From contig JAGGUG010000076.1 in the NCBI GenBank assembly GCA_021158625.1, forward strand, positions 1 to 37,946: a stretch of DNA of 37,946 nt. Direction: 5' to 3'. Position numbers and translations under genes: made by a program. Numbering within the stretch: the first letter of the stretch is position 1; each line of letters begins with the position of its first letter. Origin of the DNA: Candidatus Omnitrophota bacterium. Lineage in GTDB: Bacteria > Omnitrophota > 4484-213. Positions 1 to 37,946 of the stretch are shown here, in pieces. The notes under the pieces are model-generated. The model saw only the letters and a program-made list of their open reading frames with translations, ran no database searches and was not told the origin of the DNA.

Positions 1-1419
1 GAAGTAGAGGATAAGATTGGGGCGTATCTCTTTTTGGATAAAGAGAGGATTTTAAACAACGCCAAGGAGGAAAGACAGGGTTTGCTGGCTGGAATTCCTG
101 TAAGTATAAAGGATAACATCTGTGTAGGCGGTGAATTAACCCGCTGTGCCTCTAAGATATTGGAGGGATTTAATTCTCCCTATGATGCAACTACAATCAA
201 AAACTTGAAGAGGGAAGGGGCGGTTCTCTTTGGTCGAACAAATATGGACGAGTTCGCTTTTGGCTCTTCGTGTGAGAGCTCTGCCTATCAAATTACTCAC
301 AACCCCTGGGATTTAGAAAGGGTGCCCGGTGGTTCAAGCGGTGGTTCAGCTGCCGCCGTAGCCGCTGACGAAGCAATATTTGCTCTGGGTTCAGACACCG
401 GCGGTTCAATCCGCCAGCCGGCAGCTCTCTGCGGAATAGTCGGGCTAAAGCCGACCTATGGTCGGGTTTCCCGTTATGGTTTGATCGCCTTTGGTTCTTC
501 TTTAGACCAGATTGGCACACTTAGCAAGGATGTGCGTGATGCCGCTCTTTTGCTAAAAGTAATTGCCGGTTTTGATAGCCAGGATTCTACATCTCTCAAT
601 ACCCCTGTTCCGGATTATGAAACCTATTTAGGAAAGGAGATAAAGGGTTTTAAAATAGGTATCCCCAGGGAGTATTTTATTGAGGGATTAGGAAGAGGTG
701 TAAGAGAAAAAGTAGAGGAGGCAATCAAGGTTTTTCAGAGATTAGGGGCAGAGTGCGTGCAGATCTCCTTGCCCCATACCGAATACGCTGTTTCGGTATA
801 TTACATTCTGGCTACTGCTGAAGCGAGCTCCAATCTATCGCGGTTTGATGGGGTGGAATACGGGCAAAGAGCAAAGAGCAAAAAAAACTTGCTATCAGAG
901 ATGTATGAGCAAACGAGGGGAGAGGGGTTTGGCAAGGAGGTAAAACGGCGGATTATCTTAGGAACCTATGTCTTGAGCAGAGGGTATTACGACCAATATT
1001 ATCTGAAAGCAGCAAAGGTTCGGGAACTCATCAGAGGGGATTTTGAAGAGGCATTTAAAAGATGTGATTTGATTGTTACCCCTACTTCGCCCACTCCAGC
1101 TTGGAAAATAGGCGAAAAAATAGACGACCCTCTGAAGATGTATCTCTCGGATATCTTTACTATCCCGGCGAATTTAGCCGGCATTCCGGCAATCTCTATC
1201 CCCTGTGGTTTTACCCCGTTAGAGGACTCTACGAGACAAAGTAAGAGCAGTGTTCGCAGTATTAAAGAGCGAGCGAAGGATTCTCTAAAGGGGTTTACAA
1301 ATGAACTCCCTGTAGGTTTGCAGATTTTGGGAAAGCCATTTAAGGAAGAAGAAATTTTGCAAGCCGCTTATGCTTATGAACAAGCCACAGAGTGGCATCT
1401 GCAGAAACCAGAATTATAG
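1..1419 (+). CDS. gatA: Glu-tRNA(Gln) amidotransferase subunit A, 5' end cut by window (frame is open from base 1; the M at 34 in the ORF track is an internal TTG)
   Basis: Amidase signature region [13 protein letters not shown] and [13 protein letters not shown]-terminal PCGF...LPVGLQILG...YEQATEWH. Followed by gatB. Confidence 0.95.
1210..1296 (+). repeat. 84-bp in-frame palindromic insertion in gatA (variant of the TACCC-GTTA element family)
   Basis: Left end GGTTTTACCCCGTTAGAGGA and right end TTCTCTAAAGGGGTTTAC are imperfect inverted repeats. The F-T codons are duplicated exactly 84 nt apart (1210 and 1294). It adds 28 aa between PCGF and LPVGLQ. Confidence 0.6.
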
Positions 1420-1427
1420 AATTCAAA

Positions 1428-1468
1428 CTTAATGAAACAAACAAGTCTGACTTAAATGTTTCATTAAG
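1428..1468. other. 12-bp perfect inverted repeat (CTTAATGAAACA / TGTTTCATTAAG, 17-nt loop) in the gatA-gatB spacer
   Basis: Read directly from the sequence. No U-tract follows, so it is not a clear intrinsic terminator. Confidence 0.6.
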
Positions 1469-1483
1469 TATCTCTTATCCATT

Positions 1484-2884
1484 ATGAAATTTAAAGCAAC
1501 CGTCGGATTAGAGGTTCATCTGCAATTAAATACCAAGAGCAAGATATTCTGTGCTTGCTCTGCAGAGTTTGGCGCACCGCCCAATACTCAGACCTGCCCG
1601 GTCTGTCTGGGGTTGCCCGGTTCGTTGCCAGTCCTGAATGCGGAGGTGTTGACTAAGGCGATTAAGCTCTGTTTAGCCCTGAATTGTGAGATAGCCGAAG
1701 AGATAAGGTTTGACCGTAAGAATTATTTTTATCCTGATCTGCCCAAGGGTTATCAAATATCTCAATATGATAAACCTGTAGGTTCTAAAGGAAGATTGGC
1801 GGGGATAGGGATTAGGCGTATTCATTTAGAAGAAGATGCCGGAAAGCTTATCCATACTTCTCAGGGGAGTTTGGTTGATTATAATCGCGCCGGCACGCCT
1901 CTATTAGAGATTGTTAGCGAGCCGGAGATTCAGAGTCCGCAGCAGGCTTATAACTATCTCTTAACCTTGAAATCAATAAGTGAGTATCTGGAGATCTCTG
2001 ATTGTAATATGGAGGAGGGAAGTTTGCGCTGTGATGCCAATATCTCTCTAAATCCTGTGGAGAGCGAGAAATTAGGAACAAAAGTAGAACTAAAGAATAT
2101 GAATTCTTTTCGCGGGGTGGAGAAGGCACTGGAGTTCGAGATAAAGCGGCAGGAGGAGATTTTAAGCCGCGGAGAAAAGGTAATTCAGGAGACCCGGCTC
2201 TGGGATGCTAATAAGGAAATAACCTTGCCAATGCGCAGTAAAGAAGAGGCAAACGACTATCGCTATTTTCCTGAGCCTGACCTCCCACCTTTTTTCGTTT
2301 GCCGAGAGATGGTTGAAAAAATAAAGGCAGAGATGCCCGAACTCCCAGAAGAGCGAAAGCAGAGGTTTATTTCCCAATATAAAATTCCCGAATATGATGC
2401 CTCGGTATTGACAAGTGAAAAGAAGATGGCTGATTATTTTGAGGAGTGTTTGAAATTTTTTCCTAAGCCCAAAACAGTTAGCAATTGGTTGATGCGTGAT
2501 GTGTTGAATTTTTTAAAAGTGGAGAAGATTACCTGGGAGGATTTTCCACTTTTAGCGCAAGATTTTACGGATTTGTTAAAAACAGTGGAGACGAAGGAAA
2601 TCAGTATTAATATGGCGAGAGAGGTATTTTTAGAGATGCTAAAGAGCAATAAAAAGGCGGGAGATATTATTGCCGAGAAGGGTTTGAAGCAGGTAAGTGA
2701 TGAGAAAGAATTAGCGGCTGTTGTTGATGAAGTTATTCGAGCAAATCCCAAATCAGTCAAGGATTTCCAGGCCGGCAAAGAAAAAGCGTTGATGTTTCTG
2801 GTTGGTTATGCGATGCGCGAGACCAAAGGAAAAGCAAATGCACAGGTGGTTCAGAGGCTTTTAAGGGAGAGGTTAAGATGCTAA
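1484..2884 (+). CDS. gatB: Asp/Glu-tRNA amidotransferase subunit B
   Basis: N-terminal GLEVHLQLNT..KIFC, HLEEDAGK, C-terminal YqeY-like tail. Adjacent to gatA. Confidence 0.95.
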   Translation: MKFKATVGLEVHLQLNTKSKIFCACSAEFGAPPNTQTCPVCLGLPGSLPVLNAEVLTKAIKLCLALNCEIAEEIRFDRKNYFYPDLPKGYQISQYDKPVGSKGRLAGIGIRRIHLEEDAGKLIHTSQGSLVDYNRAGTPLLEIVSEPEIQSPQQAYNYLLTLKSISEYLEISDCNMEEGSLRCDANISLNPVESEKLGTKVELKNMNSFRGVEKALEFEIKRQEEILSRGEKVIQETRLWDANKEITLPMRSKEEANDYRYFPEPDLPPFFVCREMVEKIKAEMPELPEERKQRFISQYKIPEYDASVLTSEKKMADYFEECLKFFPKPKTVSNWLMRDVLNFLKVEKITWEDFPLLAQDFTDLLKTVETKEISINMAREVFLEMLKSNKKAGDIIAEKGLKQVSDEKELAAVVDEVIRANPKSVKDFQAGKEKALMFLVGYAMRETKGKANAQVVQRLLRERLRC

Positions 2885-3979
2885 CGGAAATCAAAGATAG
2901 ATTGATAGAAATCAAGAAGAAATTGGAAAACCTACGGGGGTATCTTTGAAATAGATAGCAAGAAAAAGAAAATTGAAGAGCTACAGAAAGAAATGTCTGC
3001 TCCCGGGTTCTGGGATAACCGCCAAAAAGCCGAAAGCGTCTTAAAAGAGCTAAAGGAGTTAAAAAGTGTAGTTGCCCCCTGGGAAAAAGTTAACCAGGAG
3101 TATGAGGATTTAAGTGAGCTTTCTCAATTAATCCAGGAGAGCGATAAGAAGGATGTTGAGGAAATTGCTGCTAACTTAGAGAGATTAAAGGACGATTTAG
3201 AGCAGTTAGAATTTAGGCTCATCCTGGCTAAAGACGAGGATAAAAACAATGCGATTTTGAATATTCATCCCGGAGCAGGCGGCACCGAGGCTTGCGATTG
3301 GGCCGAGATGCTCTTGCGAATGTATCTCAGATGGGCCGAGAAGAGAAAATTTAAAACAAAGGTAATCGACCTTTTGCCCGGCGGAGAGGCAGGAATAAAG
3401 GATGTTACGGTTGAGATTGAAGGCAGTTATGCTTATGGTTATCTAAAAGCCGAAAGAGGCGTGCATCGTCTTGTGCGCATTTCACCCTTTGACGCCAACA
3501 AGCGTCGGCACACCTCCTTTGCCTCAGTGGATGTTATGCCTGAGGTAGAGGAGGAGAAGGACATCGAGCTCAAGCCCGAAGATTTAAAGATTGATGTCTT
3601 TCGTTCTTCCGGCCCGGGCGGACAGAGCGTGAATACTACAGATTCGGCAGTGCGCGTGACTCATCTGCCTACGGGAATTGTGGTAAGTTGCCAGAACGAA
3701 CGCTCCCAATACAAGAATAAAGTCTGGGCATTAAAGGTATTAAAAGCGCGGCTCTATCAGCGTCAATTAGAAGAAGAAAGAAAAAAACTGAAAGAAAAAT
3801 ACGGCGAAAAATTAGATATTGCCTGGGGGAGTCAGATTCGTTCCTATGTCTTTCATCCCTATTCTATGGTCAAAGACCACCGCACCAATATAGAAGAACA
3901 CAATGTCTCGGCAGTAATGGACGGGGAGATTGATAGATTTATTGAGGGATTTCTGAAAAAATTTCCAGATTATGCTTAA
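2878..3979 (+). CDS. prfB: Peptide chain release factor 2, with programmed +1 frameshift (frame 0 covers 2878-2946; T2947 is skipped; the +1 frame runs from 2948)
   Basis: A 23-codon leader [23 protein letters not shown] ends at an in-frame TGA within CGGGGGTATCTTTGAA. The +1 frame joins the 2993 ORF. SPF and GGQ motifs are present. Confidence 0.95.
2935..2949 (+). promoter_or_regulatory. RF2 autoregulatory +1 frameshift site (internal SD-like GGGGG, then TAT CTT TGA)
   Basis: Sequence CGG GGG TAT CTT TGA matches the classical prfB recoding cassette. Confidence 0.9.
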
Positions 3980-6584
3980 CTTTATTCTCAGAAAAATAAT
4001 CGGCACTCAGAATCAGCGGGCGTTGAGAAAGATGGCTCCTGTTGTAGAAAGGATAGAAAGTCTCGAGCCGTCTATCTCTGCTCTCACCGATGACGAACTG
4101 CAGGCAAAGACAGAGGAGTTTAGAGAGCGTCTTAATAAAGGAGAGACTCTGGACGACCTTCTCCCGGAGGCGTTTGCCGTTGTCCGCGAGGCGGGCAAGC
4201 GGACGATAAATATGCGCCATTTTCCGGTTCAACTCATCGGTGGGATTGTTTTGCATCAGGGGAAGATTGCCGAGATGGCCACTGGAGAAGGGAAAACATT
4301 GGTGGCTACCTTAGCGGCTTACTTAAATGCTCTAAGCGGTAAAGGGGTGCACATTGTTACCGTAAATGACTATTTAGCCCGCAGAGACCGCCAGTGGATG
4401 GGGCCAATCTATGAATTTCTCGGGCTTAGTGTAGGGGTAATCCAGCAAGGGATGTCCCCCCAGCAGCGACGTGCCGCCTACAACTGCGATGTTACCTATG
4501 GCACTAACAACGAATTTGGTTTTGATTATCTGCGAGACAATATGGTTGTTTCTATAGAAGATAAGGTACAAAGAGGGCTACATTACGCGATTGTTGATGA
4601 GGTGGATAGCATCCTCATCGATGAGGCCCGTACCCCCCTAATTATCTCCGGTCCGAGCGAGGAATCAACAGATAAATATTATAAGGTAGATAGAATAATC
4701 CCGCTGCTTAAGAAAGGCGAGAGGGATGAGGTGAGCAAAGAGGAAAGAGGGGATTATATTGTCGATGAAAAACACAAGACCTCTTATCTAACTGAACAAG
4801 GGGAGATTAAGGCGGCTAAACTCTTGGGGCTAAAGGATATGCATAGTTTGACAACAATGGAATACAAACACCATGTCAATCAGGCATTGCGTGCGCACAA
4901 CAATTATAAGCGTGATGTTGATTATATGGTCAAAGACAATCAGGTGGTTATTGTCGATGAGTTCACTGGACGATTAATGCCCGGGAGAAGGTGGTCAGAT
5001 GGGTTGCACCAGGCAATTGAGGCAAAAGAAAGGGTAAAGATTGAAAGAGAGAACCAGACCTTAGCTACAATTACCTTTCAGAATTATTTCCGGATGTATG
5101 AGAAACTTGCGGGAATGACCGGCACTGCGGCTACCGAGGCATCAGAGTTTTTGCAGATTTATAAGTTGGATGTAGTGGTTATTCCCACCAATAAGCCATT
5201 AAACAGAACAAATTATCCCGATGTAATCTATAAAACCGAGCGGGAGAAGTTTAATGCCGTAGTGAAAGAAATTGAAGAGCTCCACAAGCAGGGACGGCCA
5301 GTATTAGTGGGCACGGTCTCTATTGAGAAATCCGAGCGGTTGAGCCAGTTGTTAAAAAGAAAGAATATTATGCACTCGGTGTTAAATGCTAAATATCACG
5401 AGCGCGAGGCAGAAATAGTTGCCTTAGCCGGACAGAGGAATGCCGTGACCATTGCTACGAATATGGCTGGGAGAGGCACAGATATTGTTTTAGGAGAGGG
5501 AGTAGCGGAGTTAGGGGGACTGCATATTATCGGCACCGAGAGACACGAAGCCCGCCGAATTGACAATCAACTGCGCGGGCGTGCTGGCCGACAGGGCGAC
5601 CCTGGTTCATCGCGTTTTTATCTTTCCTTGGAAGATGATCTCCTGCGTCTATTTGGCTCGGAGAGGATAATGGGGATGATGAAGCGTTTGGGAATACCGG
5701 AGGGGCAAGCAATCGAGCATAAACTGATTACCCGGGCCATTACTACTGCCCAGAAGAGAGTAGAGGCGATGAATTTTGATATTCGCAAGCAACTTTTGGA
5801 CTACGATAATGTGATGAATAAACAACGCGAGGTGATTTATAAACAACGCGAGGTGATTTTAAAAGGAGAGAATTTAGAGGAGGAGATAAACAGGATGATT
5901 GAATCAGTTTTGGAAAGAGGGCTACAGAGTTATCTCCCTTCTCCAAATACTGATGAACACTGGGACTTAGTCGGCCTTGAGAGATGGTTAAAGCAGAAAT
6001 TTGGAATAGAAAAGCAGATGGATATTAAGGGAGAAGTTCGTCCGCATCTTGTTTATCATGAGATTAAAGAGAATTTATTAAACAAGATAAAGAGTCTCTA
6101 CAGACAAAAGAAGCAGAGGATTGGGGAATCAGCAATGGAATATTTGGAAAGAAGAGCAATGCTTCAGGTGTTGGATACAAAATGGAAAGAACACCTCTAC
6201 GCAATGGACAGTTTGCGTGAGGGGATTGGACTCAGGGCTTATGGTCAGCGCGATCCTCTGGTAGAGTATCAACACGAATCCTTTGCAATGTTTTCGGAGA
6301 TGATAGAGAGAATAGAGGAGGAATCTCTGGAGTTTATATTCAAGGCAGAGCCGATTCAAGAGGAGGTCACGAGCGTATTTTCTGTTCCTCAGGAGTTTGT
6401 GCATAAGGAGATGGCCGGATTAGAGAAGGCCCGGGCAAGGAAAACTCAATTAGAGCCCCCTGTCTCCCCACCGCCTTCTGCCAATATCACCTATCGCCGC
6501 TCAGGAAAAAAGATTGGTCGCAACGAACCCTGCCCCTGCGGCAGTGGGAAGAAATATAAGTATTGCTGTGGAAGAAACGAGTAA
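3972..6584 (+). CDS. secA: Preprotein translocase ATPase SecA
   Basis: MATGEGKT Walker [31 protein letters not shown]-terminal zinc motif [14 protein letters not shown]. Overlaps the prfB stop by 8 nt. Confidence 0.97.
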
Positions 6585-6616
6585 GCTACAGGCTTCACGC
6601 TTAAAAGCAAGAATTA

Positions 6617-8182
6617 ATGCATAGTGAAAGAATAAATTCTAAAGCAGTTTTTCTCGCCGTTCTTTCTTCTTTTTTATTAATTCTTTCCTTTCCTAAATTT
6701 AATCTTTCCTTTTTTGCCTGGGTTGGTTTTGTACCTTTGTTTATTGTCTCTGAGAATAGAACCCGCAAAGAGTCTTTCCTTTTATTTTATTTATCCGGAC
6801 TTATTTTTTGGGCGGGAATTCTTTATTGGCTGATTCAGGTTAATCTCATCGGCTTTCTCCTCTTGATTTTTTACTTAGCTCTTTACTTCGGCATCTTCGG
6901 TTTTTTCATTCCCCCCGCTCCCCGCTCCCCGCTCCCCGCTCCCCGCTATTTACTTTTTCTTCCCTCTTTATGGGTGAGTTTAGAATTTATCCGTTCGCAT
7001 TTATTTACTGGCTTTGGCTGGGCCCTGCTTGGCTATTCGCAATACACAAACCTTCCGATTATTCAGATTGCCGATGTCACCGGCGGCTATGGCGTTTCAT
7101 TTTTGATTATCTTAGTAAATGCAACGATAGGGCGAGTTCTTTCAGAAGTCAAAAAACAGAAGTCAGAAAACAGAAATTATTTATTTCCTTTTTTTTATCT
7201 GTTAAGTGTCCTTTGTCTTCTGTCCTCTGTTTTTATCTATGGTTACAGTAAGTTGACCCACTTCCCACTTCCCATTTCTCACTTCCCACTCAGGATTTCC
7301 CTCATTCAGGGCAATATCCCCCAGCATCAGAAATGGGATGCGCAACTTAAAGAAAGTATCCTGAGCAAATATATCCATCTCAGTGAACAAACCGCCAAAA
7401 GCGACTCTCCGCATCTAATCATCTGGCCCGAGACAGCTGTCCCGGCTTATTTTAATCAAGACAAAGAAGTAAAAAAGAGAATTTTAAGTTTATCCTCAGA
7501 GATAAATACCCCTTTATTAGTAGGAGCAGCAACCTTTCAAAAGAATAAACCCGGCACCAGAGCGATGCAGGGTAAATCTTTTAATAGCGCTATTCTTATT
7601 TCCTCAGGCAAAGCGGTTCAACAATATGATAAACTTCATCTCGTTCCCTTTGGCGAATATGTCCCCTCGCTTTTTTCTTTTGTCCGCAATTTTATTGAAA
7701 TCGGTGATTTTTCAAAAGGCAGAGAATGGAAAATTTTCTCTTTACCCTCTAACCTTTACCCTCTACCCTCTTTTGCCGTGCTCATTTGTTTTGAGGATGT
7801 CTTTCCCTATTTGAGCCGTGGATTTGTGAAGAGAGGGGCAGACTTTTTGATAAATATCAGCAACGACGCCTGGTTTGGCAAAACGAGCGCCCCTTACCAG
7901 CACTGTCAGTCAGCTGTCTTTCGAGCAGTAGAAAACAGGGTAAATGTAATAAAGTGTTCCAATACCGGCGTTTCCTGCTTCATAAGCCCCACAGGAAGAA
8001 TCTCTGGTCGACTTTCTAAGCAAGGAAAGGATATCTTTGTAGCGGGCTATTCTACGCAGAAGATACCAATTGAAAAAACAACGCTTACATTTTACACTCG
8101 CTTTGGCGATGTCTTTGCTATCCTCTGCTTGCTGTTTTGTGGGGGGTTTGGTATAATAAGTATGATAAGAAGACACAAATGA
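6617..8182 (+). CDS. lnt: Apolipoprotein N-acyltransferase (multi-TM N-terminus plus CN-hydrolase domain)
   Basis: Hydrophobic N-terminal half with GFGW..LGYSQ. C-terminal domain has IQGNI..QKW, WPE, ICFE, and NDAWFG. Confidence 0.85.
   Translation: MHSERINSKAVFLAVLSSFLLILSFPKFNLSFFAWVGFVPLFIVSENRTRKESFLLFYLSGLIFWAGILYWLIQVNLIGFLLLIFYLALYFGIFGFFIPPAPRSPLPAPRYLLFLPSLWVSLEFIRSHLFTGFGWALLGYSQYTNLPIIQIADVTGGYGVSFLIILVNATIGRVLSEVKKQKSENRNYLFPFFYLLSVLCLLSSVFIYGYSKLTHFPLPISHFPLRISLIQGNIPQHQKWDAQLKESILSKYIHLSEQTAKSDSPHLIIWPETAVPAYFNQDKEVKKRILSLSSEINTPLLVGAATFQKNKPGTRAMQGKSFNSAILISSGKAVQQYDKLHLVPFGEYVPSLFSFVRNFIEIGDFSKGREWKIFSLPSNLYPLPSFAVLICFEDVFPYLSRGFVKRGADFLINISNDAWFGKTSAPYQHCQSAVFRAVENRVNVIKCSNTGVSCFISPTGRISGRLSKQGKDIFVAGYSTQKIPIEKTTLTFYTRFGDVFAILCLLFCGGFGIISMIRRHK
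6913..6947 (+). repeat. Perfect heptanucleotide tandem repeat (CCCCGCT)x5 inside lnt
   Basis: Five exact units read directly from the sequence; translated as PAPRSPLPAPR. Confidence 0.95.
7143..7177 (+). repeat. About 14-nt tandem repeat (CAGAAGTCAAAAAA / CAGAAGTCAGAAAA / CAGAAAT) inside lnt
   Basis: Direct reading; encodes EVKKQKSENRN. A partly complementary tract (GTCCTTTGTCTTCTGTCCTCTGTTTT) follows at about 7208-7233. Confidence 0.6.
7259..7293 (+). repeat. Degenerate heptamer array (CACTTCC-like, 5 units) inside lnt
   Basis: CACTTCC CACTTCC CATTTCT CACTTCC CACTCAG; encodes HFPLPISHFPLR just before the CN-hydrolase domain. Confidence 0.8.
7743..7777 (+). repeat. Degenerate heptamer array (TACCCTC-like, 4-5 units) inside lnt
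   Basis: TACCCTC TAACCTT TACCCTC TACCCTC TTTTGCC; encodes LPSNLYPLPSF just before ICFE. Confidence 0.8.
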
Positions 8183-9159
8183 TAAGAACCCTTGCTTTGT
8201 TTTCCGGGGGATTGGATAGTGTCCTGGCTGCTAAACTTATTTTAGAACAGGGCATTGAGGTAATCGGAGTAAATTTTATTACCCCATTTTTTGCCTCGGA
8301 TAATGAACAGAAGGTTAAGCAGATTGCCGCTAATTTAGGAATAGAGTTAAAGACAATTGGCTTGGGGGATGAGTATGTTGAAATAGTTAAGTCACCCAAA
8401 TACGGCTATGGCAAAAATCTCAATCCCTGTCTTGACTGCCGAATATTGATGCTTAAAAGAGCAAAGGGTTTGCTTCAAAGAAAGAGGTTGTCCTTTATTA
8501 TCACCGGCGAGGTATTGGGTCAGCGGCCGATGTCTCAACATAAAAACGCATTTGCACTGATTGAGAAAGAAAGCAATCTAAAAGGTTTAATTCTGCGTCC
8601 ACTTTCAGCAAAACTCCTACCGCTCACACTCGCCGAAAAAGAAAACTGGGTAGATAGAGAGAAATTGTTAGATATACAAGGACGCTCGCGCAGGATACAA
8701 ATAGATTTAGCCAACAAATGGGGAATTAGCAACTATTTTTCCCCAAGCGGCGGCTGTTTGCTTACCGACCCTATTTTTAGCCAGAGAATGAGAGACCTTT
8801 TGAGATATCAAGATACCTCTTTGGACAATATAGAATTGCTTAAGATTGGTCGCCACTTTCGTCTATCCCCGCGGACAAAATTGATTGTAGGAAGAGACGA
8901 AAGAGAAAACAATTTCCTTGTTGAGTTAATTAAAACAGAGGATGTTTGCTTTAGACCAATAGAAGTTAAGGGCCCAATAGGTATAGGCAAGGGGAATTTT
9001 GATGACTCGCTGATTGGTTTAGCCACTCAGATAATTGCCCGATATTGCGATGAAAAGGAGAAAGCGGTAGAAATAGGTTGGAAATTGTCTAACCAGAAAA
9101 TGAAGAAAATTAAGGTGATGGCGATGAGCGAGAAAGAAATAGAGGAGTTTAGGATATAA
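8179..9159 (+). CDS. PP-loop ATP pyrophosphatase, ThiI/MnmA-like tRNA sulfurtransferase family (exact function uncertain)
   Basis: SGGLDS PP-loop at the N-terminus, NPCLDC, ITGEVLGQRPMSQ, SPSGGCLLTD. The ATG at 8179 overlaps the lnt stop (ATGA). The ORF-track start at 8137 lies inside lnt. Confidence 0.7.
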   Translation: MIRTLALFSGGLDSVLAAKLILEQGIEVIGVNFITPFFASDNEQKVKQIAANLGIELKTIGLGDEYVEIVKSPKYGYGKNLNPCLDCRILMLKRAKGLLQRKRLSFIITGEVLGQRPMSQHKNAFALIEKESNLKGLILRPLSAKLLPLTLAEKENWVDREKLLDIQGRSRRIQIDLANKWGISNYFSPSGGCLLTDPIFSQRMRDLLRYQDTSLDNIELLKIGRHFRLSPRTKLIVGRDERENNFLVELIKTEDVCFRPIEVKGPIGIGKGNFDDSLIGLATQIIARYCDEKEKAVEIGWKLSNQKMKKIKVMAMSEKEIEEFRI

Positions 9160-9194
9160 AATATGAGCGGATGCAAGGAAAGAAAGTAAATAAA

Positions 9195-9373
9195 GGCGTC
9201 CGCCTCTGGCGGACTATCCTCAGCCCCGAAGTTTCGGGGCTTCGGCTCTCGCTTCGCGAGTAAGGAAGAAAAACAAAAAGCGGAAATCTGCTTTGCAGAT
9301 TTCCTATCCTCAGCCCGCCTACGCTAAAGCTTTGGCGGGCTTCGGCTCTCGCTTCGCGAGTAAGGAAAGGAGG
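9195..9373 (+). repeat. Two tandem copies of a multi-hairpin leader module, each ending in CTTCGGCTCTCGCTTCGCGAGTAAGGAA; the second copy ends in the ribH Shine-Dalgarno
   Basis: Hairpins GTCCGCC-TCT-GGCGGAC (9198-9214) and GGAAATCTGC-TTT-GCAGATTTCC (9282-9304). TATCCTCAG at 9215 and 9305. Identical 29-mers start at 9240 and 9340. A third copy lies at 27966-28015. Confidence 0.85.
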
Positions 9374-9383
9374 TGTGAGAGAG

Positions 9384-9848
9384 ATGAAGACCTATCAGGG
9401 AAAGCTGATTGGTAAAGGGAAAAGGTTTACACTTGTGGTTTCCCGTTTTAACGATTTTATCGGTAAACGGCTTGTGGAAGGGGCAGTAGATGTCCTTGTG
9501 CGTCACGGCGTAGAGGAAAATGGGATTGAAGTTATCTGGGTGCCTGGTTCTCTGGAGATTCTCTATGTAGCTAACAAAATGACAAAAAAAAAGAAGTGCG
9601 ATGCGGTTATCTGCTTAGGGGCAATCATCAAGGGCGAGACATCGCATTTTGATTTTTTAGCCAGTCAGGTAATTAAGGGAATTTCCCAGATTTCTTTGAG
9701 CGGTAATCTGCCGGTAGTTTCAGGAATAATTACCGCGGATTCCCTGGAGCAGGCAATTCAGCGGGCAGGAGCAAAGGAAGGAAATAAGGGGGCCCAGGCT
9801 GCTTTAGCCGCTTTGGAAATGGCAGATTTAAATGAAACTGCAATTTAG
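9384..9848 (+). CDS. ribH: 6,7-dimethyl-8-ribityllumazine synthase
   Basis: RFNDFI, VPGSLEIL, ICLGAIIKGETSHFDF. The ATG at 9384 lies 10 nt after GGAGG, whereas the track start GTG at 9375 abuts the SD. Confidence 0.93.
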   Translation: MKTYQGKLIGKGKRFTLVVSRFNDFIGKRLVEGAVDVLVRHGVEENGIEVIWVPGSLEILYVANKMTKKKKCDAVICLGAIIKGETSHFDFLASQVIKGISQISLSGNLPVVSGIITADSLEQAIQRAGAKEGNKGAQAALAALEMADLNETAI

Positions 9849-9858
9849 CGAGTCCTTA

Positions 9859-9979
9859 CCCCACACCAATTTCTCTTTTGCTTAAGCATCTTGGAAAATT
9901 GGCGGGGGGTTCAATTCGCAAACGGAGTTCGTTCCACAATTTAGGTGGCTTACATTCCGTAAATTGTCTGCTCATTGAA
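9859..9979 (+). repeat. Two-hairpin intergenic module (H1 CCCCACACCAATTT.../...AAATTGGCGGGGGG, then H2 TTCAATTC...CATTGAA), copy 1, abutting the nusB ATG
   Basis: Its 3' part TTCCGTAAATTGTCTGCTCATTGAA is near-identical to copy 2 at 11646-11670. Confidence 0.65.
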
Positions 9980-9980
9980 A

Positions 9981-10490
9981 ATGCGTAAGAGAACAAGAGC
10001 AAGAGAAATAGCCCTCCAGATTCTTTATCTGATTGATATCAGTGAAGATGATTATCAGGTTGCTTGGGAGAAATTTTGGGCTGTAGAGTCTCCCGAGGTT
10101 TCTGAGGAGGCTCATCCTGTTAAATCCGCCGATGGCGGAGCGGCGAAGCCGCTATTTAACAGGGTAAAGGAATTTTCACAGCAATTAGTAAAAGGGACGA
10201 TAGAGAATCTTAAATCGCTCGATGATGTAATTGAGAGCTTCACCGAGAACTGGCGACTCTCGCGGATGGCAGTGGTTGAGCGGAATATTCTGCGGCTTGC
10301 TACCTATGAACTCCTTTTTTGCCCTGAGATTCCTCCAATTGTCTCCATAAACGAGGCAATTGACCTGGCAAAGAAATACAGCGGTCTGGAAGCCGGTAAA
10401 TTCGTGAACGGGATACTGGATAAGATAAGAATCTCCAAGCTGCAAGCCACAAGCTCCAAGCTACAGGCTGACTCAAACCCTGAAGTTTGA
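9981..10490 (+). CDS. nusB: Transcription antitermination factor NusB (carries an internal element insertion and a repeat-derived C-terminal tail)
   Basis: RTRAREIALQILY, WRLSRM..VERNILRLATYEL, INEAIDLAKKY...KFVNGILDKI. Confidence 0.9.
   Translation: MRKRTRAREIALQILYLIDISEDDYQVAWEKFWAVESPEVSEEAHPVKSADGGAAKPLFNRVKEFSQQLVKGTIENLKSLDDVIESFTENWRLSRMAVVERNILRLATYELLFCPEIPPIVSINEAIDLAKKYSGLEAGKFVNGILDKIRISKLQATSSKLQADSNPEV
10113..10166 (+). repeat. 54-nt copy of the TACCCTGTTAAAT palindromic element, in frame in nusB
   Basis: CATCCTGTTAAAT + CCGCC-GAT-GGCGG + AGCGGC-GAA-GCCGCT + ATTTAACAGGGTA; encodes HPVKSADGGAAKPLFNRV. Confidence 0.8.
10434..10468 (+). repeat. Heptamer array (NNCAAGC x5) forming the nusB C-terminal tail
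   Basis: TCCAAGC TGCAAGC CACAAGC TCCAAGC TACAGGC; translated as SKLQATSSKLQA after the conserved NGILDKI end. Confidence 0.8.
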
Positions 10491-10497
10491 TTTTTAT

Positions 10498-11571
10498 ATG
10501 ATGAGCGATGTTGAATATATGCAGTTAGCCCTGCGATTGGCTTTAAAGGGAAAGGGGAAAACCAGCCCCAATCCCTTGGTAGGAGCAGTAGTAGTTAAAA
10601 ACGGAGAGATTATCGGCAGAGGCTATCATCGGCAGGCCGGCAAGAGGCACGCCGAGATTGTTGCCCTTGACGAGGCCGGCAAAAAGGCAAGGGGTTCTAC
10701 GCTCTATGTCAATTTAGAGCCCTGTGCTACTTATGGTAGAACCCCTCCCTGTGTGGATAGGATTATCAAGGAAGGAGTTAAAAAGGTAGTTATTGGAATG
10801 CTTGACCCCAATCCTGTCAATAGAAAAAAGGGGATAAGAAAATTAAAGACGCAGAACATAGATGTAAAGACGGGAGTTTTAACGAAAGAAGCCGAGGAGC
10901 TCAATAAGTGCTGGATAAAGTTTATCACCCAGAGGGAGCCGTATGTGATTCTGAAAGTAGCCCGGTCCTTAGACGGCAAGATTGCCACTTTTACGGGCGA
11001 TTCAAAATGGATTACTTCGCCGGCAGCGCGAGGATATGTGCATAGACTACGTTCGGAGGTGGATGCGATTTTGGTAGGGATAAATACAGTTCTCCAGGAT
11101 GATCCTTTGCTCTCCGCCCGCCTTTCCGAAAAGAGATTATACAGACATCAGCCGACAAAGATAATCTTAGACAGCCATTTAAGAGTTCCTTTAGAGGCAA
11201 AGATTTTTTCTCGCCGGTCCCCGGCACCGGTAATTATCGCTACCACTAAATTTGCTCCTCTCTCTAAAATAAAGAAATTAGAAAAAAAGGGAGTGCAGGT
11301 ATTAATAGTCAAGGCAAAGGATAGGAGACTAGATTTAAAGATGTTGATGGGAGAATTGGCAAAGATGGAGATTGTTTGTCTTTTGATAGAGGGCGGAGGT
11401 GAGGTTTTTGAATCGGCTATAGAAAGCAAGATAGTGGATGAATTTCTTGTTTTTATTGCTCCAAAAATATTTGGCAATGTTAGCAAAGTCTCTCAAGCCC
11501 AGCGATTGAGCAGTTTGGAAATAAAGAAAGTAGGAGAAGATGTATTGCTGGAAGGCTTAACCCAGCACTAA
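10498..11571 (+). CDS. ribD: Bifunctional riboflavin biosynthesis deaminase/reductase
   Basis: Deaminase HAEI...PCATYGRTPPC, then a reductase domain with KVARSLDGKIA and GGGEV. Confidence 0.93.
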   Translation: MMSDVEYMQLALRLALKGKGKTSPNPLVGAVVVKNGEIIGRGYHRQAGKRHAEIVALDEAGKKARGSTLYVNLEPCATYGRTPPCVDRIIKEGVKKVVIGMLDPNPVNRKKGIRKLKTQNIDVKTGVLTKEAEELNKCWIKFITQREPYVILKVARSLDGKIATFTGDSKWITSPAARGYVHRLRSEVDAILVGINTVLQDDPLLSARLSEKRLYRHQPTKIILDSHLRVPLEAKIFSRRSPAPVIIATTKFAPLSKIKKLEKKGVQVLIVKAKDRRLDLKMLMGELAKMEIVCLLIEGGGEVFESAIESKIVDEFLVFIAPKIFGNVSKVSQAQRLSSLEIKKVGEDVLLEGLTQH

Positions 11572-11670
11572 TTTTTCAAAGATGTTTGCCCAAAGTAGAA
11601 AATTAGTGCTGGGTTCAATTCGCACAGCGATTTACGAGCACTTCGTTCCGTAAATTGCGTACTCATTGAA
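11561..11670 (+). repeat. Two-hairpin intergenic module, copy 2 (H1 11561-11613, H2 11614-11670)
   Basis: H1 is CCCAGCACTAATTTT...AAAATTAGTGCTGGG, a 15-bp stem that contains the ribD stop codon. H2 is TTCAATTCGCA...CTCATTGA, and its last A is the A of the ribE ATG. Confidence 0.8.
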
Positions 11671-12314
11671 TGTTTACCGGCATAATCGAACAATTAGGTG
11701 AAGTCACAAAGGTAGAATCTGCCTCCGGCAATAAAAGATTGTTTATCAAACCGACCTCTTTGTGGGAGGATTTACAGATAGGGGAAAGCATTGCTGTAGA
11801 TGGGGTTTGCTTGACTATTGTTGATTTTAAAGAGGACTTGTTTGCCGCTGAAATAATGCCGGCGACCCTCTTGCAAACCACTTTAGGCAATTTAAGGATT
11901 GGCGAGTATGTAAATTTAGAGCGGGCATTAACTCCAAATTCTCGTTTAAGTGGCCACTTTGTCAGCGGTCATATTGACGGAATGGGCATAATTAGCAAAA
12001 AAGAAAAGGGAAGAGATGTTAGTTTATCTGTTGAGGTCCCTGCCGAGCTCAGGAAATACCTTTTGCCCAAGGGTTCTATTGCGGTAGATGGAATAAGTTT
12101 AACTATCGCTGAGATAAAAGACAAAGAATTTATTGCCCATCTCATTCCCCATACTTTAAAGAGTACCAATCTGCAATCTAAAAATGTAGGGGATAAAGTA
12201 AATATTGAGATAGACCTTCTAACAAAAGCAGTTTATCAGTATCTACAGAGGAACTCTGACAAAGACAAACAGGGAATAACAAAAGAGATGTTGAGCAGAG
12301 CCGGGTTCCTCTAA
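11670..12314 (+). CDS. ribE: Riboflavin synthase alpha chain
   Basis: MFTGIIE..G, two lumazine-binding repeats (VDGVCLT / VDGISLT), HLIPHTL. Confidence 0.93.
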   Translation: MFTGIIEQLGEVTKVESASGNKRLFIKPTSLWEDLQIGESIAVDGVCLTIVDFKEDLFAAEIMPATLLQTTLGNLRIGEYVNLERALTPNSRLSGHFVSGHIDGMGIISKKEKGRDVSLSVEVPAELRKYLLPKGSIAVDGISLTIAEIKDKEFIAHLIPHTLKSTNLQSKNVGDKVNIEIDLLTKAVYQYLQRNSDKDKQGITKEMLSRAGFL

Positions 12315-13486
12315 CCTCTTCCCAGCCCTCTTAAGAACCCCATTATCTTCTCTTTCCATCCTTTTTTGATTCTCTCTTGCTCAGAACTCAGGATTTTAGA
12401 GAGCGGTTCTATATCTATATAATCCTCAGCGAGTTTTTTGAGAGCGGCAATCTTTTTGCTATCCTGGGTGGTTATCTTCGTGCGTAAACTGTATATCTGA
12501 GAGGCGAGTTCGTAGATATCCTTATCTACGAGCAATACGGGAATATCCATAGAGCCAAGGATGTCTCTTATACTCTGGGGAAGCTCCCGGCTTCCCGAAA
12601 GGAGAACTCCTGCTAAATTATGGGCATTTCCTATATTTTTAAAGTAGGTGGTAAATACTGCCAAGAGAAGGTCGATGCGGTCGCTGGAGGTAATCAATAA
12701 AGTCTGTTGGCGAATATCTCTGAGCAATTCCAGTATTGTTTCCGGCTCCATTGTTCCCACTATTATCCTTTCTATATTCTTTTCTAAACGCCCTTTCCCA
12801 CTGAGTATATTTGCTCCGGTTTGTTGGGCAATCAACCAGAGAGGAGGACTGGAGAGAAGAGAACGGTAGGGGAGAAGACCGAATAGAGGGATGCTTTTTC
12901 TTTTGAGGTATTGCTTTAGGAGAGAAGAAACCTTATCGTATTTTTCCTCTAATATCTTATTGATTATCACCCCGATTACCTTACAGCCCTTCTCTTCAAA
13001 AAAACTTTTATTTAGGGTTATCTCATCAATGCTCTGCCCAATGCCTCCCCCGCAGACCAAAAGCACATCCGCCTCTAAGAGTTTAGCCACTTCGGCATTG
13101 GAGAGCTCTATTACCGAACCTACCCCGGCGTGGCCCGTGCCTTCAATGAGCACCAAATCGCTTTCCTTTGCCAGTCCTTCATAGGCGTCGCGTATCTTTT
13201 TGGCAAGACCCCTTCCTATCTTTCCTTTGATATATTTTTCGGTAAAGCCCCTTTCAATTATCAGTGGGCTCATATCCTCTATAAGATAAGGGAGGGCAAA
13301 GCTCTCCTTGATTAAAAGGACATCTTCGCCTACCTTAGTTTCGGGAAGTTGGACATATCTCTGGGCAAGCGGCTTGATAAAGGCAATCTTCTTAAATTTT
13401 TTGCCTAAAAGATGGATCAATCCCAGAGAAATAGAGGTCTTCCCAATATCCTGGCTGGTAGAAGCAATGAATAAAGACTTAGCCAT
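12311..13486 (-). CDS. BioD/CobQ-like P-loop plus DRTGG domain protein (resembles the N-terminal part of phosphotransacetylase; no PTA catalytic domain)
   Basis: N-terminal STSQDIGKTSISLGL P-loop-like motif, EGTGHAGVG, and SSDRIDLLL (DRTGG-like). The length of 391 aa is too short to include a Pta catalytic domain. Confidence 0.7.
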   Translation of the reverse strand: MAKSLFIASTSQDIGKTSISLGLIHLLGKKFKKIAFIKPLAQRYVQLPETKVGEDVLLIKESFALPYLIEDMSPLIIERGFTEKYIKGKIGRGLAKKIRDAYEGLAKESDLVLIEGTGHAGVGSVIELSNAEVAKLLEADVLLVCGGGIGQSIDEITLNKSFFEEKGCKVIGVIINKILEEKYDKVSSLLKQYLKRKSIPLFGLLPYRSLLSSPPLWLIAQQTGANILSGKGRLEKNIERIIVGTMEPETILELLRDIRQQTLLITSSDRIDLLLAVFTTYFKNIGNAHNLAGVLLSGSRELPQSIRDILGSMDIPVLLVDKDIYELASQIYSLRTKITTQDSKKIAALKKLAEDYIDIEPLSKILSSEQERIKKGWKEKIMGFLRGLGRG

Positions 13487-14405
13487 AATTTCGGGTTGCG
13501 GGTAAAGGGTTGCGGGGTGCGAATTTCCCGCTTCCCGCTAACCGCTCAAGAACTTGCAGGTACTTCTTACTCGTCTTATCAACTATCTCCGCCGGCAATT
13601 CGGGAGCAGGTGGAGTTTTATCCCAGTTTAAACTCTCCAGGTAATCGCGCACAAACTGTTTGTCAAAACTGGCTTGACTTTTGCCCGCAGAGTACTTATC
13701 CTTAGGCCAGAACCTTGAGGAGTCCGGCGTGAGCAATTCGTCGATAAGGATAATTTCGCCCTTATAGAAACCAAACTCAAACTTTGTATCGGCAATAATT
13801 ATACCCTTAGTTTCGGCATATTCACTCGCTTTTTTATACAGGGCAATGCTTATCTCTTTTAGTTTGCCGGCGGTGTTTTTACCAATTTCTTTTTCAATAT
13901 CCTCTTGGCGGACATTTATATCGTGACCCCTCTCCTCTTTTGTTGCCGGAGTAAAAATAGGTTCGGGTAGTTTATCAGCCTGTTTAAGTCCCTCAGGCAG
14001 TTTTATTCCGCAGATGGATTGGCTCTTCTCATATTCTTTCCAACCTGAACCGGCTAAATAGCCCCGAACTACACATTCCACAGGTATGGGCTCTGCCTTT
14101 TGGACGAGCATTGCGCGGCCAGACAGAATTTCTTTATATTTTGATAGAACAGGAGGAAACTCACGAATATCAGCGCTGAGCAAGTGATTGGGGATAATAT
14201 CTTTTGTTAAGTGGAACCAGAACGCCGAGAGTTTGGTTAACACCTCCCCTTTGTGAGGAATGCCGGTAGGGAGAACTACATCAAAGCAGGATATTCTATC
14301 GGTGGAGATAATCAAGAGTTGAGTTCCTAAATCATAGATATCCCGGACCTTTCCTCTTTTGAAAAGATTGAGTTCAGTAAGGTTTGTTGACTCTACGAGC
14401 GGCAT
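13479..14405 (-). CDS. purC: Phosphoribosylaminoimidazole-succinocarboxamide (SAICAR) synthase, long form
   Basis: GKVRDIYD, ISTDRISCFD, IIIADTKFEFG, LIDELLTPDSSRFW. Confidence 0.93.
   Translation of the reverse strand: MPLVESTNLTELNLFKRGKVRDIYDLGTQLLIISTDRISCFDVVLPTGIPHKGEVLTKLSAFWFHLTKDIIPNHLLSADIREFPPVLSKYKEILSGRAMLVQKAEPIPVECVVRGYLAGSGWKEYEKSQSICGIKLPEGLKQADKLPEPIFTPATKEERGHDINVRQEDIEKEIGKNTAGKLKEISIALYKKASEYAETKGIIIADTKFEFGFYKGEIILIDELLTPDSSRFWPKDKYSAGKSQASFDKQFVRDYLESLNWDKTPPAPELPAEIVDKTSKKYLQVLERLAGSGKFAPRNPLPATRNYG
13493..13548. repeat. Heptamer-periodic imperfect palindrome (GGGTTGC GGGTAAA GGGTTGC GGGGTGC | GAATTTC | CCGCTTC CCGCTAA CCGCTCA) spanning the purC 3' end
   Basis: Direct reading. 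GCGGG blocks in the left half are complementary to CCCGC blocks in the right half, in 7-nt phase. Confidence 0.7.
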
Positions 14406-16230
14406 TTAATCTCCTCTTTTGTTCCTCGAGAATCTCAAACAAAATCTTGGGGGCATCAGGGACCTTTGTTTTATAAATTTCTATGATTCTTTCTACTTTT
14501 GCTAGGTTAGCATCAATTCTCAAGGTAAATTCTTTCTGATAATCCCTTTCTGAATAATCCTTGCCCAGCACTTGCTTAAATAATCTTTTGAGGTCTTCAT
14601 AGCGAGGGAGGAATCCAATCGGGCTTTCAATCGCTTCTATTTCCTTATGCACCCTGAGTTCCATCCATTTAAGCCAGACCCTTTTATCCTCTATCGCACT
14701 CAGATAGTTGCCATTTTCATCTCTCAGAAAATAATTTACTCCAAAGATAGTAGGCGGATGAGCTAAATCCTTTGCAAATTGTAGATGGTTTTGTATATAT
14801 TTCCCGATGGGTATAGAAAGAAAGTCCAGATTTGCCATCGGATTGAGCTTTCGCACCCCTTGTTTCCCTAAAGTGGCAGCTGTAGTTTCTGATTCCAGGG
14901 AGGCAGCGATAGTTATTACCCCATGATTCCAATCAAAACTCTCAAATACTGATGGCCAGGCTTCTGCATCTCGGCCTCCGTAGATTATACCTTTAACCTC
15001 CACGCCCTCGGGATTTTCTAAATTCGGGTCGCAGTTTTTCAGCGTCTTCAGTCTAATGGTATATCTGGCATTGGGGTGGGGAAAAATAGTAGAATTTTTA
15101 GGATGAACTTTTCCATCGTTCAGCCAATAGGGAATGCCGTCTCTGACCAGGACATTGGAAAAAATAACCTCGCCCGGACTCGTCAGCGTCTGCCAGATTA
15201 GAGGATCATTTTGGGGGTTCACATCCCTTATTATTCCAAATATCCCCCTCTCTACATTTACGGCAAATACCTTCCCGTCCTTTTTTCGCAAATAGGCAAT
15301 ATCATCTCCTACTATGCTTTCTTCTTCCACCATACAGGTGGAGGTTTTTCCGCAGGCGCTGGGGAAGGCACCCGTAAAATAGGTTTTTCTATTGTTGGGG
15401 CCATTTACCCTGTTAAATAATCCCGAATAAGTCGGGATTCCGCCTTTGGCGGATTTGACAGGGTAAACCCCCATAACAAACATATGTTCGGCAAGCCAGT
15501 TCTCTTTGCTTGCTTTATTTATTGCCAGACGCAGGGCTAATTTTTTCAAACCCACAGTATTTCCGGCATATTGGCTATTGACTGTCCAAACAGTATTCTC
15601 GGAGAGGTCTATATATACCCTCCTCTTATCTATATTTTTGCTTACACTATTCTCTAATTCTCCGGCAGAGTGAACGAATTTAAAAAATTCTGTCTCGGTT
15701 CCTTTTTTCTTAAATACATCATAAGCCGAGCGGTAGAGGATGTCCTCGGAGTGGGCTACATAGGCCGAGTCGGTGAGTTGAACGGCATAGATAGAAAAAT
15801 CTGAATTCACTGGCCCAAGGCAAAGGAACAAAACAAACATTTCTTTGCCCGACATAATACCTTTTAATAGGGCTTGGATTTCAGATAGCCCTTTTTCTCG
15901 GACTATGGAATTAATATCCGAACCGAGGTTTTCGCCTTTACTTAGAAGGAATTTTGTATTCTGTTTATCCCTTGCCTGGTCAGTGGGTCCATCAAAGTGG
16001 ACAGTGTGGCCGTCTATGTTAAGTTGCTTTTCCTCCCCCAATTCCTTTGCCTTGTTTCTTATATATTGAGCGTCTTGCAGAGAATCGCTACGCACAAAGA
16101 CTGAGCGAGGATTGCAAAGCTCTACATATTCCCCGAGGAAATTAAGCAGTATGGGGTTATTTAAGGCAAGCAATTTCTGGTAGTTTTCTTGACTGCATTT
16201 AGTTTTAAATAGTTTTTGATGCCTTTTCAT
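14374..16230 (-). CDS. pckG: Phosphoenolpyruvate carboxykinase (GTP)
   Basis: FPSACGKT kinase-1a motif, GDDIAY, YGGRD, and other GTP-PEPCK signatures. 618 aa. Confidence 0.95.
   Translation of the reverse strand: [618 protein letters not shown]
15406..15465. repeat. Exactly 60-nt palindromic element (TACCCTGTTAAAT ... ATTTGACAGGGTA) in frame in pckG
   Basis: 13-nt inverted termini plus internal hairpins AATCCCGA-ATAAG-TCGGGATT and CCGCC-TTT-GGCGG. On the coding (minus) strand it encodes [20 protein letters not shown]. Confidence 0.88.
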
Positions 16231-16266
16231 ATTTCCTCCAAAAATTCAGCGTTCCAAGGAGAAAGT

Positions 16267-16275
16267 ATTATATCA
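16267..16275 (-). promoter_or_regulatory. Candidate extended -10 (TGATATAAT on the minus strand) for pckG
   Basis: Reverse complement of ATTATATCA, about 35 nt upstream of the pckG ATG. The -35 is weak (TTTATT). SD GGAGGA lies at 16234-16239 (minus strand). Confidence 0.4.
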
Positions 16276-16319
16276 TATATCGGAGATTAAATAAAGGAAT
16301 TTTTGCCTTTAAAAAAATC

Positions 16320-16348
16320 TTGTTTTTTATTCCAAAATGTGTTATTAT
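16320..16348 (+). promoter_or_regulatory. Candidate sigma70-type promoter for thyX (TTGTTT, 17-nt spacer, TGT-TATTAT)
   Basis: Hexamers and spacing read directly. AGGAGAG SD at 16363-16369, ATG at 16374. Confidence 0.45.
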
Positions 16349-16373
16349 TTAAAAAGTCATTTAGGAGAGAAAT

Positions 16374-16985
16374 ATGAGAGTTAAGTTGATAAACTACACC
16401 CCACATCCCCAAAAGAGCGCGGCAATCGCCGGTAAGCTTTGCTATGCAAAATCCTCTATCAAGGATTTAGAGAAGATAACCCCGCAGGAAGAAAAAAGGT
16501 TTATTGAGAAAATCATCAAACTCGGTCACCTTTCGGTTATCGAACATAGCAGTTTCACTTTTGCTATTGAGGGGATTTCGCGGGTTACCTCGCATCAGTT
16601 GGTGCGACACCGTCTTGCCTCTTTTTCCCAACAAAGTCAGAGATATGTAAAAAAGAGAGACTTTGAATATATAATTCCTCCCACTATAAAGAAGAAAAAG
16701 AAATTAAAACAGATTTTTGAAAAGGTAATCAAGGATATAAACGATACCTATGCTGAACTCTTAGATAACGGCATTCCCGCTGAGGATGCCCGATTTTTAT
16801 TACCTAATGCCTGCGAAACAAAGATAATCGTAACAATGAACGCCCGCGAACTCCTGCATTTTTTTAAACTGAGGTGCGCTAAAAATAGCCAATGGGAGAT
16901 TCGCCAGATGGCAAATCTGATGCTAAAAGAGGTGCGCAAAGTCGCCCCGGTGATTTTTAAGAATGTAGAGAAGGAACAAAGATGA
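16374..16985 (+). CDS. thyX: Flavin-dependent thymidylate synthase
   Basis: ThyX motif RHRLASFSQQSQRY; 203 aa. Confidence 0.93.
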   Translation: MRVKLINYTPHPQKSAAIAGKLCYAKSSIKDLEKITPQEEKRFIEKIIKLGHLSVIEHSSFTFAIEGISRVTSHQLVRHRLASFSQQSQRYVKKRDFEYIIPPTIKKKKKLKQIFEKVIKDINDTYAELLDNGIPAEDARFLLPNACETKIIVTMNARELLHFFKLRCAKNSQWEIRQMANLMLKEVRKVAPVIFKNVEKEQR

Positions 16986-16997
16986 AATTTAAGAAAT

Positions 16998-17041
16998 TTT
17001 TTATCGGTTACAATCTACTCCAACGAATTCACGGTTAAAGA
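16998..17041 (+). repeat. Left copy of the 44-bp direct repeat flanking the PIN cassette
   Basis: TTTTTATCGGTTACAATCTACTCCAACGAATTCACGGTTAAAGA; 40/44 identical to 17720-17763, and the first 22 nt are exact. Confidence 0.85.
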
Positions 17042-17083
17042 GAAATAAGAAAAATAAGGATGTGAAGGGTAAAGTGAGATAAA

Positions 17084-17548
17084 ATGAGACAGCGAATTTA
17101 TATTGATACTTCTGTTATTGGTGGATGCGAGGATGAGGAGTTTGCTGAGTGGTCGGTGCAGCTATTTGAGGAATTTCGCCAAGGTTTGCGAATTACCGTT
17201 GTGTCTGATTTAACTCGCAAAGAGATTGAAAAAGCTCCAGAAGATGTAAGAAGAGTATTATCATCTCTTCCAGATACAAATGTGGAAAATGTTTTTCTCA
17301 GTGAGGAAGCCGAGAGATTAACAAAGAGTTATATTGATGAGGGAGTGGTGAGTGCAAAGCATATAGTAGATGCTCAGCATATTGCGATAGCCTCGGTAGA
17401 ACGAGTAGATGTTTTAGTCAGCTGGAACTTTCAGCAGATTGTGAATCTTTTGCGCATTCACGCTTTTAATTCGGTGAATTTAAAATTAAACTACCCTATG
17501 ATAGAGATTAGGAGCCCAAGGGAGGTTATCTATGGAGAAGAAATTTGA
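17084..17548 (+). CDS. PIN-domain protein (VapC-like putative toxin/RNase)
   Basis: N-terminal IYIDTSV acidic motif, DAQHIAIA, and LVSWNF near the C-terminus; about 150 aa. Confidence 0.75.
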   Translation: MRQRIYIDTSVIGGCEDEEFAEWSVQLFEEFRQGLRITVVSDLTRKEIEKAPEDVRRVLSSLPDTNVENVFLSEEAERLTKSYIDEGVVSAKHIVDAQHIAIASVERVDVLVSWNFQQIVNLLRIHAFNSVNLKLNYPMIEIRSPREVIYGEEI

Positions 17549-17684
17549 TGCTGTTCAATTTCAGCGGAAGGTTCGTGAGGAATTAAGTAAGGAGTATTCC
17601 ACTACTCCTGATGTATTTGTTCGCGAACTCCAAGAGAAATACCGCTATTTACAAAGACAAAAGATTGAAAAACACTCCAAATAA
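17532..17684 (+). CDS. 50-aa ORF overlapping the PIN gene end by 17 nt; putative cognate partner (antitoxin-like). Too short for the ORF track.
   Basis: GGAGG at 17521-17525, 6 nt before the ATG. Product MEKKFDAVQFQRKVREELSKEYSTTPDVFVRELQEKYRYLQRQKIEKHSK is charged and helical-looking. I cannot assign a family. Confidence 0.5.
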   Translation: MEKKFDAVQFQRKVREELSKEYSTTPDVFVRELQEKYRYLQRQKIEKHSK

Positions 17685-17719
17685 TTTGAGGAAGTAAAAA
17701 TGAATTCAAAAAACAAAAA

Positions 17720-17763
17720 TTTTTATCGGTTACAATCTACTTCAGCGAATTCACGATTAGAGA
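17720..17763 (+). repeat. Right copy of the 44-bp direct repeat flanking the PIN cassette
   Basis: TTTTTATCGGTTACAATCTACTTCAGCGAATTCACGATTAGAGA. Confidence 0.85.
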
Positions 17764-17805
17764 TAAGTAAACTTATAAACGAAATTTTTGAAGAGAATCT
17801 TTTTT

Positions 17806-17840
17806 ACCTGTAACTTGTAGCTTGCAACCTGCAGTTTGAA
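17806..17840 (+). repeat. Heptamer array (ACCTGTA ACTTGTA GCTTGCA ACCTGCA GTTTGAA), 5 units, ending 2 nt before the metE-like start
   Basis: Direct reading. It is the complement-type (GCTTGNN) of the NNCAAGC family. Confidence 0.7.
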
Positions 17841-17842
17841 TT

Positions 17843-18802
17843 ATGAAAACCACAATTAACGGAAGCTATCCGAAGATTAGCGATAGAGAACCAAATCTGC
17901 GTCAGGCGATTCATCGCTTTGAAAGAAAAGAGATTGAGCAAGAGGAGTTGAATAAAGTAAGACAAGAAACCATCAGGCGGGTAATCAGAGAGCAGGAGGA
18001 TATCGGTTTGGATTTAATCGGCGACGGCTTGATTGTCTTTGAGGACCTCTTTTCGCCCTTTGCCGAGGCCTGGCAGGGAATTCGCCGCGGTGGTTTGGAG
18101 AGATTTTTTGATAACAATACCTATTACCGCCATCCGGTAATTGAAGGGAAAATTGTTTTCTCTCCCTCTCAATATGGACAGGATTTAAAATTTGCTAAAT
18201 CTGTTGCCAATAAACCTCTAAAAGCAATTCTGCCCGGGCCTTTCACCTTTGCTAAATTAAGCGAGAGTAAATTTTATTCTTCAGAAGAAGAATTGCTTAC
18301 TGATTTGAGCGCTGCTTTGATTCAAGAAGCAAAAGAGATTAGCGATTATGTAGAGGTGATTCAATTTGATGAGCCATCTCTCGTTTTATTCCCTGAGAAA
18401 ATAGAATTAGTAAAAAAAGACTTCCAGAAAATAAAACAAGAATTGAACAAGAAAATCATTCTTTCTCTTTATTTTTCACCTCTGAAGAATTTTCTTTCTT
18501 CTCTAAGCGATTTTCCCATTGACGGCCTGGTTTTGGATGCAATAACTAATAATAACTTAGAAACCATTTTTCAATTTTTAAGCCAGAATTCCTATAATAA
18601 AGAATTGACTCTTGGCTGTGTAGATGCCCGGAATACAAAATTGGAGAGCAAAGAAGAATTAAAGAAAATTCTGACCAAGATAAAAACTCTACTTCCTGAG
18701 GAAAATATTTTCATCAGCCCAAATTGCAGTTTGGAATTTCTGCCCCACTCTGCTGCATTAGTGAAAATTAAAAATATGGTAGAAGTAGTGAAACAATGCT
18801 GA
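17843..18802 (+). CDS. MetE-like (cobalamin-independent methionine synthase fold) protein, N-domain-like paralog lacking the HxC zinc motif
   Basis: Similar length and pattern to the downstream gene (GSYPK, GDG, IQFDEP, DARN, PNCSLEF), but no H-x-C. Confidence 0.75.
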   Translation: MKTTINGSYPKISDREPNLRQAIHRFERKEIEQEELNKVRQETIRRVIREQEDIGLDLIGDGLIVFEDLFSPFAEAWQGIRRGGLERFFDNNTYYRHPVIEGKIVFSPSQYGQDLKFAKSVANKPLKAILPGPFTFAKLSESKFYSSEEELLTDLSAALIQEAKEISDYVEVIQFDEPSLVLFPEKIELVKKDFQKIKQELNKKIILSLYFSPLKNFLSSLSDFPIDGLVLDAITNNNLETIFQFLSQNSYNKELTLGCVDARNTKLESKEELKKILTKIKTLLPEENIFISPNCSLEFLPHSAALVKIKNMVEVVKQC

Positions 18803-19767
18803 AAACAACCACAGTAGGAAGTTTACCCAAGCCGGATTATCTAAAAAGGGCCCGCACTGATTTTCGTCAGAATAGAATTAGTCGCGAAGAACTAAAGAGG
18901 TTAGAAAAAAAGGCCACTGCCGAGTGGGTAAAGATTCAAGACGAAATTGGTCTGGATGTTTTGGTTGACGGAGAGATGTACCGCGGCGATATGGCTACCT
19001 ACTTTGCCGAAAACCTGAGCGGTTTTAAGATTAGTGGATTGGTGCGTAGTTATGGTAATCGTTATTATCGCAAGCCCATAGTTGTTGGGAAGATTAAAAG
19101 AGAAAAGCCAATTACCTTAGAGATGTTCAGATTTGCTCAGGGTTTAACTAAAAAGCCGGTTAAAGGGATGCTCACCGGCCCTTACACAATGGCTGATTGG
19201 TCGTTTAATGAATACTATCCCGACCGCCGCAGTTTGGTTCTGGATTTAGCCGAGGCAATTCATAAGGAAGCTGTAGATTTAGAAAAAGCCGGGGCAAAAT
19301 ATATTCAGATTGACGAGCCAGCGGTTTCCACCCATCCTGAAGAAATTGATTTGGCTATTGAAGCGATGAGGGTTGTGACTGCCGACTTAAAGGTAACTAC
19401 CATTACCCATATCTGCTATGGAGATTTTGTCAAGATTTATCCGAGGATGCTGGAGTTAGCCGTTGACCAATTTGACCTTGAGTTTGCCAATCGTCAATTT
19501 GAACTCTTACAACTTATTGAGGAAAAGGGAGGATTCAACGATAAGCAAATTGGTTTAGGGGTTATTGATGTTCATTCACACAGGATAGAAACCAAGGAGG
19601 AAGTTAAGGAGAATTTGCGCAAAGCCCTCAAGGTTTTTAAACCTGAGCAGATTTTTGTTGACCCGGACTGCGGCTTGAAGACACGCACAAAAGAAGAAAG
19701 TATAGCAAAGCTAAGGGTAATGGTGGAGGCCACGGAAGAGATAAGAGAAGAAATGGCCAATGTCTAA
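18796..19767 (+). CDS. metE: Short 'core' cobalamin-independent methionine synthase (MetE catalytic-domain type)
   Basis: VGSLPKP, VDGEMYR, IQIDEPA, HICYGD (HxC), GVIDVHS, DPDCGLKTR zinc-ligand pattern. Confidence 0.82.
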   Translation: MLKTTTVGSLPKPDYLKRARTDFRQNRISREELKRLEKKATAEWVKIQDEIGLDVLVDGEMYRGDMATYFAENLSGFKISGLVRSYGNRYYRKPIVVGKIKREKPITLEMFRFAQGLTKKPVKGMLTGPYTMADWSFNEYYPDRRSLVLDLAEAIHKEAVDLEKAGAKYIQIDEPAVSTHPEEIDLAIEAMRVVTADLKVTTITHICYGDFVKIYPRMLELAVDQFDLEFANRQFELLQLIEEKGGFNDKQIGLGVIDVHSHRIETKEEVKENLRKALKVFKPEQIFVDPDCGLKTRTKEESIAKLRVMVEATEEIREEMANV

Positions 19768-19911
19768 TTGCTCTAATTGACCTAAATAAAGCCCAATGAT
19801 TAATGACTGGATGTAAGAATATTAGACATTTTAGCATTAGACATTGACTTGCCTCGCTGAAGCTCTGGCGAAGCGGGTTAGACATTAGGTTAATTAGAAA
19901 TTAGACATTTT
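19759..19911. repeat. Heptamer-armed hairpin element (AATGTCTAATT... / ...TAATTAGAAATTAGACATTTT) between metE and the tonB-like gene
   Basis: The outer arms 19759-19787 and 19879-19911 are imperfect inverted repeats. The metE stop codon lies in the left arm. The core holds the GC hairpin CCTCGCTGAAGC...GCGAAGCGGG. Confidence 0.7.
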
Positions 19912-19917
19912 AAAGTT

Positions 19918-20772
19918 GTGTCTCTGAGCTCTCTCCAAAAAAGATTTAGTTTAAGCTTTCTGATTTCTCTGAACATTCACATAGCTCTTTTTTTGTGTTT
20001 TTCTCCTCATTTTAATGCCTCCTCTTTTTCTTCTCCCCGGATTATATATTATCAGAGAGAAACTAGAAGACAACCGCCGAAAGCGAGCCTCGCCAAAGGC
20101 GGGAAAACACCAGAAAAGAAGATAGACAATAAAAAAAAAGAGGTTAAACTTGATAAAATAGAAGTAAAAAAAAGGTCACCAGGTTACCATGGCACCCTTG
20201 CCCGCCGAAATCCGCAGGGTGAAAGCAGAAGGCAAAAGCAGAAAAAAAACATAAAACCCAGAATCAAGAACCGAATAGCGATAAAAGATAGAATATTTAC
20301 CCCCTTAGAAAACTCCACCTCTCCGTGGGCCGGGAAAGAATGTTTATTAAGAAAGGGCGGGGGGAAAGCCCCGTCCTTTCTAACGGGGTTTACTAAAAAA
20401 GTAAGCTCAAGAGAAGATCAGCAACAAAAAGAAGAGAAAATTCTCATAGAGCAGAAGCGTCAGAAAAAGGTTCTTGAGAAAAGAAATTTATTAAGTTATT
20501 ATCGAGTTATCAGTGAACAGATTAAGCAAAAGGCAGTTTATCCTGAAGAGGCAAGAAGGAGTTTAAGTGAAGGATTGGTTTATATCTCTTTTACTGTTTT
20601 TGACGATGGTCGTTTGAAAGAGATAGAACTTAAGGTCTCTTCAGGAAATGATTACCTGGATAAAGCGGCTTTGCGCAGTGTCCAGGAGGCTGCCCCTTTT
20701 CCGCCGTTCCCAGCAGAAATAAAAGAAAGAGAGCTGTGTCTGAATATCCCTATTTCTTTTGAAATAGAATAA
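19918..20772 (+). CDS. TonB-like energy transducer (N-terminal TM, Lys-rich linker, TonB C-terminal domain); GTG start
   Basis: C-terminal YPEEARRSLSEGLVYISFTV...G.L.EIELKVSSGNDYLDKAALRSVQEAAPFPPFP. No exbBD genes are adjacent. Confidence 0.75.
   Translation: MSLSSLQKRFSLSFLISLNIHIALFLCFSPHFNASSFSSPRIIYYQRETRRQPPKASLAKGGKTPEKKIDNKKKEVKLDKIEVKKRSPGYHGTLARRNPQGESRRQKQKKNIKPRIKNRIAIKDRIFTPLENSTSPWAGKECLLRKGGGKAPSFLTGFTKKVSSREDQQQKEEKILIEQKRQKKVLEKRNLLSYYRVISEQIKQKAVYPEEARRSLSEGLVYISFTVFDDGRLKEIELKVSSGNDYLDKAALRSVQEAAPFPPFPAEIKERELCLNIPISFEIE
20296..20394 (+). repeat. 93-bp in-frame palindromic insertion in the tonB-like gene (same family and frame as the gatA insertion)
   Basis: ACCCCCTTAGAAA versus TTTCTAACGGGGT inverted termini. 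F-T codons are duplicated 93 nt apart. Internal hairpin AGAAAGGGCGGGG / CCCCGTCCTTTCT. Encodes FTPLENST...FLTGFT. Confidence 0.65.
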
Positions 20773-20870
20773 ATGAGAAAAGTAGCGGGTAGCAAAGTAT
20801 AAATAGGGGCAACTTCTCCGCCTGCTCCGGACAAAGGGAGGGCGGGTAGGTCTATCGCCCGTGTAAGGGA

Positions 20871-20910
20871 GAGGTAGAGAGTAAAAGGAAGAGGTAGAGA
20901 GTAAAGAGAA
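20871..20910 (+). repeat. 20-nt tandem repeat x2 (GAGGTAGAGAGTAAAAGGAA / GAGGTAGAGAGTAAAGAGAA)
   Basis: Direct reading. It is the complement of the TACCCTC heptamer family seen in lnt. Confidence 0.85.
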
Positions 20911-20917
20911 TTCTCAT

Positions 20918-21150
20918 AAATGTCTAATGACTAATTAACCTAATTGACCTAATGAATGACTAATGACAAACATTTAATGTCTAAACAATTATTAGTTTAC
21001 CCCGTTAATAATTCACAAAGCAAATTACCCTCTTAAATAAAATCTTTGATTTTCTTTTGCTGAAAGCAAAAGATTTAGCAGGGTATTTAAGGGGATGAAT
21101 GGACATTAGGCATTGATTAGACATTAGAGTAATTAGAAATTAAACATTTT
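20918..21150. repeat. Second TTAGACA-type heptamer-armed hairpin element with nested palindromes, upstream of rpsU
   Basis: Left arm AAATGTCTAATGACTAATTAACC...; right arm ...GACATTAGAGTAATTAGAAATTAAACATTTT. The core has TACCCCGTTAATAA.../...TATTTAAGGGGA and CTTTTGCTGAAAGCAAAAG. The last 21 nt are 20/21 identical to 19891-19911. Confidence 0.7.
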
Positions 21151-21197
21151 GAGCTTTTTCTTGCTACTTTCTACTTTAAAAAAAGGAGTTGATTAAA

Positions 21198-21380
21198 TTG
21201 ACAGAAGTAAGGGTAAGAGCAAATGAGTCCTTCGAAAGGGCATTGCGGCGGTTTAAAAGGATGGTAGAGAAAGAAGGGACATTAAGGCAGTTACGCGAGC
21301 ATAAGGAGTATGAGAAGCCTAGTGATAAACGCCGGAAAAAAAGAGGGAAAGAGAAGGCCGGAGGCGCAAAAAGATACTAG
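21198..21380 (+). CDS. rpsU: 30S ribosomal protein S21 (TTG start at 21198 preferred over the track TTG at 21189)
   Basis: [20 protein letters not shown]...KPSDKRR. GGAG at 21185-21188 is 9 nt before 21198. Confidence 0.9.
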
Positions 21381-21381
21381 T

Positions 21382-21590
21382 CACAGGCTTCAAGCCTCAA
21401 GCTCCAAGAGGGTTGTGTCTAAGGGTTTCGGTTGCGGTTACGTATCGTCCATCGTCATCGTTTATCGTCTTAGAACGAGATACGAAACCGAAAGACGTAA
21501 CCGATACGTGGCTGAAACCCCAACCGATAGACGGAACCAAAGCGACCTGCAGCTTGCAGCCTGAAAGCCTGCAGCCTGAGGTTTGGAGCT
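21382..21590. repeat. Entire rpsU-pilC spacer is built from degenerate heptamers (NNCAAGC x4; CGTATCG/GGTTACG/ATCGTCN core; GCTTGNN/GCCTGNN x5)
   Basis: 7-nt periodicity read directly. The left and right arrays are of complementary types. Confidence 0.75.
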
Positions 21591-21597
21591 CGAATTT

Positions 21598-22800
21598 ATG
21601 CCCACTTTTAAATATGTAGTTAAAAATCAGCGAGGAGAAAGGATCGAACAAGTTGTAGAAAATGAAGATTTTTCTCAACTTGTAAGCAGGCTGAGGAACC
21701 AAAATTTAACCATCATCTCCATTGATGAAATAAAAGGAAAAACAAAAGAGAAAGGAAAGGCTGGAAGGATAAAGGGAGAGGATTTGGTGGTCTTTTCCCG
21801 CCAGTTGGCTACTTTACTGGATGCCGGTGTCACCCTTGTTCAGGCTCTAAGCATCCTTTGCGAACAAATAGAGAATGAAAGATTTAAGGGGGTAATTAGA
21901 GATTTAGAGCGAGAGATTCAAGGGGGTAAACCCTTTTCCGAGGCCCTTTCAAAGCATCCGCATATCTTCTCCTCTTTGTTTGTAAATATGGTGAGAGCTG
22001 GAGAAAAGAGTGGAAGATTATCAGCAACTTTGGAGCGTTTATCCGACTACTTAGAAAAAAATAGTGCTCTAATTGGAAAGATAAGGTCAGCCTTGGTCTA
22101 TCCCGTGGTAGTTAGCTGTATGGCTATAATCATTACCCTCGTTCTTTTGCTCAAGGTTATCCCTACTTTCAAAGGCATCTTTGAGAATTTAGGGGGAACA
22201 CTTCCTTTACCCACTCAGATTTTAATTACCTTAAGCGATTTAGCAAAGCAGTACTTTTTACCTATGATTCTTGTTTTGCTGCTTTTAGCGATTTTTACTA
22301 CTCGTTACTTCAAAACAGAAAAAGGCAGATTTATTCTGGATAGATTGAAGTTAAGATTACCTGTATTTGGAGTTTTATTTCGCAAAGTAGCCATCAGTAA
22401 ATTCTGCCGCACCTTTTCTACACTGATTGAAAGTGGGGTACCTATTCTTGAGTGTTTGGCAGTTGTAGGAAAGACAGCAGGAAACAAAGTAATTGAAGAT
22501 ACAGTGCTAAAGGTTCAGGGAAATATCCAGGAAGGGGAGAATATTGCTTCTCCTTTGAGCAGCAGCGGGGTTTTCCCACCTCTGGTAGTTCGAATGATTG
22601 CCGTAGGAGAAGAAAGTGGGGAACTGGCAAAGATGCTCGCCAAGATAGCCGATTTTTATGAGCGGGAGGTAGACGCTGCAGTTTCCGGGTTGACTTCTCT
22701 TATTGAACCGATAATCATTGCCTTTTTAGGTATTGTAATCGGTTCAATTGCCATTGCGATGTTACTTCCCATCTTTAAGATTTCGACGCTGATAAAGTAA
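21598..22800 (+). CDS. Type II secretion / type IV pilus platform protein (GspF/PilC family)
   Basis: Two T2SSF repeats (FSRQLATLLDAGV..., FCRTFSTLIESGVP...) and three TM segments. The ATG at 21598 is 9 nt after GGAG. The track start at 21583 lies in the repeat. Confidence 0.88.
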   Translation: MPTFKYVVKNQRGERIEQVVENEDFSQLVSRLRNQNLTIISIDEIKGKTKEKGKAGRIKGEDLVVFSRQLATLLDAGVTLVQALSILCEQIENERFKGVIRDLEREIQGGKPFSEALSKHPHIFSSLFVNMVRAGEKSGRLSATLERLSDYLEKNSALIGKIRSALVYPVVVSCMAIIITLVLLLKVIPTFKGIFENLGGTLPLPTQILITLSDLAKQYFLPMILVLLLLAIFTTRYFKTEKGRFILDRLKLRLPVFGVLFRKVAISKFCRTFSTLIESGVPILECLAVVGKTAGNKVIEDTVLKVQGNIQEGENIASPLSSSGVFPPLVVRMIAVGEESGELAKMLAKIADFYEREVDAAVSGLTSLIEPIIIAFLGIVIGSIAIAMLLPIFKISTLIK

Positions 22801-22810
22801 ATGAAACTCA

Positions 22811-22964
22811 GCCCAGCACTAATTTTTCGGGATACTTAACCGTAGCAGAAAATTAGTGCCGGGCTCAATTCCACCATACAATTTAGTCTCCTTGCCCCGA
22901 TACCATCCCCACGTTCGTCGGGGCCTACGGGGCAGGCAGTCGCCTAAATTGTGGTGTCATTGAA
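22811..22964 (+). repeat. Two-hairpin intergenic module, copy 3 (H1 22811-22864, H2 22865-22964), between pilC and clpC
   Basis: The H1 stem GCCCAGCACTAATTTT/AAAATTAGTGCCGGGC matches the copy 2 stem but has a different loop. H2 is TCAATTCCACCATACAATTTAG...CTAAATTGTGGTGTCATTGA with an inner GC-rich hairpin. Confidence 0.75.
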
Positions 22965-22974
22965 GGGGGTTTAA

Positions 22975-25413
22975 ATGTTTAGTCGTTTTACCGAACGTGC
23001 CCGAAAGGTCATTTTATTGGCAAAAGAGGAGGCAAAGAGGTTAAATCACGATTACATCGGCACCGAGCATATTTTATTAGGTCTGGTTAGAGAAGGCGAA
23101 GGAGTAGCCGCAGCAGTCCTCGAGGGATTATTGGGGATAAGTTTAGAGACGGTTCGCCTCGAGGTAGAAAAGTTAATTAAACCGGGAAGCGATCTCCTCG
23201 TCTCCGGGGATATTCCTTTTACGCCCAAGGCGAAAGAGGTACTTGAGTTAGCCTTTGACGAAGCGAAGAAGATGGGGCATAACTACATCGGCACCGAGCA
23301 TCTGCTATTGGGTTTGCTTCGCGAGAAGGAAGGGATTGGGGCACAGGTTTTGCTCAATCTGGGTTTAGATATAAATAAATTAAGAGAGGCGATAATGCGT
23401 CTTTTAGGAGAGGGGGTTCCTTCAGGAGAGCCAGATAGCGAAAGCCGCAGAGGCAGAACAAAAGAGAAGAGTAGAACCCCGGCTCTTGATGCCTTTGGTC
23501 GCGATCTCACCAGTCTGGCAAAGGAGGGCAAGCTTGACCCGGTTATTGGCCGGGTAAATGAGATCGAAAGGGTAATTCAGATATTAGCCCGACGGACAAA
23601 GAATAATCCGGTGCTCTTAGGAGAAGCCGGAGTGGGCAAGACAGCGATTGTGGAAGGTTTAGCCCAGAAGATAGTGGAGGGGAGTGTCCCCGAGGTTCTT
23701 CTGGACAAGAGGATTGTTATCCTTGATTTAGGGTTGATAGTTGCCGGGACAAAGTATCGTGGGCAGTTCGAAGAACGTATCAAAGCAGTAATGCAAGAGA
23801 TTAGAAGGACAAAGAATGTGATTATATTTATTGACGAACTGCATACATTGGTAGGAGCAGGGGGGGCAGAAGGGGCATTAGATGCCTCTAATATTCTCAA
23901 ACCGGCTCTCTCGCGGGGAGAGATACAATGCATCGGAGCAACCACTCTTAATGAATATCGTAAATATATTGAGAAAGACGCTGCCCTGGAAAGGAGATTT
24001 CAGACAATCACCGTTGACCCTCCCACAATCGAGGAAACAATAGAGATTCTTAAGGGTTTAAGGCCTAAATATGAGGCGTTTCATAAGGTAAAGATGAGCG
24101 ATGAGGCTTTGGAAGCAGCGGCTAAATTATCTGATAGATATATCAGCGGAAAATTTTTGCCCGATAAGGCGATTGACCTTATTGACGAAGCCGGCTCGCG
24201 AGCGAGATTAAGCGCTACAGTTGTTCCGCCCAATTTTAAAAATCTGAAGCAAAAGATCGAGAGGTTAGATAAACAGAAGAAAGAGGCAGTCAGCAACCAG
24301 GATTTTGAAAAAGCGGCTGAGATAAGAGACCTTGAGAGGAAAGCCAAAGAGGAGTTAGCTGAGAAAGAGAAAAACTGGAAGCAGCGCCGGGGAGAAAAGA
24401 AGATAACGCTTGGTAGAGAGGATATTGCCCGGGTTGTTTCCCAAATCACCAATATCCCCCTGGCGCAGTTAGAAGAAAAGGAAACAAAGAGATTACTACA
24501 AATGGAAAAGGAGATTCACAAGAGAGTAGTCGGTCAGGATGAAGCGGTGCGGGCTATCGCCCAGGCGGTGCGCCGCTCAAAGGCAGGGATTAAAGACCCC
24601 CGTCGGCCAATTGGTTCATTTATCTTTTTAGGACCTACCGGCGTAGGAAAAACCTTATTGGCAAGGGTATTAGCCGAGTTTATGTTTGGTCACGAAGATG
24701 CAATGTTTCAGATTGATATGTCCGAGTATATGGAGAAGTTTAATGTCTCCCGTTTGATCGGTGCCCCTCCCGGCTATGTGGGCTATGAAGAAGGGGGGCA
24801 GTTAACCGAGAAGGTGCGGAGAAAACCCTATTCGGTTGTCTTATTGGATGAGATTGAGAAAGCCCATCCCGATGTCTTCAATCTATTGCTCCAGATTTTA
24901 GAGGATGGTAGCCTTACTGATAGTTTTGGCCGCAAGGTAGATTTTAGAAATGTAATTTTGATAATGACCTCTAATGTGGGCACAGAGATGTTGAAGAAGA
25001 AAGGAACTATTGGTTTTTCTGCCCCTGAAGAAGATGCATCCTATGAGACGATGAAAAGAAAGGTATTGGATGCGGCAAAGAAGGTATTTCGGCCGGAGTT
25101 CCTGAATCGCATTGACGAGATGGTCGTTTTTCATTCCTTGACCAAAGAGGATTTAAAGAAGATTGTTGACTTGCAGATAGAAGAGGTCCAGGAGCGGCTC
25201 TCCGAGAAGCAGTTAAATATAAGGCTTACCTCTTCGGCTAAGGAATTTTTGATTGAAAAGGGTTATGACCCGCTTTTAGGGGCAAGACCCCTGCGTCGGA
25301 CTATCCAGAGATATCTGGAGGATCCCTTATCTGAGGAAATTCTCGCCGGGAGGTTTAAAGGTAAAAAGACAGTGGAGGTCTCTTTGAAGAACGGACGGTT
25401 GGTGTTTGGATGA
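22975..25413 (+). CDS. clpC: ATP-dependent Clp protease ATP-binding subunit ClpC
   Basis: Double Clp-N repeat, two AAA+ modules ([16 protein letters not shown]), and a UVR-like motif [11 protein letters not shown]. Confidence 0.95.
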
Positions 25414-26168
25414 ATAGCATTGTTTCCATCATAGAGTATTTTGGTGGCTTGACCCTCCTTTTATTTAGAACGATATTCTGGATTTTTACCCCTCCCTTTA
25501 AGGGAAAGCGGATTATTAAACAGGCAAATAAAATTGGGGTAAATGCTCTTTTTATTATCTTTTTGATTGCCGGATTTACGGGGATAGTCTTGGCTCTCCA
25601 GACCGCCTATCAGATGCGCAGGATTGGCTCAGAGATTTATATTGCCTCTCTTGTGTCTATCTCGATGGCTCGGGAATTAGGGCCGGTATTTACCGCTTTA
25701 GTGGTTGCCGGGAGAACCGGAGCGGCAATTACCGCTGAGATTGGCACAATGAAGGTTACCGAACAGATTGATGCCCTGGAGACCCTGGCGGTTAATCCGA
25801 TTAAATACTTAGTTGTGCCGCGTTTTCTGGCAAGTTTATTAGTTGTTCCTTTGCTTACTGTTTACGCTGATTTTATCGGGATATTAGGCGGCGGCTTGAT
25901 AGGAATTTACAAATTGGGAATTGGGCGTAATCTGTATTTTAGAATGGCTTTTCAGCCAATGGTATATAAGGATTTTTTTACCGGATTGATTAAGGCGTTT
26001 GTATTTGCGGCGATAATTTCCTTGGTCGGCTGTTATGAGGGATTTCGCACCAAAGGGGGAGCCGAAGGAGTGGGCAAAGCGACTACTGCTTCTGTGGTTA
26101 TTTCGTTTATTTTAATCATCGCCGCCGATTGCCTGTTTACGGCGATATTTTATTTTCTTTTTCCATAA
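25410..26168 (+). CDS. mlaE: Phospholipid ABC transporter permease MlaE
   Basis: MlaE-type permease with RELGPV..A...AGR.G.A..AE.G.M. ATGA overlap with the clpC stop. Confidence 0.9.
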   Translation: MNSIVSIIEYFGGLTLLLFRTIFWIFTPPFKGKRIIKQANKIGVNALFIIFLIAGFTGIVLALQTAYQMRRIGSEIYIASLVSISMARELGPVFTALVVAGRTGAAITAEIGTMKVTEQIDALETLAVNPIKYLVVPRFLASLLVVPLLTVYADFIGILGGGLIGIYKLGIGRNLYFRMAFQPMVYKDFFTGLIKAFVFAAIISLVGCYEGFRTKGGAEGVGKATTASVVISFILIIAADCLFTAIFYFLFP

Positions 26169-26177
26169 CATATGTCT

Positions 26178-26227
26178 GAAGTTTCGCTTCAGACAAGTTG
26201 AAGAAGTTTCGCTTCGGACAAGTTGAA
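26178..26227 (+). repeat. 25-nt tandem repeat x2 (GAAGTTTCGCTTC[A/G]GACAAGTTGAA) filling the mlaE-mlaF spacer
   Basis: 24/25 identical. Each unit contains the mini-hairpin GAAG-TTTCG-CTTC. It ends 2 nt before the mlaF ATG. Confidence 0.9.
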
Positions 26228-26229
26228 AG

Positions 26230-26973
26230 ATGATTAAGATAAGGAACTTACGAAAATCCTTTGGCGAGCACCTAATTTTGGATAATTTGAATTTAGATGT
26301 TCGTAGAGGCGAGACAATGGTAATTATTGGGCGAAGTGGTTGCGGGAAGAGTGTTTTGTTGAAGCATATTGTGGGTATTCTCAAGCCGGATAGAGGAGAG
26401 ATTTTTGTAAACGGAGAAAATATAGTTAATTTAGATAGAAAGAGATTGAGTGAACTACGGATGAAGATAGGCGTGCTCTTTCAGGAAGGTGCATTATTTG
26501 ATTCGCTCACTGTGGGAGAGAATGTAGGTTTTTTGTTGTTAGAACACAGCAAGAAAAGTCGGAGGGAGATTTTTGAGAAATATGTTCGAGAAAAGCTGGC
26601 AATGGTTGGCTTGAGCGGTGTGGAGGACTTAAGGCCGGCTGAACTCAGTGGAGGAATGAAAAAACGCGTAGGTTTAGCCCGGGCAATCTGCGCCAATCCC
26701 GAGCTCATCCTTTACGATGAACCAACCACTGGTGTTGACCCGATTATGGCTGCGGTGATTAACGACCTCATCAGAAAATTGCATAATCAATTAAAAGTAA
26801 CCTCAGTAGCAGTTACTCACGATATAAAAAGCGCCTACAAAATAGCCGACCGCATCGCAATGCTCTATCAGGGAAAGATTATTGAAGTTGGCACTCCCCG
26901 GGAGATTAAAAATAGTTCTAATCCAGTCATTCAGCAATTTATAAAAGGGGAAAAGGAGGGCCCAATTAAATAA
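26230..26973 (+). CDS. mlaF: Phospholipid ABC transporter ATP-binding protein MlaF
   Basis: GRSGCGKS Walker A, LSGGMKKRVGLARA signature, LILYDEPT Walker B. Confidence 0.9.
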   Translation: MIKIRNLRKSFGEHLILDNLNLDVRRGETMVIIGRSGCGKSVLLKHIVGILKPDRGEIFVNGENIVNLDRKRLSELRMKIGVLFQEGALFDSLTVGENVGFLLLEHSKKSRREIFEKYVREKLAMVGLSGVEDLRPAELSGGMKKRVGLARAICANPELILYDEPTTGVDPIMAAVINDLIRKLHNQLKVTSVAVTHDIKSAYKIADRIAMLYQGKIIEVGTPREIKNSSNPVIQQFIKGEKEGPIK

Positions 26974-27208
26974 AATTCCAAATCACAAATTCCAAATCAC
27001 AAATAAATTCCAATTGACCCTGTTAAATGCCACTTCGTGGCAATTTCGCCTCTGGCGGAATTATTTAACAGGGTGAACCCAAAAAAATAACAAGAGAATG
27101 TCTTTAAGTAGGTGTTTTGGTCATTGCTTATTGGCTAGGGGACTTGCCCGCAGGGCGAGTATATTTGGAATTTATTTGTTATTTGGTGCTTGGAATTTGG
27201 TGCTTCAC
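26974..27208. repeat. About 235-nt long inverted-repeat element with CCAAAT-type heptamer arms and no ORF, between mlaF and mlaD
   Basis: Left arm AATTCCAAATCACAAATTCCAAATCACAAATAAATTCCAA; right arm TTGGAATTTATTTGTTATTTGGTGCTTGGAATTTGGTGCTTCAC. There is a 15-nt perfect complementary core. A 23-mer at 27170-27192 is the exact reverse complement of 37562-37584. Confidence 0.75.
27016..27075. repeat. 60-nt TACCCTGTTAAAT-family element nested inside the long inverted repeat
   Basis: GACCCTGTTAAAT + GCCAC-TTC-GTGGC + AATTTCGCC-TCT-GGCGGAATT + ATTTAACAGGGTG. Confidence 0.85.
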
Positions 27209-27219
27209 TGGGGGTAGGC

Positions 27220-27957
27220 ATGCACATAAGGACAGAGTTTAAAGTAGGTCTATTTGTTTTTCTGGCTTTGCTTATCTTTTTTGTTATTGTTTTTTTTATC
27301 GGCGATTTTTCCTTAAAGCAGGGTTATACCCTTTTTGTCCGCTTTAATTTTGTGAATGGCTTAGAACCAGCCGCCCCCGTGAGATTAGCCGGCGTAAAGG
27401 TGGGAGAGGTGAAAGAAATAAAGGTGACTAAAAATCGCCCGCCGGTGGAAGTTCGGTTATGGCTCAAGAAAGGAACTCCTGTTGAAAGGAACTGCCGGGT
27501 TTACATCAACAGTTTAGGGCTGTTGGGGGAGAAGTATGTGGAGATTTCGCCCGGCAAATCCTCTGTTTTAATCAAACCTGGAGAAACAATTATTGGCTGC
27601 GACCCTGTTTCTCTTCAGCAACTTTCTCATTTAGGTGAACAAACGATTAGAAAGGTAGATAGAGTAATTGGGAATTTAGAAGAGATAATCAGCGACGAGG
27701 AGGTGAGGAGGGATATAAAGGAGATAATCAAGGATAGCAAGCAATTGAGCCAGCAGCTCAATGTTGTTGTTGATGAAGCGAATCAATCCTTAGCCAATCT
27801 CAATTTTATCTTTGAGCGGATAAACAGAGGAGAAGGGACAATCGGTAAACTTCTCAGCGATGAGGAGTTGTATAATGAAATTAGGGATTTGGTCCAGGAT
27901 ATCAAAAAACATCCCTGGAAGTTGTTCTGGAAAACGAAAGAGAAAAGGAAAAAATAA
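27220..27957 (+). CDS. mlaD: MlaD (MCE-domain) periplasmic lipid-binding protein
   Basis: N-terminal TM (VGLFVFLALLIFFVIVFFIG), MCE domain GL...APVRLAGVKVGEV. The ATG at 27220 is preferred. The track TTG at 27190 lies in the repeat arm. Confidence 0.85.
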   Translation: MHIRTEFKVGLFVFLALLIFFVIVFFIGDFSLKQGYTLFVRFNFVNGLEPAAPVRLAGVKVGEVKEIKVTKNRPPVEVRLWLKKGTPVERNCRVYINSLGLLGEKYVEISPGKSSVLIKPGETIIGCDPVSLQQLSHLGEQTIRKVDRVIGNLEEIISDEEVRRDIKEIIKDSKQLSQQLNVVVDEANQSLANLNFIFERINRGEGTIGKLLSDEELYNEIRDLVQDIKKHPWKLFWKTKEKRKK

Positions 27958-27965
27958 ATAAGAGC

Positions 27966-28015
27966 GTCCGCCTTTGGCGGACTTCGGCTCTCGCTTCGCG
28001 AGGAAGGAAAGGAGG
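27966..28015 (+). repeat. Third copy of the leader module (GTCCGCC-TTT-GGCGGAC + CTTCGGCTCTCGCTTCGCGAGGAAGGAAAGGAGG), supplying the gap Shine-Dalgarno
   Basis: 33 of 34 nt are identical to 9340-9373. It ends 5 nt before the gap ATG. Confidence 0.85.
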
Positions 28016-28020
28016 AATAA

Positions 28021-29058
<1,038 letters not shown>

Positions 29059-29149
29059 ATGAGTATCTTGAATTTTTAGACAAAGCAGAAAAGGCGATGG
29101 GGGTTATTTTACCCTCAAAGAGAATAACCAGAGACAAGGATTTTCGACT

Positions 29150-30445
29150 ATGAAAGACATCTCTATAATCGGCAGCGGTTATGTGGGTTTGGTCAGTGGC
29201 ACTTGTTTAGCCGAGATTGGGCATAGTGTCCTTTGTGTGGATAGCGATAGAGAGAAGATAAGGAAATTGCAGGATGGTGTTGTGCCGATTTATGAGCCGG
29301 GACTGAAAGAATTGATTGCTAAGAATAGAAAGGCAGGGCGGTTATCTTTCAGCACCAGCGTTAAAAAAGCGGTTGAAAATTCTGAGATTATCTTTATTGC
29401 TGTTCAGACCCCGCCCAGGGAAAATGGTGAAGCCGACCTTTACTATGTAGAATCAGTAGCCCGTCAGATAGCCCAACTAATGGATAGATATAAAGTCATA
29501 GTTAGCAAAAGTACGATGCCGGTAGAAACAGGGAAGAAGATAAAAGAGACCATTCGAACTTATTGTTCTAAAGATATTGAGTTTGATGTAGTTTCTAATC
29601 CCGAGTTTCTCAAAGAGGGTTCGGCAGTAGAGGATTTTTTGCATCCGCAGAGGATTGTGGTCGGCGTAGAGACAAAAAGGGCTGAGAAGATTATGCGCGA
29701 ACTCTACAGGCCAATAAGGGCACCGTTTATTGCCACCAATATTGAAACTGCTGAAATTATCAAGCACAGTTGCAATGCCTTTTTGGCAACCAAGATTTCC
29801 TTTATCAATGCTCTCTCCAATCTCTGCGAGAAGGTAGGAGCGGATGTTGAAGAGGTAGCCCGGGCAATGGGTCTGGACAAGAGAATAGGCAGATCCTTTT
29901 TGAAGGCAGGCATTGGTTACGGCGGTTCCTGTTTTCCAAAGGATGTAGATGCCTTTGTCCATATCGCTGCCCAAAAGGGTTATGACTTTGAGTTATTAAG
30001 GGTAGTTCAAAAGATCAATCAATTTCAGAAAGAGAATTTTGTTAAAAAAATTAAAAAGGCCCTCTGGAATCTAAAGGATAAAAAGATTGGGGTATTGGGT
30101 TTGTCCTTCAAACCCAATACTGATGATATGCGCAATGCTCCTTCTATTGATATCATTAAGACACTTATAAAAGAAGGAGTGCTGGTCAAGGCTTATGACC
30201 CGGCAGCGATGAAAAAAGCCCGGAAAATCTTCAAGGATAAGATTATCTACTCTTCTAATCTTTATGAAACAGCAAGAGGAAGCGATGCCCTGATAATTCT
30301 CACCGAGTGGGATGAATTCAAGAAAATGAATTTAGAAAGGATAAGGAAACTACTAAAGGTGAAGATAATTATTGATGGCCGAAATATGTTCGAACCGCAG
30401 AAGATGAGCAGATTAGGGTTTAAATATATTTGTATAGGTCGCTAA
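29150..30445 (+). CDS. ugd: UDP-glucose 6-dehydrogenase
   Basis: GSGYVGLV Rossmann motif, GGSCFPKD catalytic Cys, GLSFKPNTDD. Confidence 0.93.
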   Translation: MKDISIIGSGYVGLVSGTCLAEIGHSVLCVDSDREKIRKLQDGVVPIYEPGLKELIAKNRKAGRLSFSTSVKKAVENSEIIFIAVQTPPRENGEADLYYVESVARQIAQLMDRYKVIVSKSTMPVETGKKIKETIRTYCSKDIEFDVVSNPEFLKEGSAVEDFLHPQRIVVGVETKRAEKIMRELYRPIRAPFIATNIETAEIIKHSCNAFLATKISFINALSNLCEKVGADVEEVARAMGLDKRIGRSFLKAGIGYGGSCFPKDVDAFVHIAAQKGYDFELLRVVQKINQFQKENFVKKIKKALWNLKDKKIGVLGLSFKPNTDDMRNAPSIDIIKTLIKEGVLVKAYDPAAMKKARKIFKDKIIYSSNLYETARGSDALIILTEWDEFKKMNLERIRKLLKVKIIIDGRNMFEPQKMSRLGFKYICIGR

Positions 30446-30489
30446 AAATACTTCAGCGACCTTATTGATTTTTTGGATAGGAAACGAAG

Positions 30490-31464
30490 ATGAGAATTTT
30501 GGTTACCGGTGGTGCGGGGTTTATTGGCTCGCATCTCTGCAAGAGATTTATTGAGCAAGGAAATAAAGTAATCTGCATAGATAATTTTATTACCGGCACA
30601 AAGAAAAACATAGAAGAACTACTGCATTCTTCAAACTTTAAATTAATTGAACGCGACATATCAATACCTCTGTATATAGAGGAAGATTTAGATTGGGTTC
30701 TTCATTTCGCTTCTTTAGCCTCCCCCAAGCACTATCTAAACTATCCCATTAAAACACTCAAATCCGGTCTTTTGGGCACTTATAATTGCCTTGGATTAGC
30801 AAAGGAAAAAAAAGCAAAATTTTTCCTGGCTTCTACCTCTGAGGTCTATGGCGACCCCTCAATCCATCCGCAACCCGAGGAGTATTGGGGAAATGTTAAT
30901 CCTATCGGGCTCCGGAGTTGTTATGATGAGAGCAAGCGCGCGGCTGAAGCCCTAACCTATGCCTATATGCGTCAGCACAATTTAGATGTTCGAGTGGCGC
31001 GTATATTTAATAGCTATGGTCCGAATATGCAAGCAGACGATGGAAGGGTTGTCTCTAATTTTATTGTTCAAGCATTAAAGGGTAAGGATTTAACCGTGTA
31101 TGGAGAGGGTAATCAAACCCGTTCTTTTTGCTATATTAATGATTTAATAGAAGGAATTTTAAAAATGATGGAGGTTGATTATAAGTTGCCTTTAAATTTA
31201 GGAAGTTCTTCCGAGTTTAAGATTATTGAAGTGGCTAATTTGGTATTAAAATCTACAAATTCAAACTCAAAGATAAAATTCCTACCCTTGCCTGAAGATG
31301 ACCCCAAGCGAAGAAAACCTGATATAAGTAAAGCTAAAAAGATATTAAACTGGCAGCCAAGAGTTTCCCTGGAAGAGGGTTTAAAGAAAACAATAGAGTT
31401 TTTTACCCTGTTAAATTGTTCGCCGAAGGCGAACACCTCACAAAGCGAGGATTTAACAGGGTAA
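30490..31464 (+). CDS. UDP-glucuronate decarboxylase (UDP-xylose synthase-like SDR)
   Basis: VTGGAGFIGSHL, STSEVYGDP, YDESKR, RIFNSYGP. The last 19 aa and the stop codon come from the repeat element. Confidence 0.88.
   Translation: MRILVTGGAGFIGSHLCKRFIEQGNKVICIDNFITGTKKNIEELLHSSNFKLIERDISIPLYIEEDLDWVLHFASLASPKHYLNYPIKTLKSGLLGTYNCLGLAKEKKAKFFLASTSEVYGDPSIHPQPEEYWGNVNPIGLRSCYDESKRAAEALTYAYMRQHNLDVRVARIFNSYGPNMQADDGRVVSNFIVQALKGKDLTVYGEGNQTRSFCYINDLIEGILKMMEVDYKLPLNLGSSSEFKIIEVANLVLKSTNSNSKIKFLPLPEDDPKRRKPDISKAKKILNWQPRVSLEEGLKKTIEFFTLLNCSPKANTSQSEDLTG
31404..31463. repeat. Exactly 60-nt TACCCTGTTAAAT-family element forming the uxs 3' end
   Basis: TACCCTGTTAAAT + TGTTCGCC-GAA-GGCGAACA + CCTC-ACAAAGC-GAGG + ATTTAACAGGGTA. 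The TAA stop at 31462-31464 is formed by the last two element bases (TA) plus the next base. Confidence 0.88.
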
Positions 31465-31466
31465 AT

Positions 31467-31835
31467 ATGAAACCCCTATACGCCTTATTTATTTCTATAA
31501 GTTTAGCAATAGTCGGACAGATTTTGATGAAGTCAGCAATGCTGAAGATAGGTGAGATACACCTGCGCTGGGATAATCTCTTGGCAATGCTCTGGAAGAT
31601 CTTCAGCCATTCCACCGTTCTCTTGGGGTTATTATTTTTTGGAGCAAGCGCCTTTTTATGGTTAGTCGCCCTGAGTAAAATCAAGCTTTCTCTGGCCTAT
31701 CCGATGGTAGCAATTACCTATGTAGCTATTCCTGTTTTATCTTATTTTATATTTAAAGAATCTTTAAATCCCGCAAAGATAGTTGCCCTTGCTATTATAA
31801 TTTTGGGAGTTATTCTGCTGGCGAGATTTTCTTAA
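31467..31835 (+). CDS. Small 4-TM EamA/SMR-like membrane protein (ArnE/ArnF-like putative lipid-linked sugar flippase subunit)
   Basis: 122 aa, four hydrophobic segments, within a nucleotide-sugar cluster. The ATG at 31467 is preferred. The track start at 31416 lies inside the repeat and uxs. Confidence 0.55.
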   Translation: MKPLYALFISISLAIVGQILMKSAMLKIGEIHLRWDNLLAMLWKIFSHSTVLLGLLFFGASAFLWLVALSKIKLSLAYPMVAITYVAIPVLSYFIFKESLNPAKIVALAIIILGVILLARFS

Positions 31836-31864
31836 AGAGGTCTCTGAGAAATCCAGAGACCTCT
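31836..31864 (+). terminator. Perfect 11-bp stem-loop (AGAGGTCTCTG-AGAAATC-CAGAGACCTCT) right after the arnE-like stop
   Basis: Read directly. The downstream T-tract is weak (GATTACAGCGATTTT), so a terminator function is only plausible. Confidence 0.45.
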
Positions 31865-31929
31865 GATTACAGCGATTTTAGAAACGATTACACCAATTTA
31901 CTAATGCCGAGTGAAACGAGGTATATCTT

Positions 31930-32808
31930 ATGAAAGGAATAATTTTAGCCGGTGGTAAAGCGTCAAGGTTATATCCAATTACAAGAGGGGTCTGTAAGCA
32001 GATGCTTCCTCTCTACGATAAGCCGATGATTTATTATCCCTTATCGACGCTGATGCTTGCCGGGATAAGGAATATTTTGATTATTTCCACACCCAAGGAT
32101 ACCCCCAGATTTAAAGATTTATTAGGAGACGGCGCAGATTTAGGATTAAAACTTTCCTATGCTGTCCAACAAAGGCCCAGGGGTATAGCCGAGTCTTTTA
32201 TAATCGGCGAAGATTTTATTGGGAAGGATAATATATCTCTGATTTTAGGTGATAATATCTTTTTCGGTCATAATCTTGTTGATTTTTTAAAAAAGGCAGT
32301 TGCTCTTCGGGAAGGGGCGATAATTCTTGGCTATTATGTAAAAGACCCTGAACGATACGGTGTTATTGAATTTGATGAGGATGGGAATGCCTTATCTATA
32401 GAGGAAAAACCGCAAAATCCCCGCTCAAATTATGCCGTGTGCGGGCTCTATTTTTATGACAATAATGTAATTGATATTGCAAAGGGTATCAAACCTTCTT
32501 CAAGAGGGGAACTGGAAATCACCAGCGTTAATAATGAATACATCAGAAGGGAGAAATTAAGGGTCGAATTACTCGGGCGGGGTTATGCCTGGCTGGACAC
32601 GGGGACCTATGATTCTTTAATGGACGCCTCACTTTTTATTAAAACCATAGAAGAGCGGCAGGGGCTAAAGATAGGATGCATTGAAGAGGTTGCCTATAGA
32701 ATGGGCTATATTGATGCCGAGCAGTTGGAAAAATTAGCAGAGAGAATAGATACTAATTACGGTAGGTACTTGATGAATATTCTTAAGGAAAAAGAGAGGA
32801 GAGAATAG
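31930..32808 (+). CDS. rfbA: Glucose-1-phosphate thymidylyltransferase
   Basis: [31 protein letters not shown]. Confidence 0.95.
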
Positions 32809-32810
32809 GG

Positions 32811-33362
32811 GTGTCTTTTACCTTTAAAAGATTAGAGATTCCCGATGTAATCTTGATTGAACCTCGGGTCCTTGAGGATGAACGCGGATTTTTTATGGAG
32901 ACCTATAAATGGACAGATTTTACCAAATTCGGGATAAAGGAGCGATTTATTCAGGATAATCACTCCAAGTCCGTGGCAAAAGGCGTATTGAGAGGATTAC
33001 ATTTTCAGAAAGAACCGATGGGACAGGCAAAATTAGTGAGAGTAATCGCCGGGAGTGTCTTTGATGTGGCAGTGGATATACGAAGAGATTCACCGACTTA
33101 TGGGAAATGGATTTCCGTAGTGCTTTCCGCCAAGAATAAGAAGATGTTATATATCCCTGAGGGATTTGCTCACGGATTTTGTACGCTGGAGAAAGATAGT
33201 GAAGTTATTTATAAATGTAGTAATATCTACTCTCCAGAGCACGAAAGAGGCATAATCTGGAACGATAAGGATATTAATATCCAGTGGCCAATAGAGAACC
33301 CTATTCTTTCTGAAAAGGATTCTAAACTCCCTCTGTTGGATAAGATAGATTCGCCCTGTTAA
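32811..33362 (+). CDS. rfbC: dTDP-4-dehydrorhamnose 3,5-epimerase (GTG start)
   Basis: DERGFF.E, RGLHFQ, KLVRV..G.VFDVAVD.R, PEGFAHGF. Confidence 0.93.
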   Translation: MSFTFKRLEIPDVILIEPRVLEDERGFFMETYKWTDFTKFGIKERFIQDNHSKSVAKGVLRGLHFQKEPMGQAKLVRVIAGSVFDVAVDIRRDSPTYGKWISVVLSAKNKKMLYIPEGFAHGFCTLEKDSEVIYKCSNIYSPEHERGIIWNDKDINIQWPIENPILSEKDSKLPLLDKIDSPC

Positions 33363-33460
33363 AATCCCAATTTATTGGATTGCCCCGGAAAGGTACAATT
33401 TTGGGGCAACTTCTCTATCTATAAATAGGAACAACTTCTTTATCGTTCTTATTTCTAACA

Positions 33461-34321
33461 ATGATTTTATTAACGGGCACAAGCGGTCAGTTAGCAAAAG
33501 AATTTCAGCGGATTTTGCCCGAGAGAGGTTTGGAATTTTCGGCACCTTTAGAAGAAAAATTAGACATAAGCAATTTTGAACAAGTAAAATGTGCTATTGA
33601 AGAGATAAAGCCAGATGTTATCATAAATTGCGCCGCTTACAATTTAGTAGATGAAGCCGAAGAAGAACCGTCTTTGGCATTTAAGGTCAATAGCGATGCA
33701 GTTGAAAACTTAGCCGTTTTATGTAGAAGGTTCAACATCTTCCTTGTCCACTTCAGCACCGATTATGTTTTCGATGGCAGAAAGAAAGAATTTTATATAG
33801 AAGAGGATTTAGTCAATCCTGTAAATAAATATGGCGAGAGTAAACTAAAGGGAGAAGAGTTAATAAAAAAGCATCTGAATAACTTTCTGATTTTAAGATT
33901 AAGCTGGGTGATAGGAGAGGGAAGAAGGAATTTTCTCTATAAACTATTCAACTGGACTAAACAAAAACGCATTTTAAAAATTAGCTGCGATGAAGTTTCA
34001 GTTCCTACATATGTAGAGGATGTCGTCCATACAACCCTTTTATCTTTAAAAAAAGGATTAAAGGGACTCTATCATTTAACAAATAGCGGCTACTGTTCAA
34101 GATACGAACTCGCAAAATATTTTGTTAAAAAAATGGGCTTAGATAATATCCTTCTCCCTGTGCCAGCGAGTTCATTTATCCTTACGGGCACAGGTAAGGC
34201 CATGGCAAAGAGACCCTTATTTTCGGCTATGTCAAATGGCAAAATTTCAAAGGAGTTGAATATTTCCATTCCTGAATGGGAGGACGGTGTAGACAGATTT
34301 ATTATCCGAATCTACAAATAA
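33461..34321 (+). CDS. rfbD: dTDP-4-dehydrorhamnose reductase
   Basis: ILLTGTSGQL, INCAAYN.VD.AE, STDYVFDG, YGESKL. Confidence 0.9.
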   Translation: MILLTGTSGQLAKEFQRILPERGLEFSAPLEEKLDISNFEQVKCAIEEIKPDVIINCAAYNLVDEAEEEPSLAFKVNSDAVENLAVLCRRFNIFLVHFSTDYVFDGRKKEFYIEEDLVNPVNKYGESKLKGEELIKKHLNNFLILRLSWVIGEGRRNFLYKLFNWTKQKRILKISCDEVSVPTYVEDVVHTTLLSLKKGLKGLYHLTNSGYCSRYELAKYFVKKMGLDNILLPVPASSFILTGTGKAMAKRPLFSAMSNGKISKELNISIPEWEDGVDRFIIRIYK

Positions 34322-34337
34322 AAAATAGGAAAAGAGA

Positions 34338-35288
34338 ATGAGAATTTTAGTTACTGGGGGGGCAGGGTTTATCGGCAGCGAATTTGTCCGACAGATTATT
34401 CCGGAGGGCTATAAACCCATAGTTGTCGACAAATTGACCTATGCCGGGGATTTGAAAAGGCTGAAGGAAGTTAGAGGAAAGTATAAATTTTATAAAGCAG
34501 ATATTTGCAACAAGAAAAAAATAGAAGAGATATTTGCCAGAGAAAAACCTCAGATTATAGTCAATTTCGCCGCCGAGACTCATGTTGATAGAAGTATTAT
34601 CAATGCCACACCTTTTATAGAAACCAACATTAAGGGAACTCAGGTTTTATTAGACGCTTCAGAAAAATATAAAATTAAAAAATTTATTCACATCTCGACA
34701 GACGAGACCTATGGAGAAATAAAAAAAGGGAGGTTTTCTGAAGATTCCCCTTTATCTCCTAACAGCCCTTATGCTGCTTCAAAAGCCGCTGCCGATTTAC
34801 TTATAAAGGCATATATCCGAACCTATAAGTTTCCGGCAATGATAATTAGGCCCTGTAATAATTATGGGCCTTGGCAATATCCTGAGAAATTTATTCCCGT
34901 AGTGATTTGTAAAGCATTGCAAAACAAAAAAATCCCGGTGTACGCTCAAGGATTGAATAAAAGAGAGTGGTTATATGTTGCTGACTGCGTAGCCGCAATA
35001 GCATTAATTCTCGAAAAAGGTAAAATAGGAGAAATTTATAATGTTGGTTCTGGCGTTGAAAAGAGAAATATTGATGTGGCAAGGAGCATTCTTAGGATGC
35101 TCGGCAAATCTGAGAATTTAATTCAATTTGTGAAGGACCGTCCTGGCCATGATTTCAGGTACGCCCTTGATTCGCCGAAGATTCAGAAACTTGGCTGGAA
35201 ACCAAAAGTTGATTTCTATGAGGGCTTAAGAAAGACAGTGAAGTGGTTTACCTCGAATTCTCCAAGAGGGTTCAGAGAAAAGAGATGA
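34338..35288 (+). CDS. rfbB: dTDP-glucose 4,6-dehydratase
   Basis: VTGGAGFIGS, AAETHVDRSI, STDETYG, YAASKAAAD, RPGHDFRYA. Confidence 0.95.
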   Translation: MRILVTGGAGFIGSEFVRQIIPEGYKPIVVDKLTYAGDLKRLKEVRGKYKFYKADICNKKKIEEIFAREKPQIIVNFAAETHVDRSIINATPFIETNIKGTQVLLDASEKYKIKKFIHISTDETYGEIKKGRFSEDSPLSPNSPYAASKAAADLLIKAYIRTYKFPAMIIRPCNNYGPWQYPEKFIPVVICKALQNKKIPVYAQGLNKREWLYVADCVAAIALILEKGKIGEIYNVGSGVEKRNIDVARSILRMLGKSENLIQFVKDRPGHDFRYALDSPKIQKLGWKPKVDFYEGLRKTVKWFTSNSPRGFREKR

Positions 35289-36241
35289 ATAATTCTTTAA
35301 AAGGCAAAAGGGTTTTAGTGACTGGTGGCTGTGGTTTTATTGGTTCGCATATTGTAGATAAGTTAGTAGAACTCGGTTCAAATGTTATAATTTTAGATGA
35401 CCTTTCTACCGGCAATCTGGATAACATAAAGCACCATAGGAATAAAGTGGAGTTCGTCAAGGGGGATATAAGAGACGAGGCCCTTCTTGATAAAATCTTA
35501 AACGGCGTTGAGTTAATCTCTCATCAAGCCGCTCTGCGGAGTGTGCCTAAATCCGTGGGCAGACCCTTTGACTATCACGATGTAAATGTAAGGGGTACCC
35601 TAAACCTATATCTAAAGGCAAAAGAGAGAGGTATAAAACGCATTGTCTATGCCTCCAGTAGTTCAGTTTATGGAGAAAGGTTTGATTTTCCCGAGAAAGA
35701 AACCGATTCTCCTAAACCTCTATCTCCCTATGCGGCAACAAAACTCTTTGGTGAATACTACGGCTATATCTTTACTAAATTATATGGATTAGAGGTTGTT
35801 TGTTTGAGATACTTCAATGTCTTTGGGCCGCGGCAGTCCCTGGAGAATAAATATGCCCTCGTTGTTCCTAAATTTATTACATCTCTATTAAACGATGAGA
35901 ATCCGTCTATCTATGGCGATGGCAATCAAGAGAGAGATTTTGTCTATATTGAGGATGTAGTAGAGGCAAATATTCTGGCTCTGACAAAAGAAGGCATAGA
36001 AGGAGAGGTCTTTAACATTGCAAGTAGCAAGCCTCAATCGGTTAATAATCTCTTAAAGATATTACAGGAGATTACCGCTAAGGATATAGACCCTGTTTAT
36101 TTAGACCCAAGGCCGGGAGATGTCCGAAAGACTCAGGGTGATATAGATAGAGCAAAGAAACTATTGGGCTGGCACGCAAAGACGGATTTTCGCCAGGGAT
36201 TAAAAAAGACAGTGGAGTGGTTTTCTGATAGCAAAATTTAA
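35285..36241 (+). CDS. NAD-dependent nucleotide-sugar epimerase (GalE/WbpP/UDP-uronate 4-epimerase-like SDR)
   Basis: VTGGCGFIGSH, SSSSVYG, YAATKL..E, LRYFNVFGPRQ. ATGA overlap with the rfbB stop. Confidence 0.85.
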   Translation: MNNSLKGKRVLVTGGCGFIGSHIVDKLVELGSNVIILDDLSTGNLDNIKHHRNKVEFVKGDIRDEALLDKILNGVELISHQAALRSVPKSVGRPFDYHDVNVRGTLNLYLKAKERGIKRIVYASSSSVYGERFDFPEKETDSPKPLSPYAATKLFGEYYGYIFTKLYGLEVVCLRYFNVFGPRQSLENKYALVVPKFITSLLNDENPSIYGDGNQERDFVYIEDVVEANILALTKEGIEGEVFNIASSKPQSVNNLLKILQEITAKDIDPVYLDPRPGDVRKTQGDIDRAKKLLGWHAKTDFRQGLKKTVEWFSDSKI

Positions 36242-36338
36242 TTTATATTGCTGAAGGTTTGCAAGCACGCTTTTTAAGTGCTCCTTTGAGTGGTTGATTC
36301 TGAGGGCGCAAGACCTTATTGGCTAAGGGGGGTAAAAA

Positions 36339-37544
36339 ATGATTCCTGAATCAGAGATTAAAAAATTGTCTATCAAGACCAATTCCAGAATTGTTTTATT
36401 GGTAATAGATGGATTGGGGGGGTTACCTTATACCGACGGAAAAACAGAGTTAGAAGCCGCCCGTATCCCTAATTTGGATAACCTTGTTCGAAGAGGGATC
36501 TCGGGGGCAACTATTCCAGTTTCTTATGGAATTACTCCCGGAAGCGGTCCGGCCCATCTTTCTTTATTCGGTTATGACCCTCTGAGATACGAGATTGGAC
36601 GCGGGGTTTTGGAGGCGTTGGGTATTGGTTTAGAACTGAGCGATAAAGACCTTGCCGCCCGCGGGAATTTTGCCACAATGGATAAAGAGGGAGTAATCAT
36701 TGACCGTCGGGCAGGCAGGATTTCCGATGAAGAGAACAAAAGGATTTGCAAACTTTTACAAAAAAAAATAGTAAAAATAGAGGATACCGAAGTTTTAATC
36801 AAACCGGGCAAAGAACACCGTTTTGTAATTCTCTTTCGCGGTGAGAGTCTCGAAGAGATTAACGACACCGACCCCCAAGAGGTAGGTAAGAGAGCAAGGA
36901 AAGCAGAGGTTGAGAGACCTGGCCAAGAGAAATCTGCACGGATAGTGAACGAATTTGTCCGTTTAAGCAATGAGGTTTTAAAAAATGAACCCAGAGCAAA
37001 TACTGTTTTATTAAGAGGAATTTGCAAATGCCCGCCAATTCCTTCGATGAGTGAGCTCTTTAAATTGAAACCGGCGGCTATTGCTACTTATCCGATGTAT
37101 CGTGGTCTGGCAAGGTTGGTGGGAATGGAGGTTTTGGATAGTGGGTTAACCATAGAAGATGAGTTTAGAACCTTGAAAAAAAACTTTTCCGAGTATGATT
37201 TCTTTTACCTCCACATCAAAAAGACAGATAGCTACGGTGAAGATGGAAACAGAGAGAATAAAATAAAGATAATTGAAGAGGTAGATAGTTTTATTCCCCG
37301 GGTATTGGATTTAGCCCCCGATGTTTTGGTAATTACTGGCGACCATTCTACTCCTGCTCTCTTAAAAGGGCACTCCTGGCATCCCAATCCCTTTCTGCTC
37401 TATTCTAAATTTACCCGTGTTGATGGATTAAAAAGGTTCAGTGAAAGAGAATGCGTTAAAGGTGGCTTAGGTATATTTTCGGCCACGGAAGCAATGCCCC
37501 TGATGCTCGCTAATGCTTTGAAGCTCAAGAAGTGGGGGGCGTAG
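36339..37544 (+). CDS. apgM: Cofactor-independent phosphoglycerate mutase, archaeal-type (ApgM family)
   Basis: VIDGLGG, GSGPAHLSLFGYDP, DRRAGRI, TGDHSTP; about 400 aa. Confidence 0.85.
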   Translation: MIPESEIKKLSIKTNSRIVLLVIDGLGGLPYTDGKTELEAARIPNLDNLVRRGISGATIPVSYGITPGSGPAHLSLFGYDPLRYEIGRGVLEALGIGLELSDKDLAARGNFATMDKEGVIIDRRAGRISDEENKRICKLLQKKIVKIEDTEVLIKPGKEHRFVILFRGESLEEINDTDPQEVGKRARKAEVERPGQEKSARIVNEFVRLSNEVLKNEPRANTVLLRGICKCPPIPSMSELFKLKPAAIATYPMYRGLARLVGMEVLDSGLTIEDEFRTLKKNFSEYDFFYLHIKKTDSYGEDGNRENKIKIIEEVDSFIPRVLDLAPDVLVITGDHSTPALLKGHSWHPNPFLLYSKFTRVDGLKRFSERECVKGGLGIFSATEAMPLMLANALKLKKWGA

Positions 37545-37545
37545 G

Positions 37546-37610
37546 GTGAAATTCCAAATCCCAAGCACCAAATAACAAATAAATCTCAAGCACCAAATCC
37601 CAATGACCGA
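37546..37610 (+). repeat. CCAAAT-type heptamer arm preceding the four-helix-bundle gene
   Basis: GTGAAATTCCAAATCCCAAGCACCAAATAACAAATAAATCTCAAGCACCAAATCCCAATGACC. It shares an exact 23-mer (as reverse complement) with the right arm of the element at 26974-27208. Confidence 0.75.
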
Positions 37611-37621
37611 AACAGAGACAA

Positions 37622-37946
37622 ATGGATAATTATGATTTAGAAGAGCGAACTTATCAGTTTGCTAAAGAAGTTGCTTTATTTGTAAAGAAACTGCCAAAGA
37701 CAATTGCAAATATAGAATATGCAAGACAAGTAATAAAATCCTCAGGTTCGACAGGAGGAAATTATATTGAAGCTAATGAATCCTTGAGCAAAAAAGGATT
37801 TTGTAATGAGAATTAAAATTTGCCGCAAGGAAGCAAAAGAATCTGCTTATTGGTTAAGATTACTTGTAGATACAAATTCAGAGGATTTCAGACAAGAAGG
37901 TTTGTCCCTCAAGAAAGAGGCTACAGAATTAAAGAAAATTTTCTCC
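37622..37946 (+). pseudogene. Four-helix-bundle protein (23S rRNA intervening-sequence protein / Avd family), interrupted by a 1-nt frameshift in an A6 run and truncated by the window end
   Basis: Frame 0 gives MDNYDLEERTYQFAKEV...GNYIEANESLSKK, then stops at 37814-37816. The +1 frame from 37797 continues the family pattern: DFVMRIKICRKEAKESAYWLRLLVDTN...ELKKIFS. Removing one A from 37790-37795 restores the frame. Confidence 0.7.

Follow-up and report, generated by a model that had tools for sequence, protein, structure and literature searches.

A short palindromic insertion in an Omnitrophota gatA gene, probably a MITE-type element, with related termini in many bacterial phyla

Anatomy of the gatA insertion

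The window, that is, the whole stretch of DNA analysed (a 38-kb contig of 37,946 nt), begins within a gatA gene whose product is matched by the GatA chains of the PDB at E = 4e-155, and homologue comparison assigns the host of this gatA allele to the Omnitrophota. The gene contains an insertion, with the following parts:

1 to 1419, plus strand: gatA, host of the insertion, 5'-truncated by the contig end (frame-1 translation, PF01425 amidase/GatA homologues, PDB GatA chains).
1210 to 1213, unstranded: left copy of the duplicated target TTTA, in the Phe-Thr codons of PCGFT (sequence; single GGTTTTAC in the empty site of relative L001).
1214 to 1293, unstranded: core of the GatA element, 80 nt (relaxed terminus scan; without counterpart in 16 homologues and in L001/L003 DNA).
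1214 to 1226, unstranded: left terminal inverted repeat CCCCGTTAGAGGA (fits the superfamily consensus ACCCCGTTAGARRT).
1281 to 1293, unstranded: right terminal inverted repeat TTCTCTAAAGGGG (13 nt, differing from the left arm at 2 positions).
1294 to 1297, unstranded: right copy of the duplicated TTTA (sequence).

The gene reads CCC TGT GGT TTT ACC CCG TTA GAG ... AAG GGG TTT ACA AAT GAA CTC CCT GTA GGT TTG CAG, with TTTAC at 1210-1214 and again at 1294-1298, a spacing of exactly 84 nt; the 80-nt core and one TTTA together make up an 84-nt, 28-codon insertion. An earlier note on this DNA had described the PCGF/LPVGLQ region of GatA as split by an insertion with inverted ends, placing 28 extra residues between the two motifs and reading the Phe-Thr codons repeated 84 nt apart as a target-site duplication. 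Translation bears out the 28 residues, the insertion is exactly 84 nt long, and the duplication is best stated as 4 bp, TTTA, at TTTA^C. Regarding the inverted ends, TACCCCGTTAGAGGA at 1212-1226 recurs on the minus strand at 1281-1295, differing at 3 of 15 positions, and a third match to it is located at 20298-20312, in a TonB-family gene. Within the window alone, these 3 matches compare with an expectation of 0.9, a count of 3 being attained in 7 of 100 shuffles; the GatA inverted repeat goes weakly beyond chance at this scale, and the family-level data, in which the terminal repeats are reproducible, are decisive.

The GatA copy folds with an outer stem of 5+8 bp and displays a modest gain over shuffled sequences (z = -2.3 as DNA and -3.6 as RNA). 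No second copy of its interior was returned by BLAST against all loci collected, the termini alone giving matches; the interior of this copy is unique and eroded, and only its termini are common to the family. Furthermore, the insert is stop-free solely in the frame used by gatA, and its peptide is framed as TPLED...LKGF.

Comparison with GatA homologues, empty sites and structures

The 28 inserted residues were present in 0 of the 16 closest GatA homologues aligned, whose identity to the query reaches 83%. The solved GatA chains, from six organisms, likewise lack the insert: in these, the chain residues aligned with query residues 2-404 directly adjoin those aligned with 432/434-464. At the DNA level, gatA of the relative L001 displays a clean 84-nt indel, with an empty site reading GGTTTTAC^AAAC (in a longer view, CCCTGTGGTTTTAC^AAACGGACTGCC), and the gatA DNA of L003 is likewise devoid of the insert. 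An AF2 model of GatA obtained from a 17-sequence alignment, which was poor (mean pLDDT 57) and was used solely to place the insert between two strands, positions it (residues 409-432, pLDDT below 50) between strands 397-406 and 435-444.

Related elements in the contig and in close relatives

Further copies beyond gatA were found: the contig holds seven related elements, two of the GatA terminus type and five of a sister type, and the terminal pattern occurs in at least 119 loci. Five of the seven lie in coding sequence, namely in the genes for GatA, NusB, PEPCK and TonB and in a sugar epimerase/dehydratase gene, at its 3' end. Besides the GatA copy, they are:

10115 to 10164, unstranded: sister-family (CCCTGTTAAAT-type) element in nusB (net gain of 54 nt, encoding HPVKSADGGAAKPLFNRV; NusB TIGR01951).
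15408 to 15463, unstranded: sister-family element in the PEPCK(GTP) gene (host ORF 14374-16230, minus strand; 60-nt insert encoding YPVKSAKGGIPTYSGLFNRV).
20296 to 20392, unstranded: TonB sibling of the GatA element, TTTA + 89-nt core (20300-20388) + TTTA (host ORF 19918-20772, plus strand; relaxed terminus scan).
21028 to 21095, unstranded: degenerate sister-family element, intergenic (relaxed terminus scan; orthologous copy in L124, 94% identity).
27018 to 27073, unstranded: sister-family element, intergenic, with two internal hairpins (relaxed terminus scan).
31406 to 31461, unstranded: sister-family element at the 3' end of an NAD-dependent sugar epimerase/dehydratase gene (host ORF 30490-31464).

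The TonB-family gene, which has the TonB C-terminal domain TIGR01352, indeed carries a sibling in the same frame as had been proposed: a 93-nt, 31-codon in-frame insertion with TTTA on both sides and the peptide FTPLENSTSPWAGKECLLRKGGGKAPSFLTGF, of which L124 holds an orthologous copy at 92% identity. The empty nusB site of L001 reads GAGGA^AGTAAAG, and the element is present in L124-L126. The PEPCK insert is absent from P0122/L124 and 9 other homologues, the element itself folds as DNA with z = -7.9, and another relative bears a different, truncated copy at the same site. The copy of the epimerase/dehydratase (UXS) gene folds as DNA with z = -11 and supplies the last 18 codons of the gene (LLNCSPKANTSQSEDLTG, after Phe-Thr from the flanking TTTA) along with its TAA stop.

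Termini, distribution and target duplication

Loci with the pattern ACCCCNTTAGA...TCTAANGGGGT number at least 119 and belong to Patescibacteria, Omnitrophota, Planctomycetota, Desulfobacterota and further phyla; the search, carried out as ACCCCNTTAGAN{45,75}TCTAANGGGGT, matched at least 119 genomic stretches, with a chance number of about 17 by our own estimate. The mobile family is not private to one genome, and constitutes a superfamily across many phyla whose hallmarks are inverted repeats of 13-14 nt at the ends, ACCCCGTTAGARRT ... AYYTCTAACGGGGT, and a 4-bp TNNA duplication, with interiors unrelated between subfamilies. Its ends can be written as TNNA-CCCCGTTAGARRT ... AYYTCTAACGGGG-TNNA, plus the CCCTGTTAAAT variant. 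Among the matches listed, the unconstrained N of the pattern is G in 234 of 246 half-sites, positions 12-14 are kept as RRT, flank position -3 is T in 109 of 124 copies and +3 is A in 116 of 124, and the two middle flank bases are the same on the left and right in 88 of 124 copies, as compared with 1/16 by chance (p = 2e-76). Nine or more distinct TNNA tetranucleotides were found duplicated. The flanking NN shared no mutual information with internal positions beyond the null level, giving no sign of guide-directed targeting; the flank bases therefore derive from the target and not from the element. The target motif is strong, (G)TNNA(C), and often TTTAC.

Family members range from 26 to 171 nt, the GatA and TonB copies being 80-89 nt, and minimal units of 26-32 nt are nested in four loci (L005, L025, L034 and L102). 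Interiors of the CCCCGTTAGA family, which includes the GatA copy, are mostly unstructured, with a median z of -0.8. Viral contigs yielded 1 match in two scans, and the elements are therefore not phage-borne; Rfam on the whole window returned nothing but a chance mir-1991 match on the UXS copy (E = 0.35). Literature searches on the terminus strings, MITEs in CPR/Omnitrophota, RPE-like elements, IS1380 and piggyBac did not retrieve the family, and such tiny elements in genes of many bacterial phyla are apparently undescribed so far.

The sister family

The 60-nt family of the window, with CCCTGTTAAAT ends and two hairpins in its interior, is an abundant sister family. Its kinship with the GatA type, which had been suggested from a shared terminus, is upheld by the ends CCCCGTTAGAAAT, CCCCGTTAAAT and CCCTGTTAAAT, which form a graded series; the intermediate of the series was seen in L072 and L124, and TTTA is the location of both families wherever an empty site is known or can be deduced. 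Left and right flanks are identical in just 3 of 121 sister copies: one is nearly always TTTA, and the other is TGAA (36 copies), CGAG (8), TAAA (7), TTAA (6) or CAGG (5). A search for direct repeats outside the TTYA/TRAA flanks found them in a handful of copies at most. The sister family is without a simple target duplication, so the two families may not share one mechanism. Two internal hairpins occur in 94 of 117 sister copies (median interior z = -4.2), and this three-way-junction architecture is kept while the hairpin sequences differ completely between copies.

Reading frame and translation of the inserts

Copies were considered intragenic when open frames of at least 40 codons lay on both sides. 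Among the matches listed, 19 of the 67 copies with an insert length that is a multiple of 3 are intragenic, as against 0 of the 58 other copies (Fisher p = 1.9e-6), and for the sister family the corresponding figures are 14 of 49 and 2 of 73 (p = 4.6e-5). Just two terminal reading frames occur, TPLE...LTGF and xPVR...SNGV, and the third holds TAG. Judging by these lengths and frames, within genes it appears to be the frame-keeping copies alone that persist, and the inserts are probably translated through, not removed; for gatA, the 28 codons with no stop in its frame argue for translation of the insert.

Search for a mobilizing enzyme

Some 1.7 Mb of flanks yielded no autonomous element, transposase or RAYT-like gene bearing these ends. 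Between paired ends located 0.3-4.5 kb apart, the ORFs were those of ordinary genes (ClpB-like, ArgG/ArgH-like and others), and none of the fifteen solo ends had a candidate gene adjoining. When the ORFs of 200 aa or more from the loci were clustered all against all, no transposase emerged, the clusters consisting of type IV pilus ATPase/PilC, an ABC ATPase, translation factors and other proteins of a housekeeping kind. The 90-330-aa ORFs lying up to 1 kb from the elements included no Y1/RAYT, and corresponded to response regulators, MraZ/RsmH, pilins, a sigma factor and SSB. A XerC-like protein was observed within 1 kb of elements in 3 loci.

Proposed mechanism and alternative explanations

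The 84-nt segment is very probably a decayed, non-autonomous palindromic element of the MITE type that is flanked by a duplicated TTTA and translated as a 28-residue loop. According to this model, the element would have inserted at TTTA^C within the Phe-Thr codons of gatA, duplicating TTTA; the stop-free 28-codon insert would then be read in the gatA frame, and the 28-residue loop would lie in a tight turn between the last two GatA beta-strands, where it would be tolerated by the cell. Movement would have occurred by transposition, our leading guess being a DDE transposase acting in trans with 4-bp staggered cuts.

Single-stranded mobilization through an HUH/Y1 enzyme resembling those of IS200/IS605 or the RAYTs, in which a PATE/REPIN-like hairpin would insert 3' of TTTA with its own distal tetranucleotide, seems unlikely to us, even if much in the sister family would fit it: the asymmetric flanks, one TTTA and the other subfamily-specific, the two internal hairpins of 94/117 copies, the NusB empty site, which agrees with a core plus 4 nt beside TTTA and needs no extra changes, and the PEPCK site as well, if its ancestral state was GTT TAT GGC as inferred from homologues. 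The TTTA...TTTA of the GatA copy is also compatible. However, the CCCCGTTAGA family duplicates at least nine TNNA types with no guide covariation, which is the signature of target duplication, no recurrent Y1/RAYT-like ORF is found near the elements, and many copies are intragenic, unlike REPs.

We regard as quite improbable that the hairpin is chiefly a functional nucleic-acid structure under selection and not just tolerated selfish DNA, for instance one that stabilises mRNA, serves as an RNase III or attenuator site, or binds a recombinase as a palindrome. Erosion of the GatA copy has left its arms mismatched and its interior hairpins weak (z = -2.3 / -3.6), CCCCGTTAGA interiors are mostly unstructured (median z = -0.8), the sites are scattered over ORFs and spacers with the target motif as the sole common context, and there is no Rfam family. 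In favour of such a function are the persistence of the sister three-way junction despite differing hairpin sequences, and the 13-4-13 palindrome, similar to a recombinase core site, that joined ends would form. The arm TGTTAAAT presumably resembles the XerD arm of E. coli dif, a likeness that we take as a lead only. Integron attC sites were considered as well and rejected, as the elements read GTTAGA ... TCTAAC, the reverse of RYYYAAC ... GTTRRRY, and are located in housekeeping genes.

Removal of the insert before the mature protein is formed, whether as an intron, as an intein or by bypassing between the identical TTT-ACN codon pairs, has very little probability. Translational bypassing has precedents in T4 gene 60 and the mitochondrial 'byps', and identical Phe-Thr codons 84 nt apart with an intervening hairpin do resemble take-off and landing sites; yet removal would leave length and stops unconstrained, whereas the frame bias is clear (19/67 vs 0/58 and 14/49 vs 2/73), and the UXS copy gives a C-terminal tail and a stop codon that are sensible only if read. 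In addition to these frame statistics, we reject intein, intron and bypass on size: 28 residues are far below that of an intein, with no intein-type residues at the boundaries of TPLED...LKGF, 84 nt are too short for a group I/II intron, and Rfam returned no ribozyme or intron. Finally, an origin of the 28 residues as an ancestral GatA loop, specific to the lineage and lost by relatives, is barely credible and effectively refuted, for although the gatA allele occurs on one contig alone, so that the direction of change is inferred from outgroups, the segment is lacking in 16 homologues and in PDB GatA chains of six organisms, its inverted repeats and duplicated TTTA are of the element type and match more than 100 elements elsewhere, and its termini are seen again in the TonB-family gene, which is unrelated to gatA.

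Comparison with known systems and significance

For a translated MITE-type insertion, the closest analogue would appear to be the Rickettsia palindromic elements (RPE), which are palindromic repeats of Rickettsia (Ogata et al., 2000, Science 290:347; review PMC10969869). As described, both are palindromic and non-autonomous, sit in frame in unrelated housekeeping genes where they give extra peptide loops (putative ones in the present elements), have no transposase identified, and form several families per genome. Going by published descriptions, they are set apart by size and range, RPEs being about 100-150 bp and found in Rickettsia alone, while the elements here measure 26-171 nt, extend to many phyla, share just their 13-14-nt ends and show the TNNA duplication. 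An RPE-like phenomenon would now be present in Omnitrophota, with the same ends in other phyla and several copies in essential genes. Bacterial MITEs, among them Correia/NEMIS, ERIC, RUP and Nezha (review PMC10969869), resemble the present elements in their small size, terminal inverted repeats, short target duplication, hairpins and occasionally intragenic location. Several marks of a MITE are found in the GatA element, which has an 80-nt core, no coding capacity for a transposase, terminal repeats and the TTTA duplication. Conversely, known MITE families are usually genus-restricted and traceable to a parent IS, whereas no parent IS was found here in the flanks collected, and the ends are kept across phyla with unrelated interiors and a strong target motif.

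PiggyBac uses a TTAA target and excises seamlessly (PMC7351741). The likeness to piggyBac/IS1380 lies in the 4-bp duplication of a T..A tetranucleotide, TTAA being one case of TNNA, and in the CCCC ends of the elements; on the other hand, the target here is TNNA and not strictly TTAA, and no piggyBac/IS1380 transposase was found near any copy in the flanks collected. We take the piggyBac end to be CCCTAGAAAG, which, as compared with CCCCGTTAGAAA of the element, likewise starts with CC(C) followed by TAGA, a likeness of some 10 nt. REP/REPIN-RAYT systems and the PATEs of IS200/IS605 share hairpin units 60-110 nt long whose stems rest on a conserved tetranucleotide, and in-trans mobilization by a single-copy host gene, as in these systems, would explain the lack of a linked transposase. 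REPs differ in being extragenic with GTAG-type heads, while the elements here are often intragenic, with a TNNA head and no Y1 gene found within 1 kb; in contrast to PATEs, the TNNA of the CCCCGTTAGA family is variable and duplicated, and the flanks of the sister CCCTGTTAAAT family are compatible with PATE insertion. The small dispersed repeats of heterocystous cyanobacteria, reportedly treated by Elhai et al. in Genome Res in 2008, are comparable by description, as very small (20-30 nt) palindromic units nested in one another and in genes with no known enzyme, but their sequences and lineages differ.

That a 13-14-nt end is preserved across phyla although no transposase is visible points to a mobilizing activity that is unrecognised or encoded by the host. 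It is conceivable, although we hold it doubtful, that the CCCCGTTAGA and CCCTGTTAAAT types together are an undescribed pan-phylum superfamily moved by a conserved chromosomal enzyme, and not by a cognate IS, that would recognise the 13-14-nt arms and the TNNA core. Its smallest units would measure about 26-32 nt, and its preferred target would be TTTAC, also where this encodes part of the Gly-Phe-Thr of prepilin leaders; essential proteins (GatA, NusB, PEPCK, TonB and pilins) would in that case be continually remodelled by peptides inserted in frame in streamlined uncultivated bacteria. For annotation, the inserts inflate or distort protein models of MAGs and create false "lineage-specific loops"; for protein evolution, they represent a ready source of surface loops and C-terminal tails. 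Presence or absence between close relatives also provides markers for population genomics: in the comparison with close relatives of this contig, the TonB and NusB copies were held in common and the PEPCK copy was not.

A probable in-frame mobile palindrome in gatA

The 84-nt segment that separates PCGF from LPVGLQ in the gatA gene is very probably an in-frame, eroded copy of a mobile palindrome, similar to a miniature inverted-repeat element (MITE) or to the Rickettsia palindromic elements (RPE). An earlier note, made from the sequence alone, had regarded the 28 encoded residues as an insertion, and the homologue alignment that it proposed bears this out: among the 16 best GatA homologues (≤83% identity), the residues are unique to the window protein, with the others displaying PCGFT-NGLPVGLQ or similar. 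Further, the PDB chains of GatA (Aquifex 3H0L, S. aureus 2DF4, and others) cover query residues 2-404 and 432/434-464, with 0 or 1 residue separating the two aligned stretches. At the DNA level, the relative L001 reads CCCTGTGGTTTTAC joined directly to AAACGGACTGCC, and the window, a complete contig of 37,946 bp from a Candidatus Omnitrophota bacterium, reads CCCTGTGGTTTTAC, 84 nt, and AAATGAACTCCC. The region 1201-1320 begins with CCC TGT GGT TTT ACC CCG TTA GAG GAC and ends with TCT CTA AAG GGG TTT ACA AAT GAA CTC CCT GTA GGT TTG CAG, the TTTAC copies (1210-1214 and 1294-1298) being spaced by 84 nt. From the comparison with the empty L001 site, the best anatomy is therefore TTTA + 80-nt core + TTTA:

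1-1419, frame 1: gatA, 5'-truncated
1210-1213: left TTTA
1214-1293: core, 80 nt, arms CCCCGTTAGAGGA / TTCTCTAAAGGGG
1294-1297: right TTTA

The inverted ends described in the earlier note correspond to arm TACCCCGTTAGAGGA (1212-1226), which the opposite strand matches at 1281-1295 apart from 3 mismatches and which the plus strand contains again at 20298-20312. Judged within the window alone, this repeat is only weakly beyond chance (0.9 matches expected; three reached in 7 of 100 shuffles), and it becomes decisive with the family-wide data below. Stop codons are absent from the insert only in the frame used. In a low-quality AF2 model (mean pLDDT 57), insert residues 409-432 (pLDDT <50) lie between beta-strands 397-406 and 435-444, a position consistent with the tight turn to be expected from the PDB alignments.

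In close GatA homologues (P0002-P0006), variable low-complexity inserts, 10-25 aa long, occur at another position (alignment columns 338-362, after RFDGVxYGxR; for instance NPQPATPTCAEASAGRRKPQT and TVNSLQPTVYSLQKTENR), which may be other repeat-derived inserts.

Sibling elements and their distribution in relatives

A relaxed scan of the window for pairs of imperfect termini returned nine, vs 0-2 in shuffled sequence; seven of the nine are real elements, that is, the GatA copy and six others:

20300-20388: 89-nt core of the TonB copy, TTTA on both sides; 93 nt, in frame, encoding FTPLENSTSPWAGKECLLRKGGGKAPSFLTGF, in a TonB-family gene (19918-20772, TIGR01352 C-terminal domain)
10115-10164: "60-nt" type in nusB (ORF 9975-10490); net 54 nt, in frame, encoding HPVKSADGGAAKPLFNRV
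15408-15463: "60-nt" type in the GTP-dependent PEPCK gene; 60 nt, encoding YPVKSAKGGIPTYSGLFNRV
21028-21095: "60-nt" type, spacer
27018-27073: "60-nt" type, spacer
31406-31461: "60-nt" type (UXS copy), 3' end of an SDR-type sugar epimerase/dehydratase gene

The sibling that had been noticed in the TonB-family gene is thus a genuine one and, as in the GatA copy, its TTTA flanks are followed by C. The five "60-nt" elements end in CCCTGTTAAAT / ATTTAACAGGG. The UXS copy provides the final 18 codons of its gene (LLNCSPKANTSQSEDLTG, preceded by Phe-Thr, for which the flanking TTTA is read) as well as its TAA stop, 2 nt after which comes the ATG of the next gene (31467). Regarding folding, the intact PEPCK and UXS copies form an outer stem of ~15 bp around two hairpins (z = -8 to -11), whereas the GatA copy keeps the outer stem with weak interior hairpins (z = -2.3 as DNA, -3.6 as RNA) and therefore looks like an older, eroded family member; the TonB copy folds with z ~ -1.

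The nusB element is missing in L001, whose empty site GAGGA/AGTAAAG is TTTAC on the other strand, and is found in a closer relative (L124-L126, like Omnitrophica 4484_213); the TonB copy is common to the window and L124, with 92% identity. Conversely, the PEPCK copy is missing from L124 and nine other homologues, and a further relative, L248 (around 1380-1420), carries at the identical position, after FVMGV, a truncated copy whose interior differs (GTTTACCCTGTTAAATTGTTCGCC..., peptide VYPVKLFAKNN). Hence the site has been hit at least twice, and a single GTTTAY hotspot seems to have received insertions recurrently.

A family of short elements across phyla

Scanning 185,579 species-representative genomes with the pattern ACCCCNTTAGAN{45,75}TCTAANGGGGT yielded at least 119 matching stretches, against ~17 expected by chance according to our own estimate (596 Gb x 31 spacings / 4^20). 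Hosts among the matches listed include many Patescibacteria (Kaiser-, Jorgensen-, Saccharibacteria, others), Omnitrophota, Planctomycetota (Pirellulales, Phycisphaerae, Sedimentisphaerales) and Deltaproteobacteria / Desulfobacterota, as well as Nitrospirae, KSB1, Cloacimonadota and Gammaproteobacteria. In these matches, G occupies the free N of the pattern, where no base was imposed, at 234 of 246 half-sites; R-R-T follows at the three positions after it, with no conservation further inward.

The flanks of the listed copies display T at -3 (109/124) and A at +3 (116/124), with enrichment of G and C at -4 and +4. The two bases inside T..A are the same on the left and right in 88 of 124 copies (chance 1/16, p = 2e-76), in at least 9 different tetranucleotides (TTTA, TAAA, TTGA, TGAA, TCAA, TTCA, TGGA, TAGA, TCTA, and others), and no mutual information between these variable bases and internal positions was found in the copies listed, so that the flank bases are target-derived. 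The unit can be written as CCCCGTTAGARRT ... AYYTCTAACGGGG, and its insertion duplicates 4 bp, TNNA, at targets of the form (G)TNNA(C), in keeping with the duplication that the earlier note had read in the gatA segment.

The interiors of the listed GatA/TonB-type copies are heterogeneous (median z = -0.8), with some subfamilies kept across species, such as one of 96-97 nt in Deltaproteobacteria. No other compared locus has the interior of the GatA copy, and the TonB copy is similar in its right half to a subfamily from Nitrospirae and Desulfobacterales loci. The smallest units, of 26-32 nt, consist of two arms and a loop (minimal or nested units: L005 4197-4268; L025 2206-2237; L034 6013-6092; L102 7462-7492; L093 17-106); since some of these nest inside larger copies, the sequences suggest that the arms alone may be the mobile unit.

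The sister family of "60-nt" elements

A metagenome scan with the pattern CCCTGTTAAATN{15,45}ATTTAACAGGG matched at least 120 loci. Of 117 distinct copies among the matches listed, 94 form exactly two internal hairpins. Interiors are strongly structured (median z = -4.2), although the sequences of the hairpins vary freely from copy to copy. On the left the flank is TTYA, on the right TRAA; once orientation is allowed for, one flank is nearly always TTTA, the other being TGAA (36 copies), CGAG (8), TAAA (7), TTAA (6) or CAGG (5) among the matches listed. Both sides are the same in only 3 of 121 listed copies. Furthermore, the NusB empty site fits insertion of the core and four more nucleotides beside TTTA, as does the PEPCK site if, as homologues such as P0139 suggest, the ancestral sequence was GTT TAT GGC. 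A simple target duplication is therefore not seen in this family, and either it may use a different mode, for example IS200/IS605-like insertion 3' of TTTA, or its flanks may have been reshaped afterwards. The relation between the two families, already proposed from the window, gains support from an intermediate end, CCCCGTTAAAT, in loci L072 and L124, and from the common TTTA target.

In locus L003, a 1.46-kb segment lies between two inverted CCCTGTTAAAT-type hairpins of 37 nt each (313-349 and 1814-1850) and encodes a 351-aa protein with faint transglutaminase-like Pfam matches only and no NCBIfam match; this may be a composite unit, or the arrangement may be coincidental.

Reading-frame bias

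An open frame of at least 40 codons on both sides surrounds 19 of 125 listed copies, all multiples of three in length (19/67 vs 0/58 of other lengths, Fisher p = 1.9e-6). Only two terminal frames are used, xPVR...SNGV and TPLE...LTG(F), the latter by the GatA and TonB copies, and the third contains TAG. Among listed sister copies the figures are 14/49 vs 2/73 (p = 4.6e-5), the peptide typically being (V/I)(Y/H)PVKS...FNRV(K/N). This multiple-of-three bias speaks for translation of the intragenic copies and is what purifying selection on translated inserts would predict. Splicing, inteins and ribosomal bypassing were also considered, and none predicts it.

Pilus loci and the mobilizing enzyme

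Many family members lie in or adjoin type IV pilus loci (L010 3025-3106 and 6120-6201; L047 6333-6426; others near PilB/PilC genes), with T2SSE-like ATPases in 12 of 119 listed loci. We attribute this association to the Gly-Phe-Thr codons of prepilins (GGN TTT ACN), which form a perfect target and are the exact position of several copies (GGNTTTAC; in L010, ...SGFTPLESVV...SLTGFTLIEV). The extra peptide there lies in the leader, presumably removed by prepilin peptidase.

No candidate enzyme was found between paired ends 0.3-4.5 kb apart, where ordinary genes lie; no transposase among recurrent neighbours (type IV pilus and housekeeping genes) or adjoining solo ends; and no recurrent small Y1-like ORF within 1 kb of elements. 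Viral contigs essentially lack the elements. The duplicated T..A tetranucleotide and the CCC-starting, TAGA-containing ends recall piggyBac (TTAA/CCCTAGAAAG) and the IS1380 family (CC ends, 4-5-bp repeats), a resemblance that serves as a lead rather than a test.

XerC/D-like tyrosine recombinase genes lie ≤1 kb from an element in three loci (L025 6629-7534, L115 3329-4213, L233 158-943), a slight excess over our rough expectation; arm TGTTAAAT resembles the XerD arm of E. coli dif, again a lead only.

Relation to described elements

RPEs are palindromic repeats found in frame in housekeeping genes and read through (Ogata 2000; PMC10969869), functionally the same phenomenon as that described here; a similar mechanism in other prokaryotes has been called only "conceivable" (PMC10969869). 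In structure, the element has those MITE features that were open to testing, namely its size, its inverted repeats and the duplicated target. The elements differ from described families in their very small size, the conservation of only 13-14-nt ends across phyla, the TNNA target, and the three-way junction typical of the sister copies; nor was a parent IS found in the loci compared. A search of Rfam gave no matching family, and no published description was found in the literature searched, although one beyond that set is possible. What makes the case notable is above all the cross-phylum family with its missing enzyme, more than the GatA copy.

Other repeats in the window

A CAAGCTNCAAGCC-type short repeat (D13; 10436-10460 and 21370-21408) forms a C-terminal extension of NusB (…SKLQATSSKLQADSNPEV) that the L001 orthologue lacks; thus, a second repeat type seems to intrude into coding 3' ends. 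Three copies of an intergenic GC-rich double-hairpin repeat (D2/D20, GTCCGCCTYTGGCGGAC ... CTCGCTTCGCGAG; 9183-9273, 9330-9373, 27951-28015) lie upstream of genes, with hairpins resembling those within the 60-nt elements. An intergenic conserved sequence of ~90 nt (D5/D10, I15; ..GAAAATTAGTGCYGGGYTCAATTC..CCGTAAATTG..CTCATTGAA), with no Rfam match, occurs at 9877-9979 and 11581-11670, just upstream of the nusB ORF (9975) and an ORF starting at 11670, and at 22831-22871, in the spacer before an ORF starting at 22975; all three spacers contain its first half, but only the first two its second, and it may be a leader or promoter module that these sites have in common. Finally, AT-rich low-complexity repeats occupy spacers (CCAAATCACAAAT..., 26973-27013, 27165-27208, 37546-37623; TAATTAGACATT..., 19751-19911, 20918-21150), one inverted pair bracketing the TonB-family gene.

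What the first reader, a model, noticed from the sequence alone, without database searches (positions are those of the whole stretch)
6913..7777. Three heptanucleotide-repeat arrays embedded in frame in lnt, one a perfect (CCCCGCT)5
The arrays lie at 6913-6947 (five exact CCCCGCT units), 7259-7293 (CACTTCC-like x5) and 7743-7777 (TACCCTC-like x4-5). They are translated as Pro/Leu/Ser-rich loops (PAPRSPLPAPR, HFPLPISHFPL, LPSNLYPLPS) at positions that look like inter-helix or inter-domain linkers. The same heptamer families occur in intergenic hairpin arms: CCGCTNN at 13528-13548, and the complement of TACCCTC at 20862-20910. So the arrays appear to be intergenic-type repeats that have entered a coding gene. 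A 7-nt unit is not a multiple of 3, so gain or loss of a unit in the perfect array would frameshift lnt. That would be a slipped-strand ON/OFF switch in what is normally an essential diderm gene.
Basis: partly seen in the sequence, partly recalled or inferred. Interest (0 to 1): 0.65.

Follow-up and report, generated by a model that had tools for sequence, protein, structure and literature searches.

The report
Heptanucleotide arrays encoding Lnt loops
An intact lipoprotein-acylating gene (lnt) of an uncultured Omnitrophota bacterium has its surface loops encoded by short 7-base tandem repeats, a habit shared by lnt genes across the phylum; this looks like stable, frame-locked repeat DNA and not the on/off switch first proposed.

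Summary
ORF 6617-8182 is an intact lnt gene under purifying selection. It carries a perfect (CCCCGCT)5 at 6913-6947, degenerate period-7 arrays at 7257-7290 and 7743-7771, and two more at 7143-7176 and 7207-7230. That is 5 arrays against 0.045 expected from shuffles. In an AlphaFold model four of them encode inter-helix or inter-domain coil.

The ON/OFF-switch reading is not supported. Only the 5-unit allele is on record. About 15 orthologues with arrays are all in frame. No perfect array exceeds 35 nt. One array is identical at nucleotide level in lnt genes whose proteins are only 55-72% identical. Similar arrays sit in gatA.

The larger result is new. Among 120 Omnitrophota Lnt proteins, 7-residue periodic peptides occur 65 times, against 0-6 for any other offset. 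They fall at the same five or six positions. The counts are 0 in 120 PilC and 2 in 120 GatA homologues. Of 24 perfect arrays in 1.63 Mb of fetched loci, 21 lie in lnt.

Best reading: STRR/TAACTGA-like heptanucleotide repeats locked in frame in permissive loops. Why lnt is the preferred host, and why some arrays are nucleotide-conserved, is unexplained. Read-level unit counts could not be tested.

The parts
6617..8182 (+). lnt (apolipoprotein N-acyltransferase), 521 aa, intact
   Evidence: Pfam LNT_N 1e-37 and CN_hydrolase 1e-27. E. coli Lnt structures match at E 1e-38. The catalytic E272/K339/C391 are conserved in the alignments. dN/dS is 0.17 against the 96%-identical relative. AlphaFold pLDDT is 89.9 and pTM 0.92.
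6913..6947 (+). Perfect (CCCCGCT)5 array. It encodes P99-Y111, the loop between TM4 and TM5 (inferred cytoplasmic). The complement (AGCGGGG)5 has a G-quadruplex-capable composition.
   Evidence: TRF score 70, 100% match. Coil at residues 97-107, with pLDDT 68 for block 101-110. The 96%-identical relative has a different 146-nt block here, carrying CTACACG/TGCCTAC heptamers. One unit more or fewer gives a stop at residue 213 or 117.
7143..7176 (+). Period-14/7 array (CAGAAGTCAAAAAA / AAAACAG). It encodes SEVKKQKSENRN at the TM6-TM7 loop.
   Evidence: TRF. It covers the end of helix 152-181 and coil 182-190. The same site carries (ATCAAAA)8, (TCGGTTA)4.6 and (GGCTACA)4.7 in orthologues.
7207..7230 (+). 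Degenerate period-7 array (TGTCCTC / CTGTCYT). It encodes SVLCLLSSV inside TM7 and is partly complementary to the 7143-7176 array.
   Evidence: TRF. It lies in helix 191-214. L086 shows CTGTYNN over 5.7 units here. RNA fold of 7138-7242 gives z = -3.3.
7257..7290 (+). (CCCACTT)4.9 array, 85% match. It encodes THFPLPISHFPL, the linker from TM7 to the nitrilase domain.
   Evidence: TRF. Coil at 215-224. It is kept at the same length in L005 and L095 with point changes only. L086 and L092 have (GTCACCA)4.6-4.7 at this site.
7743..7771 (+). (TACCCTC)4.1 array, 81% match. It encodes LPSNLYPLPS, a beta-hairpin turn just before the catalytic Cys391 strand.
   Evidence: TRF. Strand 374-376, coil 377-382, strand 383-390. 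L092 has (AGTCACC)6.6, L139 (CAAGCTC)4.9 and L140 (CTACCTA)4.4 at this site.
864..882 (+). (GCAAAGA)2.7 inside gatA, a second in-frame heptamer hot spot
   Evidence: TRF. At the same site L005 has a perfect (ACGCCCC)4.6 and L090 has (AAAGGTT)3.7.
10436..10470 (+). (CAAGCTN)~5 at the 3' end of nusB, read as SKLQATSSKLQA
   Evidence: TRF. Replaced by other repeats in L005. The same unit family (CAAGCTC) encodes Lnt site 3 in L139.
13487..13548 (.). Inverted repeat whose arms are heptamer arrays: (GCGGGNN)n ... TTT ... CCCGCTT CCCGCTA ACCGCTC. It is read through as the C-terminal extension of purC.
   Evidence: Sequence. Replaced by unrelated repeats in L005.
21387..21578 (.). Intergenic cluster of heptamer arrays (GCTTCAA, ATCGTCC, CCTGCAG) between rpsU and pilC
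   Evidence: TRF and sequence.

Best explanation
The three arrays, plus two more in the same gene, are short heptanucleotide tandem repeats. They are of the class known as STRR in cyanobacteria, TAACTGA repeats in Beggiatoaceae and GGGNATC repeats in Xanthomonas and Nostoc. Here they are translated as the short, sequence-unconstrained loops of a functional Lnt.

A unit survives inside a gene only if all three of its reading frames are stop-free on the sense strand. The surviving units are C-rich. Each array is read as a 7-residue periodic peptide that fills a 10-12-residue loop.

Because 7 is not a multiple of 3, only changes of three units keep the frame. Slippage by one or two units gives a truncated, inactive enzyme and is removed by selection. 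The arrays are therefore locked at about 4-5 units (28-35 nt). They then either decay by point mutation, as at 7257 and 7743, or are replaced wholesale, as at 6913.

Shown: the arrays, their loop positions, frame conservation, phylum-wide site specificity, the 35-nt ceiling and a 21-nt in-frame variant. Inferred: slippage as the generating process, selection as the locking force, and loop topology.

Not explained: why Lnt is the preferred host, and why some arrays are identical at nucleotide level in distant lineages.
For: - The gene is intact and constrained: Pfam and PDB matches, catalytic triad, dN/dS 0.17.
- Four of the five arrays map to coil between secondary-structure elements of a confident model.
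- Orthologues carry period-7 arrays at the same sites with other units, and all are in frame.
- In 120 Lnt homologues there are 65 offset-7 runs against 0-6 for each other offset. They cluster at residues ~1-20, ~99, ~173, ~213 and ~375.
- Perfect arrays are 26-35 nt and never longer.
- The longer arrays fit steps of three units: (ATCAAAA)8.0 in L086 and a 25-residue run in P0097.
- Two strains of one 90%-identity protein cluster differ by exactly 21 nt in a degenerate array.
- Comparable arrays occur in gatA and at the nusB 3' end.
- Heptanucleotide repeats are the commonest long SSR class in many prokaryotes. They occur at 2-6 copies per set and change in 7-nt steps (PMC4679880). One family prefers about four units (PMC4692102).
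Against: - A purely passive 'tolerated litter' model does not predict the lnt bias. Array density is about 15 times higher in lnt than in 297 kb of flanks (28 against 13, binomial p 2.5e-16). Counts are zero in 120 PilC and 2 in 120 GatA homologues.
- It does not predict that (TCGGTTA)4.6 is identical over 32 nt, with the same left boundary, in three lnt genes. Their proteins are 55-72% identical and their flanks about 70% identical. Closer relatives of one of them carry other units at that site.
- The same unit occurs at two sites of one gene in L140, L092 and L012. This hints at copying between sites, not independent in-situ birth.
- The loci are related by descent, so the binomial test overstates independence.
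Confidence: 0.55

Rival explanations
1. Contingency locus. The perfect (CCCCGCT)5, and the other arrays, are kept because slipped-strand gain or loss of a unit reversibly switches Lnt off. That would change all lipoproteins from triacyl to diacyl form.
For: The unit length is not a multiple of 3 and the array is perfect. One unit more or fewer truncates the protein before the catalytic domain. The strong, phylum-wide concentration of perfect arrays in this one gene, with different units in different lineages, resembles how contingency genes keep a tract while its sequence drifts. The 96%-identical relative has a completely different sequence at site 1, so that site turns over fast.
Against: No OFF allele or unit-number variant was found. 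The window and three contigs of the same metagenome all have 5 units. The exact products of 1-9 units are absent from about 15 billion proteins. All array-bearing orthologues are in frame. Arrays stop at 5 units or 35 nt, which is short for a hypermutable tract. Copy number and sequence are conserved between distant lineages, and at sites 2 and 3 between the window and L005/L095. Arrays lie in mid-gene loops, not at the 5' end. Comparable perfect arrays sit in gatA. Lnt shows purifying selection.
Confidence: 0.1
2. Dual-coding cis-elements. The arrays are kept by selection on the nucleic acid. They could be binding sites for a factor that reads heptad repeats, or arms of RNA or DNA hairpins that affect translation or transcription of lnt. 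They are placed in loops because only there is the peptide unconstrained.
For: (TCGGTTA)4.6 is nucleotide-perfect across deep divergence while its flanks diverge. There is a limited vocabulary of units, many within one or two changes of TCAGTTA, the complement of TAACTGA (PMC4679880 proposes regulator binding for TAACTGA). Arrays flanking the TM7-coding segment pair as RNA in L140 (z = -5.8) and in the window (z = -3.3). Intergenic arrays in the window form hairpin arms. There is a strong host-gene bias.
Against: Many different, unrelated units occupy the same site in different lineages, which is hard to square with one reader protein. Complementarity between arrays of one gene is only 10% against 5% between genes. 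Many arrays, including the window's at 7257 and 7743, are decaying. No candidate factor was identified.
Confidence: 0.2
3. Miniature mobile or templated elements. Ready-made arrays of about 30-35 nt are copied from elsewhere in the genome into a few receptive sites. This would resemble Nostoc small dispersed repeats or Rickettsia palindromic elements that insert in frame.
For: The length distribution of perfect arrays is narrow, 26-35 nt. The same unit occurs at two sites of one gene in L140, L092 and L012. The same array turns up patchily in distant lineages. The window has another in-frame insertion, a 60-nt nested palindrome in the PEPCK gene that is absent from the close relative.
Against: No target-site duplication, terminal signature or associated enzyme was seen. 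Units at one site in close relatives are related by rotation or one or two changes, as expected from evolution in place: CTAC-family at site 1 and GTCACCA/CAGTCAC at site 2. The window's CCCCGCT resembles the degenerate 3' end of the L005 array, CTCCCTGCTGCC. The narrow length can also follow from loop length plus the frame lock.
Confidence: 0.12

Closest known systems
TAACTGA heptanucleotide direct repeats of marine Beggiatoaceae, cyanobacteria and some Bacteroidetes (MacGregor 2015, PMC4679880)
   Same: Tandem 7-nt units at 2-6 copies per set, dispersed through the genome. Indels come in 7-nt steps between strains. A few sets lie inside ORFs in the stop-free orientation and are translated as 7-residue periods (SVISYQL). 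The described genome and this lineage both come from hydrothermal-vent or marine-sediment metagenomes. Many Omnitrophota units (TCGGTTA, TCAGTTG, TCAGCTG) are within 1-2 changes of TCAGTTA.
   Different: Those repeats are one dominant unit, mostly intergenic and just upstream of start codons. Here there are dozens of units, concentrated in mid-gene loops of one protein family. The window's own units (CCCCGCT, CCCACTT, TACCCTC) are not TAACTGA-like.
Cyanobacterial STRR heptamers and GGGNATC / GGGGA(C/T)T repeats of Xanthomonas and Nostoc (Rehm 2015, PMC4692102)
   Same: Heptanucleotide tandem arrays are over-represented genome-wide, with a preference for about four units. G/C-tract units can form G-quadruplexes. 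The complement of (CCCCGCT)5 is (AGCGGGG)5, which has that composition.
   Different: [quoted passage not shown] Most arrays here are not G-rich, so a G-quadruplex cannot explain the 4-5-unit preference.
SSR-mediated translational phase variation (for example CTCTT in Neisseria opa, tetranucleotides in Haemophilus), recalled from general knowledge; the heptamer promoter repeats of H. influenzae hmw1A are in PMC8262952
   Same: A tandem unit whose length is not a multiple of 3, inside an ORF. One-unit slippage shifts the frame.
   Different: Known switches have longer tracts whose number varies between strains, usually near the 5' end of surface or restriction-modification genes. Here tracts are at most 5 units, mid-gene and constant in number, in a housekeeping envelope enzyme.
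Tandem repeats of Borg elements that create disordered regions in proteins (PMC9879509)
   Same: Perfect, recently formed tandem repeats inside genes that encode new loop or disordered segments.
   Different: Per that paper's abstract the repeats are on extrachromosomal Borg elements of archaea and are virtually absent from the host. Here the unit is 7, so only the total length is frame-constrained.
Rickettsia palindromic elements and Nostoc small dispersed repeats
   Same: Selfish short repeats tolerated in frame at permissive surface positions of essential proteins.
   Different: Those are 20-150-nt unique or palindromic elements with signs of mobility, not tandem heptamers. No mobility signature was found here.

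Membership tests
Lnt (apolipoprotein N-acyltransferase) | N-terminal multi-helix membrane domain plus a carbon-nitrogen hydrolase domain | tested here: met
   Pfam LNT_N 1e-37 and CN_hydrolase 1e-27. The model has 8 long helices and an alpha-beta domain. PDB Lnt chains match at E 1e-38.
Lnt (apolipoprotein N-acyltransferase) | Catalytic Glu-Lys-Cys triad | tested here: met
   E272, K339 and C391 are invariant or nearly invariant in 16- and 120-sequence alignments.
Heptanucleotide tandem repeats (STRR / long-SSR class) | Head-to-tail 7-nt units, at least 2-3 copies | tested here: met
   TRF period 7, 3.4-5.0 copies at five places in lnt.
Heptanucleotide tandem repeats (STRR / long-SSR class) | Many dispersed arrays per genome, in excess over chance and over other periods | tested here: met
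   12 arrays against 1.1 in shuffles. Period 7+14+21 arrays occur at 3.7 per 10 kb against about 0.8 in 1.1 Mb of outgroup loci.
Heptanucleotide tandem repeats (STRR / long-SSR class) | A few dominant unit sequences per genome, mainly intergenic | tested here: not met
   There are at least 12 different units in 38 kb, and 8 of 12 arrays lie inside ORFs. Only 8 of 112 within-locus unit pairs are within one change of each other.
TAACTGA repeat family | Unit TAACTGA or its complement TCAGTTA | tested here: not met
   The window's units are CCCCGCT, CCCACTT, TACCCTC, AAAACAG and TGTCCTC. Near-variants occur only in other Omnitrophota lnt genes.
Phase-variable contingency locus (translational SSR switch) | Repeat unit not divisible by 3 inside the ORF, so that unit change shifts the frame | tested here: met
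   Four or six units give stops at residue 117 or 213.
Phase-variable contingency locus (translational SSR switch) | ON and OFF repeat numbers coexist in populations or differ between close strains | tested here: inconclusive
   Only 5 units appear in four contigs. No variant product is in the protein collection. The metagenome scan found nothing, not even the source contig. The read tool refuses the array, and older runs are held only as contigs.
Phase-variable contingency locus (translational SSR switch) | Tract long and variable in number among relatives | tested here: not met
   All perfect arrays are 26-35 nt. Copy number is conserved at sites 2 and 3 between 96%-identical genomes and at the TM6-7 loop across proteins 55-72% identical.
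Phase-variable contingency locus (translational SSR switch) | Gene product dispensable, usually a surface or restriction-modification function | not testable with these tools
   The essentiality of Lnt in Omnitrophota is unknown. dN/dS of 0.17 shows it is under constraint.
In-frame selfish mini-elements (RPE / SDR-like) | Defined element with terminal or palindromic signature and copies elsewhere in the genome | tested here: not met
   The lnt arrays are plain tandem repeats with no terminal signature. Only the 60-nt PEPCK insertion is palindromic.

The most novel reading that the evidence does not exclude
Across Omnitrophota, five or six fixed loop positions of Lnt are written in perfect arrays of about 33 nt, drawn from a limited heptamer vocabulary. 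Selection on the nucleic acid keeps these arrays. This would be a dual-coding cis-element system, or a true low-rate contingency switch, specific to the enzyme that finishes lipoprotein acylation, not inert repeat DNA.
Probability: 0.2. Interest if true: 0.8.

Novelty: new variant of a known kind. Interest (0 to 1): 0.6.

Why it matters
Heptanucleotide repeats have been known for decades in cyanobacteria, Beggiatoaceae and Xanthomonas, with no agreed function or origin. In those groups they are mostly intergenic.

Here the same kind of repeat is found systematically inside one conserved enzyme across a whole candidate phylum. It sits at fixed structural positions, translated in all three frames, and is sometimes perfectly conserved at nucleotide level.

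That gives a defined, comparative system with hundreds of natural alleles of one gene. It can be used to ask how such repeats arise, how the reading frame limits microsatellite dynamics, and whether they carry a nucleic-acid function.

It also warns annotators. A non-triplet perfect repeat in an essential gene is not by itself evidence of phase variation. These arrays may also break metagenome assemblies; this was suggested but not shown here.

Tried and rejected
- **Read-level heterogeneity.** Laying the flanks showed only Logan contigs. One contig ends at 6955, and contigs of the L005-type allele appear in other samples. No unit counts could be made.
- **Metagenome scan for flank + N{14,44} + flank.** It gave no hit, not even the source contig, so it is uninformative.
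- **Split gatA and secA in L004 against L005.** I first suspected repeat-driven frameshifts. They are 92- and 37-nt deletions between short direct repeats, unrelated to heptamers and possibly assembly errors.
- **Truncated P0005.** The 478-aa length is a start-codon call. The N-terminus is intact upstream.
- **Genome-collection scan with the Lnt alignment.** I used these as outgroup controls.
- **Shared unit families within a genome.** Only a weak excess was found: 7% of pairs within one change, against 2% for random units.
- **Complementarity between arrays of one gene.** 10% against 5% between genes, which is inconclusive.
- **Pseudogene and artefact.** Rejected by the intact ORF, dN/dS 0.17 and independent assemblies from JGI, ENA, NCBI and Logan.
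- **Second lnt copy.** None in the window. The rest of the genome was not available.
Full report
**1. What is at the coordinates**

The window comes from an uncultured member of Candidatus Omnitrophota. The best Lnt match, at 86% identity, is from 'Omnitrophica bacterium 4484_213'. Runs that hold the sequence are hydrothermal-vent and marine-sediment metagenomes.

ORF 6617-8182 (+, 521 aa) is lnt. It matches Pfam LNT_N (1e-37) and CN_hydrolase (1e-27), and E. coli and Pseudomonas Lnt structures at E 1e-38. The catalytic Glu272, Lys339 and Cys391 are conserved.

Its neighbours are housekeeping genes: gatA, gatB, prfA and secA upstream; thiI, ribH, nusB and ribD downstream. TonB and the MlaE/MlaD/ABC-transporter (MlaF-like) genes are consistent with a diderm envelope.

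**2.

Tandem Repeats Finder reports:
- (CCCCGCT)5.0 at 6913-6947, 100% match
- (CCCACTT)4.9 at 7257-7290, 85% match
- (TACCCTC)4.1 at 7743-7771, 81% match
- a 14/7-mer array at 7143-7176
- (TGTCCTC)3.4 at 7207-7230

In dinucleotide-preserving shuffles, lnt yields 0.045 period-7 arrays against 5 observed. The whole window yields 1.1 against 12.

In an AlphaFold2 model built on 120 homologues (pLDDT 89.9, pTM 0.92) they map as follows:
- residues 97-107: coil between helices 77-96 and 108-128
- residues 182-190: coil between helices 152-181 and 191-214
- residues 215-224: coil between the last N-terminal membrane helix and the first strand of the hydrolase domain
- residues 377-382: hairpin turn before the strand that carries Cys391
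- the 7207-7230 array lies inside helix 191-214

From the established topology of E. coli Lnt (N-terminus inside, hydrolase domain periplasmic), I infer that the first two loops are cytoplasmic and the last two periplasmic.

**3. The gene is alive**

Against the roughly 96%-identical relative (L005), the ungapped 1206-nt block downstream of site 1 has dN/dS = 0.17. The window holds no second copy.

**4. Test of the switch idea**

One CCCCGCT unit fewer gives a stop after 117 residues. One more gives a stop after 213. In-frame states are 2, 5 and 8 units. The tract is therefore a latent frameshift site. I found nothing to show that it is used:
- The window and three contigs from the same metagenome all carry 5 units.
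- The exact products expected from 1-9 units are absent from a collection of about 15 billion proteins. Only the 5-unit protein is present.
- Reads could not be examined. The tool refuses the repeat, and the available runs are stored as contigs. A metagenome pattern scan returned nothing.

**5. Close relatives**

A global alignment of window 1-16466 with L005 shows that nearly all indels and unalignable blocks fall at repeat-bearing spots.

At lnt site 1 the window's 53-nt block is replaced by a 146-nt block carrying CTACACG and TGCCTAC heptamers. Its degenerate 3' end, CTCCCTGCTGCC, resembles the window's unit. This fits local rewriting of the site.

Sites 2 and 3 are kept at the same length with a few substitutions in L005 and L095.

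In gatA, the window's (GCAAAGA)2.7 faces a perfect (ACGCCCC)4.6 in L005 and (AAAGGTT)3.7 in L090, all at the same position. GatA is a subunit of the Asp/Glu-tRNA amidotransferase. On general knowledge I expect it to be indispensable where it is the only route to Asn- and Gln-tRNA; that was not tested here.

**6. Orthologue DNA**

In lnt genes of the same clade, each permissive site carries a period-7 array. Many are perfect, and the units differ.

| Site | Window | L005 | L086 | L090 | L092 |
|---|---|---|---|---|---|
| Site 1 | (CCCCGCT)5 | (TGCCTAC)3.6 | (CCTCTAC)2.9 | (TGCCTAC)4.3 | (GCTACAC)4.3 |
| TM6-TM7 loop | AAAACAG-type | AAAACAG-type | (ATCAAAA)8 | (TCGGTTA)4.6 | (GGCTACA)4.7 |
| Site 2 | (CCCACTT)4.9 | (CCCACTT)4.9 | (GTCACCA)4.6 | (CAGTCAC)2.9 | (GTCACCA)4.7 |
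| Site 3 | (TACCCTC)4.1 | TACCCTC-type | none | none | (AGTCACC)6.6 |

More distant Omnitrophota-like genes (L012, L098, L007, L099, L100, L139, L140) show the same thing at the same relative positions, about 0.2, 0.34, 0.43 and 0.72 of the gene. All of these ORFs are intact.

**7. Phylum-wide statistics**

*DNA level.* Over 28 Omnitrophota-like loci there are 28 period-7 arrays (TRF score >=40) in 43 kb of lnt, against 13 in 297 kb of flanks. That is a 15-fold difference in density, with binomial p 2.5e-16. The loci are related by descent, so the p-value is optimistic.

Of 24 perfect arrays of at least 26 nt in 1.63 Mb of all fetched loci, 21 are in lnt. Lengths run from 26 to 35 nt and none is longer.

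*Protein level.* I counted runs of at least 4 identical residues at a given offset in the 120 best homologues of three proteins from the window.

| Protein | Residues scanned | Offset-7 runs | Other offsets 3-12 | Length s.d. (aa) |
|---|---|---|---|---|
| Lnt | 61,817 | 65 | 0-6 each | 17 |
| PilC / T2SS-F (polytopic membrane control) | 48,230 | 0 | 0-28 each (offset 5 = 28, offset 8 = 8) | 2.6 |
| GatA | 57,694 | 2 | 0-1 each | 6.0 |

Of the 120 Lnt proteins, 46 have at least one such run. At a looser cut-off, 88 do. The runs fall at residues ~1-29, ~90-100, ~170-179, ~210-219 and ~370-379.

Of the 65 runs, 57 are exactly 11 residues long, about 33 nt.

**8. Why about 4-5 units**

A 7-nt unit can change copy number in frame only in steps of three. 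Starting from about 4.7 units the neighbouring states are 1.7, which is no longer an array, and 7.7.

The rare longer arrays fit this: 8.0 units in L086 and a 25-residue run, about 10.7 units, in P0097. Two strains of one 90%-identity cluster differ by exactly 21 nt in a degenerate N-terminal array.

The loops themselves are 10-12 residues long, and E. coli has a loop of similar length at site 1. I infer that loop length plus the frame lock sets the observed size.

**9. What the frame-lock model does not explain**

- **The host bias towards lnt** (section 7). Other membrane proteins in the window (PilC, MlaE, EamA, TonB) have no arrays.
- **Nucleotide conservation.** The peptide SVIGYRLSVIG occurs, with variant SVIGCRLSVIG in two, at the TM6-TM7 loop of eight Lnt proteins that are 55-87% identical; one further pair is 99%. 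In L090, L139 and L140 the DNA is the same perfect TCGGTTA array over 32 nt, directly after a TAT codon. The 30 nt on either side are about 70% identical or less. Within the window's own clade only L090 has this array. The pattern is therefore patchy.
- **Repeated units within one gene.** L140 has CGGTTAT at the N-terminus and the TM6-7 loop, and CTACCTA at sites 1 and 3. L092 and L012 show the same kind of sharing.
- **Pairing of arrays flanking the TM7-coding segment.** They can pair as RNA in L140 (z = -5.8) and in the window (z = -3.3). Over all array pairs the excess of complementarity is small, 10% against 5%.

These points keep two rivals alive. One is selection on the nucleic acid (dual coding). 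The other is copying of ready-made arrays.

**10. Literature**

Heptanucleotide repeats are reported as the most abundant long SSR class in many prokaryotes, with slippage proposed as their source (cited in PMC4679880). Three papers are closest:
- TAACTGA repeats occur at 2-6 copies per set. They change in 7-nt steps between Cyanothece strains. A few lie inside ORFs in the stop-free orientation and read SVISYQL (PMC4679880).
- Borg tandem repeats create disordered protein regions (PMC9879509).

Several Omnitrophota units are one or two changes from TCAGTTA. The window's own units are not. Two searches of the paper library found nothing on heptamer arrays in Omnitrophota. I did not search the library for lnt itself.

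**11. Verdict**

The ON/OFF switch is not supported by any comparative evidence, though read data are lacking.

The best-supported account is frame-locked, loop-encoding heptanucleotide repeats of a known class. The phylum-wide preference for fixed positions in Lnt appears unreported and is not explained.

Noticed in passing
window 15406-15465 (PEPCK gene, - strand 14374-16230): A 60-nt in-frame insertion that is absent from the 96%-identical relative L005. It is a nested palindrome: TTTACCCTGT...ACAGGGTAAA enclosing TCCCGAATAAGTCGGGA and TCCGCCTTTGGCGGA. It adds 20 residues (VYPVKSAKGGIPTYSGLFNRVNG region) to PEPCK.
   Followed up: partly
window 9198-9214, 10125-10139, 15439-15453, 27966-27982: A small GC hairpin family, (G)TCCGCC-NNN-GGCGGA(C). 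It occurs in intergenic DNA, inside nusB and inside the PEPCK insertion. Neighbouring hairpins GCCCCGAAGTTTCGGGGC and CTCGCTTCGCGAG lie at 9222-9260.
   Followed up: no
window 5811-5863 (secA): A 21-nt unit repeated 2.6 times, in frame, giving [13 protein letters not shown] in SecA. It is conserved in L005, L088 and L090, so it is an old triplet-compatible repeat and not a heptamer array.
   Followed up: partly
window 8157-8184 versus L005 11614-13222: The close relative has about 1.6 kb of extra small genes between lnt and thiI, including an AAA_23/SMC_N-like ORF. The window lacks them.
   Followed up: no
window 20915-20965 and 21100-21145; L090 9430-9560: AT-rich repeats of the type TAATGAC / CTAATTA / ATTAGACAT fill several intergenic regions. 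In L090 they include the secA-lnt spacer. This is a second, unrelated repeat family.
   Followed up: no
L003 1-152 (contig Ga0187538_156072): The contig start is chimeric. A piece of thiI is followed by an inverted copy of window 6857-6915 that ends inside the CCCCGCT array, and then by window 6354 onward. Separately, a Logan contig of run X1 ends at 6955, 8 nt past the array. The array may break assemblies, but this was not shown.
   Followed up: partly
L004 versus L005 (two assemblies of the 4484_213 lineage): L004 lacks 92 nt in gatA and 37 nt in secA, each between short direct repeats. This splits both genes. It is probably an assembly error or real deletions, and is not heptamer-related.
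   Followed up: yes
window 17843-18802 and 18796-19767: Two adjacent ORFs of about 320 residues each both match the cobalamin-independent methionine synthase catalytic domain (Meth_synt_2). They form a tandem pair of half-size MetE-like genes.
   Followed up: no
window 7138-7242; L140 905-1065: The arrays on either side of the TM7-coding segment are partly complementary and fold into an interrupted hairpin as RNA. In the window the MFE is -20.5 kcal/mol (z = -3.3). In L140 it is -49.8 kcal/mol (z = -5.8).
   Followed up: partly
window 26178-26227 and 26973-27004: A 25-nt unit repeated twice lies between mlaE and the ABC ATPase gene. A perfect 14-nt unit repeated 2.3 times (AAATTCCAAATCAC) follows that gene.
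   Followed up: no

Follow-up and report, generated by a model that had tools for sequence, protein, structure and literature searches.

The window analyzed here, a 37,946-nt stretch of an Omnitrophota genome, carries on its minus strand a pckG gene (14374-16230) encoding a 618-aa GTP-dependent PEP carboxykinase (PF17297, PF00821). Within this ORF, a 60-nt element, which we call a T-hairpin element, occupies positions 15406-15465 and is composed of TACCCTGTTAAAT, 34 nt and ATTTGACAGGGTA; the initial annotation had placed an in-frame element here, and both its sequence and its coordinates were exact. The arms (15406-15418 and 15453-15465) pair with one T:G / C:A mismatch, and the interior contains two hairpins, AATCCCGA-ATAAG-TCGGGATT and CCGCC-TTT-GGCGG. 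The minus-strand translation of the element is a 20-aa peptide that follows ...EHMFVMGV and corresponds to residues 256-275 of PckG, between the strand 251-255 and the strand 283-287 and directly N-terminal of the P-loop.

When the window PckG was aligned with the M. tuberculosis PEPCK (4wiu) by phmmer, a 20-residue gap fell exactly over the insert peptide, and 118 of 120 PckG homologs exhibited a clean gap, in agreement with the earlier proposal that the 20 extra residues equal the repeat. The full insert was present only in the identical protein P0001, and P0004 contained an 8-aa remnant. The closest ortholog (P0002 from Ca. Omnitrophica 4484_213) has 598 residues, which is 618 minus 20. Comparison of the orthologs thus gave a clean 20-aa gap in the protein, together with empty sites in the DNA of relatives: the site is cleanly empty in a 93%-identical pckG ortholog, and the empty sites read GTT|GGC in L125 and ATT|GGC in L127, compared with GTT-(60 nt)-AAT in the filled window site. 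In another relative, L123, the identical pckG position holds a truncated copy whose interior differs. In the AlphaFold model of PckG (mean pLDDT 86.4, pTM 0.88), the sole long low-confidence stretch (261-276) lies within the insert. The model predicts a disordered surface loop at the β-turn ahead of the P-loop with the enzyme fold intact, which bears on the question, raised in the initial annotation, of whether the insert forms a surface loop.

Copies of the element in the window

The window contains five copies of the element, one of which is nested inside a variant-armed copy. A search with the 13-nt arm allowing up to two mismatches yielded 12 matches in the window versus 1.18 expected, and none of 100 shuffles reached 12. 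All copies are predicted to fold into a stem with two hairpins (z-scores from -3 to -8). The further copies previously listed at 10113-10166, 27016-27075 and 31404-31463 are indeed family members, but the fifth, at 21026-21085, had been missed.

The copy at 10113-10166 is located in nusB (9975-10490, plus strand), and the earlier description of one repeated palindromic element lying in frame in both pckG and nusB was borne out. This copy is a true member of the family with a length of 54 nt, not 60 nt as previously assigned; it has a 28-nt interior and a left arm, CATCCTGTTAAAT, with two mismatches, and its plus-strand translation is HPVKSADGGAAKPLFNRV. The orthologous nusB site is filled in three lineages and empty in L123 (GTA|AAG); L125 and L126 carry the same interior, and L127 carries a 63-nt copy with a different interior. 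A difference in the nusB gene call of L002 stems from an indel of 1 nt close to the start of the gene and does not involve the element.

Two copies are intergenic. In the 60-nt copy at 21026-21085 the interior is AT-rich and the arms (TACCCTCTTAAAT / ATTTAGCAGGGTA) are slightly degenerate; the L125 ortholog of this copy shows a compensatory change, GC..GC to GT..AC, in one hairpin. The window copy is enclosed by an outer variant-armed element (20998-21097; arms TACCCCGTTAAT at 20998-21009 and ATTTAAGGGGATG at 21085-21097), indicating a nested insertion, and L125 has the same nested arrangement with the outer arms GACCCCGTTAAAT / ATTAACGGGGTGA. The other intergenic copy (27016-27075, 60 nt) lies between an ABC-ATPase gene (26230-26973) and the gene at 27190-27957, and the matching spacer of the relative L128 holds no element.

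The last copy (31404-31463, 60 nt) has perfect 15-bp arms and is located two codons ahead of the native stop of a plus-strand ORF (30490-31464, 324 aa), which has an N-terminal MRILVTGGAGFIG Rossmann motif and with which the repeat families D1 and D8 are associated; judged by motif and paralogy, its product may be a sugar-nucleotide epimerase/dehydratase-like protein. The element is read in a second open frame (see below), replacing the terminal EFLI and stop by a 20-aa tail and thereby rewriting the C-terminus, and the TAA stop of the ORF is made of the last TA of the element and the next base. This copy is nearly identical to a Parcubacteria copy (L024) with the loops flipped.

Family architecture, reading frames and insertion sites

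Arms of the form TTYR-CCCTGTTAAAT were found at more than 100 loci in Patescibacteria, Omnitrophota, Desulfobacterota, WOR-3 and others, and the elements amount to more than 118 loci across several phyla, in many independent MAGs and one complete genome. The initial annotation had viewed the family as local; it is in fact cross-phylum, and whereas its arms are invariant, its hairpin interiors vary freely. Part of this apparent invariance of the arms across phyla follows from the genome scan itself, in which a match needed exact 10-nt arms. The family of the pckG copy is apparently undescribed and is spread over several unrelated phyla. The elements are 50-69 nt long with a basal stem of ~15 bp (TTYR-CCCTGTTAAAT / ATTTAACAGGG-YRAA; arm consensus TTYRCCCTGTTAAAT / ATTTAACAGGGYRAA); the stems pair over their whole length and leave no unpaired bases at the junction. 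The interiors vary freely and nearly always consist of two abutting hairpins with C:G-closed triloops. Since no single gap-free alignment could accommodate the varied architectures, we used direct hairpin statistics in place of a covariance model. Exactly two abutting hairpins were present in 68 of 114 interiors as opposed to 13 of 11,400 shuffles; the 136 hairpins comprised 76 distinct stems, triloops made up 79% of the loops and C:G closure 82%, and the hairpins covaried strongly. G:T accounted for 1.5% of all base pairs, and a bias of stability toward the sense strand was absent (13 versus 10 with 15 ties), which together argue for a DNA rather than an RNA element.

The element termini had been described as open in only one reading frame, but they are open in two of the three; the second, T ACC CTG TTA AAT ... 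TTA ACA GGG TRn, is used by the ORF at 30490-31464 and by a MotA/ExbB-like gene in L082. The genes hosting in-frame copies are pckG, nusB, LeuRS, GatA, KsgA, a GT4 glycosyltransferase and the MotA/ExbB-like gene, and their ORFs stay intact. The bona fide in-gene copies are all 54, 57, 60 or 63 nt long and stop-free in the host frame, and they read as (Y/H/C)PVK...FNR(V/A) or use the other open frame. Among intergenic copies, length ranges freely from 50 to 69 nt, and stops occur at the shuffled rate. Across the family, the open-frame frequency equals that of interior-shuffled controls, indicating that openness is filtered and not built in. This result rules out an intrinsic coding design and fits the earlier view that in-gene copies are survivors of selection; only stop-free copies of 3n length persist within genes. 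From the frame and the length, the insert appears to be translated as part of the host protein. Such copies are a natural test of the tolerance of proteins to loop insertions of 18-21 residues beside active sites. They also matter for annotation, since in the gene calls of MAGs they give rise to spurious insertions, extended C-termini and stop codons.

The element enters seamlessly between the TT and the AA of RTT|AAD sites (flank logo TT/AA). No target-site duplication was seen between the filled and empty pckG and nusB sites, and the two bases lying outside CCCTG show the covariation of an inverted and not of a direct repeat; on these two grounds, target-site duplication was ruled out. Relatives with 93-96% nucleotide identity differ in whether they carry the element, nested copies occur both in the window and L125 and in L100, and a near-identical copy is common to one Omnitrophota and one Parcubacteria genome. 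The nusB and pckG sites have each been occupied repeatedly with differing interiors. At an orthologous site, the arms are identical at 26 of 26 positions while the interior is completely replaced, which argues for an active, ongoing process and not the passive decay of junk, although the reuse of a site could reflect copy-to-copy conversion instead of re-insertion. These statements on orthologous sites concern nusB, pckG and the 21026 locus. A shared-flank group in Desulfobacterales was rejected as an orthologous site because the neighboring genes differ and its 52-nt core is part of a larger repeat of ~200 nt. Shared-flank groups in Patescibacteria hold only partly, with flank similarity over just 30-60 nt and copies that sit in ribosomal-protein operon spacers.

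In the ~1 Mb (0.96 Mb) of loci, no transposase or recombinase family recurred within ~4 kb of the elements, the recurring gene families being housekeeping only, and neither a parent IS nor a long autonomous version with the element arms was found; the search for long variants returned only single-hairpin, nested or 124-126-nt-interior forms. The motif is present in three viral contigs, but annotated plasmids and phages gave no BLAST match to the element, and a phage or plasmid origin was rejected.

Proposed mobilization and alternative explanations

Our preferred reading, which we hold to be likely though by no means certain, is that the element is a mobile DNA palindrome translated in frame. 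The pckG segment is probably one copy of a small non-autonomous mobile DNA element, for which the label "selfish" is plausible rather than proven. Because the basal stem carries two short abutting hairpins, one DNA strand could fold into a T-shaped three-way junction. As to the enzymology, we offer only a tentative proposal: a trans-acting enzyme would recognize the invariant stem on the folded single-stranded DNA and cut at the base of the stem, possible candidates being HUH/Y1-type nucleases and structure-specific recombinases. HUH substrates of the IS200/IS605 and parvoviral ITR type are hairpins of folded single strands that are inserted and excised seamlessly, without duplication. For the T-hairpin element, the insertion proved seamless and the hairpins strand-symmetric and DNA-like, while both the single-strand chemistry and such an enzyme are putative. 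The interior would need only to form two stable hairpins and would thus be free to change by compensatory mutation, by inversion of loops or of the interior, or by replacement. Among copies landing in coding sequences, those that are stop-free and of 3n length would survive and would be transcribed and translated. More speculative still is the possibility of a new type of hairpin-guided mobile DNA, in which one enzyme, common to or passed between Patescibacteria, Omnitrophota, Desulfobacterota and their neighbors, would recognize the invariant 15-bp stem on the T-shaped single-stranded fold and catalyze seamless insertion and excision at RTT|AAD, with sites revisited and interiors swapped, by a mechanism distinct from those of IS200/IS605, RAYT-REP, integrons and DDE-MITEs. 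The contrast between the invariant stem and the free hairpins offers a direct way to track down the enzyme involved.

Conserved structure of this kind might instead be maintained for the benefit of the host. A structured RNA, such as an RNase III-type processing site or an mRNA stabilizer or regulator in polycistronic transcripts, whose coding-region copies would be tolerated by-products, would fit the copies that lie in the spacers between S13 and S11 and between L24 and L14, upstream of L3, and 30 nt before the 5' end of the 23S rRNA, as well as the strong hairpin covariation and the perfect conservation of the arms at the orthologous nusB site. We consider this unlikely: the strand-bias test was negative, with no transcription-strand bias in either stability or G:U pairs, which speaks against an RNA-specific structure; G:T pairs are scarce; and copies lie in divergent and convergent intergenic regions in either orientation, nest, and vary in presence between close relatives, with no matching family in Rfam. 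Just as improbable in our estimate is a DNA-level host site, bound by an Xer-like recombinase, a nucleoid protein or a replication/repair factor and kept for chromosome function. The arm does have TGTTAAAT in common with the dif XerD half-site TTATGTTAAAT, its sequence is invariant while the interiors are not, and the structure is strand-symmetric. However, of the 11 nt only the outer 8 match, there is no XerC arm and no 6-bp center, and the inner bases of dif, which one paper reports as the best conserved, are left unmatched; the bases that match thus rule out identity with the 28-bp dif (XerC arm, 6-bp center, XerD arm). Disrupted core-gene frames and a rewritten C-terminus are also hard to square with a selected site, and mobile DNA typically shows both nested copies and truncated relics.

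The remaining alternatives concern the protein and the assembly. Small palindromic inserts in coding regions of yeast mitochondria (byp elements) are bypassed in translation, as is a segment of T4 gene 60, and a very stable hairpin within the essential-site region of PckG could suggest that the element is excised from the message in an intron-like manner or bypassed by the ribosome, leaving a protein without the 20 residues. We judge this very improbable, because such processes would not impose the 3n-length, stop-free filter seen in all verified in-gene copies and not in intergenic ones; in addition, Rfam gave no ribozyme or intron match, and nusB lacks matched take-off and landing codons. 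Least credible of all is an assembly or chimera artefact. Palindromes can provoke mis-assembly, and one unrelated contig (L009) is an inverted duplicate, but the identical pckG insertion occurs in four sibling JGI-metagenome contigs (99.9-100% identical with few, independent SNPs) and in an ENA-derived protein cluster, and the family is found in frame in many independent MAGs and a complete genome.

Comparison with known elements

The initial annotation did not recognize the element, and known families gave no counterpart. At the gathering score, Rfam had zero matches in the window and none overlapping the elements at 18 loci, and a search with the pckG copy at the relaxed cutoff of E ≤ 10 gave only chance miRNA-like matches (E ≥ 0.25). 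The searchable literature returned only unrelated primers and shRNAs by arm sequence and nothing resembling the element by topic, including a 2024 MITE review.

As a mobile DNA palindrome, the element invites comparison with the Rickettsia palindromic elements (RPEs), and the likeness noted earlier appears to hold as an analogy of behavior. For 25 years, the in-frame palindromic colonization of core genes has been an oddity of Rickettsia for which no mechanism is known. Similar behavior is now seen in a much smaller and better-defined element across phyla, including the genome-reduced Patescibacteria, and the affected core genes include those for PEPCK, NusB, LeuRS, GatA and KsgA. Both kinds of element are palindromic, lie in frame in coding genes where they would add a fold-compatible peptide, also have intergenic copies, and have no known mobilizing enzyme. 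RPEs are ~100-150 bp long and confined to Rickettsia (Alphaproteobacteria), and each family has a conserved sequence and peptide (PMC10969869). By these descriptions the T-hairpin elements are set apart, being 50-69 nt long, conserved only in the 13-15-nt arms, and found in Omnitrophota, Patescibacteria, Desulfobacterota and WOR-3, with an interior of two variable hairpins and a frame openness that is not intrinsic.

REP, BIME and REPIN sequences, which RAYT (Y1 HUH) transposases mobilize, are likewise short, GC-rich, highly repeated, non-autonomous hairpin repeats without target-site duplication, and both they and the T-hairpin elements presumably function in the form of folded single-stranded DNA. 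A REP palindrome is tagged at one of its ends by GTAG or CGTC (PMC3733652), whereas the T-hairpin arm consensus has neither and encloses a two-hairpin T interior, and T-hairpin copies occur inside genes, unlike the extragenic REPs. No RAYT-like (Y1 HUH transposase) gene was found within the flanks of up to 8 kb. MITEs (Correia, ERIC, Nezha, QMITE) share the small size, multiple copies, non-coding character, terminal inverted repeats (here the 13-15-bp arms), occasional intragenic position and nesting. MITEs normally have target-site duplications, an IS parent with the same ends, and copies that are alike over their full length; the T-hairpin element, in contrast, has no duplication, interiors unrelated between copies and no parent IS in the loci scanned.

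Integron attC sites are also imperfect palindromes recognized as folded single strands with a variable, branchable interior, and the ends of both are conserved and contain GTT/AAC; GTTAAAT and ATTTAAC in the element fit GTTRRRY and RYYYAAC. The box order and polarity are however reversed, 5'-RYYYAAC (R'') ... GTTRRRY (R')-3' in attC against GTTAAAT ... ATTTAAC in the element, and this order rules out attC identity. The element also differs in having no extrahelical bases, unpaired central spacer, cassette arrays or intI context, and in having copies inside genes. The T-shaped hairpin of parvovirus ITRs is bound by the HUH Rep nuclease. These ITRs and the element have in common a T shape with a sequence-specific stem, two short GC-rich arms and C:G-closed AAA/TTT triloops, and the inversion of loops and of the whole interior between related T-hairpin copies resembles flip/flop. 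The AAV2 ITR arm, for example, reads CGCCCGGGC-TTT-GCCCGGGCG (PMC10892565, PMC11557940). The analogy is structural only, with no sequence similarity, and the ITR is 145 nt long, replicative and terminal on a linear viral genome, whereas T-hairpin elements are internal, dispersed and chromosomal.

The pckG insert and the other copies in the window

The palindrome at 15406-15465, TACCCTGTTAAAT-AATCCCGAATAAGTCGGGATT-CCGCCTTTGGCGG-ATTTGACAGGGTA, lies in frame in a 618-aa GTP-PEPCK ORF (pckG, 14374-16230, minus strand), as the initial annotation had proposed. It is one of a group of short palindromes, the T-hairpin elements, in which an invariant basal stem formed by the two arms carries an interior of two hairpins. 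The 13-nt arm has 12 matches in the window at up to two mismatches against 1.18 expected (no shuffle reached 12), and these resolve into five T-hairpin elements. Copies at 10113-10166 (54 nt, in nusB), 27016-27075 and 31404-31463 had already been recognized along with that in pckG, while a further copy at 21026-21085 had been overlooked. All five fold into a basal stem bearing two hairpins (z-scores -3 to -8 whichever strand is folded).

The additional 20 residues of PckG had been equated exactly with the repeat, and the homologs bear this out. A phmmer comparison with PDB PEPCKs left a 20-residue gap precisely over the element-encoded peptide, and at 598 aa the closest ortholog (Ca. Omnitrophica bacterium 4484_213) is 20 residues shorter than the 618-aa protein. 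Among 120 database PckG homologs, the segment is present only in an identical protein (P0001); 118 have a clean gap at this position, and P0004 reads V-YPVKLFAK-NN there. At the DNA level, the window reads GTT[60 nt]AAT GGC, and the site is empty in two syntenic Omnitrophota relatives, L125 (GTT|GGC GGC) and L127 (ATT|GGC GGC). The third relative, L123, reads GTT-TACCCTGTTAAAT-TGTTCGCC-AAA-AAT AAT, a left arm and half of a different hairpin followed by a deletion; this remnant is a copy from another subfamily that has decayed at the very position occupied in the window. Since sibling contigs from one metagenome (99.9-100% identical, with a few SNPs) and an ENA-derived cluster have the same insertion, an assembly artefact in pckG was ruled out. 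In an AlphaFold model built with 55 sequences (mean pLDDT 86.4, pTM 0.88), residues 261-276, within the insert, form the only long segment with pLDDT <50; this loop has no secondary structure and links strand 251-255 to strand 283-287, N-terminal of the P-loop.

The nusB copy reads ...SEEA[HPVKSADGGAAKPLFNRV]KEF.... Contrary to the earlier claim that a single frame is open through the arms, the 31404 copy, inserted two codons 5' of a native stop (...EFLI*), uses a second open frame (T ACC CTG TTA AAT ... GGG TAA) and supplies a 20-aa tail with its own stop codon. Two of the three frames are therefore open, the third being blocked by TAA within GTTAAAT. Across the family, frames are as open as in interior-shuffled controls; the in-gene copies are thus a filtered subset, in which only those of 3n length with an open frame survive. 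Near the 5' end of the window nusB (near 9990), a 1-nt indel between two sibling contigs, L002 (~6271) and L003, frameshifts the nusB start in L002, where the gene call is 72 aa long; the difference, due to strain variation or to an error of assembly, has nothing to do with the T-hairpin element.

In both the window and L125, the 21026 copy is nested in an outer element whose left arm directly precedes it; the arms of this outer element are compensated variants, CCCCGTTAA(A)T / ATT(T)AA(C/G)GGGG. Among the close relatives compared, one hairpin of the 21026 copy carries a compensatory GC..GC to GT..AC change. Repeats of the TTAGACATTAG / AAATGTCTAAT type, direct and inverted, at 19751-19911 and 20918-21150 lie on either side of a TonB-like gene (19918-20772) and next to the nested element (20998-21097). 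The 27016 copy is flanked by short periodic CCAAATCACAAAT-type repeats in inverted orientation (26973-27013 and 27165-27208), which recur at the window end (37546-37623). One group of Desulfobacterales copies (L008, L026, L083, L092) has comparable flanks rich in ATTTG/CAAAT, which suggests that the elements favour a particular intergenic context or form part of a composite element.

Distribution and architecture of the family

Apart from the frame count, the initial interpretation was largely right, if too narrow, as the arms recur in several phyla. A scan of one genome per species for exact CCTGTTAAAT-N24-44-ATTTAACAGG gave at least 118 loci, a sample biased toward invariant arms by the exact-arm requirement; mismatch-tolerant searches of 0.96 Mb of loci added few degenerate copies. 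Among the matches listed, many Patescibacteria lineages are represented, one of them by a complete Nealsonbacteria genome, alongside Omnitrophota, Desulfobacterales / Thermodesulfobacteriota, WOR-3 and Stahlbacteria, and a few others. Their consensus is TTYR-CCCTGTTAAAT-[hairpin][hairpin]-ATTTAACAGGG-YRAA, the flank logo showing T in 69-78% at -4 and -3, then Y, then R, and they span 50-69 nt in all, most often 52 nt in Desulfobacterota and 60 nt in Patescibacteria and Omnitrophota. Apart from flipped loops, TTC vs GAA, the 31404 copy is essentially the same as one from Parcubacteria (L024). The T-hairpin elements constitute a new cross-phylum family, apparently undescribed so far.

Most of the matches listed fall between genes or at the 3' end of an ORF, where GGG-TGA/TAA ends the second frame. 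Some lie in ribosomal-protein operon spacers, and one (L066:1196-1255, Ca. Nealsonbacteria complete genome CP179888.1) lies ~30 nt upstream of the 23S rRNA 5' end, in a transcribed spacer following two tRNAs. Bona fide in-gene hosts outside the window are LeuRS, GatA, KsgA, a GT4 glycosyltransferase, a membrane protein and a MotA/ExbB-like protein, all with 3n inserts of 54-63 nt. One LeuRS-embedded element lies near both ends of L009, a 6934-nt contig that is entirely an inverted duplicate of itself, probably a fold-back mis-assembly.

Desulfobacterales copies have their 52-nt core inside a longer, multi-copy repeat of ~200 nt (L079:866-1157 and 11 loci like it), which has inverted ends of its own, GGAAAACGTCCATCTGC ... 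GCATATGGACATTTTCC; as this repeat is present at unrelated genomic sites, it is a composite one. WOR-3/Stahlbacteria have a 66-nt multi-copy family (L017, L020, L025, L031, L056, L061, L068, L070, L086, L093, L116) with the same CCCTGTTAAAT/ATTTAACAGGG arms; its conserved 40-nt interior does not form two hairpins, and it is bordered on each side by constant ACCACAGA direct repeats. This family may be a site-specific relative.

Of 114 unique interiors, 68 fold into exactly two hairpins that abut without any unpaired base at the junction, compared with 13 of 11,400 shuffles. The 136 hairpins have 76 different stem sequences, a massive covariation. Loops are mostly triloops (79%) and C:G-closed (82%), in complementary sets (TTT/AAA, TTC/GAA); they are inverted between related copies, and L106 and L114 differ by inversion of the entire interior. 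For 38 copies with assignable transcription direction, stability is higher on the sense strand in 13, on the antisense strand in 10 and tied in 15, and G:U-type pairs number 21 sense vs 24 antisense. Because the strands do not differ and G:T pairs are scarce (1.5%, with 98.5% Watson-Crick), a strand-symmetric constraint at the DNA level is favoured. No Rfam family matched the element.

Site reuse and candidate mechanisms

Third-codon-position identity among four syntenic Omnitrophota lineages is 0.70-0.95, so that neutral DNA should still be alignable. The pckG site is filled in the window, empty in L125 (93% identical) and L127, and in L123 holds a relic whose interior differs. The nusB site carries the 54-nt copy in the window and L125, is empty in L123 (GTA|AAG), and in L127 is filled at the identical nucleotide position by 63 nt whose 37-nt interior is unalignable, with arms identical to those of L125 (26/26). 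Sites are thus reused, with interiors replaced far faster than background and arms retained. These comparisons indicate an active process, either re-insertion at a hotspot or copy-to-copy conversion.

Filled and empty sites revealed no target-site duplication. The reconstructed targets follow RTT|AAD (GTT|AAT, GTT|AAG, TTT|AAT, ATT|AAC; in Patescibacteria genes GTT|AAT, ATT|AAA, GTT|AAA), which is why inserts in frame 0, the frame reading PVK...FNR, are always (V/I/L)[(H/Y/C)PVK...FNR(V/A)](K/N). Nested and tandem-arm copies occur (L100, L035, L125), as do single-hairpin and long-interior variants. No transposase or recombinase family recurs among the genes flanking the elements, and no gene-carrying version was present in 0.96 Mb of loci. 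Only three viral contigs have the motif, and annotated plasmids and phages gave no match.

The element is a multi-copy, seamless, nesting and polymorphic DNA palindrome with a T-shaped fold. Four other readings, namely a motif for RNA processing or stability, a DNA-binding site of the host, a segment excised or bypassed in translation, and an assembly artefact, all agree less well than mobile DNA with the symmetry of the strands, the nesting, the polymorphism and the 3n filter. In the mechanism that appears most likely, a trans-acting structure-specific enzyme would recognize the invariant stem once single-stranded DNA has folded, and cut at the base of this stem, the interior having merely to provide two stable mini-hairpins; the pckG copy would then be transcribed and translated into a floppy loop. 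That the family reflects a new mobilisation mechanism is conceivable, though we consider it rather unlikely.

Known systems and other repeats

We classify the family with RPE/REP/MITE-type elements, among which it is new. Rickettsia palindromic elements (RPEs) are closest in behaviour and likewise colonise genes in frame, but differ in size, host range and conservation pattern. REP/REPIN likewise consist of hairpin DNA and cause no duplication, but they have GTAG/CGTC tags and are extragenic; classical MITEs make duplications and have IS parents. The box order of attC is opposite, and the XerD arm of dif has just the outer 8 nt in common with the T-hairpin arm. The best architectural match is the T-shaped parvoviral ITR, a HUH nuclease substrate with a specific stem, two GC-rich arms, C:G-closed AAA/TTT triloops and flip/flop inversion, the likeness being analogy, not homology.

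GC-rich hairpin pairs (GTCCGCC-TCT-GGCGGAC and CTCGC-TTCG-CGAG) are repeated at 9183-9273, 9330-9373 and 27951-28015, immediately 5' of the Shine-Dalgarno sequences of two genes; their modules resemble those of the T-hairpin interior and lack its arms. A second, unrelated palindromic family, AACCCAGCACTAATTTT ... AAAATTAGTGCTGGGTT (17-25-bp arms, ~22-nt spacer), lies directly 3' of the stops of ribD-like (11559-11615), T2SSF (22802-22873) and ribH (9877-9917) genes and may be a terminator-like repeat. Between a cobyrinic-acid-synthase-like gene and ribE, L127 has an extra block absent from the window (L127:10238-13499), which its AbiEi/AbiEii, HTH-SocA/Panacea and cupin genes mark as a defence or toxin-antitoxin islet.
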